Below are positions 1-64,000 of a DNA stretch of 64,000 bases, piece after piece. The notes below the pieces were generated by a model. That model was not told where the DNA came from. It searched no databases and saw only the letters and a program-made list of their open reading frames with translations. Where the stretch lies: contig CALVYF010000004.1 of NCBI GenBank assembly GCA_944372055.1, forward strand, positions 1,810 through 65,809. The letters run 5' to 3'. The translations under genes were made by a program, and so were the position numbers. The DNA is from an uncultured Bacilli bacterium (lineage in GTDB: Bacteria > Bacillota_I > Bacilli_A > RF39 > UBA660). How positions within the stretch are numbered: the first letter of the stretch is position 1; each line of letters opens with the position of its first letter.

Positions 1-70
1 GAAATTAGCTATTTTTGTTTGCTATTTTGTTCGGTTTCTACTATAATGAAGATAGTAGAGGGTGATAAAC

Positions 71-775
71 ATGGGACGTAGAAAAAAATCAAATGAAGAA
101 TTAGAAGAATTAACTAGAACACAAGTACTTAATTTACAAGAATTAGAGCATGCTGCTAAATATGAAAAAAAGACTAGTAAAAAACCAGCTGCAGTTTTAG
201 CTATTCTTGGTGTTTTTTCTATTTCTCTCGGACTATGTTATCCTGGACTTAATAATATGTTGAGTAGTCGGGGTGGAGAGGATAGGCCTGTAGTTTCAGA
301 ACAAAGACAAGAAGAGGCGGAAGAAGAGAGTACTTCTGTTGTTAATCCTCTTGCATTAACTTGTACTTTGTCTCAGACGAATCCAGCAGATGCTACTTTA
401 GTAACTACTACATATAATTTTCAATTTTTAGATACTGGAACTTTAAGATATTATGAAAAAGTTATGGATATTTCTGTTAGTACACCAGTTACACAGACTC
501 CAGCAAGTATTGTTACTTTGGATACTTCGCTTGCTAACTTGGTTCAAACACCAATTACTGGTTATTTATTAGAAAAAACTCCAAGAGCTAGTACTACTCC
601 AAATGTTGTTGATGGATATAATGCTAAATTAGCTGTTGATTTTACTCAGTTTAATCCTGTAACCTTAACAACACTTCATACTACAAATACGTTTGCTAAT
701 GTTGAATTCAATTCTCAAGATACAAAAGATACAATTAGTGCTAGACTTATTAGTGGAGGTTATACTTGTGAATAA
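71..775 (+). CDS. hypothetical membrane-anchored extracytoplasmic protein
   Basis: ORF 62..775. The ATG at 71 follows GAGGGTGA. The protein has a charged N-tail, one TM helix (AAVLAILGVFSISLGL) and a T/N/V-rich domain. No family recognised. Confidence 0.5.
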   Translation: MGRRKKSNEELEELTRTQVLNLQELEHAAKYEKKTSKKPAAVLAILGVFSISLGLCYPGLNNMLSSRGGEDRPVVSEQRQEEAEEESTSVVNPLALTCTLSQTNPADATLVTTTYNFQFLDTGTLRYYEKVMDISVSTPVTQTPASIVTLDTSLANLVQTPITGYLLEKTPRASTTPNVVDGYNAKLAVDFTQFNPVTLTTLHTTNTFANVEFNSQDTKDTISARLISGGYTCE

Positions 776-802
776 AAGTATCACTTTTGTGATACTTTTT
801 TT
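775..802 (+). terminator. rho-independent terminator after the 71..775 CDS
   Basis: 10-bp stem AAAGTATCAC/GTGATACTTT with a TTTT loop, followed by a T-run. Confidence 0.65.
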
Positions 803-821
803 GTTTTATAAATTATTACAC

Positions 822-844
822 AAAAAAACTGCTTGATTAAGCAG
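822..844 (-). terminator. rho-independent terminator of rpmB
   Basis: On the minus strand: stem CTGCTT/AAGCAG with a 4-nt loop containing the stop codon, followed by T7. Confidence 0.5.
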
Positions 845-1016
845 CTTTTGCATTTTTTAATAATTCTCTTTTTTCTTTAGTTGAGATTCTAACTTTTGTT
901 CCGTCCTCAAGTCTTACAACTTGTAAGTTTAATTTTTGTCTCTTTTTCGTGGCTCTTAAAGAGTGAGATCTTAAGTTTTTAACATTTCCTTTTCTATTTG
1001 ATACATTAGTTGCCAT
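837..1016 (-). CDS. rpmB: 50S ribosomal protein L28
   Basis: MATNVSNRKGNVKNLRSHSLRATKKRQKLNLQVV is a typical L28 N-terminus. The ATG at 1016 is preceded by AAGGAGGAT. The upstream part of the track ORF is ignored. Confidence 0.85.
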   Translation of the reverse strand: MATNVSNRKGNVKNLRSHSLRATKKRQKLNLQVVRLEDGTKVRISTKEKRELLKNAKAA

Positions 1017-1235
1017 TATAATCCTCCTTTGCTCTTTTTCTTTCTGCTTAATAACTTTAACATAAAAACTAATATAAGTCAAATAAATTCTCTATTTTTT
1101 GTTGTATATTATATATGTTTATGTTCTAGTATGTATTGTTATGAATTTAAATTATGATATTTAAAATATAGTTCTTTTTATTTTCGATTTTTATCTTTTA
1201 TGTTTTATGGTAGAATAATTGTGAGGAGGTTTTAT

Positions 1236-4202
1236 ATGTATATACCATTATATAATAAAAGTAATTATTCACTACTTTCTAGTATGTTAACAATTGATGA
1301 TTTAGTTTCTTTTGCAGTACATCATAAAATCTCTAGTATGGCACTTAGTGATGATTCTATGTATGGAGTGATGGAATTTATTAAGAAGTGTCAAAAAGAA
1401 AATATAAAACCTATCATTGGTCTTACTATTACTTTAGAAGATTTTGTGATTGTTTTATATTGTAAAAATTACAAGGGGTATCAAAATTTAATTAAATTAT
1501 CTACTATTCAAAATGAAAGAAAAGTAACAGTAGATGAGTTAAAGTCTTTTTCTTCGGATGTTATTGGTGTATTACCTTTTGAGAGTCGAGGTAAGTATTC
1601 TTTAGCTAAAGAAATTTATTCTGATTTGTATTTAGGATATTCTAGTAAGCTTGAGGAAAAAGAAGTTTTATTAGATACTAAAAATGTAGTATTTTTTCCT
1701 CTTTCTTTATATTTACATAAAGAGGATAGTGATTATCTTACTTATTTATATAAAATACGTGATGGGAAGACTGTTAGTGATGAAGTGGGGTACGATATTT
1801 TAAATCATGAATTAGAAATTCCTAATTTATTAGAACGTACTGATAATGTTGGTCTTTTAAATACTATGAAAATTAGTGATGCTTGTAATTTGGAATTTCC
1901 AAAACCTGAACTTTTACTTCCTATTTATGAATGTGATAATGCTAGTAGGTATTTATTTGAACTTGCGAAGGTAGGATTAAATCGTAGACTTCATGGGGAA
2001 GTTAATGATACTTATCGTAATCGTCTTAGCTATGAATTAAAGATTATAGATGAAATGGGATTTTCTAATTATTTTTTAGTGGTATATGACTTTATTAAAT
2101 ATGCTAAACAACATGATATTTTAGTTGGTCCAGGAAGAGGAAGTGCCGCTGGTTCTTTAGTTTCTTATTGTCTTGGTATTACAGAGATTGATCCATTAAA
2201 GTATGATTTGTTGTTTGAACGTTTCTTAAATCCAGAACGTAAGACTATGCCTGATATTGATACTGACTTTCCTGATGATAAAAGGGATGAAGTAATCGAG
2301 TATGTTGTTTCTAAATATGGTAAAAAAAGAGTTGCTGGTATTGTCACTTTTGGTACTATGGGAGCGAAACAAGTGATTCGTGACGTTAGTCGTGTTTTAA
2401 ATATTCCTACTTATAAAGTGGATGGTTTAAATAAATTTATTCCAGCTTTTACTAAAGATAAATTAAGTGACTTTTATAATAATAACTCTGCGTTTAAAGC
2501 TAGAATAGATAGTGATTTATTACTTACCAAAATGTTTCAAGTAGCTTTAAAATTGGAAGGGTTTCCAAGACATACTTCGTCTCATGCAGCTGGTATTGTG
2601 ATGTGTCAAAAAGATTTAGATGAAGTATTGCCCTTAACTGTTAGTGAAGGTATGTATTTAACAAGTTATTCTATGGAGTATTTAGAAGACTTGGGACTTT
2701 TAAAAATGGACTTTTTAGGTCTTAAAAATTTGACTATTATTCATAATATTTTAAAAGATATAGAAAATACTTTAGGAGAAAAAATTAATTTTAATCAAAT
2801 TCCATTAGATGATAAGGATGCACTTCATATTTTTGAAGTAGCAAACACGAGTGGAATCTTTCAGTTTGAGTCTGTTGGAATGCGTAACTTTTTACGTAAT
2901 TTACGCCCTAATCAATTTGAAGATATTTTTGCGGCAATAGCTTTATTTCGACCAGGTCCGGCTATTAATATTGATTCTTATATTCGTAGAAAACATGGAG
3001 AAGAGGAAATTACATATTTAGATTCTTGTTTAGAACCAATTTTAAAAAATACTTATGGTATTATTATTTATCAAGAACAAATTATGCAAGTTGCTAGTAG
3101 TTTTGCTGGATATAGTTTGGGTGAAGCAGATGTTTTACGTCGTGCTATGAGTAAAAAGAAAGTAGATTTATTAAAGAATGAGGAAGAAAAGTTTATTCAT
3201 AAGAGTTTAGAGCGTGGTCATAATTATGAAGTGTCTAAAAAGATATTCGATTTGATACTTAATTTTGCTGGATATGGATTTAACCGTTCTCATTCTGTTG
3301 CTTATTCATTGATTGCTTATAAAATGGCTTATTTAAAGAGTCATTATAAAACAATATTCTTTGCTAATCTTTTAACTAATGTTATTGGTAGTGAGGGGAA
3401 GACTCACGAATATATTATGGAGGCTCGTGCTAATAAATTAGAGATTTTAAAACCTTCGATTAATCTGAGTGGTACTAGATATATTGTAAAAGATGGGCGA
3501 ATAGTTTATCCAATTTCTAATATTAAGTCTATTGGTATCGTTGTTGCGAATAGTATTATGAAAGCCAGAGAAGAAGGAGAATTTGTAAGTATTTATGATG
3601 CATTTAGTCGCCTTTATATTGCTGGTGTTGGAAAGAAAAATTTAGAAACATTGATTTATGCAGATGTTTTTCATGAGTTTTCTTATAATATTGCGACTTT
3701 AATTTATAATTTGGATAGTTTATTTAATTATGCTGAACTTACAAAAGATATTGATCCATCTCTAGTTATGAAACCGGATATTGAACAGCAAAGGGAATAT
3801 GAAGATAGTTATTTATTAGATAAAGAAAAAGAAGTTTTTGGTTTTTATTTATCTAGTCATCCTACATTGATGTATAAGAAAGATAATCCATATACCGTAT
3901 CTTTAAATGAAGTGTCTAATTATTTTTCTAAGAGAATAGACTCTTTGATTTTAGTGGATAAAATAAAAGTTATTAATACTAAAAAAGGTGATAAGATGGC
4001 TTTTATTACTGGTAGTGATGAAACTGGTACTATGGATTTCACTTTATTTCCTAAAGTATATCGATTATATGAAGGTATAGAAAAAGGCGATTTGTTGAAA
4101 GTTCGTGGTACAGTTGAAAAAAGACTGGATCAATATCAAGTGATTGTACAAAGAATTAAATATTTGAAAGACAAGGAGGATAACGATGATAAAGAAGATT
4201 AA
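1236..4202 (+). CDS. dnaE: DNA polymerase III alpha subunit (DnaE type)
   Basis: N-terminal PHP domain, PDIDTDF catalytic aspartates, FRPGP and GYGFNRSHS motifs, and a C-terminal OB fold. The ATG at 1236 follows GTGAGGAGG. Confidence 0.93.
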   Translation: MYIPLYNKSNYSLLSSMLTIDDLVSFAVHHKISSMALSDDSMYGVMEFIKKCQKENIKPIIGLTITLEDFVIVLYCKNYKGYQNLIKLSTIQNERKVTVDELKSFSSDVIGVLPFESRGKYSLAKEIYSDLYLGYSSKLEEKEVLLDTKNVVFFPLSLYLHKEDSDYLTYLYKIRDGKTVSDEVGYDILNHELEIPNLLERTDNVGLLNTMKISDACNLEFPKPELLLPIYECDNASRYLFELAKVGLNRRLHGEVNDTYRNRLSYELKIIDEMGFSNYFLVVYDFIKYAKQHDILVGPGRGSAAGSLVSYCLGITEIDPLKYDLLFERFLNPERKTMPDIDTDFPDDKRDEVIEYVVSKYGKKRVAGIVTFGTMGAKQVIRDVSRVLNIPTYKVDGLNKFIPAFTKDKLSDFYNNNSAFKARIDSDLLLTKMFQVALKLEGFPRHTSSHAAGIVMCQKDLDEVLPLTVSEGMYLTSYSMEYLEDLGLLKMDFLGLKNLTIIHNILKDIENTLGEKINFNQIPLDDKDALHIFEVANTSGIFQFESVGMRNFLRNLRPNQFEDIFAAIALFRPGPAINIDSYIRRKHGEEEITYLDSCLEPILKNTYGIIIYQEQIMQVASSFAGYSLGEADVLRRAMSKKKVDLLKNEEEKFIHKSLERGHNYEVSKKIFDLILNFAGYGFNRSHSVAYSLIAYKMAYLKSHYKTIFFANLLTNVIGSEGKTHEYIMEARANKLEILKPSINLSGTRYIVKDGRIVYPISNIKSIGIVVANSIMKAREEGEFVSIYDAFSRLYIAGVGKKNLETLIYADVFHEFSYNIATLIYNLDSLFNYAELTKDIDPSLVMKPDIEQQREYEDSYLLDKEKEVFGFYLSSHPTLMYKKDNPYTVSLNEVSNYFSKRIDSLILVDKIKVINTKKGDKMAFITGSDETGTMDFTLFPKVYRLYEGIEKGDLLKVRGTVEKRLDQYQVIVQRIKYLKDKEDNDDKED

Positions 4203-4719
4203 AAAGACAGGTCGGTTATTAAAAAATAGAGAGGCAGTTTATAGTGTTGCTTGTGTTTTGTTAATGATTGATCAATTAGTTAAACTACTTGTACGTTCTA
4301 AGATTCCTTTAATGGATGAAATTACTGTTATTCCTAACTTTTTTTCTTTGTATCATATTGAAAATACAGGCGCTGCATTTAGTCTTTTTAGTGGAGCAAC
4401 TATTATTCTTATCGTACTTAGTGTATTGGTTTTAGCATTTCTACATTTTTATGTACTTTCAGATGAAGTTATGACTCAGTGGAAAAAGGTTGGACTTGGT
4501 ATTGTTATTGGAGGGATTATAGGTAATTTAATTGATCGTATTTTATATGGTGCGGTTGTTGATTATTTAGCATTTTCTTTCTTTGGTTATAGTTTTCCAG
4601 TGTTTAATATTGCAGATATTGGAATTACAGTAGGTTTTTTAATTTTAGTAATTGATATTTTTAGGAGTGATGTTAATGAATTTCGAGATAGAAGCAACAG
4701 AAAATGGAAAAAGAATTGA
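4186..4719 (+). CDS. lspA: lipoprotein signal peptidase (signal peptidase II)
   Basis: Four TM helices. Motifs NTGAAFS, GNLIDR, VVDYL and FNIADI. Confidence 0.88.
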   Translation: MIKKIKKTGRLLKNREAVYSVACVLLMIDQLVKLLVRSKIPLMDEITVIPNFFSLYHIENTGAAFSLFSGATIILIVLSVLVLAFLHFYVLSDEVMTQWKKVGLGIVIGGIIGNLIDRILYGAVVDYLAFSFFGYSFPVFNIADIGITVGFLILVIDIFRSDVNEFRDRSNRKWKKN

Positions 4720-5569
4720 TTCTTATTTAGCAGAGGAATTGGATTTATCTAGAAGTAAAGTGCAAAAGCTTATTAAGCAAGAACTTGTTACTGTTAATGG
4801 TAAAGTTGTTAGTAATAACTATAATGTTAAATTAGGAGATACTATTATAGTTAATGATGATTTAAATTATGATATTTCTATAGAAGCAGAGGATATACCT
4901 CTTGATATTGTTTATGAAGATGATGATTTGCTTGTTATTAATAAGGCTAGTGGAATGGTTGTTCATCCTGCTCCTGGTCATTATACAGGTACTTTAGTTA
5001 ATGCACTTTTATATCGTTTTCATCTTTCTACTGGAGAAGTTAATCGTCCTGGGATTGTGCATCGTTTAGATAAAGATACTAGTGGATTAATGTTAGTTGC
5101 TAAAAACGATAAAACGCATGAAGCTTTGTCTAAAATGATTGCTAATAAAGAAGTAGAACGTCATTATTTAGCGATTGTTGATGGAGTTATTAAACATGAT
5201 ACTGGAACAATTGATGCTCCAATTGGAAGAGACCCTAATAATCGTCAGAAGATGGCAGTAACTGATGTACATGGAAAAGAGTCTATTACTCATTTTAAAG
5301 TTTTGGAAACTTTTTCTAATCATACTTTAGTAGAGTGTATTTTGGAGACTGGTAGAACTCATCAAATTCGTGTTCATATGGCATATATTGGCTATCCTGT
5401 TTCTAATGATCCAATGTATGGTAGAGGTAAGTCTACGGAGTTTGGTCAGATGTTACATTCTAAGAGTATTAAGTTTAAACATCCTTCTACAGGTAAAGAA
5501 TTATTCTTTGAAGTTAATCCTCCAAAGGAATTCTTAGAGAAGTTAGATGTATTGTGCAAGAATGAATAA
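4676..5569 (+). CDS. rluD: RluA/RluD-family 23S rRNA pseudouridine synthase
   Basis: N-terminal S4 domain, HRLDKDTSGL catalytic Asp motif and GRTHQIRVH. The ATG at 4676 lies 8 nt after AGGAG. Confidence 0.88.
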   Translation: MNFEIEATENGKRIDSYLAEELDLSRSKVQKLIKQELVTVNGKVVSNNYNVKLGDTIIVNDDLNYDISIEAEDIPLDIVYEDDDLLVINKASGMVVHPAPGHYTGTLVNALLYRFHLSTGEVNRPGIVHRLDKDTSGLMLVAKNDKTHEALSKMIANKEVERHYLAIVDGVIKHDTGTIDAPIGRDPNNRQKMAVTDVHGKESITHFKVLETFSNHTLVECILETGRTHQIRVHMAYIGYPVSNDPMYGRGKSTEFGQMLHSKSIKFKHPSTGKELFFEVNPPKEFLEKLDVLCKNE

Positions 5570-5790
5570 CTTATTCTTCACAAGATATAGTCTTTGTTTG
5601 ACAGATAATAATATATTTTTAAGATGAATTTATTATTAAAGACTTGTCTTTTTTATTTACTTTGTGTAAACTAGTAGGTGTCGAGAGGTGAGTTCTTATG
5701 GTGAGAACTTATTGTATTATAAAATTATATATTTATTTATAAAGCAGTACGTTAAAAGACTTATTGTCTTGTTTATGTATTGTTTTTTTC

Positions 5791-5819
5791 TTGATATTTA
5801 AAAAAAAATGTGTTATAAT
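5791..5819 (+). promoter_or_regulatory. sigma-A type promoter for the 5845.. gene set
   Basis: TTGATA, a 17-nt spacer, then TGtTATAAT (extended -10). Confidence 0.5.
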
Positions 5820-5844
5820 ATGCAACAAATTGAGGGGGATAATT

Positions 5845-6480
5845 ATGGATAATAGTATGTTAAGTAATATTATTGTATTAGCAGAAGATAAGAAACTAAA
5901 CGGCGATAAACTAGAACGAATAACTGCTAAGTGTTCTGATTTGATAGTTAAAGCTAATGATGATTCTTATACTATTGTAGGTAATATAAAAAATAGTGTT
6001 ATAATGTCTATTGCTTTTGTAACGGCGTTAAGAGGAATTTATCATGAATTTCAAGATATTAAACGAAGAGAAAAAATTGCTTCTAAGGTATTTAATATTG
6101 ATTCAAGCTTAGTTACAGGGGATTTTACAACGTTTATTAGTTCTGCAACTAAATTTCCTTATTTTGTTAATCGTTTTCAATATGATGCATCTGTTTCTTT
6201 AAAACGTATGCAGGCTTTAGAATTTGTTTGGGGAGATGCAGATTTACGAAAATTGCATGATTTTAGTTATGCTAGGTCTTTAAAAGTGGTCATGGGAAAT
6301 TTTTATGCTTCTACAGCAAATAATCCTGAAGGATTAAAACAATTACAGGTTGTTACTGGTGATATGCATATGGAGCAATTTGATAATCTCGATTTTTTGA
6401 ATCCATCTTTATATGTTGGGGGTAATATTTTTACAAAGAATGGGGTTTATGAAATACAATCTTGTAAAAAAAAGGTATAG
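5845..6480 (+). CDS. hypothetical cytoplasmic protein
   Basis: The ATG at 5845 follows GAGGGGGA. No TM segment or signal peptide. No recognisable motif. Confidence 0.5.
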   Translation: MDNSMLSNIIVLAEDKKLNGDKLERITAKCSDLIVKANDDSYTIVGNIKNSVIMSIAFVTALRGIYHEFQDIKRREKIASKVFNIDSSLVTGDFTTFISSATKFPYFVNRFQYDASVSLKRMQALEFVWGDADLRKLHDFSYARSLKVVMGNFYASTANNPEGLKQLQVVTGDMHMEQFDNLDFLNPSLYVGGNIFTKNGVYEIQSCKKKV

Positions 6481-6518
6481 CTAAGTAGGATATTGAATCT
6501 TAAGGGGTGTTACAAATT

Positions 6519-7202
6519 ATGGCTGATAAAAAAATTGAAATTGTTGCTAGTTATACTGATACTGTTCCTGGTAAACTTATAAAGTTGAGAGCTGCTATGA
6601 AATTTTGGAATAGATATTCAGGGGATACATATTCACATATTTCTTTGTCTAGAGATCGTAAATTAGGTAATATGATGTCTTTTGCTAGAAAAGAAATTAA
6701 TAATCCTTTTAACTCGGGTTTAATTAAAGAGGATATTAGAACAGGTATGTTTGCTTTAAAACCAAATGTTAGTCGAATTGCTGTTATGGAGTTGAACGTT
6801 TCTGAACAACAATATAATAAATTATCTTCTTTAATGAATTATTATTGGGAAAATAGGGATAAGTATAATTTTAATTATGTTGGACTAACTAGTATGTTAA
6901 TTTATGGTAAGGGAATTGATTTTCCTAATAGTTTTTTTTGTTCACAATGGGTCGCTACTGTATTACAAGAGAGTAATATTGATATTTTTGATGGTAAAAA
7001 GCCTAAAGATATTAGACCTTTTGATTTTTACGGGGCTTTAAAGGAGTCTATTATTTATGAAGGATTAACAACTCAATATCCTGAGTATAATCAAGAAAGT
7101 AGTTACAATGATTTTCCTACATCTGATATTTTGACTAAACAAAAAATTAAGGATATGAATTCTTCGACAATTATTAGTGGAAATGCAAAACTTTGGAGGT
7201 GA
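6519..7202 (+). CDS. possible permuted papain-fold (YiiX/NlpC-P60-like) cysteine hydrolase
   Basis: YSHISLS (His) lies upstream of FFCSQWVATVL (Cys). This His-before-Cys order is seen in circularly permuted NlpC/P60 proteins. The call is weak and motif-level only. Confidence 0.35.
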   Translation: MADKKIEIVASYTDTVPGKLIKLRAAMKFWNRYSGDTYSHISLSRDRKLGNMMSFARKEINNPFNSGLIKEDIRTGMFALKPNVSRIAVMELNVSEQQYNKLSSLMNYYWENRDKYNFNYVGLTSMLIYGKGIDFPNSFFCSQWVATVLQESNIDIFDGKKPKDIRPFDFYGALKESIIYEGLTTQYPEYNQESSYNDFPTSDILTKQKIKDMNSSTIISGNAKLWR

Positions 7203-7206
7203 TATT

Positions 7207-8196
7207 ATGCCAGGGCCAAAGACGCATGATATATTTTATAAGAATTTAAAGGAAAAATTAAATTCTAAGACGTTAGATGCTTTTCCTAATTATGATAAAT
7301 ATAATATATTTGTACAGGGACATGATTTTCTTATTTATCATGATTTTTATAAGAAGGCAAATAGCAAAGCACTTGATGAAGGTGTGGATATGTCAGTTCA
7401 ATTGCAAGAACATAAATTTCAGGAATTTGTTTATAATTATTTAAAAACGGCTGAGAAAATTGGATGTATAGAACAAGAGGATGTTCGATTGTTTATTGGA
7501 CCAGGGTATGTAATGCATCATCTACTTGATGCTTATACTCATCCACAAATTATTTATTATTCAGGTGATCATACAAGAAATCCAGAAACAAAAATATGGA
7601 ATCATGGAGAAATTGAAAATTTGATTGACATTTATATGATGGAACTCTTTGAAGATGTGGATGCTAAAACATACAAAGTGTATCAAGATTTTAAAATTGA
7701 TAAATCTTTAATTAGTAATGAAGTGATTTCTACTATCGATACCAGTTTAGCAGATACTTACGGTTTTCAAGATGGTGGAAAAATATTTGAAAAAGCTTTT
7801 TACCAACTTGCTTTATATATGCGAATGATGAAATATGATAAGTTAGGCTTAAAAACGGTTTTTTTTGATAAAATTCTTGGGCCTTTTGTAAAGTGTTCTA
7901 AGGCGTTTTCTTATCATAGAGATTTTGATGGAGTAATTCCATATTTAAATTTAGAACATGGAAAATGGTTAAATCCTACTGATGGTAGGATGTCTAATGA
8001 GTCGTTTTTAGATTTGTATGAAAAGGCCTTAAATGATGGTGCTTATATTGTTGATGAATTAGAAAAAATATGTCAAAGTAGTTCTATTCATAGAGATGAT
8101 GTTTATTCAATTATTCCTAATATAAGTTCTGTACATGGATTAGAATGTGAAAAGCCATTTCAATTAAAATACACTAAAGAGACAAGTAGTAAATAA
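7207..8196 (+). CDS. zinc-dependent phospholipase C family-like protein
   Basis: N-terminus [10 protein letters not shown], with [10 protein letters not shown] and [10 protein letters not shown] His/Asp clusters typical of that family. The ATG follows GGAGGTGA. Confidence 0.5.
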
Positions 8197-8255
8197 TTAT
8201 TATTTGTTTTTCTTTTTTTTTGTATTATAATTGTATTAAGGTAGGAGTTGTTTTT

Positions 8256-10562
8256 ATGGCGAGTATTACTAGTTTATTTTTTCAAATTGCAAGTATTTTT
8301 TATATTATATTAATTGGTGTTGCTTATTTTTGTAAAGAGAAAGTAGATACTCTGGAAAATAGAATTTATAGTTCTTTAATAATAATTATTTTTATTACAT
8401 TAATTTTAGACTGTCTTAGTGTTTCCTTAGGATTAATTTACCCTGACTTTTATCTTACAAATTTATTTGGAAAGCTATATTTAATATCTATTCTTGCTTG
8501 GGTATTTGTATTTACGTATTATATATTTGTTATTTCTTTTCATAAAGATGAGAATAATATTATTATAGATAAAAGTTCCAAGACTTATCTATATTTTAGG
8601 AAACAATTTTATTTATTTTTGTTATTATTTGTAATTGCTGGATGTTTTGTTTTTATAGCACCTTTAAATGTTTATGGTGATGGTAAGATTATGTATACTT
8701 ATGGCCCTTCTGCTATTTTAAGTTATTCTTTTGCTGCGATTTGTATTATATCTTGGGTAATTTTCATTGCTTTAAATGTAAAGAGAGTAGTCTTTAAAAA
8801 ATATATTCCAGTATTTGCTTTTGTAGTAGTAGCTGGTATTGCTTCTGCTATTCAATCAGCCTTTCCACAGTATTTATTAGTTACCGCAGCTGCAACATTT
8901 ATTACTATATTAACCTATTTTACTATAGAAAATCCAGATATAAAAATAATTGCACAGTTAGAACTTGCTAAGGAACAGGCTGATAAAGCTAATCAGGCTA
9001 AGACTGATTTCTTATCTAGTATGTCTCATGAGATTCGTACTCCATTAAATGCTATTGTTGGTTTTAGTGATTGTGTACGTCATGCTAAGACATTGGATGA
9101 GGCTAAAGATAATGCAAAAGATATTGTTAATGCGTCTAATACTTTATTAGAGATTGTTAATGGTATTTTAGATATATCTAAGATTGAAGCTGGTAAATTA
9201 GAAATTACTAATTCTCCATATGATGCACCTGAATTGTTTTCTAGTCTTGCTAAGTTAATTAAACCTAGGATGGATGAGAAGGGACTTGATTTTCAAGTTT
9301 ATATTGCTCCTGATTTACCTAAGGTTTTATATGGTGACCATACTAATGTTAAGAAAGTTGTTACTAATATTTTGAGTAATGCTAGTAAATATACGGAACA
9401 TGGTTTTGTGCGTTATGAAGTTAATTGTGTAAATAATGCTAATCGTTGTCGTTTGATTGTTTCTGTTGAAGATTCTGGTCGCGGTATTAAGAAAGAAAAT
9501 ATTGATAAATTATTTACTAAGTTTCAGCGACTTGATGAAGACCGTAATACTACAATTGAAGGTACTGGATTAGGCCTTGCGATTACTAAACAGTTGGTTG
9601 AACTTATGGGTGGTAAAGTTGTTGTTCATACCGTTTATGGAGAAGGATCTAAATTTACTATTATTTTAGATCAGCCTATTGAAAAGGAAAGTAGTCTACA
9701 AAAGAACACAGGACCTAATTTGACACATTTAGACTTATCTGGTTATCGTATTTTGGTAGTTGATGACAATACTTTGAATTTAAAAGTAGCGAGTCAGTTA
9801 TTAAAAAGATATCATGCAGAAGTGGAATGCGTAGATAGTGGTTATCACTGTTTAGAAAAGATTATGTCTGGTGAGAAATATGATATTATTTTATTAGATG
9901 ATATGATGCCTAAAATGAGTGGTGTTGAGACTTTAAAAAAATTAAAAGATGTACCAGGTTTTTCTATCCCTGTTGTTGCACTTACTGCTAATGCGATTAC
10001 TGGTATGAGAGAGAAGTATATAGGTGATGGTTTTGATGATTATTTAGCTAAGCCTATTGAAAAAGATGAAATGATTCGTGTTTTTGCGACACTTCTTCAC
10101 TTAAAAGATTCTCAGACTGGGGAGTTATTTCATACTACTGAACTTTTAGATGTTTCTGAAAGTGTTAATACTAGTGATGCTTCATCTAGTGAACAAGTAT
10201 ATAATGAGGATTATTTAAGAAGTCATGGTGTGGATATTGATCATGCTCTAGATCTTTTGGGTGATATGGAGATGTATCATATGACTCTTCATGATTATTT
10301 AGAGGAAATTGATGAGAAACTTGCTAATTTGAAAAAATATTTGGAAGAGAAAGATATGGAAAATTATGCAATTTTAGTTCATTCAATGAAAAGTGATGCT
10401 AAATACTTAGGATTTATGAGTTTTGCAGACATTGCTTATCAGCATGAATTAAAGAGTAAAGAAAAGGACTTTACTTATTGTAAAGACCATTTTGAAGAAT
10501 TAGAAAATGAATTGCATAAATTTTTAGATATAGCTAGAGAATATAATAATCATGTTAAGTAA
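8256..10562 (+). CDS. hybrid sensor histidine kinase (polytopic sensor, HisKA, HATPase, REC, HPt)
   Basis: About 7 N-terminal TM helices. H-box [11 protein letters not shown] boxes ([20 protein letters not shown]), receiver ([24 protein letters not shown]) and a C-terminal HPt ([11 protein letters not shown]). Confidence 0.88.
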
Positions 10563-11013
10563 TATTTAAAAAGTAAATGGATAGAGAAAGAATACTAGCA
10601 TATAGAGTGAAAATTATATAGGGTATTAGCCATTTAGCAGAACTTTCCTTTAAATCTTTCGTTTCTTTATATAAAAATAAAGAAGTAATCAATGTTATGA
10701 TACAGGAAATAAAACCTAAAAAATTATTTTTAAAATAAAAGAATAATGGTTGAAAACTTTGATTTGCTATATAATTTAGTAGTAGGGTATACTTATATGA
10801 ATTCGGTATATCCTTTTTATTATGATTATTTATGATTTGATATATACTAATTGCAATACAGATATATAAGATACTCCATATTATTCCAAATGCAACTCCA
10901 GGAGGAGCAAACCAAGGTAGATTTAGACTACTATAATAATTTTTGTCTATAGGAACTAGAGAAGATAAAAACCATGGTAGTAAAATTATGATAAACTTTA
11001 CAAATCTCTTCAT
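10555..11013 (-). CDS. TspO/MBR family tryptophan-rich sensory protein
   Basis: Five TM helices. [21 protein letters not shown] is a signature-like N-terminal region. Confidence 0.8.
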
Positions 11014-11077
11014 AAAACACCTCTTTCTTTATTTTATGTTTTAGTATATAATATTATTAGTATTTTGGAGGGATTAG

Positions 11078-12226
11078 ATGGAAAATGAAATTTTAATGGA
11101 TGACAAGAATATTCTTGTGATGAAATTACTTCATTATTTTATTATAGACAAAAATTATAATCCTATTATTTTACAAGGGGTTGAAAATGAGATTTGGTTA
11201 GAAAATCTTGATGAAGATTATAAAGTAGTACGAATTGTTTCTGGTTATATACATAATGATGAACAGTTTAATTTTGATGTTTTTAAAACGAAAAGGATTG
11301 TTAAAAAGATTAAAAAGAAAACTTTATCTTTTCGTATGAATACTTTGAGTATTTTTTTAGATTTAGGAGATAATGTAAGTCAAGATATTCATGCGATTCC
11401 TAATGTGGAATGTGTAAAAATTGATACAGAAGCAGATTTTAAGAAAAGTGATGTTATTAAAAAAGAGTTTCCTGATTTAACTAAAAAGTTAAAATTTAAT
11501 GAAAAAGGGATTGCTTTATTTGCTAAAATTACAAGTGATATTAATGAACATAATAAAAAAGATGCTAAGAAAATTAATGCTGTTTTTAAGAGTAATTTTC
11601 CAATGATTACTTATTGGTTAATCGCTGTTAATGTTATTTTGTATGTGATTCCTGTTTTGTTTGGATTGTATGATGATTTAATTGCTAACTTTTCTGTATG
11701 GGGACCGGCTATTCGTGAAGGGCAAACATATCGTTTGCTTACAGGAATATTCTTACATGGTGGTATTATGCATTTATTGTTTAACTGCTATGCCTTATAT
11801 GTTATTGGGTCTCAGGTAGAGAATTTTTTAGGTCGATTTAAATTTTTGATTATTTATTTAGTCGCTGGTATTAGTGGTGCTTTGTTTTCTATGATTTTTG
11901 GAAATTATGCATCTGTAGGTGCCAGTGGAGCTATTTTTGGACTTATGGGAGCACTTGTTTATTTTGGATATCATTATCGAGTTTATTTAGGAAATGTTGT
12001 TAAAAGTCAGATTATACCTTTGATTCTTTTGAATTTAGCTTTAGGATTCTTTATGTCTGGAGTAGATAATTTTGCTCATATTGGTGGACTTATTGGTGGT
12101 ACTTTAATGTCTATTGCTTTAGGGGTAAAGGATAAGAGTAGTTGGTTTGAAAGACTTAATGGGTGGATTATTACTGGTATTTTTATTGCCTTTGCTATCT
12201 ATATGGCTTTTGTTTATACGGTTTAG
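11078..12226 (+). CDS. rhomboid family intramembrane serine protease with a long cytoplasmic N-domain
   Basis: Motifs HGGIMHLLFN, GASGAIFGLMG (catalytic Ser) and HIGGLIGG (catalytic His). About 170 aa of soluble N-terminal extension. Confidence 0.85.
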   Translation: MENEILMDDKNILVMKLLHYFIIDKNYNPIILQGVENEIWLENLDEDYKVVRIVSGYIHNDEQFNFDVFKTKRIVKKIKKKTLSFRMNTLSIFLDLGDNVSQDIHAIPNVECVKIDTEADFKKSDVIKKEFPDLTKKLKFNEKGIALFAKITSDINEHNKKDAKKINAVFKSNFPMITYWLIAVNVILYVIPVLFGLYDDLIANFSVWGPAIREGQTYRLLTGIFLHGGIMHLLFNCYALYVIGSQVENFLGRFKFLIIYLVAGISGALFSMIFGNYASVGASGAIFGLMGALVYFGYHYRVYLGNVVKSQIIPLILLNLALGFFMSGVDNFAHIGGLIGGTLMSIALGVKDKSSWFERLNGWIITGIFIAFAIYMAFVYTV

Positions 12227-12259
12227 AAGAATATTCCTTTTTAGAATATTCTTTTTTTT
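12227..12259 (+). terminator. rho-independent terminator
   Basis: 10-bp stem AAGAATATTC/GAATATTCTT followed by a T-run. Confidence 0.7.
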
Positions 12260-12317
12260 GGTTGTAATAGTTTTTAATCAATGCTAAAATAGAAGTATAT
12301 TATAGTGAGGTGATATT

Positions 12318-12572
12318 ATGTCACAAGATAAGACAAGCTTATTTAATATTAAAGATATTGATAATCGTTTTATTAGTGATATTCTTGAAGAAGTATGGGA
12401 TTCTTTAGAAGAAAGAGGATATAACCCTAGTAATCAGATTGTTGGTTATTTAATTAGTGGAGATCCTGGGTATATTTCTAGTTATCAAGATGCTCGTACT
12501 AAAATTCAACAAGTAGATCGTGCAAAAATTATAGAAGTATTATTACAGGAATTTTATAAAAATCATAGATGA
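12318..12572 (+). CDS. ireB: IreB/YrzL family (UPF0297) regulatory protein
   Basis: EERGYNPSNQIVGYLISGDPGYISS is the conserved core. Its position upstream of ruvX matches Bacillus. Confidence 0.8.
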   Translation: MSQDKTSLFNIKDIDNRFISDILEEVWDSLEERGYNPSNQIVGYLISGDPGYISSYQDARTKIQQVDRAKIIEVLLQEFYKNHR

Positions 12573-13000
12573 AATATTTGGGTTTAGATTTAGGAAGTCG
12601 TACTTTAGGTATTGCAACAAGTGATTCTACTGGGATGATTGCGTCTAGTTATGGTGTTATTCGTCATCAAGAGGAATATGCGAGACTGGTTCAGGAAGTT
12701 GTTTCTTTAGTTGATGAATTGAAAATTGGTGCTGTTGTTTTAGGATTTCCTAAGAATATGAACAATTCTATTGGTCCTAAAGGTGAACTTAGTTTAAAAT
12801 TTCAGAAAGAATTAGAGAAAGTTTTATCTATTCCTGTATATTTACAAGATGAAAGATTATCTACCAAGAGTGCTACAGATATGCTTATTTATGCTGATGT
12901 TTCTAGAAAAAGTAGGAAAAAAGTAGTAGATAGTGTGGCTGCAACTATAATATTGCAAAGTTTTTTAGATAAGGAGAGAAAGCAAAATGAAGAAAAATAG
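12569..13000 (+). CDS. ruvX: Holliday junction resolvase-like RuvX/YqgF
   Basis: N-terminus LGLDLGSRTLGIA and DERLST motif. Stop/start overlap with ireB. Confidence 0.88.
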   Translation: MKYLGLDLGSRTLGIATSDSTGMIASSYGVIRHQEEYARLVQEVVSLVDELKIGAVVLGFPKNMNNSIGPKGELSLKFQKELEKVLSIPVYLQDERLSTKSATDMLIYADVSRKSRKKVVDSVAATIILQSFLDKERKQNEEK

Positions 13001-13283
13001 TTTTACAATGATTGATGAAGCTGGTAATGAAATAGTTTATGATGTTTTATTTACTTTTGAAAGTGAAGAAACTCATAAGAACTATATCGTATATACAGAT
13101 AATACTAAAGATGCAGAGGGAAATGTAGAAGTTTATGCTTCTATTTATGATCCTAATGATCCTCATAGTAAATTAGAAGCAATTGAAACAGATAAAGAGT
13201 GGAAGGTTATTGAAACAATTCTTGAAACATTACAAGAAGAAGTTAGAAAACAAGCAAATAATAATCAAGATAATGAGCAATAA
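12987..13283 (+). CDS. DUF1292 (YrzB-like) protein
   Basis: Small acidic protein in the yrzB position between ruvX and mltG. The DEAGNE..Y.V...F pattern is typical of the family. Confidence 0.7.
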   Translation: MKKNSFTMIDEAGNEIVYDVLFTFESEETHKNYIVYTDNTKDAEGNVEVYASIYDPNDPHSKLEAIETDKEWKVIETILETLQEEVRKQANNNQDNEQ

Positions 13284-13312
13284 TAGCTCTTTATTTTTCT
13301 GGAGGGGTATTT

Positions 13313-14383
13313 ATGGCAGTGAGGAGAAGACCGAAACCGTTACTAATCTTTTTAATTTTAATGGGTTCTTTATTAATTTTATTAGCGGCGGTTTATTTGT
13401 TTTTAGCAAGTCCTGTAGATAAAAATGATCATGATGATATAGAAATTGTTGTTCCTAGTGGTACCGGGGTTACAGGAATTGCTAAAATATTAAAAGAGAA
13501 TGATTTGATTCGTAGTGAAATGTTATTTACTATTACTGTAAAAAGTAAAGGCGACTTGTATTTACAAGCCTCTACTTATTTGTTTCGTAGGGATATGTCT
13601 ATGGAAGATATTATTTCTGAACTTGTTTCTGGAAGTCGGTATAATCCAGATGCTATTACGATTACTTTTAAAGAGGGAATGCGGATTACAGATTATGCTT
13701 CTGAAATTGCGAAGGCTACCAATCATTCAGAAACTGAAGTGTTAAATACATTAAATGATAGTACATTTTTAGAAACATTAAGAAAAAAATATTGGTTTTT
13801 GACAGATTCGATTTTACAAGAAGGGATTTACTATCCTTTAGAGGGATATTTAGCTCCTGATACTTATCAGTTTGATAACAAAGATGTTAGTATTTCTACT
13901 ATTGTTGAGACTATGCTAGATGAAATGGAAAAAGAGCTTGAACCATATAGAAGTCAGATTCAGAATAATGTACATTACTATATGACTATGGCATCGCTTG
14001 TGGAGTTAGAGGGAACTAATACTGAAAATCGTAAGATGATTGCTGGTATTTTTGAAAATAGGATTGCTGCTAATATGAATTTAGGTAGTGATGTTACTAC
14101 TTATTATGCATTACAACTTCCTATGACTAGTGATTTAACGACTGTTCAGTTTGCAACCGTTAATCCTTATAATACAAGGGCTGCTAATATGAGAGGACAG
14201 ATGCCTATAGGTCCTATTTGCAATCCTAGTTTATCTAGTTTGAAAGCTAGTATTGAGCCTACGGATAGTGATTATTTATACTTTGTTGCGGATAAAAATG
14301 GAAATATTTTCTATACTAATACCTTAGCGGAGCATGAAGCTATGGTACAGGAGATTAAAGATAAAGGTGATTGGATATGGTAG
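13313..14383 (+). CDS. mltG: endolytic murein transglycosylase MltG (YceG-like)
   Basis: N-terminal TM helix. Motifs MASLVELE and NPYNTR..GQMPIGPICNP. Confidence 0.88.
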   Translation: MAVRRRPKPLLIFLILMGSLLILLAAVYLFLASPVDKNDHDDIEIVVPSGTGVTGIAKILKENDLIRSEMLFTITVKSKGDLYLQASTYLFRRDMSMEDIISELVSGSRYNPDAITITFKEGMRITDYASEIAKATNHSETEVLNTLNDSTFLETLRKKYWFLTDSILQEGIYYPLEGYLAPDTYQFDNKDVSISTIVETMLDEMEKELEPYRSQIQNNVHYYMTMASLVELEGTNTENRKMIAGIFENRIAANMNLGSDVTTYYALQLPMTSDLTTVQFATVNPYNTRAANMRGQMPIGPICNPSLSSLKASIEPTDSDYLYFVADKNGNIFYTNTLAEHEAMVQEIKDKGDWIW

Positions 14384-14970
14384 ATAAATATGCTTTGATT
14401 CGCGAGATGAAGCAGTATGCAGAAGTTAATAATGTTCCTATTATGATGGATGAGGGGATTGATTTTCTTACTACATTTATTTTAAAAAATCATGTTAAGA
14501 ATGTTTTAGAGATAGGTACAGCCATTGGTTATTCTGCTATTATGATGGCTCTTGTTGATCCTAATCTTAAAATTACAACGATAGAAAGAGATGAAGTTCG
14601 TTATTTGGAAGCTTTAAAAAATATAAAAGCTTTTGGGTTGGAAGATAGAATTACATTAATTTATAATGATGCTTTTAATGTTAAATTGGATGAAAAGTTT
14701 GATTTAATATTTATCGATGCTGCGAAAGCACAAAATATTAAGTTTTTTGAAATGTTTGAACGCAATTTGGAGTATCGTGGAGCAATTGTTACTGATAATT
14801 TAAAGTTTCATGGCTTAGTAGATAAAAAAGAAGAAGAAATTAAAAGTAAAAATTTGAAAGCATTAGTTCGTAAGATTAAAGATTATATCGATTATTTGAA
14901 AACAAATGAAAAGTATAATACAGAGTTTTTTGAAGTGGGAGATGGAATTTCGGTTAGTGTGAGAAAGTAA
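14371..14970 (+). CDS. trmR: SAM-dependent O-methyltransferase (YrrM/TrmR-like)
   Basis: VLEIGTAIGYSAIMMA SAM motif and FIDAAK. Located between mltG and the U32 pair, as in the Bacillus yrrM position. Confidence 0.78.
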   Translation: MDMVDKYALIREMKQYAEVNNVPIMMDEGIDFLTTFILKNHVKNVLEIGTAIGYSAIMMALVDPNLKITTIERDEVRYLEALKNIKAFGLEDRITLIYNDAFNVKLDEKFDLIFIDAAKAQNIKFFEMFERNLEYRGAIVTDNLKFHGLVDKKEEEIKSKNLKALVRKIKDYIDYLKTNEKYNTEFFEVGDGISVSVRK

Positions 14971-14984
14971 TGGGGGTGAATCCT

Positions 14985-15722
14985 ATGTTTAATGTAGCAG
15001 AAGTAGAGACTAAAATATCTAAGAGGAAACCTATATGGATTATCTTTTGTATTCTTGTTGTAGTTATTGTTTCTTCTTTTGTTTTTTTTGTTTTGCTTTT
15101 TCCTAGAAAATTTGATTATCAAGATTTGTTAAAAAATAAGGAAAAAAATATTGTTTATTCTTTGGATTCTCTTGATGTTTTAGAAACAGATAAAGTCCCT
15201 GTAATTAATATTGATTCTTCTTTTATTGATGATATTAATTCTGATATTATGAATTATTACCAAGATTATTTAACGAAATTTACACAGGGATTTTTATATG
15301 AATATTCTGTTTCTGGTCCAGTGTTATCTATTTTAATTGTTTCACAACAACGTTATGCTGATGCTGAATATTCTGATATTTCTTATCACAGTTATAATAT
15401 TGATTTGGAAAAGATGGTATTACTTTCTGATAAAGATATTTTTGATATGTATAAAATTGATGAGGATACTTTACGGTATTTTATTACTTATAAATTTGTT
15501 GAATTTTATAATGATTTGATAAAACAAGGGTATTTTACTAAGGAGATGTGTGATTTTTCTTGTTTTATGGAATCTAAAAATATTGTTAATGTAATGAATG
15601 ATAATACGTATTATATTGAAGATGGAAAGTTAATTCTTTATAAACCATTTAATATTTATACTCCTTATAGTGAAGAGAAGTATTTTTCTTTGGATTCTTT
15701 CCGTTTTGTAGTAAAAGGTTAA
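14985..15722 (+). CDS. membrane-anchored extracytoplasmic protein, paralog of 17708..18499
   Basis: One TM helix (IWIIFCILVVVIVSSFVFFVLLF). Shares VPVINIDS, VLSILIV, ISYHSYNIDL and YYIEDGKLILYKPFNIYTPYSEE blocks with the 17708 product. No known family. Confidence 0.6.
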   Translation: MFNVAEVETKISKRKPIWIIFCILVVVIVSSFVFFVLLFPRKFDYQDLLKNKEKNIVYSLDSLDVLETDKVPVINIDSSFIDDINSDIMNYYQDYLTKFTQGFLYEYSVSGPVLSILIVSQQRYADAEYSDISYHSYNIDLEKMVLLSDKDIFDMYKIDEDTLRYFITYKFVEFYNDLIKQGYFTKEMCDFSCFMESKNIVNVMNDNTYYIEDGKLILYKPFNIYTPYSEEKYFSLDSFRFVVKG

Positions 15723-15734
15723 AGAGGTGATGGT

Positions 15735-16796
15735 ATGCCTTATTTGTATATTTTAGATTGTTCTGGAGATATTGATACTTGTTGTGCTGATTTTGGATTA
15801 GCTAATATTTTAGGAGCTATACAGAGGATTTTGAACATTATACATATTGTTGTTCCTATTATTTTAATGGTGGGATTAATTATACAATTTACGCAGATGG
15901 TTATTAATCCAGAGGATGATCGAAATCGTAAAAAGTCAAAAAGTTTAATTAATAGGGTTATGGCTACAGTTGTTGTCTTTCTTTTACCTACGATTGTGAA
16001 TGTTGCAGTTAATTTAGTATTTTCTGATTTTAGTTTTGCTTCTTGTTGGCATTCGGCAGAAATCAGTGAGGAAATGACATTGGCTATGGAAAATACTTTT
16101 ATATCTACTACGGATAAGAAACCTAAGAGCTTTATTACCATGCCGGAAGATTATGCTGATCCAAATGTTACTGCAACACCTGGAAATAGTAGTGATGGTA
16201 ATGGAAGTATTTTACTTATTGCAGGCCACTCTTATCCTCCTTACTGTAAGGGCTTTCCTGATGATTGTCGTGGTATGATTTCCTCTGGTTATGATGAAAC
16301 TGACCAAACGCGTATCTTAGTGAAGTTAATTCAATCTGAACTTAGTTCTTTGGGAGTTTCTTCTGATATTGCAAATGCTTTGATGGCTGGAAATTCTAAT
16401 GATATGAATACTTCTTTTTATCGTGAGTGTAGAAATGATTCTAGTTTATGTAATCAGTTTGACTGGGGCAAATATAAATATGTATTAGAGATTCATTTTA
16501 ATGCTTCTGGTAGTGGACGTGCGGCTGGTACTCAACTAGTCAAGAGAACTGGTAGTTATAGTACTCCTGCAGATCAAGCTATTGTTAATGCTGTGATATC
16601 TAATACTGGTCATCGTCAGTACTCTGATTATATTTATGGTGCTTTTAATATTGGGTATTTTATGAATTTAGGTGTCCCTGTTACTTATTTAGAAACAGAG
16701 TTTTATGATAATAAGCAGGCAATGGATACTTATAGTAGTAAAAAAGAACAGATTGCTAAAGATATAGCAAAGGTTATTCAACAGTATTATGGTTAA
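15735..16796 (+). CDS. N-acetylmuramoyl-L-alanine amidase (Amidase_3-like) fused to an N-terminal VirB2-like two-TM hairpin
   Basis: C-terminal motifs IAGHS, EIHFNAS and LETEFYDN are Amidase_3-like. The N-terminal 110 aa are CC-TM-charged loop-TM-CW, the same module as in 16878, 40264 and the C-terminus of 40713. Confidence 0.65.
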   Translation: MPYLYILDCSGDIDTCCADFGLANILGAIQRILNIIHIVVPIILMVGLIIQFTQMVINPEDDRNRKKSKSLINRVMATVVVFLLPTIVNVAVNLVFSDFSFASCWHSAEISEEMTLAMENTFISTTDKKPKSFITMPEDYADPNVTATPGNSSDGNGSILLIAGHSYPPYCKGFPDDCRGMISSGYDETDQTRILVKLIQSELSSLGVSSDIANALMAGNSNDMNTSFYRECRNDSSLCNQFDWGKYKYVLEIHFNASGSGRAAGTQLVKRTGSYSTPADQAIVNAVISNTGHRQYSDYIYGAFNIGYFMNLGVPVTYLETEFYDNKQAMDTYSSKKEQIAKDIAKVIQQYYG

Positions 16797-16877
16797 TTTT
16801 CTTTTCTTTTCTTTTTCTTAGATTTATAATAGAATAATGTTAGTTGTTAATTGCTCGAAGTAAGAGGTGGTGATATT

Positions 16878-17699
16878 ATGAGTGACTTAGTACAAGTTCT
16901 TAGTTGTAGTGAAGAGTTGGGTACTTGTTGTACAGATTATGGGTTGTTGACTATATTAGATATTTTGAGACAAATTCTAGATTTGATACAGATGGTTGCT
17001 CCTATTTTATTAATGACAGCTTTAGCAATTCAGTTTACTCAATTATTAATTAATCCAGATGATGATAAAAAGAAAAAAAGTTTGTTGAATAAATTTATTG
17101 CTATATTAGTATGCTTTTTTGTTCCATTTTTAGTAAATTTAGCCATTAGCTTAGTCCCCGAGGATATTGATTCTTTTCAATTAGGGGCTTGTTGGGATAC
17201 GGCTCGTATTTCTAGAGAGGTTTTGAAAAAAGAAAATAGTTCTTATGTTTCTACTACGGATAAAAAGCCACAAAGTTTTATTTTACAGTCTGATGATTAT
17301 AATCAACTTGATGTTACAACAGGGGAAGGAAGTGCAACTGGTAAAGCTATTGTTGAGTATGCAAAGTCTTTTGTTGGCGGTAGATATTGCTACGGAGGTA
17401 AAGATCCTAATGTATGTGCCGATTGCTCTGGTTTTGTTTCTTATGTTTTTGCGCATTTTGGTATTAATTTAATTTCGCAAACTGATTCTATGTGGAATCA
17501 AACAAATATGTATACTTTGGTAACCGATGGTAATATTAAAGCTGGTGATGTTGTTATGTACTATGGACATGTTGGGATTCTTACTGGTAATGGAGAAGAA
17601 ATGGTTCATGCTTCTAGTCCTTCTACAGGAATAAAAATATCCCCTTCTTATAATTATAGGACCGTACGTGGTATTATGAGGATAAAAGGTGTTAATTAG
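16878..17699 (+). CDS. NlpC/P60 peptidoglycan endopeptidase fused to an N-terminal VirB2-like two-TM hairpin
   Basis: C-terminal motifs YCYGGKDPNVCADCSGFVSYVF (catalytic Cys) and GHVGIL..VHAS. The N-terminal module is clearly alignable with that of 15735. The ATG at 16878 follows AGAGGTGG. Confidence 0.75.
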   Translation: MSDLVQVLSCSEELGTCCTDYGLLTILDILRQILDLIQMVAPILLMTALAIQFTQLLINPDDDKKKKSLLNKFIAILVCFFVPFLVNLAISLVPEDIDSFQLGACWDTARISREVLKKENSSYVSTTDKKPQSFILQSDDYNQLDVTTGEGSATGKAIVEYAKSFVGGRYCYGGKDPNVCADCSGFVSYVFAHFGINLISQTDSMWNQTNMYTLVTDGNIKAGDVVMYYGHVGILTGNGEEMVHASSPSTGIKISPSYNYRTVRGIMRIKGVN

Positions 17700-17707
17700 G
17701 AGGAATT

Positions 17708-18499
17708 ATGTTTGATGTCGTTCAAAATCAGGGGGGAAAAAGAAAAAGAAATTTTAAGTTTCGAAAAAGGAATTTTTCTTTTCACATTTCTTTTCCTGTG
17801 AAAAAGGTTCTTATCTGGGTTGGCGTTATTCTTTTAGCAATATTTTTAATTGGCTATTATTTATATAAAAACTATTATAGTAATTATAATTATATCAAAG
17901 AAGATTCTTCACAATATTTAGTTTATACTGTTGATACTTCTATGAATAATCAAAATATGCATAATGAAATTCCCTATATTAATATTGATAGTGATGATGC
18001 AAGATTAGTGAACCAGACGATTCAGCGATATGCAGAGTCATTTTTAAAGAATAAGAATAATTTAATGGTTTATGATTCACAGTTAAATGGAGAGGTTTTA
18101 TCTATTTTACTTCGTATGTCTGATTATAGTGCTGGTTATTCTTTTCCTGATATTTCTTTTCATACATATAATTTTGATTTAAATGATCAAACATTGATGT
18201 CAGATGAAGAATTATTAGCGCTTTTTGATGTGACAGAAGAGGAAGTAGAAAAGAAAATAGCGAGTCAGTTTAAGAAATACTATCAGCAAGAAGTGAAAAA
18301 AGGTTATCTAGTTTCACAAGAATGTGATTATGATTGCTTTTTAGCTTGGAGAGGAATTCAGAATTATAATTATATGGACTCTGTTTATTATTATGTAGAA
18401 AATGGTAGATTACTTGCGTATCGTCCATTTACAATATATTCAGCTTATGGAGAAGAAGAATTTTTTGATGATGAAAGTTATGCTTTTAGTATTACTTAA
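17708..18499 (+). CDS. membrane-anchored extracytoplasmic protein, paralog of 14985..15722
   Basis: Basic N-tail and one TM helix. Motifs IPYINIDS, VLSILLR, ISFHTYNFDL and YYVENGRLLAYRPFTIYSAYGEE. Confidence 0.6.
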   Translation: MFDVVQNQGGKRKRNFKFRKRNFSFHISFPVKKVLIWVGVILLAIFLIGYYLYKNYYSNYNYIKEDSSQYLVYTVDTSMNNQNMHNEIPYINIDSDDARLVNQTIQRYAESFLKNKNNLMVYDSQLNGEVLSILLRMSDYSAGYSFPDISFHTYNFDLNDQTLMSDEELLALFDVTEEEVEKKIASQFKKYYQQEVKKGYLVSQECDYDCFLAWRGIQNYNYMDSVYYYVENGRLLAYRPFTIYSAYGEEEFFDDESYAFSIT

Positions 18500-18586
18500 A
18501 TAGTATAACTTTTTTTCTTTTATCTTGTATTTCTTTTTGTTTTCATTTATTATATTATTGTATGATTATAATAGGATGTGATAGCT

Positions 18587-21205
18587 ATGAGGTTAAATAA
18601 AAAAGGATTTACATTAGTCGAAATACTTGCAGCTATTGTTATTTTAGGGATTTTGATGGGAATTGCGATAGTTTCAGTTTCTTCTATTTTGTCTAATTCT
18701 AAAGAGGGATTTTATGATAACTTGGAGGATCAATTAATACTAGCAGCAAAAAGTTATTATGGGGATCACAGAACTTTGTTACCACAAAATATTGGTCAAG
18801 AACGACAAGTTACTGTTGAGACATTAATTAAAAACAATTATCTTAAACGTGGATCTGTTGTTGATTATGGTAAAGCAGAGTGTAATACTACTGTAAGTTA
18901 TGTTAGCGTTATTAAATCTTCTAAAAAAGATTATATTTATAGTGTATATTTGAAATGTCCAGCTTATTCTATAGATCATAAAACTGAAATTGAAACTGAT
19001 TTAACTGTAAAGGTAACACTTACTAAGGCTATTCCTATCGAGGAATCTAAGGCTAAAATTGAAGTTTCTGTTAATGGTAATGAGCTTAGTAAAATTGGAA
19101 GCTATCAATATACAATTTATAAAAACGATCAAGTTGTTTATGTATCTAATAATATTTCTGGAGATAATCAGAGTAAAATTACAAAAACTGTTAAACTTAA
19201 GAAATATGTTCCTGGTGCTCTTAAAGTAGTAGCAACAGCTTATGATATTTATGGAAATGTTAAAAGTGATTTTAAATCAGAAAGTTTTTATGATGAAGGA
19301 TTGCCTAAATGTGGTAATCAAAGTCCATCCCTTGATTTAAAAAATAATAATCAATGGATTAATTCTTCTTCGTCTACTAAGAATCGTAAGCTTACTATGA
19401 AATGTATAAATAGTAGTACTAAGTGTTTGGCTTCTAGTTTTTCAAGAACCTTTTCTTCTGATAGTGATGAATCTTATATTACAATTTTAGGTAGCGATAA
19501 TGAAGAAGTTAATTGTCCAGTTACTGTTATGATTGATACAACGAAACCTGTATGTGGTAGTAAAAATGATAGTACGGTATGGACGAATAGTGATAGAGAA
19601 GTTACTGTTAAATGTAGTGATGCTACTAGTGGATGTAGACAATCTTCTTATACTGAAGTTTTTACTGATAGTAATACTAAAAATAAGGTGGTAAAAACTA
19701 AAAAGATTACTATTAAAGATAAAGCTGGAAATAGTAATAGTTGTGCTATGAATGTATATGTGGATAAACAAAAACCAACTTGTACGGTTAGTGGTGGAAG
19801 TACTGATTGGACAACGGATAATCGAACAGTTACTGTTACCTGTGATGATGGTGATGGTAGTGGTTGTAAAGTATCATCTTTTAAAGATACTGTTAGTACA
19901 TCAACAAAAATAAAAACTTATACTGTAGAGGATAATGCAGGAAATAAAGGAACATGTAAGGCAAATATTTATGTTGATAAGACTAAACCTAAATGTTCTA
20001 AAATCACAGGAGAAAGTAAAACTTGGACTTCTGATGATCGCACTATTAAAGTTGATTGTAGTGATTCTCATAGTGGATGTGTTAGTGATCCGGTATCTCA
20101 AACATTCTCTACTACGACTACTACTGCAGAAATTACTATTAAGGATAAAGTTGGCAATAGTACTGTCTGCCCAGTTGATGTTTATGTCGATAAAGATACA
20201 CCTACTTGTTCTATTTCTAACGGAGCTCCTACTATAAATACAAGTACTAGTCTTACTTTATCTGTGACGGGTAATGATGTTGGTTCTGGTCTTCATAATA
20301 ATCCATTTTCTTGGACTAGTGCTAGCAGTGGTTTTTCTACAACACGTACGAAAACAGTAACAGCCAATGGTACTTATACAGCCTGGGTTAAAGATAAGGC
20401 TGGGCTTATCGGTAGTTGCTCAATTAATATTGGTAACCTTCAATCTTCTTATAAAATTAATTATCATTATAATGGTGGTAGTAATAATGGTTGTGCTAGT
20501 CAATATCAGGTTGGTGATACTACAGCTCTTTGTACTCCAATTAAGGATAATTATTCATTTGAAGGTTGGTATATTGATAGTGATTTAAAAAATCAAATCT
20601 TATCTATTTCTAGTAGTCAACAGGGAGACATTGATTTGTATGCTAAATGGTCACCTATTGCTCCTACTTGTAATGGTGTTTCTGGTAATACAGGCTCAAC
20701 CTGGGCTAGTTCTAGAACTGTTACTGTTAGATGTAAAAATCCTGATGGTACTAGTTGTTCTTCTGTAACGGAAACGTATACAAGTAATGGTGATAAATCA
20801 TTAAAGATTAAGGGCTCTAATGGAGCAACACGAAGTTGTTCATTTACTGTTTCTAAAGTTGATTCTGCAACTCCAAAAGTAAAATATGCTGGTGCCAAGG
20901 GAAAAACACAATGTCCTAGTGGTGCTGCTTATGAGTGGTTAGAGTCTCGCTGGGTATTTAATATCACTAATACTGCTTCAGGATTTAGAACTAGTGGTTC
21001 TTATATGAAGGTTACGCTAAGTGGATATGATGAAAGTGGTACTTATAATTATGGTTCTGTAAAAGTTTCTAATGGTCGAGAGTTTGGATGCGCCTCTTGG
21101 TCTACTTCTCAATATTGGTTTGCACGAGCTACAAAACCATCTATTACAGCTGTAGCTTGTAATAATGCAGGGCGCTGTGGAAGTGCATCTATCAAAGAAA
21201 AATAG
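18587..21205 (+). CDS. giant modular type IV prepilin-like protein (class III signal, pilin head, 4-Cys repeats, Listeria-Bacteroides repeat)
   Basis: MRLNKKG/FTLVEILAAIVILGILMGIAIV is a canonical prepilin motif with Glu at +5. It is followed by a head domain with a Cys pair, about six 71-76 aa repeats and a YKINYHYNGG...FEGWY...LYAKW repeat (20450..20650). Confidence 0.8.
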   Translation: MRLNKKGFTLVEILAAIVILGILMGIAIVSVSSILSNSKEGFYDNLEDQLILAAKSYYGDHRTLLPQNIGQERQVTVETLIKNNYLKRGSVVDYGKAECNTTVSYVSVIKSSKKDYIYSVYLKCPAYSIDHKTEIETDLTVKVTLTKAIPIEESKAKIEVSVNGNELSKIGSYQYTIYKNDQVVYVSNNISGDNQSKITKTVKLKKYVPGALKVVATAYDIYGNVKSDFKSESFYDEGLPKCGNQSPSLDLKNNNQWINSSSSTKNRKLTMKCINSSTKCLASSFSRTFSSDSDESYITILGSDNEEVNCPVTVMIDTTKPVCGSKNDSTVWTNSDREVTVKCSDATSGCRQSSYTEVFTDSNTKNKVVKTKKITIKDKAGNSNSCAMNVYVDKQKPTCTVSGGSTDWTTDNRTVTVTCDDGDGSGCKVSSFKDTVSTSTKIKTYTVEDNAGNKGTCKANIYVDKTKPKCSKITGESKTWTSDDRTIKVDCSDSHSGCVSDPVSQTFSTTTTTAEITIKDKVGNSTVCPVDVYVDKDTPTCSISNGAPTINTSTSLTLSVTGNDVGSGLHNNPFSWTSASSGFSTTRTKTVTANGTYTAWVKDKAGLIGSCSINIGNLQSSYKINYHYNGGSNNGCASQYQVGDTTALCTPIKDNYSFEGWYIDSDLKNQILSISSSQQGDIDLYAKWSPIAPTCNGVSGNTGSTWASSRTVTVRCKNPDGTSCSSVTETYTSNGDKSLKIKGSNGATRSCSFTVSKVDSATPKVKYAGAKGKTQCPSGAAYEWLESRWVFNITNTASGFRTSGSYMKVTLSGYDESGTYNYGSVKVSNGREFGCASWSTSQYWFARATKPSITAVACNNAGRCGSASIKEK
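19298..20870 (+). repeat. tandem protein-level repeats (about 71-76 aa, 4 conserved Cys) inside the giant pilin gene
   Basis: Unit pattern K(P/T)xC-x(about 20)-V(K/T)C-x6-7-C-x(about 30)-C-xxxVYVD. Unit starts lie near 19298, 19538, 19766, 19979 and 20192 (this unit is degenerate), and again at about 20650 after the Listeria-Bacteroides repeat. Confidence 0.75.
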
Positions 21206-21219
21206 GAGGATAATGAATT

Positions 21220-22092
21220 ATGAAGAGAAAAATTATATTATTTATTATTATTTTCCTTGGTTTGGGGTTGTTGATAGGGGGAGTAGTAATTTCTGTTTTT
21301 ACTCCTTCTACTACTACTACTAAATTGGAAGCTGAACTTAAAGATATTCAAACTGAACAAGTTACCAAAGATGAAGTAACTAAATATATTGAGTTATTGT
21401 ATAGTGATGATGTAACAGCGGCTAAAGTTGAAAAATTTACAGGTTCTGATATTGGCCATGATATGCTTTTTATAGGAAAAGATTCCTATTTACGAAAACG
21501 ACCTTCTAATAAGGTTATAGATAAGTATAATTTACAAGATTATAAAAATAAACAAGATATTTATGCCTCTAATGTAGAAAAAATTATGAGAGATAATTTA
21601 GATTATCAATTGGGAGAATATATTGTTTCTAAAGAAGGCGACATTGTTCAAAAATTTAGTTATAGAACTTATTATTATCAATTATATTTGGGAGACTTAA
21701 ATGAAGTTATTAATATATTAATTCCGAGTGTTTTTGATAATTATTCTGAAATGTTGGTAAGAAATTTGACAGAAGAGGAATCAGTCAAAATGTATCAATT
21801 GAAAATAAAAGCATTAGAGATTATGGATAGTTATGTTAATAATTATATAAATAATGATGAGATTATTTCTTTAGATTTGATTTATAAAAAAGAAAATGAT
21901 AAGATTTTGCAAGATTATTTTACTTTGTTAATGCAATTAAGTGGAAGTTTTTATCAAAATGTCTCTTACCAGACTCCTGAGGAAGAGCAAACTATAATTT
22001 CTAATCGAACTGCTAGAGTTCAAGAGATTGTTAATACTGCGGTTAATAATCAGACTTTGGATATGACAAATCCTTTACAATTGTCTAAATAG
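21220..22092 (+). CDS. hypothetical membrane-anchored protein
   Basis: Good RBS (AGGAGGA). N-terminal TM helix followed by a 260-aa soluble domain. No family recognised. Confidence 0.55.
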   Translation: MKRKIILFIIIFLGLGLLIGGVVISVFTPSTTTTKLEAELKDIQTEQVTKDEVTKYIELLYSDDVTAAKVEKFTGSDIGHDMLFIGKDSYLRKRPSNKVIDKYNLQDYKNKQDIYASNVEKIMRDNLDYQLGEYIVSKEGDIVQKFSYRTYYYQLYLGDLNEVINILIPSVFDNYSEMLVRNLTEEESVKMYQLKIKALEIMDSYVNNYINNDEIISLDLIYKKENDKILQDYFTLLMQLSGSFYQNVSYQTPEEEQTIISNRTARVQEIVNTAVNNQTLDMTNPLQLSK

Positions 22093-22093
22093 T

Positions 22094-22122
22094 GGTTGAG
22101 ATTTCTCAACCTTTTCTTTTTT
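22094..22122 (+). terminator. rho-independent terminator closing Locus A
   Basis: Stem GGTTGAG/CTCAACC with a 4-nt loop, followed by TTTTCTTTTTT. Confidence 0.6.
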
Positions 22123-22158
22123 CTTTGTTTATTATATAATATTGATAGAGGTGGAGAA

Positions 22159-23013
22159 ATGAAAGTATTAGTGGAAGTTGCAAACAAAGAAATTTCTAAT
22201 TATATCGGTTTTTGTGATGCTTTATTATTAGGTTTAGAAAATTTTTCTGTTTTAAACTCTGCTACTTTCTCTTTAGCTGAAATTAGGGAAATTATAAATA
22301 AATATCCAAGGATAGAAATCTTTGTTAAGATGGATAAAAATATATTTAATAAAGAAATTGATGAGGTTAGGCATGTGCTTTTAGAGTTAGAGCAGATGTC
22401 TATTTGTGGTGTATTCTTTTATGATTTAGCCATTTTAGAATTAAAGCAGGAGCTTTCTTTGTCCTTAGATTTGGTATGGAGTCAAACTCATATGATTACG
22501 AATACTCGTACTTGTGATTATTATTTTCATCAAGGTGTTCGTTATGCTTTGCTTTCTAAAGAGATTACCTTAGATGAGATTGTAGAAATTTCTAAAGAAT
22601 CGTCTATTAGTACTATTGTTGAAGTAGTCAGTTTGCCAAGTGTTGGTTATAGTAGAAGAAAATTAGTTCATAATTATTATGAAGATTTAGGAGAAAATGG
22701 TAGTTCTACACTTTCGGTTTTAGAAAAGATTACAAATAAAAAATATTTAGTAAAAGAAGAAAATAATGGAACTGGATTTTTACTTGATGAAGTGTTAAAT
22801 GGTACGTCAGTTGTTTCTTCTTTATATCATGTTGGTGTTGATTATGTGTTGTTTAGAGAAGAAGGTGTTTCTTCTTTCTTAGAACTTATTCGTGATACTA
22901 AGCAATATATTAAAGAGGGATGTAGTGATGCTTCTTATGTAGAAAAATATAAAAAGTTAGGGGATAGTACTGGATTCTTTTTTAAGAAAACTATCTATAG
23001 GGTGAAAAAATGA
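22159..23013 (+). CDS. yrrN: peptidase U32 family protein (YrrN-like)
   Basis: The ATG at 22159 follows GGTGGAG. It is paired and overlapping with the YrrO-like U32 gene, in a Bacillus yrrM-yrrN-yrrO-like arrangement. Confidence 0.7.
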   Translation: MKVLVEVANKEISNYIGFCDALLLGLENFSVLNSATFSLAEIREIINKYPRIEIFVKMDKNIFNKEIDEVRHVLLELEQMSICGVFFYDLAILELKQELSLSLDLVWSQTHMITNTRTCDYYFHQGVRYALLSKEITLDEIVEISKESSISTIVEVVSLPSVGYSRRKLVHNYYEDLGENGSSTLSVLEKITNKKYLVKEENNGTGFLLDEVLNGTSVVSSLYHVGVDYVLFREEGVSSFLELIRDTKQYIKEGCSDASYVEKYKKLGDSTGFFFKKTIYRVKK

Positions 23014-24197
23014 AAAGAATAGAATTACTTTCTCCAGCTGGAGATATTGAACGTTTAAAAGTTACTTTATTATACGGGGCTGATGCTGTTTATATTGGTG
23101 GAGAAAAATATGGGTTACGTGCGAATGCCACTAATTTTACAATTGATCAAATTCAGGAAGGGTGTCGTTTTGCTCATAATCTTGGTAAAAAAGTATATTT
23201 AACTTTAAATATTGTTTTTCATAATGAAGATATGGATGGTGTTGAGGATTATATTAAATCTGTTGTTGATGCTGGAATTGATGCTTTTATTGTGAGTGAC
23301 CCATTTATTATTTCTTATATTAAGAAAAATTTTCCGCAGGTAGAAGTGCATTTATCTACACAGGATTCTACAACGAATTATAAAAGTGTTAAATATTTTC
23401 AAAAACAAGGTGTCGATAGAGTGGTACTTGCTCGTGAAGTTTCTCTTGATGAGATAAAAGAAATTATAGATAAGACTGGAATTGATATTGAAGTGTTTAT
23501 TCACGGAGCTATGTGTACTTGTTATAGTGGCAGATGTGCTTTGTCTAATTATGTTACTAATCGTGATGCTAATCGTGGGGGATGTGCTCAAGTATGTAGG
23601 TTTGCTTTTTCTGTTGATGGTAAAAAAGATTTTACTTTTGCGACGAAAGATAATAATTTAGCTAAATATATTGGTAATCTTATTGATATTGGTGTTACTA
23701 GTTTAAAAGTAGAAGGCAGAATGCGTTCTTTATATTATCTAGCAACTGTTATTGGTACTTATCGTGAAATTATTGACAGGTATTATGATAATACTTTGAC
23801 CGATGATATATTAGGTGTTTTAGAGGAGAGACTTTCTAGGGTTGCTAATCGAGCTGTTTCTTCTCATTATTTACTTAGAGAAGCTGATGTTACTGATCAA
23901 TACTATACTGGTAGAAATGAAGCTAGCAATCAAGATTATTTAGGACAAGTTATCTCTTATGATAAGACTCAGAAGTTGATTCAGATTTATGAAAGAAATT
24001 ATTTTGAGGTTGGAGACACCGTAGAGTTATTTACTCCCGGGGGAGAAAGAATTTCTTTTGTGGTAAAAAAGTTGTATGATGAAAATATGAATCAGTTGGA
24101 TGTAGCAAGACACCCTGATAATATCTATTATATATATTTAGATACTGACATCGAGATAGTTACATATTCTATGATACGATTGCTTCATCATTCGTAG
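23010..24197 (+). CDS. yrrO: peptidase U32 family protein (YrrO-like)
   Basis: N-terminus ELLSPAGD, Cys cluster GAMCTCYSGRCALSNY...GGCAQVCR and EGRMRS. Confidence 0.85.
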   Translation: MKRIELLSPAGDIERLKVTLLYGADAVYIGGEKYGLRANATNFTIDQIQEGCRFAHNLGKKVYLTLNIVFHNEDMDGVEDYIKSVVDAGIDAFIVSDPFIISYIKKNFPQVEVHLSTQDSTTNYKSVKYFQKQGVDRVVLAREVSLDEIKEIIDKTGIDIEVFIHGAMCTCYSGRCALSNYVTNRDANRGGCAQVCRFAFSVDGKKDFTFATKDNNLAKYIGNLIDIGVTSLKVEGRMRSLYYLATVIGTYREIIDRYYDNTLTDDILGVLEERLSRVANRAVSSHYLLREADVTDQYYTGRNEASNQDYLGQVISYDKTQKLIQIYERNYFEVGDTVELFTPGGERISFVVKKLYDENMNQLDVARHPDNIYYIYLDTDIEIVTYSMIRLLHHS

Positions 24198-24452
24198 GAG
24201 GTAGATATTATGAATAAAATTTTGTAGACGAGATAGAAAAATGAATTATCAAAGTAAGGATATATCTGTTATTGGAGATTATGTTTTTTATGTTAATGAC
24301 TTTAGTGAAGAGGTTGATTGGTAAATTAAACAAAGAAAAGAAATTACTTTAGATGATGATTGGTTTGATTATGTTATTCATAGAACTTATGATGAAGAAT
24401 AATTTGAAAAAGATATAAAAGAGGTTATTTTAAAAATTTAAAACTTAATGGG

Positions 24453-25586
24453 GTGTTAATATTGGAACAGTTGGCAATCATAAAAAATAATTTTTTAAAA
24501 ATAGAAGATACTTATTCGCCTTATGCTACTAAGAGTAGTGAGGTAGTTCGTTTTCGTCCGATGGATGATGATATACGTGCTCCTTTCTTTAGAGATGTGG
24601 ATCGTATTATTCATGCACTTAGTTATACAAGATATGCAGATAAGACACAGGTTTATTCCTTCCAACAAAATGATCATATTAGTGAGAGAATGTTACATGT
24701 TCAACTTGTTAGCAAAGTGGCTAGGACTATTGGTCGAGCACTTAATTTAAATTGTGATTTAATTGAAGCGATTGCTTTAGGTCATGATGTTGGTCATACT
24801 CCGTTGGGACATACTGGAGAGGCTTTACTTAATGAAATTTCTTTACGGGAGTTAGGGGAGTATTTTGCTCATAATATTCAAGGTGTTCGTCATTATATGG
24901 AAGTAGAAAATCATGGTGAGGGACTGAATCTTAGTATTCAAGTATTAGATGGAATTATGTGTCATAATGGAGAAATGTTATCTAATATTTATACGCCTGT
25001 TATTAAGACTAAAGAAGAATTTTTGAGTGAGTATCAAGAGGCTTATCATGATTTAAAGGCTTCTAGTCATAATCATCCTATGACTTTAGAGGGGTGTGTA
25101 GTTCGTATCAGTGATATTATTGGTTATATTGGTCGTGATATTGAGGATGCTATAGAGCTTGGTCTTTTTAAAAGAAGTGAATTACCTAAGGAGATTACAG
25201 AAGTTTTAGGTAATACGAATAGTGATATTATGAATACGATAATTTTAGATATTATAGAGAACAGTTTGGATAAGCCTTATATCGGTTTAAGTGAGAGAGT
25301 TTACCGGGCGTTATTTGCTTTAAAAAAATTTAATAGTGAAAATATTTATCGCAAAAGTATGACTAGCGAGGATATTGAATATTATCGTAGAGGAATGAAT
25401 CGGCTATATCATATTTATTTAGATGATATTAAAGATAATCGTGTCGAGAGTGTGATTTATACTATCTTTTTAAATTCTCAGAGTCCTCGTTATTTAGAAA
25501 TTACTGATGCAAGGCGAAAAGTAATAGATTTTATTGCTGGAATGACGGATGATATGTTTATTAGAGAAGTTAAGCGAGTATTATGA
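24453..25586 (+). CDS. dGTP triphosphohydrolase-like HD-domain protein
   Basis: RTPFxRDxDRIIHS-like N-terminus (RAPFFRDVDRIIHA) and LGHDVGHTPLGHTGE HD motif. The start is uncertain (GTG 24453 or TTG 24462). Confidence 0.82.
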   Translation: MLILEQLAIIKNNFLKIEDTYSPYATKSSEVVRFRPMDDDIRAPFFRDVDRIIHALSYTRYADKTQVYSFQQNDHISERMLHVQLVSKVARTIGRALNLNCDLIEAIALGHDVGHTPLGHTGEALLNEISLRELGEYFAHNIQGVRHYMEVENHGEGLNLSIQVLDGIMCHNGEMLSNIYTPVIKTKEEFLSEYQEAYHDLKASSHNHPMTLEGCVVRISDIIGYIGRDIEDAIELGLFKRSELPKEITEVLGNTNSDIMNTIILDIIENSLDKPYIGLSERVYRALFALKKFNSENIYRKSMTSEDIEYYRRGMNRLYHIYLDDIKDNRVESVIYTIFLNSQSPRYLEITDARRKVIDFIAGMTDDMFIREVKRVL

Positions 25587-25605
25587 TAGTACTTGCTTTT
25601 TTTTG
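25572..25605 (+). terminator. rho-independent terminator
   Basis: 9-bp stem AAGCGAGTA/TACTTGCTT (one G-U pair) with the stop codon in the loop, followed by a T-run. Confidence 0.6.
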
Positions 25606-25652
25606 TATTTTATGGTATACTCTTTCTACTTTATTAGTGAAAGGGAGTTAAT

Positions 25653-26363
25653 ATGAAAGATTATACAAATATTACAGTTTTAGATAAAGAAACCTTTATG
25701 ACTGATGTTTCTGTTTTAGAAACTAAGAAAGGTAAAAGATATCAAGTTTCTTATGCAAATGGCGATGTTGAGTCTAATGTTCAATATACTAAGGAAAATG
25801 AGATGGCTATTAATAAAAGATTAGAAGAGCAAGCGGATGCAGCTATTTCTAATAAATATATTTTAGTTAAAAGAAAAAAATTAGGGTTTATTGGTTCTAT
25901 TGCGGCTGGGGCACTTTCTAGTGCAACAGCAATAGTATCCTCTTTTTATATTCCTGAAGAAATGCAAGTTCCAGTAATTGCCATTGGTGCTGGATTATTA
26001 GCTATTGGTGGAATTATAGGTTGTGCTTCTAAAAAACATATACAACCCTATATTGATGAGGTTTCTGATTTAGAATTACGTGCTGAAAAACAAAAAGATG
26101 TTAAGGAGTATTTAGTTTCTTCTCCTAATTCTTATTTAGCACTTGATGGACAAACAGTTGAAGAGAAATTAGTTCGTGCTGGACATATTGTTGATATGAT
26201 AGCCGATGGTCATAATCCTTTGAGTCTTGTTTCTTCAGAAACTGGGGAAGGTTTGTCTAGTAAAGAAGTAAAACAATTGATTAAACGTGATTTAAGAGAG
26301 CAACAGTTAGGTTTAACTTATACTGATGGTTATAGTATTGGGCAAGCTGCTTCTCATAAATAA
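25653..26363 (+). CDS. hypothetical membrane protein
   Basis: RBS AAGGGAG. Two central hydrophobic helices (GFIGSIAAGALSS..., VIAIGAGLLAIGGIIG). No family recognised. Confidence 0.5.
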   Translation: MKDYTNITVLDKETFMTDVSVLETKKGKRYQVSYANGDVESNVQYTKENEMAINKRLEEQADAAISNKYILVKRKKLGFIGSIAAGALSSATAIVSSFYIPEEMQVPVIAIGAGLLAIGGIIGCASKKHIQPYIDEVSDLELRAEKQKDVKEYLVSSPNSYLALDGQTVEEKLVRAGHIVDMIADGHNPLSLVSSETGEGLSSKEVKQLIKRDLREQQLGLTYTDGYSIGQAASHK

Positions 26364-26454
26364 TAATTTTAGTGTTTCTACTTGCATATATTTTTTAAAT
26401 GTGATATATTATTGCAAGTTGAGTTTTGAAAATTACACAATGAGGTGATTTATT

Positions 26455-26925
26455 ATGAAAAATAAAAATACAGTTTATTTAACACAAGAGGGTTTAAATA
26501 ATTTAAAGAAAGAGTTGGATGATTTAATTAATGTTAGACGTCCTGAAAATGTTCAAGCTATTAAAGAGGCTCGTGCGTTAGGTGACTTATCAGAAAATGC
26601 AGAATATGATGCTGCTCGTAACGAACAAGCTGTTATTGAAGCTAGAATTAAACAATTAGAAAAGATGCTTGAAAATGTTTCTATTATTTCTGATGTTTCT
26701 ACAGATTCTGTTAGTATTGGAAATACTGTAACTATCAAATATGTTGATGATGATGAAGAAGATGAATATAAAATAGTTGGTAGTCAAGAAGCAGATCCTT
26801 TTGAAAGTAGAATTTCTAATGAAAGCCCTATTGCTCAAGCTTTATTTGATCATAAAGTGGGAGATATTGTAACAGTAGAGAGTCCAAATGGATCTTATCA
26901 GGTAGAAATCACTGCAATACAATAA
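26455..26925 (+). CDS. greA: transcription elongation factor GreA
   Basis: Motifs LTQEGLNNLKKELDDL and GDLSENAEYDAAR..Q, with ESPIAQAL in the C-terminal domain. Confidence 0.93.
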   Translation: MKNKNTVYLTQEGLNNLKKELDDLINVRRPENVQAIKEARALGDLSENAEYDAARNEQAVIEARIKQLEKMLENVSIISDVSTDSVSIGNTVTIKYVDDDEEDEYKIVGSQEADPFESRISNESPIAQALFDHKVGDIVTVESPNGSYQVEITAIQ

Positions 26926-26950
26926 ACGAAGAAATGTCTTCGTTTTTTTT
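26926..26950 (+). terminator. rho-independent terminator of greA (left boundary of Locus B)
   Basis: Stem ACGAAGA/TCTTCGT with an AATG loop, followed by T7. Confidence 0.75.
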
Positions 26951-27022
26951 GTTTAAAAAACTATTTAAAAAACTAAAAAAATAAGTTATACTGTTATAGA
27001 GTAGAAGAATAGGGGTGCTCAT

Positions 27023-28579
27023 ATGATTATTAGGAAACCTTATGCTTTTTTGATTAAAAACTTTAGAAAAATTCATATCTTTTTGTTGGTTTTATGTGGC
27101 TTTATCTATTATAAGTGTATGCAAACACGTTCTTTTGTTACTGAGTTTTTGCAACTTGAAACTTATGATGCTTATTATGAACCTATTACTAAATATGCTA
27201 GTGTTATATCTTTATTAGTATTGCTTATCATTGTTCTTTTATCTGTTGTTTTGGTTGTTTTACTGCGTTATAAGAAGAAGCCTTGGAAATTATATATCAT
27301 TCCTTTAGTTACATATACCTTTTTATTTTTCACTTTTGTTTTGACTATTTCTCTTTTTTCTGGTTATGATTCTTCTTCTGGAACGACGGGGATTCGTGCG
27401 ATTGGTGATTTGCTTTTCATTGGAACAATACCTCAGTATCCAGTTATTATTATCTTATTGATGCGTATTTTTGGTGTTGATTTAAATAAATTTGATTTTA
27501 AATCTGATCAAGAATATTTAGAATTAAACAGTGAAGATAGAGAAGAAATTGAAATTAGTGTAAATATTGATAAAGATAGTTTTAAAAGAGTATTTAAACG
27601 TTTAAAGAGAAATGCTGGTTATTTTTATCAAGAACATCACTTTTTTGTGAATATTCTTGCTTCTATTTTAGTTGTTGTTTGTGTTGTTAGTATTTATAGA
27701 TTTGTCTTTATTGTTCATAAGTCTTATAAACAAGGTGATACTATTGAAACCAATGGTTATACAATTAGTATTAATCATAGTTATTTTACGGATAAAGATT
27801 ATCGTGGTGAAGTAATTTCTAAGGCTAGTGATTTTGTTGTTTTGGATATTACTATTAAAAATAATGTTGGTGAAAGAGAAGTCAATTTTAATCGTTTTCA
27901 TGTTATGAATGGAACTGGTAATTATACACAAACCTATGAAACTTATGCCAATGACTTTAAAGATTTAGGTGATACGGTTGATAAACTTATCCTTGGCAGT
28001 CAAGATTCTAAAAGACTTCTTTTAGTTTTTAAGGTGGATAAAGATTTAAATCCTGATAAGTTTGTTCTTTATTATCAGGAACTTGATAATAATAAACCAT
28101 ATTTAAGAAAAATAAAATTAGATATGAAAGATTATAGTAAAATTGAAAAACAAAAAACTAAAGTTTTGCGTGAGGAAGAGACTATGCAGCTTGGAGAAGA
28201 AGAACTATCTTTTTCAATTGAGGATGTTAGTTTAGTTAGTCAGACAACCTATCATACCCGGGTATGTTCTAGTCGTAATAATTGTTATTCTACTCTTAAT
28301 AATTTGGTTGCAAGAGAGGGAAAATTATTATTACAAATATTCTTTTTATCTCCTGTTTTGACGGGGAAAGATTTCGTTGACTTTTCTATGGAATATGGTA
28401 AAATTGTTTATATAAATGATAAAGGTAAGCAACGTGAGATTTCGATTGTTGATGCTCTTGATAAAGACTATAATGGTAATTATATGTATTTGGAAGTGCC
28501 ACGGAGTTTACAAGAGGCTAATGAGATTCGGTTGGTATATACGGTGAGAAATAAGAAATATGTATATAGGTTGAAATAG
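27023..28579 (+). CDS. polytopic membrane protein with a C-terminal extracytoplasmic beta-rich domain
   Basis: About 5 TM helices in the first 230 aa. This is followed by a domain with a DUF4352-like pattern (FVVLDITIKNN..REVNF..FHVMNG...RLLLVFKV). The family call is tentative. Confidence 0.5.
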   Translation: MIIRKPYAFLIKNFRKIHIFLLVLCGFIYYKCMQTRSFVTEFLQLETYDAYYEPITKYASVISLLVLLIIVLLSVVLVVLLRYKKKPWKLYIIPLVTYTFLFFTFVLTISLFSGYDSSSGTTGIRAIGDLLFIGTIPQYPVIIILLMRIFGVDLNKFDFKSDQEYLELNSEDREEIEISVNIDKDSFKRVFKRLKRNAGYFYQEHHFFVNILASILVVVCVVSIYRFVFIVHKSYKQGDTIETNGYTISINHSYFTDKDYRGEVISKASDFVVLDITIKNNVGEREVNFNRFHVMNGTGNYTQTYETYANDFKDLGDTVDKLILGSQDSKRLLLVFKVDKDLNPDKFVLYYQELDNNKPYLRKIKLDMKDYSKIEKQKTKVLREEETMQLGEEELSFSIEDVSLVSQTTYHTRVCSSRNNCYSTLNNLVAREGKLLLQIFFLSPVLTGKDFVDFSMEYGKIVYINDKGKQREISIVDALDKDYNGNYMYLEVPRSLQEANEIRLVYTVRNKKYVYRLK

Positions 28580-28589
28580 GAGAAATATT

Positions 28590-30407
28590 ATGGATAATCA
28601 AAAAGTTATTGATAAGAAATTTATTAGATATCTTAAAACTGCTGTTGTAGTAATCGTTATTGCATTATTTTTATGGTTTTTAGTTATTCATCCTTTACTT
28701 ACATTTCATGGCTATGAAAAAGATATAGAGGCTGCTGCTAAAAGATATTACGAGATTAATGCAAGAGAATTACCTACTGGAACTCGTGTAAAGACAATTA
28801 GTGTTCAAAAATTATTTGATCAAGCTTATTTAAAAGAAGATTTTTATGTTCCTTTTTCTAAAAAACCATGTTCTATTACAGATAGCTGGGTTAAAGTTAG
28901 ACAAGAAGATGGAGAATATAGGTATTACACTTATTTAAAATGCGGTATTATTTCTTCTAATGTTGATCATAAAGGACCTGAAATTACTTTAAATGGGAAT
29001 GAAGAAGTTACTATTAATTTGGGTTCTAAGTATAAAGAAGAAGGCGTTAAAAGTGTTGTTGATAATATTGATGGCAAGATGGATGTTAAGAATGTAGAAA
29101 TTGATTCTACTGAGGTTAATACTAATAAGGCTGGTACTTATAAAGTAATATATACTGCCACTGATAGTTTGAACAATACAAATGAAGTTGTTAGAACAGT
29201 TAAGGTAGTAGAAAGGTTAAAAAATACAGTAAATAAGGCTACTAATAAGACTGGAGTATATACTGGGTCTAATCCAAATAACTATATTTATTTTTCGAAA
29301 ATGTTATTTAGAATTGTCGATATAGATGGTGACAATGTAAGAATTGTTGCAGAACAAGATGTTAGTAATGTTAATTATACTGCTATTGATGAATGGTTAG
29401 AGTATTATTATGATCATATCGCTGACGAATCTAAAAAAATTGTTGTAAAAAATAAATATTGTGATATGCAGACTAATGATAATGATATTTCTAGTATAGA
29501 TAAATGTAGTTCTTATACGAAAGAAAAAGAAGTCTCTATTTTATCAGCTAGTGATATTAATCAAGCAACAACAGAAGAGGGGAATTGGTTGCGTCCTGAT
29601 AGCATTTCCTGGGTTCGTAATGAAAAAGATAATAAGAATGCTTATACAGTTAGAAATAGATTCTATAATACAGATGCTCGTTATATGTCTTTTGATCAAA
29701 ATTATAATTTTGGTATTCGTCCAGTTTTGACTATTAAAGGTTCTACTTTAATAGAAGATGGCGATGGTACAAAAGAGAATCCTTATTCTATTGGGGATAT
29801 GGAAAGTGCTAAAGCTGGAGATAAATTAAATACGAGATATTCAGGTGAATTTGTTTCTTATTCTGGAATGTTATGGAGAGTTATGGAAATAGATTCTGAT
29901 AATACTACAAAAGTCATTGCTAATACTACTATTTATAATGATGGAGAACGTGTCCTTACTTCTTATGATACAGATTTAAAAGCAAAAATTTATAATCCCA
30001 AAGAACGTGGTAATGTAGGTTACTTTATTACTAATCAAGCTACACGATATCTAAATATGGATTCTTTTGTAACTAAAGAAATTGAAGTTCCTATTTATCA
30101 TAATATGATTCGATATGGAAAAGAAAGCACTACTAAAAAATATAAAGTAAAGATTTCTGCTCCTAATATGTATGAGATGTTTAGTGCTTTTGATTATAAT
30201 TCTGTTACAATGAAATCTTATTGGTTGATTAACTCTTCTAAAGCACAATATACAAAGGCACTGATTTCTGATATTGGTGTTGTGATGTATGGTTCTATTT
30301 ATGATAATGTAGAGTATGGTATTCGCCCTGTAGGTTATTTGAGTAAAGATTGTTCTATTGTGCGTGGTAAAGGTACTTATGAAGATCCATATATTATAGC
30401 AGAATAG
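28590..30407 (+). CDS. membrane-anchored surface protein: pilin-head-like domain, Ig-like (DUF5011-type) domain and two copies of a C-terminal module
   Basis: TM anchor followed by AAAKRYYE..ELP..ISVQKL..C..VKV..YRYYTYLKCG, which is alignable with the giant pilin head. GPEITLNG...GTYKVIYTATD...RTVKV is Ig-like. There are two modules ending in GIRPV...G(D/K)GT.E(N/D)PY(S/I)I. Confidence 0.6.
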   Translation: MDNQKVIDKKFIRYLKTAVVVIVIALFLWFLVIHPLLTFHGYEKDIEAAAKRYYEINARELPTGTRVKTISVQKLFDQAYLKEDFYVPFSKKPCSITDSWVKVRQEDGEYRYYTYLKCGIISSNVDHKGPEITLNGNEEVTINLGSKYKEEGVKSVVDNIDGKMDVKNVEIDSTEVNTNKAGTYKVIYTATDSLNNTNEVVRTVKVVERLKNTVNKATNKTGVYTGSNPNNYIYFSKMLFRIVDIDGDNVRIVAEQDVSNVNYTAIDEWLEYYYDHIADESKKIVVKNKYCDMQTNDNDISSIDKCSSYTKEKEVSILSASDINQATTEEGNWLRPDSISWVRNEKDNKNAYTVRNRFYNTDARYMSFDQNYNFGIRPVLTIKGSTLIEDGDGTKENPYSIGDMESAKAGDKLNTRYSGEFVSYSGMLWRVMEIDSDNTTKVIANTTIYNDGERVLTSYDTDLKAKIYNPKERGNVGYFITNQATRYLNMDSFVTKEIEVPIYHNMIRYGKESTTKKYKVKISAPNMYEMFSAFDYNSVTMKSYWLINSSKAQYTKALISDIGVVMYGSIYDNVEYGIRPVGYLSKDCSIVRGKGTYEDPYIIAE

Positions 30408-30422
30408 GTAGGTGATGGTAGT

Positions 30423-31229
30423 ATGAAGAAAAAAACTAAACTGCTGATTTCGAAAAAAAAGAAAGTATTTCTAATTATTGGAATTCTATCTTTTTTGTGT
30501 TTACTGGCAGCAATTATTTTCTTGTTGTTTTATGATTATTATCCAGTGGAAACTCGTATTGATAAAGTTTTAGAGTATCAAAAAGAAGATAGTGATGATT
30601 ATAATACGATAGGATGGCTTCGGGTTCAGGGGACTAATATAGATTATCCTGTAATCTATGCTCCTTCCTATGATTTTGGTGGAATGACGCATGATTTTCT
30701 TTGGAATGAAGTTAAAAGCGATAAACTTTTAAATCAAGTAACTGTTAGTGGTCATAATATTTTAAATTTATCTAAAAAACCTTTGGTTGTTAATAAGAAT
30801 CATAAAAGATTTGAGCAATTAATGAGTTTTGTTTATTTAAATTTTGTAAAAGATAATAAATATGTTCAGTATACGGTTAATGGTAAAGATTATTTATATA
30901 AAATATTTTCTGTTTCTTTTCCAGAAAGCTCTGATATAAAAAAGTTTACAAGAAAAGATCTTAGTAAAAAAGAAATGAGAGCATATTTAAATAAATCTAT
31001 AGATGAAAGTATTTTTGATTTTGATATAGATGTTAATGAGGGTGATAAAATTCTTTCTTTGGTTACCTGTACGAGGATGTTTGGTCATTACAATGATATT
31101 GAGTTTAGGGTAGATGCAAGATTGGTTCGAAAAGGTGAATTGAAGTCGAACTATGATGTTCAAAAAAGTAAGAATTATCATGAGATAGAAGAAATCATGA
31201 AAGGTGGAGAAAATGATGAAAAAGTGTAG
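30423..31229 (+). CDS. class B-like sortase
   Basis: N-terminal TM helix. Motifs GWLRVQGTNIDYPVIY, VSGHN (His), LSLVTCT (Cys) and FRVDARLVR (Arg). Confidence 0.7.
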   Translation: MKKKTKLLISKKKKVFLIIGILSFLCLLAAIIFLLFYDYYPVETRIDKVLEYQKEDSDDYNTIGWLRVQGTNIDYPVIYAPSYDFGGMTHDFLWNEVKSDKLLNQVTVSGHNILNLSKKPLVVNKNHKRFEQLMSFVYLNFVKDNKYVQYTVNGKDYLYKIFSVSFPESSDIKKFTRKDLSKKEMRAYLNKSIDESIFDFDIDVNEGDKILSLVTCTRMFGHYNDIEFRVDARLVRKGELKSNYDVQKSKNYHEIEEIMKGGENDEKV

Positions 31230-33981
31230 TAGAAGAATAATAGGGGTTTTTATACTTTTCGTTGTCGCAGTCGTTGCATTTTGTAGTTATAATATTTTAA
31301 GTTCTAGTCACTCTGCTCATGTTAGTAGAAATGAGAACTTAGCTAAAACTACAGATGGTGCTGCTTGTAATAATGATCAAGAAATGAGCGGGGAGTATAA
31401 TCCTAAAGTTTCATTTTCACAAGGGAAAGCGACAATTACTGTTAAAAAAGGTAGTTTTCGTGTCACTAATGTTACAAATGGGGAGATTTTAACAAATAAT
31501 CCTATGGATCTTGGTGTTGTTACTCCTGATAGTCCAATGGAAATTAACTTTAACACTAGTGCTTCTACTGATGTTGTATTACATTTTGTTTTAGCAGAGA
31601 CTGATGATACCTGTCTTTCTTATGATGAAGCACCATTTAATAGTGATGGTCAAAAGGCAGGTACTTATGAATTTGATATGACATTGCAGTTGAAACCACA
31701 GATGGATACACCATTAAAAGATAATAAAAATTATAATGGCATTTGTAGTGTTTTTAGAACGGGTACTGGCTATGAAAATTATGCTGCTATCTTTAAAGAA
31801 GCGGGAGTTAGTAAAAGTGATATTGAAAAATATAATTATAGTGCAGTAGATGCAAATCAAAAAGGTACTTATGATAGTATTATTCCTTATTGCTTATCTT
31901 CTAATCAAGTTACATTTAATTATACGGAAGAGCAGACAGCATCTTTAATTGCATCAGCAATTCTTATTGTTAGAAATCAAGCATCTGTTAGTGGAGAAAC
32001 TGATGTTTCAGAGTCTTTTATGACTGCATTTAACGATGCAAAAAGTAAGGCTTTATCTTTAGGTCATGATTATACTAATTTAGTTAAAAATGGTAGTATT
32101 GATGATACTCGCTTTGGAATGACTTGTGATTGGAAATTAGAGGAGTCTGACAGTGATTATTATGTAAATAAAGATTATTATTATGCTAAAGAAGTTGATA
32201 CTAAAAATATTAAATATACTTATCATTATACTTCTGGTAAGACAGAAGAAGTATCAGGTGGTTCTTGTACAAGAACTTGTGAGGAATCTGTGGTAGTTGA
32301 ATATGGTCCTCCTGTTGCATCTAAAGCAGGACTTTGTTTTGAATATAAAGTTAGGGTAACAAGCAGAGTAGTTTGTGATTCTTCTTTAAAATTACAACCA
32401 CCTACTACACCTAGTATTTGTACACCTACTCCATATTGTAATCAAGTTTCTGGGTTTACGCATCAAGGTGGACCTAATGAAGATTTTGAAAAATGTATTC
32501 AAGAATGTGATGGTGGAAAGTATAGTCAAAGTTGTAGTAATAAATGTTATAGTAAAGTTTATGCAAATGATGAAAGTAATGTTGATTTATTAGCTATTCG
32601 TTATGGAAATCAGTCTATTGTACAAAAAATGTGGAGTTCTTCTTTCCCAGGTTACAGTGGTCGCTATGTATGGAAAAATGGCAACATTGTTTGGGAAGGT
32701 AGTGGTTATGGTCGCTGGTATGAGGAATTTGAGGATGCTCGAACTCGTGGAGATCATGGTCATTATAATGTTTATTCTGGATTCAAGAAGGCTGATTATG
32801 GAGATGGAGATGTTTGTGCAGATAATTGTTATTGGTCTGGTTGTTCCGCTAATTCTTATTTAAATGAGTCTGATGCTGCTAAAGATACCGTTAACAATAT
32901 GAAAAAATATAATCAAGCGATTGCATCTTGCAGTGGTTCTGCTAGTTGTACTACGAAGACTGCTGAGTTTACCATAGGTATTGATTATACGGATACTGCT
33001 GGTGAAGATCATACAGTCGATTTCCCATTAGCTAGTTCAAAAGTTGATTCTGCTAAATTACCAAGTCATGGTGAAGGATTTAGTGGAACTACTTCAGGTA
33101 CGGAAATATTTATTCCAGAGTTAACGATTACTCCTGAAGATGAAGATGGTTATGCTGGATGTTATGATGATGCTAGTGCTAAGAATTGGTATCAAGTAGC
33201 TTGGAGTTTCCCTGGTACATGGATTAATAATAAGACTGGTGAAATTTCTTATGTTAATAAAGGAAATGATACAGCTTGGCATAAGCAAGAAGATAAATTC
33301 TGTATGCCATTAAATGCAGCTAGTGTTAATCAGACTTGGTGGAATTGGAAATTAATTGATAAAAACACTTCTGTAGATGAGAGTGATATTGATTATAATA
33401 TTCATGCTGCTACTACAGATTTTGGATATTTTGGATGGAATTTCGATTTTGAATGCTTCTATGCATTACAAAATGAAGAAGTATGTACTGGCGATGATTG
33501 TGATTCTGATTCTGATACTACAATTTCTACTGAAGATTATGTATTTAGAATCGTTGATTTAAATAATTTGTTCCCTGAGTCTGAAGAGTCTACTGAAAAG
33601 AATGAAAGTAAATTAGAAATTACAGGACGTCAACCTGGTTATAACTGGACGTTAGATGCCGATAATGTTGGAAATCAGACTACAGCTTTGTCTTTAACTG
33701 CTAAGAATACAAGTTATCCTGTAAATCCAATTGAATTAATTCAAGATATTCAATCTAAAGGTAATAGTATTTATTCTGATGAGTATCTTGATTATCGAAT
33801 TACTTTAGATAGTGATGCTTTAAAATATTTAAGGAATTATAATAAACAATATAAATATACTGATTATCAAGGTTCTACCGCTGTTAAAAATGGAGTTACT
33901 GCTTATAGAAGTTCAGTTATTACTAAACTTAATCCATCTAAGCGTGCTGGATATGGTAATAATACTGGGAAGGGGGCATAA
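31213..33981 (+). CDS. large secreted cysteine-rich protein (candidate adhesin or tip protein)
   Basis: The ATG at 31213 follows AAGGTGGAG. Signal/anchor RRIIGVFILFVVAVVAF. There are 27 Cys in the track ORF, many in CxxC-like or closely spaced pairs. No C-terminal sorting signal. No family recognised. Confidence 0.6.
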   Translation: MMKKCSRRIIGVFILFVVAVVAFCSYNILSSSHSAHVSRNENLAKTTDGAACNNDQEMSGEYNPKVSFSQGKATITVKKGSFRVTNVTNGEILTNNPMDLGVVTPDSPMEINFNTSASTDVVLHFVLAETDDTCLSYDEAPFNSDGQKAGTYEFDMTLQLKPQMDTPLKDNKNYNGICSVFRTGTGYENYAAIFKEAGVSKSDIEKYNYSAVDANQKGTYDSIIPYCLSSNQVTFNYTEEQTASLIASAILIVRNQASVSGETDVSESFMTAFNDAKSKALSLGHDYTNLVKNGSIDDTRFGMTCDWKLEESDSDYYVNKDYYYAKEVDTKNIKYTYHYTSGKTEEVSGGSCTRTCEESVVVEYGPPVASKAGLCFEYKVRVTSRVVCDSSLKLQPPTTPSICTPTPYCNQVSGFTHQGGPNEDFEKCIQECDGGKYSQSCSNKCYSKVYANDESNVDLLAIRYGNQSIVQKMWSSSFPGYSGRYVWKNGNIVWEGSGYGRWYEEFEDARTRGDHGHYNVYSGFKKADYGDGDVCADNCYWSGCSANSYLNESDAAKDTVNNMKKYNQAIASCSGSASCTTKTAEFTIGIDYTDTAGEDHTVDFPLASSKVDSAKLPSHGEGFSGTTSGTEIFIPELTITPEDEDGYAGCYDDASAKNWYQVAWSFPGTWINNKTGEISYVNKGNDTAWHKQEDKFCMPLNAASVNQTWWNWKLIDKNTSVDESDIDYNIHAATTDFGYFGWNFDFECFYALQNEEVCTGDDCDSDSDTTISTEDYVFRIVDLNNLFPESEESTEKNESKLEITGRQPGYNWTLDADNVGNQTTALSLTAKNTSYPVNPIELIQDIQSKGNSIYSDEYLDYRITLDSDALKYLRNYNKQYKYTDYQGSTAVKNGVTAYRSSVITKLNPSKRAGYGNNTGKGA

Positions 33982-33987
33982 TTATTT

Positions 33988-34452
33988 ATGAATAAAGCGA
34001 TGTTAACCGTTGGTATTATCATTTTAAGTTTAGCTACTTTATTAATGATTAATATTATTTCCAATTATTCATCAGGTAGTGAGTTGGATTACTACCTGGT
34101 GAAGGAAACATCAGAAGCAGCTATGGTTGATGCTATTGATGTAAAGTATTATCGTGAAAATGGATTACTTCGTATTGATAAAGAAAAATTTGTTGAGAGT
34201 TTTGTTAGAAGATTTGCTGATTCTGTAGATACTACTAGAAATTATCAACTTTCTTTCTATGATTTAAATGAAGTTCCACCAAAAGTAAGTGTCAAAGTAG
34301 ATTCTTCTACAGTACTAAGTTTTAAGGGTTCTGATTTGGAGATGTCTACAAAATTAGATGCTATTTTAGAAAATACTTATAAAACTGATCCATTAGTTAC
34401 TACAGAGATTAATGATCCAGATAGTGATTTTGGTAAACCAGTGGAAGAATAA
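33988..34452 (+). CDS. small membrane-anchored protein, possible TadE/TadF-like pseudopilin
   Basis: N-terminal hydrophobic helix MLTVGIIILSLATLLMINII with a 120-aa domain. Located just upstream of cpaB. The function is inferred from context only. Confidence 0.35.
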   Translation: MNKAMLTVGIIILSLATLLMINIISNYSSGSELDYYLVKETSEAAMVDAIDVKYYRENGLLRIDKEKFVESFVRRFADSVDTTRNYQLSFYDLNEVPPKVSVKVDSSTVLSFKGSDLEMSTKLDAILENTYKTDPLVTTEINDPDSDFGKPVEE

Positions 34453-34471
34453 AAAGGAAGGTGAGGATAAA

Positions 34472-35290
34472 ATGGGAAATCTCAGTGTTGGAATAAAAAA
34501 GTTTTTATCCAATAAAAATACAGTTACTGTTGTTGGTGTGGTTGTTGCTGTTTTGGTATTATATATAGCATATAATATGCGTGTTCAAGCAGCTGTAAAT
34601 CCTATTAGTGTTCCGTATGCGACAGAGCAAATTGAGCCAGGGACACAAATTACAGAGGATATGGTAAGTACAATGGATGTTCCTCCTTCAATGCTTGAAG
34701 GAGATGTTATTAGAAATCAAGCTGATGTTATTGATAAATATTCTAATGCAGATACATTAATACCTCAGGGAAGTTTATTTTATACTAGACAAGTAGTTGA
34801 AAAAGAACAATTACCGGCTAATATTATTTTAGATTATCCTAAGGGTTATGTTTTATATAATATGCCTGTTAATACTGAATCTACTTATGGTAATTCTATT
34901 TATCCAGGAAATTATATTGACATTTATTTAAAAATAACTAGAAAAAGTACTGGTGATCAACAAGCTGTTACTAATGAAGATAGTGAGTTGATGCAGTATG
35001 GTAAGTTTATTCAGAATGTTAAAGTTTTAGCTGTTAAAGATTCTTCTGGTCAACCTGTATTTTCTAATTTGGATGAGCAAAGAACTCCAGCGATGTTAGT
35101 ATTTGCTTTACCTGAGGAGTATTATATTTTATTAAAGAAAGCAAGTTATTTAACTTTGTATGATTCTGAGCTTGTTCCAGTTCCAACTAATGAAAGTTTA
35201 CAAGATAAACCTGATGATTTGGAAATGAGTAGTGAAAGTCTTCGTGATTGGATTGAAACTGTTACTTACTGGGACGAAAGTATGGGGTAG
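34472..35290 (+). CDS. cpaB: Flp pilus assembly protein CpaB/RcpC-like (SAF domain)
   Basis: TM anchor followed by a SAF-like segment (EQIEPGTQITEDMVSTMDVPPSMLEGDVI) and VKVLAV. Confidence 0.6.
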   Translation: MGNLSVGIKKFLSNKNTVTVVGVVVAVLVLYIAYNMRVQAAVNPISVPYATEQIEPGTQITEDMVSTMDVPPSMLEGDVIRNQADVIDKYSNADTLIPQGSLFYTRQVVEKEQLPANIILDYPKGYVLYNMPVNTESTYGNSIYPGNYIDIYLKITRKSTGDQQAVTNEDSELMQYGKFIQNVKVLAVKDSSGQPVFSNLDEQRTPAMLVFALPEEYYILLKKASYLTLYDSELVPVPTNESLQDKPDDLEMSSESLRDWIETVTYWDESMG

Positions 35291-35319
35291 AAATTAACGA
35301 ATAAAAAGGAGTTGGGCAT

Positions 35320-36747
35320 ATGAATGAGAACATATTTGATAAGTTAGATTTTGGTCCTTTGCGTCCTTTGCTTGATAATGATGATATTACGGATATTTCA
35401 TTCGATAATAATGGTCAGATTTGGGTAAGGTCTCTAACACAAGGATCTTTAAGAGTAGAGGTTCAAGGATTAACTCCTGAATTTATTGAGAAGTTAGCTT
35501 TTCAATGCTCTAATGTTATGGGAACTACATTTAACAATGCTAAACCATTCTTGGATGCTGAATCAGCAGAGTTACGTTTGAATTTCGTTCATCCTTCTAT
35601 TGCTACTAACGGAATTGCGATGGTTATTCGTAAAACTCCTGCTAAAATTCGTTTGGAAAAGGATAAGTTACTTAAAGATGATTATTTTACACAAGATATT
35701 CATGATATTTTGATTAAATGTGTGGAAGGTCACTGTAATATTATTGTCTGTGGAGAGACTGGTTCTGGTAAAACAGAATTTGTTAAGTACTTGGCGAGTC
35801 ATACGCGTACAAATGAAAAGATTATTACTATTGAAGATACTTTAGAACTTCATTTGGATAAAATTTTCCCTCAAAGAGATATTGTTGCGATGAAGACTAA
35901 TAATGTTGCTAGTTATACAGATGTGCTTGTTACTTGTATGCGTCAGAATCCTAAATGGATATTATTATCTGAGGTTCGTAGTGCAGAAGCTGTTTCGGCA
36001 GTTCGTAACTCTATTTCTTCTGGACATAATATTTTATCAACCATTCATGCTGATAAAGCTTCTGCTATTCCTTATCGTATGTATAGTTTGATGGAAACAG
36101 ATTTGGATGTTAATCAATTTTTAAATACTATTTATCGATATATTCAAATTGGTGTTCATATTAAGGCTTATTATAGTAAGGAATTGGGAAAATTTCATCG
36201 TGAGGTTGATGAAGTTGCTGAATTCTATGTTGATGAGGAAAATAAACCGCAATGTAGAATTATATATCAAAAATTGTTTGGACAGGAACCGGTGTTACGT
36301 AAACCTAGTCCACATTTAATTGAATATTTAGAAAATCAAAATATTGATATTAACTCTATTACTGAACATTTAAGCGATGATTTACCGTTTAAAGATGATG
36401 AAGAGAAGGAAGAATATATGGAGAGTCATAAAGCAGAGGATGATACTACTGGTGATTCTGTGGAGACTACTAACGATGAAGAAGTTCCTCAAGTTGTAAA
36501 TATTACTCCTGTAGTGCAACCAACAGTACAAAGTGCTCCTGTTGTTAATTCAACAGTCCCTAATTCGAGTGCTGTACTAGCTGTAACACCGACGGTTCAA
36601 GTTCCAGCAGCTATGAGTGTAGAACCATCTATACAACTTGCTCCTACTGTGGAGACATCTCCAAATACTTCCACTATACCTACTCCTAATGAAGCACTAA
36701 ACGTTACGTCACCTGTAGATTTTTCTTCTTTAGGTAATTTAGAGTAG
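35320..36747 (+). CDS. cpaF: CpaF/TadA-type secretion ATPase (T2SSE family) with a P/T/V-rich C-terminal tail
   Basis: Walker A VCGETGSGKTEF, TIEDTLEL, Walker B-like WILLSEVR and His box STIHA. The last 120 aa or so are low-complexity. Confidence 0.85.
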   Translation: MNENIFDKLDFGPLRPLLDNDDITDISFDNNGQIWVRSLTQGSLRVEVQGLTPEFIEKLAFQCSNVMGTTFNNAKPFLDAESAELRLNFVHPSIATNGIAMVIRKTPAKIRLEKDKLLKDDYFTQDIHDILIKCVEGHCNIIVCGETGSGKTEFVKYLASHTRTNEKIITIEDTLELHLDKIFPQRDIVAMKTNNVASYTDVLVTCMRQNPKWILLSEVRSAEAVSAVRNSISSGHNILSTIHADKASAIPYRMYSLMETDLDVNQFLNTIYRYIQIGVHIKAYYSKELGKFHREVDEVAEFYVDEENKPQCRIIYQKLFGQEPVLRKPSPHLIEYLENQNIDINSITEHLSDDLPFKDDEEKEEYMESHKAEDDTTGDSVETTNDEEVPQVVNITPVVQPTVQSAPVVNSTVPNSSAVLAVTPTVQVPAAMSVEPSIQLAPTVETSPNTSTIPTPNEALNVTSPVDFSSLGNLE

Positions 36748-36763
36748 AGAGGGGTGTAAATTT

Positions 36764-37666
36764 ATGTATATAGAAGAGTTGATTTTTTTACTTGTTTTAG
36801 TTGTTGTTATTGTTCTTTATCGTAATTATAAAGGACAAAATGTTGGTAAATTTATTACTTCTCAAGTACAAGGAGTGTATGATAAATTTGCACCTTATTC
36901 TTTTAAAGTTGTACGTGAAAAGACAAAAGAGTTAGGGCAGGAATATACTCCTAGACAATATTTAATTCAAGTTATTATTATGGGAGCTTTTGCTGCCGTA
37001 GTTAGTTATCTATATTTCTATAATTTATTTATTTCATTGGTTTATATGATTGTTGTAATCATGTTTATACCATATTTATCTTATTTACGTTGTAAACGTG
37101 TTTATAGTGAATTTATTTTTGAACAAATTCAAGTTTATACTTCTAATACTATTATGGAATTTGCTACTACGCAGTCTTTTGTCAAAGCTTTGGAGGGTGT
37201 TCGTAACTCTGGTATTTTAGAAGACCCAGTAAAAAGTGATGTTGATCATATGATTGAACTTGCTTATCAGAATGGTAGTATTGAAGAATCTCTTACTTAT
37301 ATGAGTGGTTTGTATCCTTATTATATTGTAAAGAATATGCATCAGTTGTTTTTACAAATTACTAAAGAGGGTGCTAGAAACTCTATGGAGTCTTTGGATA
37401 ATATGCAGCTTGATATTGATATGCTTGTTGAAAGTGTTTATCGTGACCGTATTGAACGTGCTTCTTTTCATAAATCTTTTTTACAATTTGGTATTATGCT
37501 TTATTTATTAGTTATGTTAACTCAATATTTGTTAGGGCGTGAAACGTATTTAATTATGTTAGAACGTTGGTATGTAAAACTTCTACTGCACGGAGTCTTA
37601 ATTATTAATACATACTTCTTATTAAAGGGTGAAAAATATTATAATGAGAATGTAGGTGCTGAATAA
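36764..37666 (+). CDS. tadB: TadB-like type II secretion system F-family membrane protein
   Basis: Polytopic protein immediately after cpaF. It has a soluble helical segment (ALEGVRNSGILEDPV...NGSIEESL) between TM blocks, as in GspF/TadB. Confidence 0.55.
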   Translation: MYIEELIFLLVLVVVIVLYRNYKGQNVGKFITSQVQGVYDKFAPYSFKVVREKTKELGQEYTPRQYLIQVIIMGAFAAVVSYLYFYNLFISLVYMIVVIMFIPYLSYLRCKRVYSEFIFEQIQVYTSNTIMEFATTQSFVKALEGVRNSGILEDPVKSDVDHMIELAYQNGSIEESLTYMSGLYPYYIVKNMHQLFLQITKEGARNSMESLDNMQLDIDMLVESVYRDRIERASFHKSFLQFGIMLYLLVMLTQYLLGRETYLIMLERWYVKLLLHGVLIINTYFLLKGEKYYNENVGAE

Positions 37667-38451
37667 TGGTAGAGATTGTTATAGTTGGTGCTATTATTAT
37701 ATTTGTTTTAATATATAATAATACGATTGATAAGAATAAGTTTATAGCTGATAATGAAAAGTATTTTGATATTTTAAGAGAAGAAGATTATAACTTTTTA
37801 GTATATGCTAGATATGGTGAAGAAGTTGATCCTAATATATTATTTAGAAAAAGAATATATTATGCTGTTTTAGTAGCTATTGTGTTTCTATTTATATTTT
37901 TAAATCAGTTATCATTTCTTAATGTTGTGTTTTGTATTGTTGTAGCAGCTCTTGTTTTTAAGATGCCGTATACACAATTAAAACAGTTTTATAAGGCACA
38001 TTTACATGATATTGATGTTATGTTGCCATATTATTTAAAGAGTTTGGAAATTTTAATTCAACATTATACAGTTCCGGTTGCCTTAGGTAAGTCTATTGAT
38101 GATGCTCCTGATATTTTTAAACCTGGACTTCGTCGATTGATTGAACGTATTAACTCCGGGGATTCTACTATAGATCCATATATGGAGTTCGCTAATACGT
38201 ATCCAGTACGAGATTCTATGCGTATGATGCGTTTGTTGTATCGTTTAGGTCTTGGTTCTCAGGAAAGAAAACAAGAACGTTTAATGATGTTTTCTAGAAC
38301 TGTTTCAAATCTACAGAACAAAGCACGTGAAACTAAATATAAAGAACGTCTTAATCATATGGAGAGTCAAACTATGGTCATGCTTGTAGTTACTGGTATG
38401 GGTACTATGGTTATTATTTTGGTTTCTATGATGATGATGTTTAACATGTAA
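37666..38451 (+). CDS. tadC: TadC-like type II secretion system F-family membrane protein
   Basis: Start overlaps the tadB-like stop. TM-soluble-TM layout with LGKSIDDAPDIFKPGLRRLIERINSGDSTIDPYMEFA. Confidence 0.55.
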   Translation: MVEIVIVGAIIIFVLIYNNTIDKNKFIADNEKYFDILREEDYNFLVYARYGEEVDPNILFRKRIYYAVLVAIVFLFIFLNQLSFLNVVFCIVVAALVFKMPYTQLKQFYKAHLHDIDVMLPYYLKSLEILIQHYTVPVALGKSIDDAPDIFKPGLRRLIERINSGDSTIDPYMEFANTYPVRDSMRMMRLLYRLGLGSQERKQERLMMFSRTVSNLQNKARETKYKERLNHMESQTMVMLVVTGMGTMVIILVSMMMMFNM

Positions 38452-38466
38452 AGTAAGTAAATTTTA

Positions 38467-38495
38467 TTGTAAAAGTGAAATTATGTTGGTATAAT
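38467..38495 (+). promoter_or_regulatory. sigma-A type promoter upstream of the Flp-like pilin gene
   Basis: TTGTAA, a 17-nt spacer, then TGgTATAAT (extended -10). Confidence 0.5.
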
Positions 38496-38535
38496 ATATA
38501 ATGTATATAGAATAGGAAAGGATGTGTATGTCTTA

Positions 38536-38709
38536 ATGAAAGCAGCAACAGGTGAATTAAATTTAACAGTAATTACTCTTATTGCTATTGCGGCAGTAAT
38601 TGGTTTTTTCTGGATTATGTGGCCTAATATTCAAGGTTCTATTAACTCTCAATGGGAGAATATTTCAAGTGATTATAGTGGATATATTGTTTTAGAACAT
38701 AATAAATAA
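38536..38709 (+). CDS. candidate Flp/type IVc-like small pilin
   Basis: 57 aa: short leader MKAATG followed by the hydrophobic helix ELNLTVITLIAIAAVIGFFW. It has its own promoter and sits in the Tad context. It lacks the classical G/xxxxEY motif. Confidence 0.45.
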   Translation: MKAATGELNLTVITLIAIAAVIGFFWIMWPNIQGSINSQWENISSDYSGYIVLEHNK

Positions 38710-38724
38710 AAGGTGGTGTAGGAA

Positions 38725-39171
38725 ATGCGGGATGCTTTAGGTGGTGTTGTCAATTTAGCAATGATTGTTGTATTCCTAGTTTTGGTGTGTGGATATTTAG
38801 CATTTAATGTTAATTATACTAAAGCATTCCGTGTTAAAAACTACATTATCACTTCTTTAGAACAGTATGAAGGTAATTGTAAAAGTGGTACTACTTGTTC
38901 TAATAAAATACAGGCATATATTAAGCAGGTAGGTTATAGCGCTCCAGAATTTCATTTAGAGGATGATTATATTTGTAATTATGGATATTGTTATAAAGAA
39001 TTTAAAGTTTCTAAAGAAACTGGTGATGCTGTTTCTGAGTCTAAAGAGCAAGTTTACTATAGAGTTGTTACTCAGATTAATATTGATATACCAATTATCA
39101 ACAGAATTATGCCTGGTTTAAAGATTTTTCAGATTTCTGGTAATACAAAGTTAATAACACCGTTTAAATAG
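38725..39171 (+). CDS. TadE-like pseudopilin candidate
   Basis: N-terminus MRDALGGVVNLAMIVVFLVLVCGYLAF resembles the TadE N-terminal hydrophobic segment. The domain contains Cys. Confidence 0.4.
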   Translation: MRDALGGVVNLAMIVVFLVLVCGYLAFNVNYTKAFRVKNYIITSLEQYEGNCKSGTTCSNKIQAYIKQVGYSAPEFHLEDDYICNYGYCYKEFKVSKETGDAVSESKEQVYYRVVTQINIDIPIINRIMPGLKIFQISGNTKLITPFK

Positions 39172-39185
39172 GAGAGGTGGCTCTT

Positions 39186-40208
39186 ATGAATGTTATTGTT
39201 AGTAATCAGCAACGTAATGTTTTATCAGGATTAGATATTGATATAATAAAAAGTATTTCTGGTGAATATGATGCAACTGAGTTAGTAGAAATGTTTAAAA
39301 ACTTTTTCTATAATAAAATGATTTTGGATGTGACTGCAATTAAAGATTACCATAGTGTTAAAAGTTTTCAGACGATAGCTATGGGGTTAGATGTAGAAAA
39401 AATTGTTTTCTTTTTGCCAGAAGGAAGTGATGTTTGTACTTCTAATTTTTTGTCTAAATTAGTTTCTATGGGAATTTATAATTTTACTACGAATATAGAA
39501 GGAGTAAAATATTTATTAGAGCATCCAAATACTTATAAACAGGTTGCACATATTCAACAATTAAATGATGTATCTAATGTAAATTCAGTTATGGCAAGTG
39601 TTGAAAGTAGTTCTAATCCCTCTGATAGTTCTACTAGGTTTCGTGGCTCTATCGTAATAGGGGTACGAAATGTTACAGAGGATGCTGGAGCAACTACTTT
39701 TATTTATATATTAAAAAAGGAACTAAAAACTTATTTTGGAGATACTATTATTGCTTTAGAACTTAATAAAAATGATTTTCAGTTTTTTGGTGACAAAAAT
39801 ATGATATCTATTTCTTCTGATCAATTGCAGGGTGCTTTAGCACGCTATTCTGGTGCTTCGGTTCTTTTAGTTGATTTAAATGATTATCCTGATGATTCTT
39901 TCTGTGGAGAAGTTTTGTATTTATTGGAACCATCCACGATTAAACTTAATAAGTTGATTCGGAGAAATCGTAATATTTTTTCAAAACTTCAACATCAAAA
40001 AATTGTTTTAAATAAAAGTTTACTTTCCAATAAGGATATTATGGATTTTGAATATGAAGCGAAAATAAAAGTTTTTTATAATATGCCTCCTCTAGATGAG
40101 AGAAAGAAAAATCCTGTTTTGGAAGACTTTTTATCTCGTTTAGGTATTGTTGCAAAAAGGGAAGAGAAGAAAGAAACAGGTAAAATTTTTGGTTTATTTC
40201 GTAGGTAA
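39186..40208 (+). CDS. TadZ/CpaE-like protein (receiver-like N-domain plus degenerate ParA/MinD-like domain)
   Basis: IVIGVRNVTEDAGATTFIYIL occupies the position of the deviant Walker A but lacks the KGG..GK(T/S) residues. The size and position fit TadZ. Confidence 0.4.
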   Translation: MNVIVSNQQRNVLSGLDIDIIKSISGEYDATELVEMFKNFFYNKMILDVTAIKDYHSVKSFQTIAMGLDVEKIVFFLPEGSDVCTSNFLSKLVSMGIYNFTTNIEGVKYLLEHPNTYKQVAHIQQLNDVSNVNSVMASVESSSNPSDSSTRFRGSIVIGVRNVTEDAGATTFIYILKKELKTYFGDTIIALELNKNDFQFFGDKNMISISSDQLQGALARYSGASVLLVDLNDYPDDSFCGEVLYLLEPSTIKLNKLIRRNRNIFSKLQHQKIVLNKSLLSNKDIMDFEYEAKIKVFYNMPPLDERKKNPVLEDFLSRLGIVAKREEKKETGKIFGLFRR

Positions 40209-40210
40209 TG

Positions 40211-40239
40211 TTGACAAACATTTTATTTTAAGATAAGAT
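40211..40239 (+). promoter_or_regulatory. sigma-A type promoter at the head of the T4SS module
   Basis: TTGACA, a 17-nt spacer, then TAAGAT, directly after the tadZ-like stop. Confidence 0.55.
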
Positions 40240-40263
40240 TATTTTATTGAAGGAGAGTTGTTT

Positions 40264-40620
40264 ATGTTAGATTTATTTCAATTAGGAGTAGTTGGAAATG
40301 TAGATGACAACTGCGGAGGATTAGAGCCTATTGTTAGAATTATTAAGAAAGGTGTATTTCCTATTGTTCAAATTGGTATTCCAATTTTATTAATTGTATT
40401 TGGTACTATCGATTTAGGTAAAGCTGTTATTTCTAGTGATGAAAAAGAAGTAAAACAAGCACAAAGTCGTTTAATTAAAAGATGTATTTATGCAGTTGCA
40501 ATCTTCTTTATTACTACTTTAGTAAGTTTGATTATGTCTTTAGTTTCTACTGGTACTGAAGGTGGAGACGGTGAAGCTGATACTGCTGGATGGGCTAACT
40601 GCTGGAATAGTATTAAATAG
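40264..40620 (+). CDS. VirB2/TrbC-like (PrgF-position) two-TM hairpin protein, candidate T4SS pilin
   Basis: 118 aa: NC-TM1 (IPILLIVFG)-charged loop (SSDEKEVKQAQSRLIKR)-TM2-NCW. First gene after the promoter, with RBS AAGGAGAG and a terminator behind it. Confidence 0.55.
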   Translation: MLDLFQLGVVGNVDDNCGGLEPIVRIIKKGVFPIVQIGIPILLIVFGTIDLGKAVISSDEKEVKQAQSRLIKRCIYAVAIFFITTLVSLIMSLVSTGTEGGDGEADTAGWANCWNSIK

Positions 40621-40636
40621 GAAAATGATAAAATTA

Positions 40637-40665
40637 AATAGCAAAGTAATTGCTATTTTTTTTTT
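40637..40665 (+). terminator. rho-independent terminator or attenuator after the hairpin pilin-like gene
   Basis: 8-bp stem AATAGCAA/TTGCTATT with a 5-nt loop, followed by T9. Confidence 0.65.
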
Positions 40666-40712
40666 ATTTTGATATACTTATTCTGTATGATTGTATATAT
40701 GGAGTGGTGACA

Positions 40713-41912
40713 GTGAAACAGTTTAAATTTTTCTTATTTATCTTTGTCTTTGGTATGTTGTTTTTTGTTCCATATAATACGAAAGCCTTAGAAAATAAAG
40801 TGGTTAGTTGTGATTATCAGTTTACTAATATTCATGGAGAAAAAATTGAATTAGAATATAAGGTGTATTCTGATGGTACTGTCAAAAAGCCTTTTACGGA
40901 TGGTACTTTATATGCAAATGATGGCATTTCTTGGTATCATGCTGATCGTTTTTCTTCAGTTTATTATAATGCAGCAAAACTTAATAGTTATACAATAACT
41001 TGTCCTTCTATTTATGTTCAAGAAAATGATTCTGGTGTTACTGTTTATCCTTATCCACTGAATAGTAGTTCATGTACGGGTCGCTGTTATAATATTACAT
41101 CAGCTTCTCCTAAGCTTTCTAGCTGGGCTAAAGATATTGGGATAAAATCAAAGAGACTTTTGTCAACTTGCACGGGTTCTAGCATGGGATTTTATAATCG
41201 TAAAAGTTATGTTTTACCATATTTTAGGCTTTATTCTGATGGTACAAAAGAATGGAGTGTAGATGGAGAATTATATGTTCCTATTGCTAATGCGATTACT
41301 GGTAAAGTAGGAGATGATAAGTTTTCTATTACAGTAAACGATTCTTTGATTAATTCTATTTTTTCTTCATCAAAGACTACTTGTCCTGCGCAGATTTATC
41401 GTTGTGTTACAAAGACTAAAAATGGTTATTTTTATGAATTGTCCTCTAGTGCTAATCAATGCAGTAAAGATGAGTTGGGTAATAGTGATAGTCAAGGATT
41501 TGGTTCTAAGTATTTTGAAGGTGCTTTTGGAGATCCAACTGATGATAGCAATAATAGCAATAGTTCTGATGTTTTGACGGATTTGCAAGAGAATATCAAT
41601 TCTTATAATCAAAATCCAGAGTGTAATTCTCTTTTGGGAGATGTAGGCAACCCAGAATCAGTTGCTTGGTTATTGCAACAACTTTTAAATTATGTTAAGA
41701 TTTTAGGACCAATTTTGGTTGTTATTCTTAGTAGTTTAGATTTTGCTAAAGCTATTATTGCCAGTGATGATGATAATATGAAAAAAGCGGAACGTAAATT
41801 AATGATTCGTTTAATTTTGGCGGTTGCACTATTTTTGATTCCTACACTTGTTAGTGTTTTACTTAATGTTTTTGGAATCACTTCTGATAATCAAATTTGT
41901 GGTTTGAAATAA
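40713..41912 (+). CDS. secreted Cys-containing domain fused to a C-terminal VirB2-like hairpin
   Basis: The GTG at 40713 lies 8 nt after GGAG. Signal peptide KQFKFFLFIFVFGMLFFVPYNTKA. The C-terminal 90 aa (ECNSLLG...GPILVVILSS...DDDNMKKAERK...FLIPTLVSVLLNVFG..QICG) match the hairpin module. Confidence 0.6.
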   Translation: MKQFKFFLFIFVFGMLFFVPYNTKALENKVVSCDYQFTNIHGEKIELEYKVYSDGTVKKPFTDGTLYANDGISWYHADRFSSVYYNAAKLNSYTITCPSIYVQENDSGVTVYPYPLNSSSCTGRCYNITSASPKLSSWAKDIGIKSKRLLSTCTGSSMGFYNRKSYVLPYFRLYSDGTKEWSVDGELYVPIANAITGKVGDDKFSITVNDSLINSIFSSSKTTCPAQIYRCVTKTKNGYFYELSSSANQCSKDELGNSDSQGFGSKYFEGAFGDPTDDSNNSNSSDVLTDLQENINSYNQNPECNSLLGDVGNPESVAWLLQQLLNYVKILGPILVVILSSLDFAKAIIASDDDNMKKAERKLMIRLILAVALFLIPTLVSVLLNVFGITSDNQICGLK

Positions 41913-41927
41913 AGGTAGGTGATATTA

Positions 41928-43955
41928 ATGACAGATACTTCTACTGCAGATGTGTTTCGTAATTTAGGAAGAACTTTGGGACAAATTTTTAATGTTTGTA
42001 TTTATGCGCTTTTAGGATGGATGTATCAGATATTCTTTAACGTTGCTGGTGCTCAATTGTTTGAAAATGAAACTATTAAGAATTTTTATGGACGTGTTCA
42101 ATTGATTATTGGTGTGTTCATGGTATTCAAAGTGGCAATTTTTATTTTGCAGGGAATTGTGAATCCAGATAAATTTATGGATCCAAAAGAGGGAATTGGT
42201 AATTTTATTACTAGAGTAGTTATCGCTCTTGCTTTACTTACTGTCTTGGTTCCTATTAATATTCCTAATGTTGAAAGTGCTAATTCTTACGAAAAATATC
42301 TTAATAATAATGGTCTTTTGTTTGGTACTTTATATTCTTTACAAGATAGAATTTTGTCTAACAATACACTTGGTAGGCTGATATTAGGTACTACCGATGA
42401 TGCTGATGACAATACAGGAGAACAAGATACTTCTGGTATGACCGAAGCTGAAATTCAGACACAAAAGTTAGAAAGATCTTCTCGAATTTTTACTTCAACA
42501 ATTTTAAAGGGATTTTTAAGAATTAATTTACTCCCTGAGGAAGTTCGTAAATCAGATGATGAAAATGATCAAGAAAATTGGTATTGTGGTGATCATATTG
42601 GGCAAGATGAAAAGGATGCTATTAATATTTATAGACAATTAGATGTTGCTCCTGAAATTTTACTTGATGATGCAATTGTTAAAGCAAAATGTGATTTGAA
42701 TCAGTCTTTTGGGGGCGCCATAGGTAATTTCTTTAATATCGGAGGGGATGCAAAATATTTATTTGCTTTTAATTGGTGGCCGATTGCTATGATTGTTGGG
42801 ATAATCTTTTTAGTTATCATGGTCGGATTTACTGTTGATATTGCAATCAGATCTATTAAACTTGCAATTTTACGTTTGATAGCCCCTATTCCTGTAATTA
42901 GTTATATTGAACCAAAATCATCGAAAGATGGTGGAATGTTTGCTTCATGGGTCAAGGCTTTAACATCGACTTATTTAGATTTGTTTTTGAGATTAGCTAT
43001 TGTATATTTTGTTATTTTCTTAATACAAGATATGATTGTTAATGGTGTTGTTATTAATGAAGCTACTGGTTCTGTTGGAATATTTTCTATTATCTTTATT
43101 TGGATTGGTTTATTCTTCTTTGCTAAGATGGCTCCTAAATTTATTAAAGATGCCCTTGGATTAAAAGGTTCTATGTCTAATGTTGGTCTTAGTGGTATTT
43201 TAGGTGCTGCTGGTGCCATTCGTCAAGGAGGATCAGTGATGGATGCGGCTTGGGCTGCTAGTGATGCTGCTAATGCACAGGTCCAATCATATAATCAAGG
43301 TAAGCCTGCTCCTAGTGTTGGCATGGCTTTTAACGCAGGTAGAGATTTAGCAGCACAGATGATGACCGGTGATGAGCGTATGAATCATCAAAAAATGTCT
43401 CGTGGTTGGTGGCAATTGAGGGAGATGGGTATTACACCTCAAGGTGCTGATAAAGTCCATAAGGCTGCTATTAATGCGCAGGCATTTAGCGATCGTATGT
43501 CTTCAGACTTTGTTGCTGGTGTTGGACAATACATGGATAAAAATGGACAAATGCATGATTATCAGTATAAAGATGATCAAGGTAATCTTCATAGTGTTAT
43601 GGATTGGGCTACTGATGAAAACGGTAATAGAGTTCGAGTTCTTAACAAAGATAAAGCTTCTCTTGCTTTGGCACAACAGAGAGAACTTGCTGGAAAACTT
43701 GCTTCTCGTGATAAGAAAATTGACGCAGAAATGCATAGGACTGGTCAAGCTCGTGGATTTCGAGATTCTGTACGTAGACCAAATGATAAATCAACTCATC
43801 CACTTACTCAAGGGATTACGGATGTATATTTGTCTAGACGAAAAGCGCAGACTTATGATCCAGTTGAGGATAAATATGGGGAAAAAGGTGAAGATAATTA
43901 TATGTTGCGTGGTGGTACTCATGCTACAGGATATGATATTACTGAGCATTACTAA
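41928..43955 (+). CDS. VirB6/TrbL-like polytopic channel protein (PrgH/TcpH position)
   Basis: At least 6 TM helices, a long hydrophilic C-terminal domain, and a position between the pilin-like genes and VirB3/VirB4. The call rests on context and topology only. Confidence 0.5.
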   Translation: MTDTSTADVFRNLGRTLGQIFNVCIYALLGWMYQIFFNVAGAQLFENETIKNFYGRVQLIIGVFMVFKVAIFILQGIVNPDKFMDPKEGIGNFITRVVIALALLTVLVPINIPNVESANSYEKYLNNNGLLFGTLYSLQDRILSNNTLGRLILGTTDDADDNTGEQDTSGMTEAEIQTQKLERSSRIFTSTILKGFLRINLLPEEVRKSDDENDQENWYCGDHIGQDEKDAINIYRQLDVAPEILLDDAIVKAKCDLNQSFGGAIGNFFNIGGDAKYLFAFNWWPIAMIVGIIFLVIMVGFTVDIAIRSIKLAILRLIAPIPVISYIEPKSSKDGGMFASWVKALTSTYLDLFLRLAIVYFVIFLIQDMIVNGVVINEATGSVGIFSIIFIWIGLFFFAKMAPKFIKDALGLKGSMSNVGLSGILGAAGAIRQGGSVMDAAWAASDAANAQVQSYNQGKPAPSVGMAFNAGRDLAAQMMTGDERMNHQKMSRGWWQLREMGITPQGADKVHKAAINAQAFSDRMSSDFVAGVGQYMDKNGQMHDYQYKDDQGNLHSVMDWATDENGNRVRVLNKDKASLALAQQRELAGKLASRDKKIDAEMHRTGQARGFRDSVRRPNDKSTHPLTQGITDVYLSRRKAQTYDPVEDKYGEKGEDNYMLRGGTHATGYDITEHY

Positions 43956-43983
43956 TAGAATTTTTAATGGAGTGTGATATATA

Positions 43984-44301
43984 GTGAATTATTTAATACC
44001 TGCTAATACGAAGAAAGGTCAATTAATCTTAGGATTATTTAGACCTTTCGACTTGATTTTATTTTTATCCGGGGTTATGGTTACTGTTATATTACTGGCT
44101 TTTTTACCACTTACTAATACTTGGCTTACTATTTTAATAGTTAGTCCGGCTGTTATTTGTGGATTTCTTGTAATGCCAGTACCTTATTATCATAATATTT
44201 TAAATATTATTGTTGAGATATATGAGTATTTTTCTAATCCTCAGACATATCATTGGAAAGGTTGGTGTTTCATGAATGAAAAAGAAAATCGTAGGAAGTA
44301 A
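43984..44301 (+). CDS. PrgI/VirB3-like small membrane protein
   Basis: 105 aa: IPANTKKGQLILGLFRPFDLILFL followed by two TM helices. It overlaps the VirB4 N-terminal gene. Confidence 0.6.
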   Translation: MNYLIPANTKKGQLILGLFRPFDLILFLSGVMVTVILLAFLPLTNTWLTILIVSPAVICGFLVMPVPYYHNILNIIVEIYEYFSNPQTYHWKGWCFMNEKENRRK

Positions 44302-44827
44302 TTTTACAGAGAATTGGTTACCTGTTAAAGCGATTCAAAATGGTATGATTATTACGTATGATAATTTAAAAGTTTCTGGAGTTAAAATTTCTCCACGTAA
44401 TATCTTTATTTTAGATCCACAAGCTCAAGATAATGTATTAATTAGTTTAAAGAATTTCTATAATATGATAGATTTTGAGTTTTGGTTAGTAGTTGCAGAT
44501 AGACCTGTAGATATTTCTGTTTATATGTCTCAACTACAACTTTTATACAATGAAACACAATCTCCTGCTATACGCAAATTAATTATGCAAGATATTGATA
44601 AGGGAAATACATTTATTAATAATAATATTGTTGATACTGAGTATTATTTCTTATTTAAAGAGAAAGATTCAGATGTGGTTCAAAAGAAAGTTCGTATGTT
44701 AATCCAAGGACTTGCTAGTTGTGGACTTAATGCTTCACAAACTACGAATGATGATTTAAGAATTATTTTGGATAATTTCTTAAACGGGGGTAAAACTACT
44801 GAATTTGGGACGGTGATGCCTGTATGA
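44276..44827 (+). CDS. VirB4-family ATPase, N-terminal fragment (separate ORF)
   Basis: FTENWLPVKAIQNGMIITYDNLKVSGVKISPRNIFIL matches the conserved start of Gram-positive VirB4/TcpF/PrgJ-type proteins. It ends in an ATGA overlap with the next ORF. Confidence 0.6.
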   Translation: MKKKIVGSNFTENWLPVKAIQNGMIITYDNLKVSGVKISPRNIFILDPQAQDNVLISLKNFYNMIDFEFWLVVADRPVDISVYMSQLQLLYNETQSPAIRKLIMQDIDKGNTFINNNIVDTEYYFLFKEKDSDVVQKKVRMLIQGLASCGLNASQTTNDDLRIILDNFLNGGKTTEFGTVMPV

Positions 44828-53681: not shown

Positions 53682-53706
53682 TTTTGTACTATAATATTAA
53701 TGGGTG

Positions 53707-54291
53707 ATGGCAGTGGAAGCAATTCAGAATTTTGTTGATTTTTGCACTAATTTTATTAGTCAAGGAGGGCTGCTCTTTGGTTTTTTATTGATTCTTTTGG
53801 AATCTTTTTTACCAGTTTTGCCTTTAGGCGTTTTTGTTGCTTTAAATGTAAATGCTTTTGGTGGTATCATTGGTATTTTTATATCTTGGATTGCAACATG
53901 TCTTGGCTGTTTTATTTCCTTTACTTTTTTTTCTTTTCTTTCAAAAAAGTTTTTGGAAAAACTTCTTTCTAAGAAAACATTAGAAAAAGTTGAAAAATCT
54001 ATCATTAAATTTCGTAATATTTCTTTTTCAAATTTGGTACTAGTTGTTGCCTTACCATTTACTCCGGCTTTTTTAGTTAATATTATTTGTGGTGTTGTTC
54101 GGATGAGTCGAAGAAAGTTTTTGGCAGCAATTATTATAGGAAAGATTTTTATGCTTATTTTTTGGGGATATGTAAGTAAGAGTTTTATTGAAAGCATGAC
54201 GGATATTAATACAATTATTATTATTTGTTTTATGTTAATTGTTGCTTATGTAATATCTAAGATTGTTAGTAAAAAAGTAGATTTAGATTAG
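53707..54291 (+). CDS. DedA/TVP38 (SNARE-associated) family membrane protein
   Basis: Polytopic protein. The LLILLESFLPVLP motif is typical of the family. GTG 53704 is an alternative start. Confidence 0.7.
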   Translation: MAVEAIQNFVDFCTNFISQGGLLFGFLLILLESFLPVLPLGVFVALNVNAFGGIIGIFISWIATCLGCFISFTFFSFLSKKFLEKLLSKKTLEKVEKSIIKFRNISFSNLVLVVALPFTPAFLVNIICGVVRMSRRKFLAAIIIGKIFMLIFWGYVSKSFIESMTDINTIIIICFMLIVAYVISKIVSKKVDLD

Positions 54292-54304
54292 TAGGAGGAT
54301 TTTT

Positions 54305-55375
54305 GTGGATTATATTATTGTAGGTTTGTTAGTTGTTATATTGATTTTAGTTGTAATTTCTCTTTTTAAAAATATTAATGAAAGTAATATTACTGAACGT
54401 TTAGGGCGACTTGAAGTTAATATGATGAAGTCCATGGGAGATTTTAAAAATGATTTGTCTCATAGCTTGAATGATGATTTTACTAAATTGAATGAGCAGG
54501 TTGAAAGACGTTTACTTGCTGTTAATGAAAAAGTAAATGAAAGGCTAGATCAAAACTTCGAAAAGACGAATAAAACATTTATGAATGTTATTGAGAGGCT
54601 TTCTAAAATAGATGAGGCACAGAAAAAAATTGAAACGTTATCTACAGATATTGTTAGTTTACAAAGTATTTTAACTGATAAAAAGACTCGAGGTATTTTT
54701 GGTGAGGTAAATTTAAAGCATATTTTGTCTAATGTTTTTGGAGAAAAAAATGATTCTATTTATCGATTGCAATATACCTTAAGTACTGGAGTGATTGCGG
54801 ATTGTGTTTTATTTGCTCCGGAACCATTGGGCACAATTGCTATTGATTCTAAATTTCCTTTAGAGCATTATCAGATGATGGTAGATAAAAAGCTATCTAT
54901 TGAGATGCGAGAAAACTATGAAAAGATGTTTAAACAAGATATGAAAAAGCACATTGATGCTATTAGTAATAAATACATTATTCCAGGAGAGACTTCAAAT
55001 CAAGCAATTTTATTTTTGCCAGCGGAGGCAATTTTTGCTGAAGTTAATGCTTATCATCCTGATATCATTGAATATGCTTACAAAAAAAGAGTATGGATTA
55101 CTAGTCCAACTACTTTAATTTCTACTCTTACTGTTATAGAGATGATTATTAAAAATATGGAAAGAGATAAATATACATCTATTATTCATGAAGAATTGAA
55201 TAAGTTAGGTCTGGAGTTTGCTCGTTATCGTGAGAGATGGGATAAGCTTGCGCGCAGTATTCAAACTGTTAATAAAGACGTAGAAAATGTTTCTATTACT
55301 ACAGAAAAGATTTCTAAAAAATTTGATAGTATTAATAAAGTAGAAGTTGGTATGATTGAAGATAAGGAAGAATGA
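54305..55375 (+). CDS. rmuC: DNA recombination protein RmuC
   Basis: N-terminal TM helix, a long coiled coil, then KTRGIFGE, IAIDSKFPLE and AILFLPAEAIFAE motifs. Confidence 0.85.
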   Translation: MDYIIVGLLVVILILVVISLFKNINESNITERLGRLEVNMMKSMGDFKNDLSHSLNDDFTKLNEQVERRLLAVNEKVNERLDQNFEKTNKTFMNVIERLSKIDEAQKKIETLSTDIVSLQSILTDKKTRGIFGEVNLKHILSNVFGEKNDSIYRLQYTLSTGVIADCVLFAPEPLGTIAIDSKFPLEHYQMMVDKKLSIEMRENYEKMFKQDMKKHIDAISNKYIIPGETSNQAILFLPAEAIFAEVNAYHPDIIEYAYKKRVWITSPTTLISTLTVIEMIIKNMERDKYTSIIHEELNKLGLEFARYRERWDKLARSIQTVNKDVENVSITTEKISKKFDSINKVEVGMIEDKEE

Positions 55376-55391
55376 TTCCTTATCTTTTTTT
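55361..55391 (+). terminator. rho-independent terminator of rmuC
   Basis: 9-bp stem GATAAGGAA/TTCCTTATC with the stop codon in the loop, followed by T7. Confidence 0.7.
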
Positions 55392-55426
55392 CTGTAGATT
55401 TTAGTTGAAAAACTTTATTTTTAATT

Positions 55427-55720
55427 TTGTTGGATGAAGTTTTTTTGCATATTTTTAATTTTTATTTGTATACTAAAAATAGTTTATTCATAAATTTTAG
55501 TATGAAGAATTTTTTTTATTATGTTTTAGGAATTCTATTTATGAGTATTGGTATAACTTTTTATATTTTATATTTTAATTTATTTGTATTTGGTTATACT
55601 TTTTTAGAATATTTAGTATTTTTGTTTTCTAGGTGGGAATGCTATTCGTTTTTTGTAGGAGTTATTTTTGTTTGTTGCGGTATTTTTAGAAAGGGGAAAA
55701 AGCATGATTTATATTTATGA
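55427..55720 (+). CDS. possible small membrane protein (start uncertain)
   Basis: Two or three hydrophobic helices, but a non-ATG start and no clear RBS. It may not be expressed. Confidence 0.3.
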   Translation: MLDEVFLHIFNFYLYTKNSLFINFSMKNFFYYVLGILFMSIGITFYILYFNLFVFGYTFLEYLVFLFSRWECYSFFVGVIFVCCGIFRKGKKHDLYL

Positions 55721-56348
55721 TTTATTACTTAACTATCAGGATAGTAATCGATTAGTAGAATTTTTTGAGTGGGATAGTGCTGATGTTTTAGAACATATCA
55801 AAAGAATTCCCTTATTTGTTGTTCCAAGTGTTGATATTGATCATTTTTGTTTTTCTAATATTAAAGTGGATTCCAAGTTTTTAGAATCGATTAAAGGAAA
55901 GACATTGCTTTATAAGAGGCGAAAATCTATTTTTTATAGTTGTTTATTTTGTGATTTGAATAGGGTAGTAGCTATTGAATTTTCTAGGAATGGTGAAGTA
56001 TTATCAAAAAGTTGTTTATTATTGGATGAGGAAGCTGAAGTAATTGAAATTGCGAAAGGTATTGAAGAAGTATCAGTTGCATATAAAGTTTTGAATTCTA
56101 ATTATGAAACTTCCTTTTTGACTAGGAAAGAGGAATTTCAAAGACGTTATTTATTATCAGAGATTTCGTCTTTTACTGAGGATAAGGATAGAGATATGTT
56201 TAATTATTTATATGAGGAGATATTTGGTAAAGATGATTTATCATTTGATATAAAATATCAGAAATTGATGGAAGATATGTCCTCTCATTTTGATTTTCGC
56301 TATCAAAAATTATTTGATATTATTCGTTTAAGTTATTCAAAAAAATAA
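55704..56348 (+). CDS. hypothetical cytoplasmic protein
   Basis: The ATG at 55704 follows AAGGGGA. No recognisable motif. Confidence 0.5.
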   Translation: MIYIYDLLLNYQDSNRLVEFFEWDSADVLEHIKRIPLFVVPSVDIDHFCFSNIKVDSKFLESIKGKTLLYKRRKSIFYSCLFCDLNRVVAIEFSRNGEVLSKSCLLLDEEAEVIEIAKGIEEVSVAYKVLNSNYETSFLTRKEEFQRRYLLSEISSFTEDKDRDMFNYLYEEIFGKDDLSFDIKYQKLMEDMSSHFDFRYQKLFDIIRLSYSKK

Positions 56349-56370
56349 AAGCATCTGTTGATGCTTTTTT
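56347..56370. terminator. bidirectional terminator between convergent genes
   Basis: Stem AAAAGCATC/GATGCTTTT with a 4-nt loop, flanked by an A-run and a T-run. Confidence 0.7.
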
Positions 56371-57373
56371 AATAGTCTATTTTCATAGCTTTTTTTACAT
56401 TTTTCATTTGTTTTTCTGCTTTTTCTTTTGCTTTTTCTGTTCCGCTTTTTAATATTTCCTTTATCACTTCAGGGTGTTCTTCATAATATTTTCTTTTTTC
56501 TCTAATAGGACTTAGGAAGCGGTTCATAGCTTCAATAAGCTCTTTTTTACATTGTACACATCCGCGTGTACCTTCTTTACATTCGTTACAAATTTTTTTA
56601 TTGCTTTCTTTTGTATTTACTAATTTATGATAGTAGTAAACCATACAGACATCTGGATTTGCAGGGTCGTCCTTTTTTATTTTCTCAGGGTCGGTAACTG
56701 CTCCCATAATTTTTTTCTGGATAGTTTCTTCATTATCATTTAGGAAAATAGCATTGCCTAAACTTTTTCCCATTTTATCGTTTCCATCTAGACCTTTTAC
56801 TCTTTTTGTATCGCTTAATATGGCACTTGGTTCTTTTAAAGTTTCACCATAAATTGAATTGAATTTTCTGACAATTTCACGACATTGTTCTAATAGGGGA
56901 AGTTGATCTTCACCAACGGGAACTAATTCTCCATCAAAGGCAGTGATGTCAGCTGCTTGTGATACTGGATATCCTAAAAATCCATAAGTAATTGATTCTC
57001 CATCATTACCAAATAGTTCTTTTTTTTGAGCAATTTCTGTCTTTACTGTAGGATTTCTTTCTAGTCTTGCTACTGTAACTAGGTTTGAATAATAGACAGT
57101 AAGTTCAGCAATTTCTGGTATTTTAGATTGAATAAAGAAATTTACCTTTTTGGGATCTAGTCCAATGGATAATAAATCTATTGTGATTTCTGTTACATTT
57201 TTTCTTACTTTTTCAGGATTATTAAAGTTATCAGTTAATGCTTGTACATCAGCAATTTCTAGGAAAAAGTCATAATCATCTTGTAATTTAATATAGTTTT
57301 GTCCTGCTCCAAAAAGATGGCCTAAGTGTAAGTTTCCAGTGGGTCTTAGTCCTGTTAAAATTGTTTTTTTCAT
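56369..57373 (-). CDS. trpS: tryptophan--tRNA ligase
   Basis: HIGH-type motif GNLHLGHL and KMSKS-type KMGKS, with a class I Trp/Tyr layout. There is a C-terminal Cys cluster. Confidence 0.9.
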   Translation of the reverse strand: MKKTILTGLRPTGNLHLGHLFGAGQNYIKLQDDYDFFLEIADVQALTDNFNNPEKVRKNVTEITIDLLSIGLDPKKVNFFIQSKIPEIAELTVYYSNLVTVARLERNPTVKTEIAQKKELFGNDGESITYGFLGYPVSQAADITAFDGELVPVGEDQLPLLEQCREIVRKFNSIYGETLKEPSAILSDTKRVKGLDGNDKMGKSLGNAIFLNDNEETIQKKIMGAVTDPEKIKKDDPANPDVCMVYYYHKLVNTKESNKKICNECKEGTRGCVQCKKELIEAMNRFLSPIREKRKYYEEHPEVIKEILKSGTEKAKEKAEKQMKNVKKAMKIDY

Positions 57374-57433
57374 TTTATCACTTTCTTTCTCTGTTATTTA
57401 TTTTAGCATATTTTTGTCCACAAAAAAAGCGCT

Positions 57434-58306
57434 TTAGCGCGTTTTCTTTAATGTTACTACAGATGCATTTGGTCCATATAAACTGTTTATGAATGGAGTT
57501 TCAATTCGTGTATTGATTGGTCCATTTATAAGGAAAGTTGTATCTTTTAATTGATATACTCCTTGTGCATATTCTGGTAGTAATTGCATTTGAGGAGATA
57601 TAATTCCTCTGTTGGCCATGAATGGTTGCATAAAGTTTGGTAATAAGCCATTATGCATATGTCCTGATATTACTAAATCGGTATTTGGCTGAATACATCT
57701 TTTATTTTCATTACTTAATTTGATAATAGACTGTGGTTCATGTGTTAAGAAAATGTTATATGTGTTATCTGAAAATAAATTTTCATCATATGTTTGATTA
57801 AAGATTCTTTGGTAATCAGTGGGGCTTTCTCTTTCACTTTTTTTCTTATCTTCATCTTCATAGTAATTGAAGTCTGGAGAACATGCTGAAATGTTTAGAA
57901 AACTTGTATCACATTTTTTTCCATTTTCTATTAAGTGAAAGTTTGGTATTTCTTTTAATGTTTCTTTTAATAATCCAGTTTGTCCGGGAATCCATGTTCC
58001 ATTTTTTGCATGTGTCATTTGATCGTGATTTCCTAAACTTATGAATGTTGGCTTGTATTTAGTAATAGATAGTAATTCATCTTGTAATCTACTTTTGAAA
58101 TCTTTATCTTCTAAGTCATTTACATCATTTACAATATCTCCCGGAATGATAATAGAATCAATTTCATCTAAATCTATTAAATCTTTGATTTTCATTAGAT
58201 TTTCTTTTCCTTGCGTTTTACTTCTATGAATATCAGAAATTACTAAAAAACTAATATCATATGGTATTTTTCTTGAATATATTGTTAATTTATTTATTTT
58301 TCCCAT
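57434..58306 (-). CDS. calcineurin-like metallophosphoesterase
   Basis: Motifs ISDIHR, PGDIVND, GNHD and SGHMHNG. Confidence 0.8.
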   Translation of the reverse strand: MGKINKLTIYSRKIPYDISFLVISDIHRSKTQGKENLMKIKDLIDLDEIDSIIIPGDIVNDVNDLEDKDFKSRLQDELLSITKYKPTFISLGNHDQMTHAKNGTWIPGQTGLLKETLKEIPNFHLIENGKKCDTSFLNISACSPDFNYYEDEDKKKSERESPTDYQRIFNQTYDENLFSDNTYNIFLTHEPQSIIKLSNENKRCIQPNTDLVISGHMHNGLLPNFMQPFMANRGIISPQMQLLPEYAQGVYQLKDTTFLINGPINTRIETPFINSLYGPNASVVTLKKTR

Positions 58307-58376
58307 AATAACCCTCTTTTCTTTGATTGCATATTATACATGAATATTTTTCTTTTGTCAATTTTTTAGGAAAGTG

Positions 58377-58405
58377 TTGTGTTAAATAAAATTGTAGGGT
58401 ATAAT
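58377..58405 (+). promoter_or_regulatory. sigma-A type promoter of tig
   Basis: TTGTGT, a 17-nt spacer, then TATAAT. Confidence 0.45.
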
Positions 58406-58426
58406 ATAAGGCGTTGGAGGGATATT

Positions 58427-59737
58427 ATGGCAAAAAAAGAAACTGAAAAAAAAGAAGTAAAAAAAGAAACTAAAAAAGAGAATAATAAAAATGTTCATGA
58501 AGTAGTTATTAAAATAGATGGTGAAGCTTGGTCTAAAGCTCTTGATGGGGCTTTTAAGAAAAAACAAAAAACTGCTAAAGTGGATGGTTTTAGAAAAGGT
58601 AAAGTACCAAGAGATATTTATGAAAAACATTTTGGTAAAGAATCTTTATTTATTGATGCAGCTGATAGTGTATTACAAGATGCATACACTAAAGCAATGG
58701 AAGAGTCTAAATTAATTCCAGTTGTACAACCTGCTGTTGATTTAAAAAGTTTGAGTGAAGATGGAGTTGAATTTACCTTTAAAATCGTTACTAAACCAGA
58801 GGTAAAAGTTAAAAAGTATAAGGGATTAAATATTCAACCTGAAAAAGTTGAAGTTACTGATGAAGAAATTGAACATGAACTTGGACATTTATTAGAAAAG
58901 TATACAGAACTTGTTACAAAAGAAGATGGCACTGTAGAAGAAGGAAATACTGCAGTTATCGATTTTGAAGGATTTAAAGATGGTGTTGCTTTTGATGGTG
59001 GAAAAGGAGAAAATTATTCACTAGAAATTGGTTCTCATACATTTATTCCTGGTTTTGAAGAACAAGTTGTTGGTATGAAAACTGGAGAAGAAAAAGAAAT
59101 TGAAGTTACTTTCCCAGAAGATTATGGTGCTAAAGATTTAGCTGGTGCTAAAGCTATATTTAAAGTGAAAGTTCACGAAATAAAAGAAAAACAAGTTAGA
59201 GAATTAGATGATGAATTTTTTGAAGATTTAGGTATTGAAGGAGTTAACTCTGAAGAATCATTAAAAGAAGAAATTAAGAAGAGTATTTCTGCACAAAAAG
59301 AAATGGATGCAGAAAATAAGTATATCGATGCTATTTTAGAAGGTGTTTCTAAGAATGTTGAAGTAGATATTCCAGAAGAAATGGTAGAAGAAGAAGTAAC
59401 TCGTTTAATGAACCGTTTTGAACAACAAATGAGAATGCAAGGAATTTCTTTAGATTTATATTATCAATTTACTCAATCTAGTGAAGCGGATTTAAGAAAT
59501 CAATTAGAAAAAGAAGCTTATTCTAATGTACTTTATCGTTTAATGTTAGAAGAGATTATGAATTTAGAAAAAATCGAAGTATCTATCGAAGAAGCTGAAA
59601 AAGAAGCTAGCGAATTAGCTAAAAAATATCAAATGGAACAAGAAGAGTTTTTACAACAATTTGGTGGAATCGATATGGTTCAATATGATTTAGAAATGAG
59701 AAAAACTATTGAATTATTAAAAGAAGCTAATAAGTAA
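58427..59737 (+). CDS. tig: trigger factor
   Basis: Ribosome-binding motif GFRKGKVPR, FKBP-type PPIase region (GFEEQVVGMKTGEEKEIEVTFPEDY) and a C-terminal helical arm domain. Confidence 0.9.
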   Translation: MAKKETEKKEVKKETKKENNKNVHEVVIKIDGEAWSKALDGAFKKKQKTAKVDGFRKGKVPRDIYEKHFGKESLFIDAADSVLQDAYTKAMEESKLIPVVQPAVDLKSLSEDGVEFTFKIVTKPEVKVKKYKGLNIQPEKVEVTDEEIEHELGHLLEKYTELVTKEDGTVEEGNTAVIDFEGFKDGVAFDGGKGENYSLEIGSHTFIPGFEEQVVGMKTGEEKEIEVTFPEDYGAKDLAGAKAIFKVKVHEIKEKQVRELDDEFFEDLGIEGVNSEESLKEEIKKSISAQKEMDAENKYIDAILEGVSKNVEVDIPEEMVEEEVTRLMNRFEQQMRMQGISLDLYYQFTQSSEADLRNQLEKEAYSNVLYRLMLEEIMNLEKIEVSIEEAEKEASELAKKYQMEQEEFLQQFGGIDMVQYDLEMRKTIELLKEANK

Positions 59738-59745
59738 ATTGAAAG

Positions 59746-59768
59746 GTAGTCATTGGACTACTTTTTTT
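59746..59768 (+). terminator. rho-independent terminator of tig
   Basis: Stem GTAGTC/GACTAC with a 4-nt loop, followed by T7. Confidence 0.6.
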
Positions 59769-59799
59769 GTGGTAAATTTTGAAAAATTCGGGTAATTTC

Positions 59800-59828
59800 T
59801 TGATGTAAAAAAACTTTTATTATATAAT
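59800..59828 (+). promoter_or_regulatory. sigma-A type promoter of lon
   Basis: TTGATG, a 17-nt spacer, then TATAAT. Confidence 0.5.
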
Positions 59829-59864
59829 AGTAAGCAGTATTTAAAATTTGGAGGTGGACTATCT

Positions 59865-62195
59865 ATGGATAATCAAAAACTAGCGGTTTTAGTTTTAAAT
59901 GATGTAGTGGTCTTTCCAAATAACGAGGTAAGAATTGAATATGACGATTCTTTTGAAAAGGCTAGTATTGATTATACCGATGGAACAGATGATAAATACT
60001 TGGTTATTGTAAATCCTATTGATTCTAATTATGTGGAAGATGTGACATCTTTACCTAGTTATGGGATTTTGGGACAAATAAAATTAAAATTAATGGTTCC
60101 TAATGGGAAAACGAGAGTTGTCATTCAGGGAATCCGTAGAGTTTTTGTATCAAATTATTTTTATGATCATGATTTTTATCAAGCCGATGTAAAAGAAATT
60201 TCAAATATTTCAACAGAAGAAGAAAAGAATTATTTTACTTTATTAATGAAGTCTTTAGATCGTTATATCGAGAAAGCACCATATATGAGTAATGCAGTGA
60301 TTAGTCAATTGGATACGGTGGAGACTTTAGATGAATTGTGTGATTTGATTGGTTCTTTTTTGCCTGTTGATTATGAAAAAAAGAAAAAATATGTTCTTAC
60401 TGTATCTCCGATTGAAAGAGCACGTATCATTGTAGAAGATATGAATGAAGAAGTAAAATTTTTAGAGCTTGAACAAAAAATAGAAAGTGAAGTAGAACAA
60501 GAAATTGAAGAGAGCCAAAAAGAGTATTTTTTAAGGGAAAAGCTTCGTGCAATTAAGAGAGAATTAGGGGATATTAACAGTAAAGAAGATGAAGTGGAAT
60601 CTTTAAAGAAAAAACTTTCTAAGTTAAAGTGTAATTATAAAGTCAAAGAAAAGATTAAAAATGAAATTTCACGATATGAAGCTATTAGTAGTCATTCCCC
60701 TGAACTTGGTATGATTCGCGATTATTTAGATTGGATGTTACATTTGCCATGGAATGTCTATACTAAAGACACAAATGATTTATCTAAAGTAGCAAATATT
60801 TTAAATACTAGTCATCATGCTTTAGAAGAAGTGAAGTCACGTATTTTGGAATATCTTGCTGTGAAACAAAATACTAATAATTTACGTAGTCCCATTCTTT
60901 GTTTAGTGGGTCCTCCAGGAGTAGGAAAAACATCTCTTGCTCTTAGTATTGCTGATAGTTTGGGAAGAAAAGTTGCAAAAATTAGTGTTGGTGGTATTAA
61001 TGATGAAGCTGAGATTGTTGGTCATCGTCGTACTTATGTTGGTGCAAATCCAGGAAGAATTATTCAGGGGATTCGTAAAGCAGGAACTGCAAACCCAGTC
61101 TTTATTATTGATGAAATTGATAAGATGACTAAGGATATTAAGGGGGATCCAGCAAGCAGTTTACTTGAAGTTTTGGATCCAGAACAAAATGATAAATTTT
61201 CAGATCATTATATTGAAGAAGAGTTTGATTTATCTAAAGTTTTGTTTATCGCTACTGCTAATTATATTGAGCAGATTCCTTATGAACTTCGTGATCGATT
61301 AGAAATTATTGAACTTACTAGTTATACTGAATACGAAAAATTAGATATTGCGAAAAATCATTTGATACCTCGTGCTTTAGAAGAGCATGGCTTGACTTCT
61401 TTACAGATTCAATTAGATGATCAGGCTATTATGGGTATTATTAGGTATTATACGAAAGAGGCTGGTGTTCGTGAACTAGACCGTGTGATATCATCACTAT
61501 TTCGCAAAATTGTAAAAAAGATTTTATTAGAAAAAGAGCAAGTTTTTTATTATATAAAAGAAGAAGATTTAGAGGCATTTTTGGGAAAGAAAAAATTTAG
61601 TTATGAAAAAACTGATAAAAGAGTGGAAATTGGTGTTGTAAATGGTATGGCATATACTGCTTTTGGCGGAGATATTTTACCCATTGAAGTTACTATGTTT
61701 CCTGGGAAAGGTGAATTAATTCTTACTGGATCTTTGGGAGATGTTATGCAGGAGTCGTGTCAAATCGCTTTTAGTTATATAAAGGCAAAGGCTAAGGAAT
61801 TTTCTATTCCATTTCCAATGCTTTCTGAGAATGATATACATCTTCATTTCCCAGAAGGTGCTGTTAATAAAGACGGACCTTCTGCAGGTATTGCTATTAC
61901 AACGGCTATGATTAGTTTATTTAAAAATCAAGCAGTAGCTAATGATATTTCTATGACTGGAGAAATTACTTTGCGTGGTAGAGTTCTTCCTATTGGTGGG
62001 CTTCGTGAAAAAGTAATTGGTTCTCATAGAGCAGGTATTCGAAAAATCTTTTTGCCAAAAGAGAACAAGAATGATTTAGAAGAGGTTCCAGAAGAGGTAA
62101 AGAAAGATATTAAATTTACTTTTGTAGAAAACTACTTTGATGTTTATAAGCAATTATTTGGTGGTAATAAAAATTATGATAGAAAAAGAAACTAA
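59865..62195 (+). CDS. lon: ATP-dependent Lon protease (LonA type)
   Basis: Lon N-terminal domain, Walker A GPPGVGKTS, Walker B FIIDEIDK and protease motif DGPSAGIA. Confidence 0.93.
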   Translation: MDNQKLAVLVLNDVVVFPNNEVRIEYDDSFEKASIDYTDGTDDKYLVIVNPIDSNYVEDVTSLPSYGILGQIKLKLMVPNGKTRVVIQGIRRVFVSNYFYDHDFYQADVKEISNISTEEEKNYFTLLMKSLDRYIEKAPYMSNAVISQLDTVETLDELCDLIGSFLPVDYEKKKKYVLTVSPIERARIIVEDMNEEVKFLELEQKIESEVEQEIEESQKEYFLREKLRAIKRELGDINSKEDEVESLKKKLSKLKCNYKVKEKIKNEISRYEAISSHSPELGMIRDYLDWMLHLPWNVYTKDTNDLSKVANILNTSHHALEEVKSRILEYLAVKQNTNNLRSPILCLVGPPGVGKTSLALSIADSLGRKVAKISVGGINDEAEIVGHRRTYVGANPGRIIQGIRKAGTANPVFIIDEIDKMTKDIKGDPASSLLEVLDPEQNDKFSDHYIEEEFDLSKVLFIATANYIEQIPYELRDRLEIIELTSYTEYEKLDIAKNHLIPRALEEHGLTSLQIQLDDQAIMGIIRYYTKEAGVRELDRVISSLFRKIVKKILLEKEQVFYYIKEEDLEAFLGKKKFSYEKTDKRVEIGVVNGMAYTAFGGDILPIEVTMFPGKGELILTGSLGDVMQESCQIAFSYIKAKAKEFSIPFPMLSENDIHLHFPEGAVNKDGPSAGIAITTAMISLFKNQAVANDISMTGEITLRGRVLPIGGLREKVIGSHRAGIRKIFLPKENKNDLEEVPEEVKKDIKFTFVENYFDVYKQLFGGNKNYDRKRN

Positions 62196-62352
62196 AGGAT
62201 TATTGAGTTTTCTTTTATAAAAAAATTAGTAAAAGTTATCGATATTCTTTGGATACTAAGAATGCAGTTCAAAAAGTAAAAAAGAGTTAATTTTATAGCT
62301 CTTTTTTTCATATTCGCTTTTATTTTTCATATACTTTGGTAGGAGGGATAAA

Positions 62353-63069
62353 ATGCGAAAAGTTATTTCATTTGATAAAAAATTAGAATTTAAGACTATG
62401 ATAGGGGAAGTAACTTCGATTTCTTTAGATCCTAATTTAAGTTTTTCTGATGATAGTGATATTTCCGGAGATTTAGTAATTTCTGGAAAATATAAATTGA
62501 CTGCAGCATCGAGATTAGAAGATGATTTTGTGTTTTCTATACCTATTGAAATTACTTTGAATGAGAATTTAGAAGAGGAAACTCGAAATGTTTCTGTTGA
62601 TGATTTTCGTTATGAAGTAGAAGAGGATGACGTTTTAAACTGTCACATAGATTTGGTGATAGAAGGAGTCGAAAAAATTGAAATTCCTGAGGATTCTTCA
62701 TTTTTAGAAGAAAATTCAGAGAAAATTGAAGAAATACAAATTTCTTCTGATTCCTCTGATATGCGAGAAGAGGCTTCTATTCATGAGGAACAAACTACTA
62801 AAGAGATGGTGTTAGATAATGCTATTACAGAAGAGACAGCTGAAACAGAAGATGTAAAAGAAGAACATAATGTAGGTTCTTTGTTCTCTTCTTTTAAAGA
62901 TAGTGATGAAAGTTTTGCTACTTATTCTGTTTATATTGTTAGAGAAAATGATACGATTGATAGTATCTTGAATAAATATCAGGTTCATCGTGAGGAGTTA
63001 GAAGATTATAATGACTTAGATAATTTAATTGTTGGTACAAAAATCATTATTCCTACGCATCATGAATAA
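62353..63069 (+). CDS. spoVID: SpoVID-like sporulation protein with a C-terminal LysM domain
   Basis: N-terminal segment SISLDP as in SpoVID, an acidic middle and a C-terminal LysM (YIVRENDTIDSILNKYQV...DLDNLIVGTKIIIP). It is followed by a ysxE-like gene, as in Bacillus. Confidence 0.6.
   Translation: MRKVISFDKKLEFKTMIGEVTSISLDPNLSFSDDSDISGDLVISGKYKLTAASRLEDDFVFSIPIEITLNENLEEETRNVSVDDFRYEVEEDDVLNCHIDLVIEGVEKIEIPEDSSFLEENSEKIEEIQISSDSSDMREEASIHEEQTTKEMVLDNAITEETAETEDVKEEHNVGSLFSSFKDSDESFATYSVYIVRENDTIDSILNKYQVHREELEDYNDLDNLIVGTKIIIPTHHE

Positions 63070-64000: not shown

Follow-up and report, generated by a model that had tools for sequence, protein, structure and literature searches.

In a 64,000-nucleotide stretch of DNA from an uncultured Bacilli bacterium (the window), we found two adjacent genes whose products, predicted to be different peptidoglycan hydrolases, begin with the same two-helix hairpin, and this hairpin appears to be related to pilin-like proteins of a type IV secretion system (T4SS) locus further downstream. 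We put at about even the chance that the hairpin derives from a T4SS pilin and, clamped by a disulfide, tethers extracytoplasmic wall enzymes with a housekeeping role. It resembles a standard anchor that the clade uses for many wall enzymes whose genes lie among housekeeping genes, and not a secretion-system tag.

The first enzyme, H1 (353 aa; 15735–16796 on the forward strand, which carries all features described here), comprises a hairpin module at approximately residues 1–114 (15735–16076) and an Amidase_3 domain at residues 159–349 (16209–16781, Pfam), and its ATG is preceded by the ribosome-binding site (RBS) AGAGGTG. The second, H2 (273 aa; 16878–17699), has its hairpin at approximately 16884–17222 and an NLPC_P60 domain at approximately 17379–17654; both genes were defined by open reading frame, BLASTP, Pfam and the family HMM. 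Although the longest H2 reading frame (16851–17699) starts at a TTG at 16851, the true start is almost certainly the ATG at 16878, because it is preceded by the RBS AAGAGGTGGTGA and a database protein of 273 aa shows 100% identity. BLASTP aligned H1 and H2 with 42% identity over 186 aa (E 1e-46), in the N-terminal part only, and the module common to them spans about 110–145 residues; this confirms the proposal of a first-pass annotation that the N-termini share a module while the C-terminal domains are unrelated. Each catalytic domain exceeded its own Pfam cut-off: Amidase_3 (PF01520) matched H1 with 41 bits (cut-off 27; model positions 1–173/174 covered), and NlpC/P60 (PF00877, C40 peptidase) matched H2 residues 177–268 with 57.3 bits (cut-off 23). 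By inspection, we take the GHS, DETDQT, EIHFNAS and ETEF motifs of H1 to be the Amidase_3 zinc and catalytic residues; no close solved structure was found for this domain. When H2 was aligned to solved NlpC/P60 domains, the Cys of DCSG and both His were kept, and in the alignment to 8er5 the conserved DCSG, HV and VHA correspond to the Cys-His-His triad. Solved Tn916-like hydrolases (4hpe, 9ubf) matched the H2 catalytic domain about equally well as housekeeping ones, and an 86%-identical relative of H2 is named 'C40 family peptidase' by NCBI. The best explanation is that H1 is an N-acetylmuramoyl-L-alanine amidase and H2 an NlpC/P60 endopeptidase, both predicted to be extracytoplasmic peptidoglycan hydrolases.

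The locus with which the hairpin is to be compared (Tad-like plus T4SS, 34412–52150) encodes proteins resembling CpaB (34412), a VirB11/CpaF ATPase (35320), VirB6 (41919) and VirB3 (43984), followed by an N-terminal piece of VirB4 (44276), VirB4 (44824), a SpoIID plus C39_2 hydrolase that lacks the hairpin (46642) and VirD4 (49796). Two of its proteins carry pilin-like hairpins, namely a stand-alone protein of 120 aa (40258–40620) and a 420-aa protein (40650–41912) whose hairpin lies at the C-terminal end (residues 341–412, approximately 41670–41885). Orthologues of the former adjoin VirB6/VirB4 in the examined T4SS loci, often as tandem pairs; C-terminal-hairpin proteins numbered 15 + 36, and 14 of the 15 examples from the genome scan lie in T4SS loci (the exception is L051). 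The T4SS of this clade is chromosomal, apparently relaxase-less and of the Mycoplasma-ICE/pLS20 type. The window holds both systems, 17 kb apart, with 24–27 kb between H1/H2 and VirB6/VirB4.

The first-pass annotation had also matched the module of H1 and H2 to these downstream hairpins, and profile comparison bears this out. With hhalign, the H1/H2 N-terminal profile matched the 40258 protein with 96% probability (E 1.6e-9) and residues 339–407 of the 40650 protein with 95.7% (E 8e-9). An HMM built from 30 family sequences found, at E<=1, only 4 of the 418 six-frame segments of the window, which were H1, H2 and the 40258 (E 1e-14) and 40650 proteins, and because of this selectivity the similarity, as judged from sequence, exceeds that of generic transmembrane helices. 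Against the Pfam family T4SS_pilin (PF18895, VirB2-like; gathering threshold 26.6 bits), H1, H2 and the 40258 protein all scored below threshold (25.4, 22.6 and 20.5 bits, respectively); some relatives reached 27.0–27.7 bits (E 2e-9 to 3e-9), and a precomputed PF18895 label is attached to many of the relatives in the database. PF18895 matches over the full model length recurred: 9 of 10 proteins from T4SS loci had one, as did 46 of 88 and 19 of 37 fused proteins. The hairpin also weakly matches pLS20_p028, Mbov_0396 and the Mbov_0395 pilin-like families, and the local NCBIfam matches in H1/H2 to NF045890 and NF045889 (28 and 21 bits) lie far from the cut-offs of 150 and 70. A Foldseek search of the hairpin model against PDB, for which the fold is too simple to be informative, returned no VirB2 or TraA and only insignificant helical hairpins (PsbZ, T3SS needle, designed proteins), and the hairpin profile against PDB sequences gave only chemokine-receptor noise at E ~1e-3, which we used to calibrate transmembrane-profile hits. 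Identity within the fused subfamily is 35–41% and only 21–27% to T4SS-locus hairpins, and a tail of the form C-x6-CC-x-D-Y-G-L together with an A-C-W motif marks the fused subfamily. By these sequence measures, the fused hairpins are a clade separate from those of the T4SS loci.

The AF2 model of the hairpin has helices at residues 21–58 and 63–92 joined by a 4-residue loop (pLDDT about 84), and so shows the two long hydrophobic helices and short charged loop of PF18895. The loop is net positive and the N-tail acidic. A classical signal peptide precedes the first Cys in some relatives and in the L070 T4SS pilins; H1 and H2 have none. A Cys pair flanks the hairpin in 75 of 76 N-terminally fused, 24 of 26 stand-alone and 14 of 15 C-terminal hairpins. 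The number of Cys in the N-tail is odd in 151 of 158 fused proteins, so that the total count is even. These features suggest a topology in which the short acidic, Cys-bearing N-tail would lie outside, helix 1 would cross the membrane, the short positive loop (NPDD-KKK) would be cytoplasmic, and helix 2 would cross back and signal export of the catalytic domain. The Cys before helix 1 and the Cys after helix 2 would then probably form a disulfide on the outside, clamping the hairpin; as a counterpoint, such a disulfide is proposed here for a gut, presumably anaerobic, organism.

H1 and H2 are encoded within the mltG operon. Directly 5' of their cassette are two conserved housekeeping genes, mltG (YceG; 13313–14383) and an O-methyltransferase gene (Methyltransf_3; 14371–14970; both from the Pfam annotation of L001). 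Each hydrolase gene is adjoined by a gene for a putative cognate partner, X: X1 (14970–15722), the partner of H1, is predicted to span the membrane once and to have an extracytoplasmic alpha/beta domain, and its paralogue X2 (17708–18499) pairs with H2 (33% identity between X1 and X2, E 6e-37). Downstream lie genes for an 875-aa protein that combines a prepilin-type N-methyl domain with repeats (18578–21205; N_methyl 32 bits, Flg_new, TIGR02532) and for a 290-aa protein without assigned function (21220–22092); both are present in L001, L002 and L007 and absent from L008–L016, and are later additions to the cassette confined to close relatives. Spacing between cassette genes is 12, 54 and 8 nt, the RBSs are strong, and we found no terminator-like site before 22094; a promoter scan gave no more hits than shuffled sequence. 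The order RuvX-DUF1292-MltG-MTase-[X + hairpin hydrolase, 1–3 copies]-U32-U32-HD-GreA recurs in about 24 loci, and the NlpC/P60 form with its cognate single-pass X is a conserved insert of the mltG operon in about 24–30 genomes. Orthologues of H2 are syntenic and track species, the identities of the hairpin hydrolases drop broadly in step with those of neighbouring genes, and the content of the cassette on the mltG side differs between genomes.

X is the fastest-evolving gene of the locus. It had no Pfam or NCBIfam match, and a search of PDB sequences with its profile returned nothing. The AF2 model of X1 (pLDDT 84) places a transmembrane helix at residues 22–43. A guess from sequence patterns, that X is an RsiV/DUF3298-like lysozyme-binding domain, was rejected, as Foldseek gave no PDB match at E<=0.001. 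Of 76 hairpin-enzyme genes, 30 have an X-like gene no more than 150 bp away; the other 46 have no X-like neighbour.

The module belongs to a large family. A k-mer-indexed search with the N-terminal module returned only three close relatives, and family size had to be taken from an exhaustive search of cluster representatives, in which the profile matched 4253 at E<=1e-3 and 454 at E<=1e-10. The hosts are uncultured gut and rumen Bacilli, and in most of the long top hits the module occupies residues 1–135. Fused domains, where counted, were NLPC_P60 (41), C39_2 (10), CHAP (6), Glucosaminidase (5), C70 (4), M23 (3), Amidase_5 (3), GDSL (2), Amidase_3 (1) and S11 (1), with YkuD and esterases in addition; the partners include an L,D-transpeptidase, a DD-carboxypeptidase, SGNH esterases, a lipase-like protein and an ATLF-like protease. 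An identifiable fused domain is nearly always a cell-wall or esterase-type enzyme, and outside the mltG context about half of the fusions had no Pfam match. Such fusions also sit after nusA-infB-rbfA or priA, and one metagenome-assembled genome (MAG) encodes at least 12, scattered among housekeeping genes. Tandem arrays of fusions contain no interleaved small genes. PHROGs matches cover the catalytic domains only and none falls in the hairpin; with no phage genes nearby, a holin or SAR-endolysin module was rejected.

The first-pass annotation had suggested that the enzymes are co-assembled with the T4SS or pilus, targeted to it to bore through the wall, or delivered by it as cargo. Gene context lends none of these roles support. 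When ±10 kb around each hit was compared, with fused-hairpin and T4SS loci drawn from different genomes, the T4SS loci (13 genomic and 80 metagenomic, 93 in all) had no N-terminal fusion within 10 kb of VirB4, and the hydrolases encoded inside T4SS loci lack the hairpin. H1 and H2 are not beside VirB4/VirB6, where their 40258 and 40650 paralogues are, and so fall outside the transfer operon within which dedicated (VirB1-like) T4SS hydrolases are encoded. Together with the separate fused clade, the wall-enzyme toolkit and the housekeeping neighbourhoods, this disfavours the T4SS roles. What the same annotation had named as evidence against itself, a generic anchor on many unrelated proteins with no T4SS association, is close to what we see: the module is on many proteins away from T4SS loci, but the partners that could be identified are nearly all wall or esterase-type enzymes.

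We therefore favour the tether, for which several observations argue: the size of the family and its fusion to a wide range of wall enzymes, including YkuD and S11; the core-genome placement; the absence of fusions from the 93 loci, whose own hydrolases are hairpin-less, combined with the separate subfamilies; the operon-like spacing with strong RBSs and no terminator-like site; and the fit of the AF2 helices, loop and tail charges and Cys pair to the proposed topology. In such a scheme the hairpin would be a diverged paralogue of the PF18895/VirB2-like hairpins of the clade's T4SS, recruited as the standard N-terminal tether for the wall-enzyme toolkit of uncultured, reduced-genome gut Bacilli, and would hold H1 and H2 at the outer face of the cytoplasmic membrane. 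The H1 + X1 and H2 + X2 pairs would be co-transcribed with mltG and would most likely serve the everyday growth or turnover of the wall, or cell separation; each X would regulate its cognate enzyme, as inhibitor or activator. Most lyt/cwl endopeptidases are reported to have been lost in the RFN20/RF39/ML615J-28 ancestor (PMC10868615), which would leave room for a lineage-specific autolysin set. Several points speak against the tether. Between H2 orthologues of 60–75% overall identity, the hairpin is 71–85% identical, the catalytic domain 65% and the linker 44%; a hairpin conserved as strongly as the catalytic domain, with a near-invariant Cys pair, is by this measure far more constrained than a passive anchor needs. 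Furthermore, the repertoire (amidase, NlpC/P60, M23, lipase-like, C70, ATLF-like) and the adjacent X resemble effector-immunity sets, and both systems are in one window.

The strength of that conservation implies a specific partner or self-assembly, for which the T4SS is a candidate. The hairpin might thus be a working pilin domain, by which the enzymes dock on the VirB6/VirB4 platform or are built into a T4SS-derived filament as minor subunits, the enzyme facing outwards and opening the cell's own wall for the machine or acting on a neighbour's wall. The homology to T4SS-locus hairpins is real, the Cys clamp is common to both groups, the weak matches to the pLS20_p028, Mbov_0396 and Mbov_0395 families point the same way, and the 40650 protein, with a large extracytoplasmic domain and its hairpin at the opposite end, indicates that hairpin-plus-domain subunits belong to the T4SS. 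We nevertheless regard this as unlikely, given the 93 loci without a fusion, the fused hairpins' own subfamily, the dispersal of a dozen or more copies in one MAG and the hairpin-less hydrolase that the T4SS already has; L,D-transpeptidase and DD-carboxypeptidase fusions are, moreover, ill-suited to boring holes. The fuller claim, that the hairpin truly is a VirB2-like pilin domain which polymerises or docks on the platform, and that much of the clade's wall-enzyme repertoire is mounted on a T4SS-derived structure, we consider decidedly unlikely; if true, it would take the T4SS pilins of monoderms beyond Patescibacteria and provide the first pilin-enzyme fusions of such kind.

It is improbable, in our estimate, that the genes are antibacterial effector-immunity pairs, in which a constant trafficking module would carry variable toxins and X would protect the producer's wall. 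The polymorphism (one module with many lytic or lipase-like C-termini), the diverged, membrane-anchored extracytoplasmic X paralogue beside each of H1 and H2, its fast evolution and the variable mltG-side content would all fit. However, a Sec/YidC-type hairpin with an exported enzyme would be unlike a cytoplasmic substrate recognised by VirD4, the Pfam scan revealed no XVIPCD-like or other known secretion signal, the position is fixed within a housekeeping operon, H2 orthologues follow species, and most fusions have neither an X-like neighbour nor, in tandem arrays, small genes between them.

A different fate of the hairpin, which we judge quite improbable, is that helix 2 and the motif before the Cys form an internal lipoprotein signal, the Cys being lipidated by Lgt/LspA and the chain cut before it, to leave the enzyme lipid-anchored and set free a pilin-like hairpin of ~100 aa. 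In 117 of 158 fused proteins a [LVIFM][ASTVIG][GAS]C motif (LGAC, ISAC, VSAC, LSAC, IAGC and other variants) does end at the post-helix-2 Cys, and the positive loop ahead of helix 2 resembles an n-region; but 26% of fused proteins misfit, the residue at position -1 being K, R, N or T, a stretch of 5–8 polar residues lies between the hydrophobic helix and the motif, and the motif lies ~105 residues in, behind a second transmembrane helix, a position for which we know of no precedent. Stand-alone T4SS pilins, in addition, keep the Cys without a lipobox, and the odd N-tail Cys count favours a disulfide with the post-helix-2 Cys. Finally, that the pilin resemblance is compositional transmembrane-hairpin similarity and the module an unrelated generic anchor is most improbable: the sub-threshold single-sequence PF18895 scores, with GPCR and MscL noise hits scoring alike, the chemokine-receptor hits of the family profile and the lack of a pilin in Foldseek would agree with it, but the HMM singled out four hairpin proteins among segments that include many membrane proteins, T4SS-locus proteins scored E 1e-11 to 1e-14, far under the noise, PF18895 recurs at full model length in both groups, and both have the helix-1 Pro, the loop and the flanking Cys pair.

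Neither membrane-tethered autolysins nor pilin-like T4SS proteins are new. Among the papers searched, none described a conserved, Cys-clamped, pilin-derived hairpin as a clade's common wall-enzyme N-terminal module, in agreement with the first-pass annotation, which knew of no described fusion of a pilin hairpin to a hydrolase. The results offer a candidate growth-autolysin set for uncultured RF39/RFN20-like gut Bacilli and evidence for T4SS pilin-like genes in Bacillota, beyond Patescibacteria. They raise the question of whether the anchor is an exapted secretion-system subunit or a T4SS-related structure physically organises wall enzymes; a further interaction is suggested both by the constraint on the hairpin and by the orphan partner X.

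Among known systems, the hairpin most recalls the PF18895 pilins of Patescibacteria and the Mbov_0395 family of Mycoplasma ICEs, with which it shares the two hydrophobic helices and short charged loop, a signal peptide in some members and recurrent similarity to PF18895 and NF045849, and the clade's stand-alone paralogues adjoin VirB6/VirB3/VirB4, often in tandem pairs. To our knowledge, no filament has been described for PF18895/Mbov_0395-like proteins in Bacillota. Unlike these pilins, H1 and H2 carry an enzyme of 150–240 residues after the hairpin, lack a signal peptide, lie outside the T4SS locus, form their own subfamily and score under curated cut-offs. A December 2025 review holds VirB2 to be absent from Gram-positive T4SSs except in Patescibacteria (PMC12857230). 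The pLS20_p028 and Mbov_0396 families (NF045890, NF045889) likewise have an N-proximal hairpin followed by a larger domain, but belong to conjugation operons, and H1/H2 score far under their cut-offs; we know of no enzymatic domain assigned to either. The X-T4SS effectors of Xanthomonadales are similar in combining peptidoglycan hydrolases and lipases with adjacent immunity proteins, to which X1 and X2 might correspond, and a T4SS in the genome, but they are soluble proteins of diderms with a C-terminal XVIPCD recognised by VirD4, whereas H1 and H2 have an N-terminal membrane hairpin and no such domain. CwlT (ICEBs1), PrgK (pCF10), TraG (pIP501) and the Tn916 Orf14-type hydrolases are, as predicted for H1 and H2, membrane-anchored with an NlpC/P60 or amidase/muramidase domain outside the membrane. 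They are encoded inside the transfer operon and have a single N-terminal transmembrane segment or signal sequence; H1 and H2, in contrast, lie in the mltG operon behind a pilin-like hairpin, and the T4SS of the window has its own SpoIID plus C39_2 hydrolase. Finally, in CwlO-FtsEX, LytE/CwlO-IseA, amidase-EnvC/NlpD and MepS-NlpI, the tether is a coiled coil, LysM domain or lipid anchor instead of a two-helix hairpin, and X has no detectable sequence or fold similarity to FtsEX, IseA, EnvC/NlpD or NlpI; what these systems would share with H1 and H2 is control of the wall hydrolase by an envelope partner of its own, the gene for which is close by, and the use of an NlpC/P60 D,L-endopeptidase as growth autolysin.

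The window has a G+C content of about 30% and carries nearly all of its genes on the + strand, among them two adjacent genes, H1 and H2, encoding hydrolases with an N-terminal hairpin. H1 (15735-16796; 353 amino acids) has the ribosome-binding site AGAGGTG upstream. The longest open reading frame of H2 spans 16851-17699; its true start is almost certainly the ATG at 16878, because AAGAGGTGGTGA precedes it as ribosome-binding site and a 273-residue database protein, 100% identical, begins there. The first-pass annotation had described a shared N-terminal module joined to unrelated C-terminal domains, and both halves of that description hold. BLASTP aligned H1 with H2 at 42% identity over 186 residues (E 1e-46), in the N-terminal parts only; the C-terminal parts, unrelated to one another, matched Amidase_3 (H1; 41 bits, cut-off 27) and NLPC_P60 (H2; 57.3 bits, cut-off 23). 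By inspection H1 contains GHS, E, HxN and ExE motifs, which we take to be those expected of Amidase_3, and H2 retains the catalytic Cys and both His when aligned with solved NlpC/P60 domains. In L001, one of the related loci retrieved from other genomes and metagenomes, the amidase gene of a close relative (10001-11061; ~90% identity) is broken into a 115-residue hairpin frame and a 236-residue amidase frame, a break for which a frameshift, a stop codon or an assembly error could be responsible.

The hairpin had also been matched to proteins of the T4SS locus (~34412-52150), and profile comparison agreed. By hhalign, the H1/H2 N-terminal profile aligned with the 120-residue stand-alone hairpin encoded at 40258 (96% probability, E 1.6e-9) and with residues 339-407 of the 420-residue C-terminal-hairpin protein encoded at 40650 (95.7%, E 8e-9). 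A 30-sequence family HMM gave exactly four matches at E<=1 among 418 six-frame segments of the window: H1 and H2 (E 1e-43 and 1e-44) and the 40258 and 40650 proteins (1e-14 and 1e-11). This is a useful specificity control because the window encodes many other membrane proteins. Profiles of transmembrane hairpins yield false matches at about E 1e-3 (GPCRs in PDB; 7tm and MscL models in Pfam), a level that the matches among these four proteins far exceed. A helix-1 proline, a short charged loop and flanking cysteines are common to the H1/H2 module and the T4SS-locus hairpins. Fused, stand-alone and C-terminal hairpins form three subfamilies, with identities of 35-41%, 49% and 37% within groups and 21-27% between them. 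The first transmembrane pair (~residues 47-114) of some VirB6-like proteins (L052, L070, L080, L105-L122) also matched the hairpin HMM marginally (E 1e-3 to 1e-5); either noise or a remote relationship may account for this.

A pilin-like identity is suggested by several lines of evidence that are individually weak but agree with one another. PF18895 scored 25.4 bits for H1, 22.6 for H2 and 20.5 for the 40258 protein, all below the cut-off of 26.6; full-length matches to it recurred among fused relatives (46 of 88 and 19 of 37) and T4SS-locus hairpins (9 of 10), a few of which exceed the cut-off. There were weak NCBIfam matches to the Mbov_0395 ('pilin-like conjugal transfer protein'), Mbov_0396 and pLS20_p028 families, and VirB6, VirB3 and VirB4 adjoin the stand-alone paralogues. 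An AF2 model of the module (pLDDT ~84 in the hairpin) has long helices at 21-58 and 63-92 with a four-residue loop between them, and a third helix from 102; Foldseek with the hairpin model did not discriminate, the fold being too simple.

Two cysteines flank the hairpin, one directly ahead of helix 1 and the other beyond helix 2. They are invariant in the family alignments and occur as a pair in 75 of 76 fused, 24 of 26 stand-alone and 14 of 15 C-terminal hairpins. The N-tail holds one or three cysteines in 151 of 158 fused proteins, so the extracytoplasmic total would be two or four, as disulfides would require. The pair may thus form a disulfide that clamps the hairpin shut on its outer side, loosely comparable in function to the head-to-tail cyclisation of TrbC/VirB2. 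The loop carries a net positive charge, the N-tail is acidic, and a classical signal peptide precedes the first cysteine in some relatives and some T4SS pilins; these features fit a predicted N-out/C-out hairpin whose second helix would export the enzyme.

Searched exhaustively with the profile, 1.84 billion representatives yielded 4253 proteins at E<=1e-3, 454 of them at E<=1e-10. Among the best 150 matches, 88 were of at least 200 residues, with the module N-terminal in all but two. Pfam partners in these 88 were NLPC_P60 (41), Peptidase_C39_2 (10), CHAP (6), Peptidase_C70 (4), M23 (3), Amidase_5 (3), GDSL (2), and Amidase_3, S11 carboxypeptidase and ATLF-like protease (one each). A genome scan gave 73 loci. 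Nearly all belong to uncultured MAGs of gut or rumen origin that bear the labels Bacilli, Tenericutes, Erysipelotrichaceae, Bacillales or Candidatus Faecimonas; two matches, both stand-alone hairpins, are in MAGs labelled Eubacteriales. Several genomes contributed 4-5 loci apiece, and in the MAG CAMOGG the fused genes number at least 12. Two contigs of MAGs labelled Muribaculaceae (L027, L048) carry hairpin hydrolases and Bacilli-type RuvX-DUF1292-MltG synteny, which probably reflects binning contamination.

H1 and H2 are flanked by paralogous genes for single-pass membrane proteins, X1 (14970-15722) and X2 (17708-18499). The cassette X1-H1-H2-X2 has an O-methyltransferase gene on one side and two U32 peptidase genes on the other, within the order IreB-RuvX-DUF1292-MltG-MTase ... 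U32-U32-HD-GreA. This order recurs in about 24 loci, where the same spot holds one to three hairpin hydrolases and X genes; in close relatives an 875-residue prepilin-type protein and a 290-residue protein lengthen the cassette. Its genes are tightly spaced, and the first terminator-like site lies at 22094. Identities of H2 and X drop roughly alongside those of flanking genes, but faster. Elsewhere, fused genes come after nusA-infB-rbfA or priA, and fusions outside the mltG context carry Glucosaminidase (5), SGNH/GDSL and other esterases, YkuD L,D-transpeptidase, CHAP, C39_2 or S11. Beside or near hairpin-hydrolase genes are also genes for proteins of 728-1341 residues with a prepilin-type N-methylation motif and cysteine-rich repeats (window 18578-21205; L001-L003, L007, L017, L030, L043, L047, L073); pilin-type N-terminal helices may be a second route of surface-protein anchoring in this clade.

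In the best-supported reading, which we hold with middling confidence, H1 and H2 would be autolysins that act outside the cytoplasmic membrane while tethered to it, are encoded in the mltG operon and each have a cognate membrane partner X. Their tether would be a paralogue that has diverged from the clade's T4SS pilin-like hairpin and been put to new use as the standard N-terminal module of many wall-active enzymes. Most lyt/cwl endopeptidases and PBPs are reported to have been lost in the RFN20/RF39/ML615J-28 ancestor (PMC10868615), which would agree with the hairpin enzymes as a lineage-specific replacement set.

The T4SS locus has a gene order conserved among relatives: CpaB-like, VirB11/CpaF-like ATPase, two polytopic proteins, p148 and p343; then usually two stand-alone hairpins (in the window one, at 40258) and one or two C-terminal-hairpin proteins; then VirB6-like, VirB3-like, VirB4 in two further pieces, a hydrolase and VirD4. 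It combines a Tad-like module (CpaB/RcpC-like, VirB11/CpaF-like ATPase, two polytopic proteins) with a Mycoplasma-ICE/pLS20-like T4SS. A DUF5411 gene (33988-34452; E 4e-49) directly upstream of the CpaB-like gene is kept at the head of the locus in relatives, and the downstream flanks (rhodanese, VTT-domain protein, RmuC) are conserved. VirB4 relatives occur on at least 428 metagenomic stretches; in the 80 loci retrieved VirB4 is 73-96% identical. VirB4 of the window (43984-46617) occupies three frames of 105, 183 and 597 residues, corresponding to positions 2-96, 101-276 and 294-891 of the 894-residue Mycoplasma ICE VirB4 model NF045975; since this split is kept in ~72-80 related loci, it is not a pseudogene. 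Pfam and NCBIfam found no relaxase or integrase in window 34412-53341, L052-L070 or L075-L154; the locus is a chromosomal fixture, and not obviously a mobile element.

The first-pass annotation had proposed T4SS roles for H1 and H2. The homology part of that proposal stands, and the hairpin is strongly constrained: in H2 orthologues (60-75% identical overall) identity is 71-85% across the tail, helices, loop and post-transmembrane segment, but 65% in the catalytic domain and 44% in the linker. This is tighter than a passive anchor would need, which implies a specific partner. Moreover, hairpin-plus-domain proteins of opposite polarity are encoded in the T4SS locus: the 40650-41912 product and its relatives, one or two per locus, have an uncharacterised domain of 200-340 residues followed by the hairpin, mirroring the enzyme fusions. 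(The 40650 protein, judged by eye from its own sequence alone, has an apparent N-terminal hydrophobic leader; such proteins could be minor or tip subunits.) However, enzyme types, copy number and gene context argue against assembly with, or targeting to, the T4SS. The enzymes lie at housekeeping sites, and hairpins inside T4SS loci are stand-alone or C-terminal only: none of 93 loci (13 genomic, 80 metagenomic; 1.09 Mb) has an N-terminal enzyme fusion, the sole 'N-terminal' HMM matches being marginal ones to VirB6-like proteins. Hydrolases within T4SS loci (a SpoIID and C39_2 protein at 46642; NlpC/P60 proteins in L057 and L062) are without the hairpin. We therefore consider a T4SS association unlikely.

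X proteins consist of one transmembrane helix and an alpha/beta ectodomain, modelled with high confidence, in which a C-x3-C is invariant. Of 76 fused genes, 30 have an X-like gene within 150 bp; all 30 encode NlpC/P60- or amidase-type proteins of 275-330 residues, each with its own diverged X. X had no match in Pfam, NCBIfam or PDB and forms an orphan family. Adjacent X genes and the polymorphic architecture lend some support to antibacterial effector-immunity pairs, but membrane topology and syntenic vertical inheritance fit poorly and many fusions are without X, making this quite improbable. Lipoprotein-type processing at the post-helix-2 cysteine also has a low likelihood: lipobox-like residues precede that cysteine in 117 of 158 fused proteins (74%; FASC in H1, 16040-16050; LGAC in H2, 17180-17195), but the motif is not strict, lies ~105 residues from the N-terminus, and is missing in T4SS paralogues that keep the cysteine.

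A limited literature text search found no description of pilin-hairpin enzyme fusions, which does not prove their absence; automated annotation already assigns PF00877 and PF18895 to some relatives, and an 86%-identical protein appears at NCBI under the plain name 'C40 family peptidase'. Were the hairpin to assemble with the T4SS, the significance of the finding would rise sharply. A December 2025 review describes VirB2 and VirB5 as absent from Gram-positive T4SSs, Patescibacteria excepted (PMC12857230), where the pilins were located using PF18895 (10.1101/2025.01.22.634366), and the pLS20 family is described without VirB2 (PMC8557374).

Follow-up and report, generated by a model that had tools for sequence, protein, structure and literature searches.

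The stretch of DNA analysed here, called the window, covers 64 kb from an uncultured Bacilli bacterium and carries on its forward strand the gene of a giant modular prepilin. The open reading frame of this gene runs from 18578 or 18587 to 21205 (+), with GTG 18578 and ATG 18587 as the two candidate starts. ATG 18587 is the likely start because of the spacing to a Shine-Dalgarno-like AGGA, which leaves only 1 nt before the GTG, and because of the N-termini of homologs, which open with MRLNKKG or MKLNKKG. The gene and the parts of its product are listed below.

18587..21205, + strand: giant modular prepilin gene, stop codon included, 872 aa
18573..18576, + strand: Shine-Dalgarno-like AGGA, read from the sequence, 10 nt 5' of ATG 18587
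18587..18607, + strand: leader peptide MRLNKKG, residues 1-7, predicted to be cleaved after Gly7 (Pfam N_methyl, TIGR02532)
18608..18694, + strand: hydrophobic alpha-1N FTLVEILAAIVILGILMGIAIVSVSSILS, residues 8-36, with Phe+1 and Glu+5 (sequence, family profile, AlphaFold2)
18695..18988, + strand: pilin head, residues 37-134, with the remainder of alpha-1, strands 72-76, 105-110, 116-123 and 128-130, and Cys99/Cys124 (domain model)
18989..19300, + strand: Cys-free Ig-like domain Ig1, residues 135-238, within the conserved family core (beta-sandwich in the model)
19301..19543, + strand: repeat R1, residues 239-319, with Cys 242, 273, 280 and 310
19544..19771, + strand: repeat R2, residues 320-395, with Cys 323, 343, 350 and 386
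19772..19984, + strand: repeat R3, residues 396-466, with Cys 399, 419, 427 and 457 and a recombination breakpoint at its end
19985..20197, + strand: repeat R4, residues 467-537, with Cys 470, 491, 498 and 528
20198..20443, + strand: repeat R5v, residues 538-619, with the outer Cys pair only (541, 611) and an insertion
20444..20659, + strand: Listeria-Bacteroides repeat (Flg_new), residues 620-691 (Pfam PF09479)
20660..20857, + strand: repeat R6, residues 692-757, with Cys 695, 716, 724 and 751
20858..21202, + strand: C-terminal domain, residues 758-872, with Cys 776, 835, 858 and 864; putative ligand-binding tip (beta-rich model)

The signal sequence MRLNKKG/FTLVEILAAIVILGILMGIAIV is a canonical class III signal, as the sequence-only reading of this DNA had claimed. 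Both prepilin models lie above their cut-offs, Pfam N_methyl at residues 4-28 (E 7.8e-8, 32 bits against 21.2) and NCBIfam TIGR02532 (E 6.4e-7, 29 against 16.3), and NCBIfam also gives partial matches to GspG, ComGC-GF and PpdD. The 254 family members compared include 237 with a G/A-F-x-x-x-E motif and a hydrophobic tail behind it; the remaining 17 are mostly truncated gene calls. Among these 237 sequences, residue -1 is Gly (227) or Ala (10), residue +1 is Phe in 235, and the leader has a median length of 8 residues. Since G-1, F+1 and E+5 are almost invariant across the family, the prepilin start is not fortuitous, and the chance signal-anchor that the earlier reading had raised against itself is ruled out by the retention of the motif in so many relatives. 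Glu+5 is required for the assembly of filaments and not for cleavage, and its near-invariance therefore argues for polymerisation over mere anchoring.

This conservation bears on an alternative that we regard as unlikely, namely that the protein is a pilin-anchored, wall-spanning surface protein outside any filament and uses the class III signal for membrane insertion only. Alpha-1N, cleaved or not, would then stay in the membrane as an anchor, and some nine Ig-like domains would form a rod that crosses the wall and displays the C-terminal domain. For a mere anchor, the near-invariance of Glu+5 and Phe+1 is hard to explain, because Glu+5 serves filament assembly. The lack of a Foldseek pilin match for the head, in turn, is a point in favor of this alternative. 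The alpha-1 helix starts at residue 11 (full AlphaFold2 model) or residue 10 (domain model) and ends at residue 60, with a pLDDT of 81-97 for residues 11 onwards, and the family profile matches solved pilins such as Geobacter PilA-N (5e-14), Streptococcus sanguinis PilE1 (1e-12), MshA, gonococcal PilE, PpdD and GspG. This likeness is confined to alpha-1, with sequence matches ending at about residue 90. The head itself is modelled with a pLDDT of 87 and four short strands after alpha-1, and a Foldseek search of the isolated pilin module against the PDB gave no significant match to solved pilins (best E 0.6). The cysteine pair noticed earlier in the head is present as C99 (AECNTT) and C124 (YLKCPAY), both at least 90% conserved in the family, and bounds a D-region-like loop towards the C-terminal side of the head.

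Behind the head, the model suggests a chain of about nine beta-sandwich domains, made of Ig1, six HYR/Big-like repeats, the Listeria-Bacteroides repeat and the C-terminal domain. In the full AlphaFold2 model (mean pLDDT 82), everything beyond residue 135 is beta structure and takes the form of beta-sandwich beads; the C-terminal domain is beta-rich (pLDDT 60-78) and matched no family. In Foldseek, the post-pilin part matched multi-Ig stalks (best E 5e-14), with the neck of the grappling hook GhpA (9flp) and the extender regions of the ice-binding adhesin MpIBP (4p99/5irb) and of Lap (6xi3) as best matches, so that the earlier description as Ig-like, for which just such an AlphaFold/Foldseek comparison had been proposed, holds. 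A repeat HMM built from distant family members only finds six copies (residues 231-318, 317-394, 395-465, 466-536, 538-615 and 688-759; E 1e-9 to 6e-30). Four cysteines are present in five of them and the fifth copy keeps the outer two only; the count of about six four-cysteine repeats made from the sequence was thus correct for the copies and slightly generous for the cysteines. All four cysteines of R1 are invariant in a 49-sequence alignment. R2, R3 and R4 share 42-48% identity with one another and are the three repeats described as nearly in register at 19538, 19766 and 19979, although their KPxC motifs start two codons later, at nt 19544, 19772 and 19985. The Listeria-Bacteroides repeat of the same description is recognized above threshold by Flg_new (PF09479, residues 622-687, E 8e-13, 48.7 bits against 27) and by TIGR02543 (28.1 against 20.95).

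In sequence, the four-cysteine repeat resembles HYR, DUF7743, Big_3_2 and Big_13 but cannot be assigned to any of them. When 31 repeat instances were scanned singly, sub-threshold matches went to DUF7743 (9), HYR (5), Big_13 (4) and Big_3_2 (3), with a best E of 7e-4, and no Pfam model reached its gathering threshold in any of the 31. A D-x-A-G-N motif is common to these repeats and those of Lap, with a sub-threshold sequence relationship (E 0.087), and Ig1 has a sub-threshold match to Pfam CATSPERG_Ig-like. Two other assignments of the protein were considered and rejected. It is not a sortase-anchored adhesin, as its C-terminus ...AVACNNAGRCGSASIKEK has neither LPXTG nor a terminal transmembrane segment. 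Nor is it a Flp/Tad pilin, given its 872 aa, a G/FTLVE motif of the T4a/Com/T2SS type and a distance of 14 kb from the ATPase of the window; Flp/Tad pilins are small (~50-80 aa), have a G/XXXXEY Flp motif and are encoded in tad loci.

The protein belongs to a large unnamed family of prepilins, mostly 450-1,700 aa, in uncultured gut Bacilli. A head-only profile collects 2,804 clusters at 50% identity, the head always lying at residues ~36-150, and the longest member noted has about 2,090 aa (L018). Pilins of 133-150 aa with the same head occur in related metagenome-assembled genomes (P0179, P0195, P0245, L014 and L021), and because of them the giant forms look like a pilin module with grafted modules. 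These short same-head pilins of ~135 aa are also candidate filament subunits, which speaks against a surface protein outside any filament. Relatives have between 1 and 14 repeats, and those that share a locus have 3 to 6, which is the variation that the sequence-only reading had proposed to look for. Ig1 was detected by phmmer in 163 of the 254 family members, the Listeria-Bacteroides repeat in only 13 and the C-terminal domain in only 8. P0002 is 96-97% identical to the protein in the pilin module and 72-81% identical in the distal part, and P0004, with 72-94% identity elsewhere, falls to 33% in the C-terminal domain. These sequence comparisons indicate that the pilin module and the proximal repeats are conserved and the distal part is variable, and a variable distal end fits an adhesin.

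A comparison with a relative that is otherwise ~91% identical in DNA (L003) extends this variability to the downstream gene, for which the relevant features are as follows.

19984..22085, + strand: block without DNA similarity in L003, from R4 to the C-terminal domain plus all of gene B (blastn of the window against L003)
21220..22092, + strand: gene B, 290-aa protein with an N-terminal membrane anchor, 15 nt 3' of the prepilin gene
22094..22111, + strand: terminator-like hairpin and T-run directly 3' of gene B (chance alone would give two sites of this kind in the region scanned)

Everything after R3, together with gene B, is thus exchanged as one block between near-identical genomes. The swap of the distal part and the downstream gene as a single cassette had escaped the first reading. 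Of the 37 giant prepilin genes in related loci, 16 have behind them, mostly at a distance of about 20 nt or less, a gene for a small non-homologous protein with an N-terminal transmembrane anchor. Joint exchange, the recurrence of such small membrane-anchored proteins and the rarity of the C-terminal domain in the family are what would be expected of a polymorphic toxin or contact-dependent effector, in which the stalk delivers a variable C-terminal toxin and gene B is the cognate immunity gene. We nevertheless hold this to be very improbable. The exchanged block spans ~400 aa of stalk repeats, well beyond the terminal domain; neither the C-terminal domain nor B nor any of ten further downstream proteins gave a match to a toxin, pre-toxin or immunity family; and B, at 290 aa, is mostly extracytoplasmic. 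Moreover, the alternative allele in L003 encodes thrombospondin type-1-like (TSP1-like) repeats, and such repeats are adhesive modules.

The prepilin gene is one of six genes in a conserved cassette that also encodes two cell-wall hydrolases and is syntenic in L001, L002, L003 and L007; the sequence-only reading had likewise overlooked this cassette. The genes on its upstream side are these.

14970..15722, + strand: A1, 250-aa membrane-anchored protein, family unknown, paralog of A2
15735..16796, + strand: H1, VirB2-like Cys-rich N-module with two transmembrane segments, plus an Amidase_3 peptidoglycan hydrolase
16851..17699, + strand: H2, N-module as in H1 plus an NlpC/P60 endopeptidase
17708..18499, + strand: A2, 263-aa paralog of A1

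Such hydrolases could be useful to a filament and also to a wall-spanning rod outside any filament. In S. sanguinis, a peptidoglycan hydrolase is reported to contribute to pilus extrusion (PMC13192262).

Which machine would assemble the protein was approached through a motor search, with Pfam and NCBIfam on the ORFs at 13313-23013 and 27023-53341 and with reading of translations, a Walker-A regular expression and a G.GD scan on the remaining ORFs of the window. The ATPase at 35320-36747 has VirB11 / 'TadA family conjugal transfer-associated ATPase' as its best NCBIfam model, and no other protein in the window matched the T2SSE family, in agreement with the earlier claim that no type IV pilus motor is visible besides a Tad ATPase. 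Within the 64 kb there is also no PilB/ComGA or PilC/ComGB gene, no T2SSF match and, as regards an A24 prepilin peptidase, no G.GD motif in any ORF with at least 3 transmembrane segments. Prepilin peptidase, PilB/ComGA and PilC/ComGB are equally absent from the 7 kb upstream that can be seen in L088 and from within ~10 kb of the examined family members in Bacilli metagenome-assembled genomes. The lack of type IV pilus machinery beside any of the ~37 giant prepilins inspected, and the dispersal of prepilin genes among housekeeping genes, would both be natural for a surface protein outside any filament. However, lone PilB/GspE-type ATPases exist in similar genomes (L080, L048), and because they show that scattered machinery is normal in such genomes, non-adjacent machinery is weak evidence.

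The pilin head recurs in two proteins that flank a type IV secretion system (T4SS)/Tad-like cluster at 27-53 kb of the window, a relationship absent from the first reading.

28590..30407, + strand: 605-aa protein with a transmembrane helix and a head homologous to that of the prepilin, without a G/FTLVE site, at the start of the cluster (BLASTP E 9e-10; Pfam Bact_surface_Ig-like)
52163..53341, + strand: 392-aa protein with the same head and no cleavage motif, closing the cluster immediately behind VirD4 (BLASTP E 4e-9)

As these two paralogs have an ordinary signal anchor, the head can work without cleavage, which again leans towards anchoring outside a filament. Their position bracketing the cluster has raised a different possibility, which we rate as quite unlikely: the giant prepilin may be the contact or adhesin subunit of this chromosomal apparatus, assembled by the VirB11/TadA-like ATPase with two partners of four transmembrane segments each, and bring cells into contact, be it to transfer DNA or protein or to live as an epibiont. 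In L016, the slot after VirD4 that is held here by the gene at 52163-53341 is occupied by a true GFTLVE giant prepilin, and in L015 VirD4 is followed by the 392-aa homolog and then, ~4 kb on, by a giant prepilin. The cluster includes a CpaB-like protein beside its T2SSE-family ATPase, and the VirB2-like N-module of the cassette hydrolases resembles its own VirB2-like proteins. An analogous case is known from Patescibacteria, monoderms in which a chromosomal T4SS that lacks a relaxase coexists with an essential type IV pilus (PMC12102498). On the other side, the prepilin gene lies 6 kb outside the cluster, with U32 peptidases, an HD protein and GreA in between, and T4SS genes are missing within 10 kb of most family members. 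The two four-segment proteins match no T2SSF or TadB/TadC model, the cluster lacks a prepilin peptidase, and its own candidate pilin, a 61-aa ORF at 38524-38709, has no family match.

A more speculative and improbable variant would unite these elements in a hybrid contact organelle of these reduced-genome gut Bacilli, in which giant prepilins and cleavage-less head paralogs sit on a chromosomal T4SS (apparently without relaxase) and a Tad/VirB11-like unit. Here strain-variable Ig-rod adhesins, together with their cognate small membrane partners, would use a pilin-type alpha-1 to dock on a conjugation-derived apparatus. Dedicated hydrolases, anchored by their VirB2-like modules, would make the opening in the wall, and the organelle would serve attachment between cells as well as exchange with the host or with other bacteria. 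If true, this would be a new way in which monoderms couple the subunits of type IV filaments to type IV secretion.

Taken together, we favor, at a probability of roughly 0.55, the interpretation of the protein as a low-abundance, probably tip-located, long-reach modular type IV pilin adhesin, that is, a minor pilin. Alpha-1N would insert the protein in the membrane, a prepilin peptidase with its gene in another part of the genome would remove MRLNKKG, and a type IV filament machine would lift the mature subunit out of the membrane via alpha-1. A ~90-kDa subunit would be too bulky to pack in the body of a filament, which would place it at the tip, where it would prime or cap a pilus or a short pseudopilus. 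Probable disulfides would stiffen the Ig-like rod, and the rod would carry the variable C-terminal domain through the peptidoglycan and beyond it to bind a ligand. The co-encoded amidase and NlpC/P60 hydrolases plausibly open the wall locally, and the co-swapped membrane-anchored protein B is plausibly a specific partner of the distal module. Counting against the pilin-adhesin interpretation are the absence of adjoining type IV pilus genes, the head without a Foldseek pilin match, the scattered prepilin genes, the two paralogs with a plain signal anchor, and the thirty cysteines of the prepilin, an unusual number for an exported protein of a presumed anaerobe.

The prepilin extends a known class, the modular pilins, and founds no new one. 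Raynaud et al. 2021 (PMC8179133) catalogued more than 1,200 modular pilins, one of 860 residues, and their dataset lists the N_methyl plus Listeria/Bacteroides-repeat architecture (IPR012902-IPR013378); by their definition this protein is a modular pilin, with Flg_new above threshold and about eight further beta-sandwich domains. The sequence-only interpretation was therefore sound in taking the protein as modular with a prepilin signal, which is kept family-wide, and overstated in calling it extreme, as a pilin of 860 residues was already on record and lengths of up to about 2,090 aa occur within this family. The S. sanguinis modular pilins PilB (vWA module) and PilC (lectin module) (PMC8179133; PMC9934059) are alike in the class III signal, the small pilin module with grafted modules, the monoderm host, and a predicted adhesion role and tip location. 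In contrast to their single module and about 460 aa, the present protein has a rod of about nine beta-sandwich domains in 872 aa and a repeat unit captured by no Pfam model at threshold. Its gene lies outside a pil locus, its distal modules swap with the downstream gene, and piliation is predicted from sequence.

CofB of ETEC and TcpB of Vibrio cholerae are also large minor pilins with beta-rich domains linked to a pilin module. Both are of type IVb and are thought to initiate assembly, sit at the tip and mediate binding. As tip-located minor pilins they are also discussed in PMC8179133. They differ in their diderm hosts, in being encoded within a pilus operon and in having two extra domains only, and neither sequence nor Foldseek gives a relationship to the prepilin. 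A prepilin of an uncultured reduced-genome bacterium is similar in size and in the logic of a prepilin start followed by many tandem repeats, although its repeat family and phylum are different. The MpIBP and Lap extenders and the GhpA neck are comparable as tandem Ig-like bead rods that hold a binding domain off the cell, but they depend on T1SS or T9SS for export and anchoring, have no prepilin signal, and use repeats that are calcium-stabilised and not Cys-rich. The archaeal bindosome consists of sugar-binding proteins with class III signals that are processed by PibD and encoded by scattered genes. It offers a precedent for class III signals on large non-pilus surface proteins and bears only on the alternative outside any filament; it is archaeal and has other head and cargo domains. 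NCBIfam includes a BasE model for this system.

Modular pilins are the current explanation for the functional versatility of simple type IV filaments. To our knowledge, only a handful have been studied, all of them bimodular. The gene described here represents a very large unnamed family that combines a pilin module, a long Ig-like rod and interchangeable tips, and its members come from uncultured gut Bacilli, organisms known only from metagenomes. The exchange of the tip with gene B, the dedicated wall hydrolases and the head domain beside a T4SS are three leads that bear both on how bulky pilins cross the Gram-positive wall and on which machine assembles giant pilins. If displayed, these proteins would probably be major determinants of what abundant uncultured gut Bacilli stick to, and likely targets of host immunity and phages.

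The prepilin is encoded by an unbroken open reading frame on the + strand that runs to 21205 from either a GTG at 18578 or an ATG at 18587. The ATG is the likely true start, because an AGGA lies 10 nt upstream of it, the GTG is 1 nt from that AGGA, and every close homolog begins with MRLNKKG or MKLNKKG. The window has a G+C content of about 30% and carries nearly all its genes on the + strand. A sigma-70-like -10 box at 18567-18572 was rejected as the pilin promoter for being too near the ribosome-binding site, and a promoter scan gave a result no better than on shuffled sequence. The product, 872 residues with 30 cysteines and abundant Ser, Thr, Lys, Asn and Gly, is laid out as follows.

Residues 1-7: leader MRLNKKG (Pfam, NCBIfam)
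Residues 8-36: FTLVE and hydrophobic alpha-1N (Pfam, NCBIfam, translation)
Residues 37-134: head with Cys99 and Cys124 (translation, domain model)
Residues 135-238: Ig1, a Cys-free Ig-like domain (AlphaFold2 model)
Residues 239-319: R1, four Cys (translation, HMM)
Residues 320-395: R2, four Cys (translation, HMM)
Residues 396-466: R3, four Cys (translation, HMM)
Residues 467-537: R4, four Cys (translation, HMM)
Residues 538-619: R5v, outer Cys pair only, with an insertion (translation, HMM, repeat comparison)
Residues 620-691: Listeria-Bacteroides repeat, Flg_new (Pfam)
Residues 692-757: R6, four Cys (translation, HMM)
Residues 758-872: C-terminal domain, four Cys (translation, AlphaFold2 model)

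Both N_methyl (Pfam) and TIGR02532 score above threshold in this protein, and a full-length search returned 284 relatives, for nearly all of which PF07963 is the sole annotation. The motif G/A-F-x-x-x-E followed by a hydrophobic run is present in 237 of 254 collected family proteins, with Gly (227) or Ala (10) at position -1, Phe at +1 in 235 and a median family leader length of 8 residues; most of the 17 proteins without it are truncated gene calls beginning within the helix (MVELLA...). A profile built on residues 1-138 matches alpha-1 of solved pilins, such as Geobacter PilA-N (5e-14) and S. sanguinis PilE1 (1e-12), and also that of MshA, gonococcal PilE, PpdD and GspG. The family-wide motif and these matches remove the fortuitous signal-anchor that the sequence-only reading had set against its class III signal; judged from the sequence, the prepilin start is real. 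Glu+5 acts in filament assembly and not in cleavage, so its conservation is the main argument that the family proteins polymerise or cap a polymer. The pilin module alone gives a confident model (pLDDT 87), for which Foldseek found no significant PDB neighbour (best E 0.6), though this method copes poorly with a long lone helix and a tiny sheet. There are good grounds for describing the protein as a modular prepilin and probable adhesin, and we give a chance of roughly 55% to the fuller reading, that of a modular minor type IV pilin adhesin.

A repeat HMM made from distant family members only (P0022 onward) recovered all six repeats with E values of 1e-9 to 6e-30, and their consensus is xPxC...W(T)...R(T)v.v.C.D..SGC...(~25 residues)...i.DxAGN...C..NVYVDK. 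R2, R3 and R4 are 42-48% identical among themselves, and the remaining pairs 13-38%. The earlier count of about six four-cysteine repeats thus needs adjustment to five, the sixth being the two-cysteine variant R5v, while the Listeria-Bacteroides repeat was recognized correctly (Flg_new, E 8e-13 in Pfam). Scanned singly, the four-cysteine repeats matched DUF7743, HYR, Big_13 and Big_3_2 in Pfam below threshold only, and among PDB sequences gave a sub-threshold match to Lap only. Because all single-repeat Pfam matches stay below threshold, the repeats are best described as HYR/Big-like and filed in no family. The full-length AlphaFold2 model (49-sequence alignment, mean pLDDT 82) shows a single helix at residues 11-60, four short strands up to residue 130 and beta-sandwich beads thereafter; its low pTM of 0.38 fits a flexible string of beads. 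The best PDB structural matches of the full model in Foldseek are multi-Ig rods, namely the GhpA grappling-hook neck and the extenders of ice-binding and Lap adhesins, generic stalks that identify no individual domain. The proposed Ig-like comparison is supported at the level of the rod, and the HYR and Big families at sub-threshold level only. The C-terminal domain alone as query gave no scored candidates in a homolog search.

How widespread is this architecture? With a head-only profile (residues 37-138, without the generic alpha-1N), 2,804 representatives clustered at 50% identity scored E ≤ 1e-3, and 956 of them E ≤ 1e-10. Among the best 150 of the 2,804, every match begins no later than residue ~60, and apart from three N-terminally truncated calls the start falls at ~35-60. 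Of 134 new matches, 104 are 450 aa or longer and 17 have 1,000 aa or more, the longest reaching 1,668 aa, and locus L018 encodes a family prepilin of about 2,090 aa. True short pilins of 133-150 aa with the same head also occur (P0179, P0195, P0245, and in loci L014 and L021), and short and giant pilins sharing one head are exactly the pattern to expect if an ordinary pilin had gained grafted modules. The conserved family core consists of the pilin module, Ig1 and the repeats, which number 1 to 14 per member, so the repeat-number variation sought among homologs is indeed found. In phmmer searches of the 254 collected members, Ig1 was detected in 163, Flg_new in 13 and the C-terminal domain of the target type in 8. 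Faint PF00090/PF19028 matches occur in many family members. A genome scan with an N-terminal alignment of nine sequences matched only metagenome-assembled genomes, all recovered from gut samples (human Hadza, rabbit, ruminants). Their labels are "uncultured Bacilli", "Mycoplasma sp. CAG:877", "Tenericutes" or "Erysipelotrichaceae", names that presumably correspond to RF39-like orders of GTDB. Related genomes (L018 9965-16291; L012, L011, L005, L009) carry giant prepilins in tandem, two or three at a time, as well as the single one of about 2,090 aa, and these lie among housekeeping genes such as gyrB, mutS and addAB. A literature search on pilins of RF39 or Tenericutes gave nothing specific to this family.

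The prepilin gene is the fifth of a six-gene cassette, A1-H1-H2-A2-pilin-B, whose first four genes are the following.

14970-15722: A1, 250 aa, membrane-anchored
15735-16796: H1, N-module fused to Amidase_3 (Pfam, NCBIfam)
16851-17699: H2, N-module fused to NlpC/P60 (Pfam, NCBIfam)
17708-18499: A2, 263 aa, membrane-anchored

A1 and A2, which flank the two hydrolases, are paralogs (33% identical) with no Pfam or NCBIfam family and no PDB match. The N-module common to H1 and H2 (42% identity) is a Cys-rich, two-TM, VirB2-like unit of 140 aa that falls just under threshold for T4SS_pilin and pLS20_p028-type conjugation proteins. In L014, the N-module stands alone as a 134-aa protein (5794-6198), with a short pilin and a paralog of the head-domain type as neighbours. 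Wall hydrolases beside a bulky pilin would make mechanistic sense, and a 2026 paper on S. sanguinis reports a contribution of such an enzyme to the extrusion of pili (PMC13192262). Despite lineage labels such as "Mycoplasma" and "Tenericutes", the organism is walled, given MltG, a sortase, several hydrolases and weak matches to SpoVID-N/LysM (62353-63069) and SpoIID (46642-48969); the last two also hint at sporulation-type wall remodelling proteins. A pilin-anchored protein that spans this wall and belongs to no filament is a rather unlikely alternative to the pilin adhesin.

Relatives with 79-98% identical MltG retain the order RuvX - DUF1292 - MltG - O-methyltransferase - [A1-H1-H2-A2-pilin-B] - U32 - U32 - ... 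- GreA - T4SS cluster, presumably the B. subtilis yrrK...yrrO arrangement with the six genes inserted. Divergence of the prepilin rises towards its distal end: identity to the homolog P0002 is 97% in signal and alpha-1N, 96% in the head, 91% in Ig1, 73-84% in the repeats and 72% in the C-terminal domain, and in P0004 the C-terminal domain is only 33% identical with everything else kept. The DNA of locus L003 is about 91% identical to the window and collinear through nt 19983, the end of R3; similarity is absent over 19984-22085 and returns at 22086, so that R4, R5v, Flg_new, R6, the C-terminal domain and all of gene B are replaced. The substitute (L003 11398-12951; protein P0009) codes for one Ig-like domain, three copies of a thrombospondin type-1-like repeat (WSxCSxTCGGG...) and a Cys-rich end, and also for an unrelated membrane-anchored protein of 214 aa. 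Because TSP1 is chiefly a eukaryotic adhesion module, such repeats are unusual in a bacterial pilin. More generally, among the 37 giant prepilins of the loci examined, 16 are followed, mostly within about 20 nt, by a mutually non-homologous small protein (120-313 aa) with an N-terminal TM anchor, and 7 more by another giant prepilin. Ten of these small proteins matched no Pfam family, and gene B had no match among PDB sequences. We infer that distal pilin module and downstream protein are specific physical partners, with chaperone, docking partner and immunity as candidate roles; that the pair forms a polymorphic toxin is highly improbable. Directly 3' of gene B lies a terminator-like GC-rich hairpin and T-run (22094-22111). 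It overlaps the TTG given as the start of the U32 peptidase ORF, which probably begins ~21 codons downstream, as in relatives (284 vs 305 aa). A Zeta_toxin-family gene between the U32 and HD genes of two close relatives (L002 15600-16238, L003 15076-15714) is missing from the window (~24200-24450), a small strain-specific indel.

No A24 peptidase, PilB/ComGA or PilC/ComGB was found in the 64-kb window, where Pfam and NCBIfam covered the ORFs of 13313-23013 and 27023-53341 and the remainder was inspected by eye, with a Walker-A regex and with a G.GD scan. None was found in the 7 kb upstream, where exact-match look-ups gave housekeeping genes only, or alongside the giant prepilins of Bacilli genomes. 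The earlier remark that the Tad ATPase is the only visible motor agrees with this, as the ATPase at 35320 scores as VirB11/TadA. A regex/TM scan of the window and 85 loci found A24-like genes only in the Clostridia controls L056 and L060, and pilin, PilB and A24 are seen together in the Clostridia controls (L056, L060, L065). P-loop proteins of ~760 aa close to several pairs of pilins were rejected as candidate motors, the one checked (L042) being FtsK. In two low-G+C genomes similar to that of the target, a lone PilB/GspE-type ATPase (Cys4 motif, 486 aa) is divergent from a single pilin gene (L080 7700-9717, L048 1-2423), with PilC and PilD absent nearby. Type IV filament genes thus seem dispersed in these small genomes, and the lack of machinery next to the prepilins is weak evidence of its absence.

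Could the prepilin instead serve a secretion apparatus? A chromosomal T4SS/Tad-like cluster, syntenic in relatives, occupies 27023-53341 and includes the following genes.

30423: sortase-B-like protein
33988: DUF5411
34412: CpaB-like protein
35320: ATPase, best score VirB11 / "TadA family conjugal transfer-associated ATPase"
36764 and 37666: two unassigned 4-TM proteins
40258: VirB2-like
41919: VirB6/TrbL
43984: VirB3-like
44824: VirB4
46642: SpoIID and C39-type hydrolase
49796: VirD4

The cluster ORFs scanned with Pfam include no relaxase or integrase, and the cluster resembles the relaxase-less chromosomal monoderm T4SS of Patescibacteria (PMC12102498). A 61-aa ORF (38524-38709, MYVLMKAATGELNLTVITLIAIAAVIGFF...), flanked by the second 4-TM protein and by a 148-aa ORF whose N-terminus is hydrophobic, matches no family and is a possible Flp-like pilin for the Tad-like unit. 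The TM helix and head of the target recur in two proteins that flank the cluster, both without the G/FTLVE site, 28590-30407 (BLASTP E 9e-10) and 52163-53341 (BLASTP E 4e-9). In L016, genes in the order VirB3 - x - VirB4 - hydrolase - x - VirD4 precede a genuine GFTLVE giant prepilin of the target's family, which takes the slot of 52163-53341; this is a real but thin tie between the family and such an apparatus. Most family members lack T4SS neighbours, and a contact subunit linked to the T4SS/Tad-like apparatus is kept as an unlikely rival and not as the main explanation.

The target fits the definition of modular pilins by Raynaud et al. 2021, whose set comprises >1,200 proteins in 264 architectures, including some that join IPR012902 to the Listeria/Bacteroides repeat IPR013378 (PMC8179133). 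Calling it "extreme" was an overstatement, since that set contains an 860-residue example (PMC8179133) and the target's own family reaches about 2,090 aa. Those authors argued tip exposure of modular pilins to be probable and discussed CofB, TcpB, ComZ and GspK as structural precedents (PMC8179133); for the target, too, display on a filament and location at its tip may reasonably be inferred. In contrast to that set, it carries an Ig-rod of about nine domains and not a single graft, its repeat unit has no family model, and its family is a very large lineage-specific expansion. Its distal end swaps along with a cognate downstream gene, it sits in a hydrolase cassette without a pil locus, and it has head-domain paralogs at a T4SS. 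We rate it as an extension of the modular pilins that founds no category of its own.

Follow-up and report, generated by a model that had tools for sequence, protein, structure and literature searches.

A cysteine-bracketed hairpin module in a putative subunit pair of a chromosomal T4SS locus from uncultured gut Bacilli

The T-pilin and RP4 TrbC, both of the VirB2/TrbC type, are head-to-tail cyclised by a peptide bond. Type IV pilins carry a conserved disulfide that stabilises their exposed D-region, although nothing in their fold, their secretion machine or the placement of this bond relates them to the proteins considered here. VirB2-type subunits have been stated to be absent from Gram-positive T4SSs except those of Patescibacteria (PMC12857230). 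Patescibacterial members of the family PF18895 (T4SS_pilin) are treated as pilins. They are two-helix hairpins of ~70 residues with a short polar loop, and their genes, with several paralogues per locus, lie beside VirB4, VirB6 and VirB3 on the chromosome, in monoderm T4SSs that descend from MPF_FATA and mostly lack a relaxase. The locus described here is alike in the hairpin and its gene setting, paralogues included. It differs in its host, which belongs to the Bacillota (Bacilli) and not to the Patescibacteria, in a fixed pairing of a stand-alone with a domain-fused hairpin protein, and in the presence of the module on wall hydrolases as well.

Two further groups of proteins come close. Mollicutes ICE families share the gene order small hairpin, membrane protein, VirB4; they and the pLS20_p028 family are found on mobile elements, whereas the present locus is chromosomal and lineage-wide. 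PrgF of pCF10 occupies the same gene position, upstream of PrgH/VirB6, and forms a hairpin of two TM helices joined by an N-D-D-P...K loop, but it has only 75 aa, no outer flanks and no cysteine, and weakly matches Maff2 rather than PF18895. For the two genes analysed here, we favour with moderate confidence a pair of T4SS subunits built on a PF18895-type hairpin that is closed by a disulfide, with a 118-aa protein as the major subunit and a 399-aa protein as its minor partner.

T4SS genes joined to a Tad-like pilus block

The window, i.e., the whole stretch of 64,000 nucleotides that was analysed, derives from an uncultured member of the Bacilli, a gut anaerobe. The two genes are placed between Tad-like pilus genes and a series of T4SS genes (Table 1). 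The VirB4 of the locus has its best match in the Mollicutes ICE family Mbov_0397 (E 9e-107), followed by CD1110, and the VirD4 scores above the CD1115 family cut-off (305.6 versus 250 bits). The three-way split into VirB3, VirB4 N-terminal domain and VirB4 ATPase is also present in two related loci, L091 and L094. Synteny of the VirB6/VirB3/VirB4/hydrolase/VirD4 genes with the Tad block extends over 80 species-level genomes from uncultured gut Bacilli, with the Tad-like genes kept beside the T4SS genes in 71-78 of the 80 loci. Moreover, a T4SS context recurs around distant members of the hairpin module.

The locus is chromosomal and lineage-wide. A mobile element (ICE) was rejected because the locus is bordered by housekeeping genes, the window proteins scanned with Pfam included neither a relaxase nor an integrase, and the synteny covers 80 species. 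Searching 72,556 plasmids with two of the modules yielded no tblastn match. A VirB3 identity of the hairpin proteins was likewise discarded, since a separate VirB3-like gene starts at 43984.

Table 1 Features of the hairpin genes and their surroundings (positions in the window)
Feature	Position	Strand	Evidence or remark
Amidase_3 hydrolase, N-terminal module (C9, C16, C17 ... C104-W)	15735..16796	+	PF18895 E 1.6e-5; Amidase_3 E 2.7e-10
NlpC/P60 hydrolase, N-terminal module (C10, C17, C18 ... C105-W)	16878..17699	+	PF18895 E 1e-4; NLPC_P60 E 1.6e-15
Tad-like pilus genes (DUF5411, CpaB-like, T2SSE ATPase, two TadB/C-like, Flp-like, TadE-like, 343-aa protein)	33988..40208	+	directly upstream of the 118-aa gene
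Predicted sigma-70-like promoter of the 118-aa gene, TTGACA-17-TAAGAT	40211..40239	+	sequence scan
118-aa stand-alone hairpin protein, type A, CW-motif ending	40264..40620	+	ORF; AGGAG 7 nt 5' of ATG
Cys17 codon, N-flank, predicted exoplasmic	40312..40314	+	in 120/121 homologues
TM1 (residues 31-52), cytoplasmic acidic/basic loop (53-73) and TM2 (74-95) of the 118-aa protein, predicted	40354..40548	+	hydropathy, AF2 helices, positive-inside statistics
Cys113 codon of the W-x-x-C-W motif, C-flank, predicted exoplasmic	40600..40602	+	in 121/121 homologues
AT-rich hairpin and T-run, predicted intrinsic terminator or attenuator after the 118-aa gene	40636..40666	+	dG -12.4 kcal/mol, z-score -2.97
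399-aa protein, type B	40713..41912	+	ORF; signal peptide, beta-rich Cys-rich N-domain 30-265, disordered linker, C-terminal hairpin module
Type B module, Cys304 (41622-41624) to Cys396 (41898-41900), terminal ICGLK	41622..41909	+	similarity; PF18895 E 1.2e-3
VirB6/TrbL-like polytopic membrane protein	41919..43955	+	TrbL_4 E 1.4e-5; syntenic in 73/80 loci
VirB3-like (105 aa), VirB4 N-terminal domain (183 aa), VirB4 ATPase (597 aa)	43984..46617	+	family-profile matches
SpoIID and C39-like wall hydrolase, 260-aa bitopic protein, VirD4 coupling protein	46642..52150	+	Pfam

The 118-aa gene appears to have expression signals of its own. Taken by themselves, such promoter-like sites are no more numerous in the region than expected by chance; in 72 of the 80 related loci, a TTGAC(A/T) -35 and a TAnnAT -10 element lie 38-62 nt (mostly 51-58) upstream of the start codon. 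The hairpin behind the gene was missed in a simple scan because its stem has fewer than 3 G-C pairs. A hairpin with T-run recurs at the equivalent position in 67 of the 80 loci with differing stem sequences. An initial sequence-only reading of the region had credited the gene with a promoter and a terminator of its own, and the conservation of both predicted signals bears this out.

One hairpin module in four proteins

According to the same reading, the 118-aa protein has the architecture of the C-terminal part of the 399-aa protein. All motifs on which this was based could be confirmed (DDNCGG and PECNS; IPILL/GPILV; the loops SSDEKEVKQAQSRLIKR and SDDDNMKKAERKLMIR; FFITTLVS/FLIPTLVS; ANCWNS and QICGLK), and BLASTP revealed homology of the two proteins with 36% identity over 87 aa (E 2e-15, residues 308-386 of the 399-aa protein). 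The two types stand in tandem in 73 of the 80 related loci. All 10 mature cysteines of the 399-aa protein are conserved. Other exported proteins encoded in the window are also Cys-rich, e.g., an 875-aa protein with 30 Cys.

Two wall hydrolases encoded elsewhere in the window carry the module at their N-termini, with the suspected cysteine bracket present in both (C-x6-CC ... SCWHS and ACWDT). Their modules are 47% identical to each other, and the 118-aa protein aligns to that of the amidase with 27% identity over 115 aa (E 8e-12), both cysteines being aligned. A holin-endolysin reading of these fusions was rejected in view of the chromosomal T4SS/Tad context, which is not that of a phage, and of the N-out/C-out orientation with an exported enzyme.

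This orientation, already assumed in the sequence-only reading, is a well-supported prediction. In 148 of 149 relatives, the positive-inside statistics place the loop in the cytoplasm, with a mean of 5.6 K+R in the loop versus 1.3-1.4 in the flanks. Consistent with this, fused hydrolase domains come after TM2 and signal-peptide-led domains before TM1. The hairpin would thus insert so that its K/R-rich loop faces the cytoplasm and both ends the outside, and given this topology both flank cysteines are predicted to lie outside the membrane. The N-terminus of the 118-aa protein is a 20-residue hydrophilic, acidic tail and no long cleaved signal peptide; a few of its relatives have signal peptides. 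A lipobox at Cys17 was rejected as no hydrophobic signal sequence precedes this residue.

The AF2 model of the 118-aa protein (pLDDT 75) contains helices at residues 21-57, 60-93 and 107-116; that of the 399-aa protein has pLDDT above 90 at 30-265 and places helices at 317-350 and 353-386. The outer flanks may form a small cap from an N-terminal helix and a Trp-rich C-terminal helix, with low AF2 confidence around both cysteines.

Relation to pilin families

The four copies of the module in the window match positions 3-71 of the 71-position PF18895 model with E values of 1.2e-3 to 1.6e-5, at scores (20.5, 19.4, 25.4 and 22.7 bits) below the gathering threshold of 26.6 bits. The 118-aa protein accounts for the first of these scores (E 4.9e-4, 20.5 bits). 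In 65 of the 149 diverse relatives, PF18895 is matched at E<=1e-3 (best 6e-9), and some close relatives have a precomputed hit. The cysteine flanks fall outside PF18895 because the Pfam model covers the helices only.

Matches to pilin-like families of mobile elements are weaker. The window copies score 12.6-16.7 bits against NF045849 (Mbov_0395 pilin-like conjugal transfer protein), which has a cut-off of 40 bits. This family matches 12 of the 149 relatives at E<=1e-3 (best 1.5e-6); weak matches to NF045889 (6) and NF045848 (5), both from Mollicutes ICE, and to NF045890 (pLS20_p028; 11) also occur, with all scores far under the family cut-offs.

The idea that the module is an analogue of cyclic VirB2/TrbC pilins stood in part. 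A T4SS-associated two-helix hairpin linked to PF18895 was found, but a similarity to classical VirB2/TrbC was not detected: PF04956 matched none of the 149 relatives (a control VirB2 matched at 1.8e-17), and in hhalign the diverse module alignment reached a probability of 0.13% when compared with 7 aligned, annotated VirB2/TrbC proteins. Similarly, no profile resemblance to PrgF was recovered (hhalign probability 1.9%). A Foldseek search of the PDB with the 118-aa model, a hairpin and hence a weak query, listed no pilin among its hits and had a best E of 2.1; the 399-aa model found no significant match in the PDB and BFVD. Sequence-profile searches of the PDB with the module alignments returned only GPCR and channel hits, which are spurious.

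In general layout, the proteins nevertheless resemble VirB2/TrbC (PF04956) in their predicted N-out/C-out hairpin, the basic cytoplasmic loop and a gene placed before VirB3/VirB4. In contrast to these, the 118-aa protein has longer helices, the extra outer cap, a monoderm host and no long cleaved signal peptide. The label 'pilin' rests on PF18895, with window copies below the gathering score, on gene position and on the expression signals.

The hairpin could also be a static membrane anchor or docking module, which places itself and its cargo at VirB6/VirB3/VirB4 and whose Cys pair stabilises the cap. This is a less likely reading, although several results speak for it. Many different domains are joined to the module, at one end or the other (37 of 149 relatives are an N-module plus enzyme, 51 a domain plus C-module), the hydrolase genes are 23 kb away from the T4SS, rare single polypeptides with two modules in tandem suggest a fixed A-B pairing, the searches with Foldseek and hhalign found no similarity to solved pilins, and VirB2 is reported to be absent from Gram-positive T4SSs outside the Patescibacteria (PMC12857230). 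On the other hand, the 118-aa protein is encoded by a stand-alone gene with a dedicated, conserved promoter and terminator as for major pilins, this gene is in the VirB2 position upstream of VirB6/VirB3/VirB4, the variable domain of the partner contrasts with a strongly conserved module core, and the family is the one whose Patescibacterial members are treated as pilins. As to the tandem two-module polypeptides and the enzyme fusions far from the T4SS, these fit a static anchor and a pilin equally well.

According to the subunit reading that we favour, the two genes would encode paired small subunits of a Mollicutes-ICE-like (MPF_FATA-related) T4SS, carried on the chromosome by uncultured gut Bacilli of the Ca. 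Faecimonas lineage and its relatives. The 118-aa protein, with its own promoter and terminator, is proposed to be the abundant major subunit. The 399-aa protein would present a fast-evolving, disulfide-rich beta domain on its hairpin as a minor, surface-exposed partner, perhaps a VirB5-like adhesin or initiator. In the two wall hydrolases, the hairpin would serve as a tether. The subunits may polymerise into a pilus or a wall-spanning conduit on VirB6.

Cysteines flanking the hairpin

The flanking cysteines proved to be conserved, as had been supposed, and this to a degree well above chance. Cys17 and Cys113 are kept in nearly all homologues of the 118-aa protein (Table 1), of which 120 with at least 59% identity were sampled, and flanks around them are otherwise variable except for W110 (120 of 121) and W114 (119 of 121). 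In the 399-aa family, sampled to 38% identity, C304 is present in 116 and C396 in all of 117 sequences. To what extent the pattern recurs was assessed with profiles. A search including the cysteine columns found cysteines in both flanks of 143 of 149 diverse representatives, a ranking biased towards the bracket because the profile contained these columns. A core-only profile is free of this bias, as the cysteine columns were left out, and all of its 77 new hits (77/77) had the bracket. Relatives with a precomputed PF18895 hit are bracketed as well. A Trp directly follows the C-flank Cys in 106 of 143 relatives; the type B module has no such Trp and keeps the cysteine.

The numbers of cysteines carry a further signal. 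Among stand-alone relatives, the N- plus C-flank counts are 1+1 (34 proteins), 1+3 (10), 3+1 (3), 1+5 (3) and 3+3 (2), so that 52 of 59 are odd+odd (binomial P 2e-24), and therefore one link across the N- and C-flanks is indicated. Additional cysteines arrive as local C-x5-8-C pairs, and in two-module proteins each module has an even Cys set of its own. Together, conservation and parity strongly suggest an intramolecular disulfide between the flank cysteines, which would be the most likely use of the one Cys per flank and would close a covalent loop of ~96 residues. Such a bond would make the ends covalently joined as in VirB2/TrbC, by a disulfide instead of the peptide bond; 16 residues at the N-terminus and 5 at the C-terminus would remain as tails, which distinguishes the protein from cyclic pilins.

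The flank cysteines might instead bond between subunits, from N- to C-flank or from type A to type B, and thus crosslink an oligomer or filament. With one exoplasmic Cys per flank, the parity also fits head-to-tail chains, types A and B always co-occur, and the monomer AF2 models place the two cysteines without confidence (pLDDT of 49-56 and 55-73 in the surrounding blocks of the 118-aa protein, below 50 in the 399-aa protein). We regard this as improbable given that the two-module proteins have a complete even set per module and that the bracket is kept in the hydrolase fusions, which would hardly be stoichiometric subunits of a filament. In addition, the last N-flank Cys is fixed 12-14 residues before TM1 in most relatives while the C-linker varies from 1 to 26 residues, which fits a loop folding onto its own helix pair. 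Other chemistry (metal binding, acylation, a Cys-Trp crosslink) or interface packing with no disulfide is suggested by the strictly conserved Trp beside the C-flank Cys and would suit an anaerobic host with no thiol-disulfide oxidoreductase (Dsb-like) gene seen within the window, yet it is very improbable in the face of even totals with odd+odd flanks, a pairing signature, of extra cysteines coming in local pairs, and of type B modules keeping the Cys without the Trp.

The hairpin belongs to a known pilin-like family, and its cysteine bracket, most likely a disulfide clasp, is not described in the Pfam model or in the literature examined. If the intramolecular disulfide is true, it would be a second, chemically different closure of a conjugative-type pilin beside head-to-tail cyclisation; the bracket also offers an easy experimental handle through reduction or Cys-to-Ser mutation. 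In a more far-reaching scenario, which we consider doubtful, gut Bacilli with small genomes would inherit vertically a combined Tad-plus-T4SS apparatus that lacks a relaxase, and in these Gram-positive cells the disulfide-closed, VirB2-like pilin would build a true T4SS pilus or a conduit across the wall. This apparatus might work like the essential T4SS of Patescibacteria and serve exchange between cells or an epibiotic or antagonistic way of life, with the 399-aa protein as a variable tip adhesin and the hairpin-fused hydrolases as filament-borne wall-drilling enzymes or as effectors paired with flanking paralogous membrane proteins.

The family itself is very large. A profile search for the PF18895-like hairpin gave 9758 clusters at 50% identity (E<=1e-3), and such a family tied to Bacillota T4SS genes challenges the stated absence of VirB2-type subunits from Gram-positive systems. 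For the 118-aa protein, 1111 homologues were found. Its exact sequence occurs on 423 contigs; the host lineage is common in the gut.

The hairpin module and its A/B gene pair

The sequence-only reading had described a two-gene, cysteine-bracketed hairpin module, shared by a 118-aa protein and the C-terminal end of a 399-aa protein. This description was right, as all of the quoted motifs, the ORFs and the module similarities were confirmed. BLASTP matched the 118-aa protein to the stretch 308-386 of the 399-aa protein (87 aa at 36% identity, E 2e-15). The modules of the two hydrolases in Locus A are 47% identical to each other, and that of the amidase aligns with the 118-aa protein at 27% identity (E 8e-12), both cysteines being in register. 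In our best reading, the 118-aa and 399-aa proteins are a pair of PF18895-type T4SS hairpin subunits with a probably intramolecular disulfide clasp, and the pair sits in a lineage-wide chromosomal T4SS and Tad apparatus of gut Bacilli.

Features of the hairpin module genes and their surroundings
Feature	Position	Strand	Remarks
Amidase_3 protein	15735-16796		N-terminal module copy
NlpC/P60 protein	16878-17699		N-terminal module copy
Tad-like pilus set			upstream of 118-/399-aa genes
Promoter-like site	40211-40239		TTGACA-17-TAAGAT, 5' of 118-aa gene
118-aa ORF	40264-40620	+	AGGAG 7 nt 5' of ATG
AT-rich 9-bp hairpin and T10 run	40636-40666		3' of 118-aa gene, z-score -2.97
399-aa ORF	40713-41912	+	
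VirB6/TrbL-like protein			downstream of 118-/399-aa genes
VirB3-like protein			downstream of 118-/399-aa genes
VirB4, separate N-domain and ATPase ORFs			downstream; best match Mollicutes ICE Mbov_0397 family, then CD1110
SpoIID and C39-like hydrolase			downstream of 118-/399-aa genes
260-aa bitopic protein			downstream of 118-/399-aa genes
VirD4			downstream of 118-/399-aa genes; passes CD1115 cut-off

Taken in isolation, neither the promoter site nor the terminator hairpin is compelling in DNA of 30% GC. Their conservation across species makes both credible and supports the suggestion that the 118-aa gene has its own promoter and terminator: 72 of 80 related loci have an equivalent promoter that is equally far from the start codon, and 67 have, 3' of the gene, a hairpin with a T-run that differs in stem sequence. 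These signals thus mark off the stand-alone gene within the locus as a unit of expression in its own right, probably with high output, which is what one would expect of a major structural subunit.

In 73 of the 80 loci, two genes stand in tandem, one stand-alone (type A) and one of type B, which has a variable N-domain and ends in C-G-(I/L)-K. For the 399-aa protein, AF2 predicted a beta-rich domain (residues 30-265, pLDDT above 90) followed by a disordered linker and the hairpin. This N-domain (window 40800-41507) contains eight conserved cysteines, differs widely in length among species, and had no Foldseek match in PDB or BFVD. We infer that the 399-aa protein is exposed and accompanies the major subunit as a minor component. 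Two proteins from the profile search, P0179 and P0224, combine a type A-like and a type B module in one polypeptide with four TM helices; as Rosetta-stone fusions, they hint that types A and B interact.

Relationship to T4SS pilin families

With a profile built from the four window copies, a search of 1.84 billion representatives returned 9758 clusters at E<=1e-3 (3487 at E<=1e-10). Among the best 149 of the 9758 clusters, 65 matched PF18895 (T4SS_pilin; top E 6e-9) and none matched TrbC/VirB2 PF04956. All four window copies match the whole 71-position PF18895 model, at 19.4-25.4 bits, below its gathering score of 26.6 bits. Weak NCBIfam links lead to the Mollicutes ICE families Mbov_0395 ('pilin-like'), Mbov_0396 and MMCAP2_0566, and to pLS20_p028. 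Architectures recurring among the 149 relatives are the stand-alone module (59), the module placed C-terminal to another domain (51), and the module placed N-terminal to an enzyme (37), mostly with NlpC/P60, amidase or CHAP/C39-like domains.

The proposed likeness to VirB2 is supported through PF18895 only, and homology to solved pilins was not demonstrated. Comparison of the module alignment with an alignment of seven annotated VirB2/TrbC genes from plasmids gave an hhalign probability of 0.13%, sequence-profile searches of the PDB were empty, and Foldseek of the AF2 model of the 118-aa protein (pLDDT 75; helices 21-57, 60-93 and 107-116) gave no pilin among the PDB hits listed, the best of which had E 2.1. 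PrgF of pCF10 occupies the same gene position and is also a hairpin, but it has 75 aa, lacks cysteines and shows no significant similarity to the module. We use the label 'VirB2-like' on the grounds of architecture, gene position and kinship to PF18895, rather than homology to solved pilins.

Topology and the cysteine bracket

Among the 149 relatives, the inter-helix loop contains on average 5.6 K+R, compared to 1.3-1.4 in either 20-residue flank, and exceeds both flanks in 148. In hydrolase fusions, the catalytic domain is C-terminal to TM2 and must therefore be exported. In type B proteins, TM1 comes after a signal peptide and a sizeable domain, and a signal peptide precedes the N-flank in some stand-alone relatives. 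Together, these features lend good support to the N-out/C-out topology proposed earlier, and therefore place both bracket cysteines on the exoplasmic side. The extreme N-terminus, M-x-x-L/F-F/V-Q-I/L-L/G (window 40264-40290), is kept across the stand-alone and hydrolase-fused subfamilies although it is not a signal peptide, and may be part of an outer cap or an insertion/recognition signal.

The cysteine argument, like that on topology, stood up better than expected. In the 118-aa family (120 homologues), 120/121 sequences have Cys17 and 121/121 have Cys113; W110 and W114 are likewise almost invariant, and the residues around the cysteines vary. All ten mature cysteines are conserved in the 399-aa family (C304 in 116/117, C396 in 117/117). 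The cysteine-hairpin-cysteine pattern also recurs in relatives: both flanks contain cysteines in 143 of the 149 representatives, a ranking biased towards cysteine carriers since the profile included the cysteine columns, and the other six look truncated or frameshifted. A second, core-only profile without these columns found the bracket in 77/77 new hits, which include proteins with a precomputed PF18895 match; 76 had 1+1 cysteines (N- + C-flank) and one, probably with a mis-called start, 2+1.

Most telling are the cysteine counts of the 59 stand-alone relatives: 1+1 (34), 1+3 (10), 3+1 (3), 1+5 (3) and 3+3 (2). The total is even in 54, and 52 have odd numbers in both flanks (binomial P 2e-24). 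If every cysteine is paired, one bond must therefore span the N- and C-flanks. Additional cysteines come as local C-x5-8-C pairs or C-x6-C-C. These patterns give strong circumstantial support, short of proof, to a disulfide closing the hairpin. The flank cysteines may instead be bonded intermolecularly; AF2 confidence around them is low, and no Dsb-like gene was seen within the 64-kb window. A self-contained module fits the full even cysteine set per module in proteins with two tandem modules (in P0179 and P0224, an even flank set in each module separately), as well as the fixed N-side spacing (12-14 residues ahead of TM1) and variable C-side linker (1-26 residues). From these sequence patterns, the clasp is probably intramolecular.

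The kind to which the module belongs is already known (Pfam PF18895, NCBIfam 'pilin-like' families, Patescibacterial pilins). As far as the literature was searched, three features are new: the cysteine bracket and the parity rule that it follows, the fixed pairing of A with B, and the fusion of the module to hydrolases in Bacillota.

The T4SS and Tad locus and its neighbours

The window is chromosomal, the loci being flanked by RuvX, MltG, RmuC, a tRNA synthetase, trigger factor and Lon. The window proteins scanned included neither a relaxase nor an integrase. Scanning GTDB species genomes revealed relatives in 234 genomes, and the entire Tad and T4SS block (window 33988-52150) is syntenic in the 80 loci kept (L001-L080). 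Tad-like and T4SS genes thus form one block in 80 species-level genomes, with housekeeping genes at both sides. Patescibacterial chromosomal T4SS offer a parallel to this arrangement. The host genomes are MAGs of uncultured gut 'Bacilli', 'Tenericutes' or Mycoplasmatota (Ca. Faecimonas, Clostridium sp. CAG:417, Ca. Scybalousia). Across the 80 loci, the stand-alone protein is 53-99% identical and changes more slowly than the 399-aa protein, VirB6 or the hydrolase. Distant module members lie in the same kind of locus.

The VirB3-like protein (~105 aa), TraC-like N-domain (~185 aa) and ATPase (~596 aa) are separate ORFs (window 43984-46617). A frameshift artefact was rejected as the cause of the VirB4 split, because the split recurs in two loci of distant members, L091 (12965-15595) and L094 (8862-11218); of these, only L091 was seen to have a VirB3-like ORF (~102 aa) beside it. 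Directly 5' of the Tad genes (28590-33981) lies a cluster encoding an Ig-like surface protein of 605 aa, a sortase-like protein and a protein of 925 aa that contains 27 cysteines.

In Locus A (window 14970-18499), the two hairpin-fused hydrolases lie between paralogous bitopic membrane proteins of 250 and 263 aa (33% identical over 177 aa, E 6e-37), an order resembling immunity-effector-effector-immunity or regulator-hydrolase pairs. The adjoining 875-aa protein (18578-21205) contains 30 cysteines and a Listeria-Bacteroides repeat, and its N-terminus bears a methylation motif of the prepilin type.
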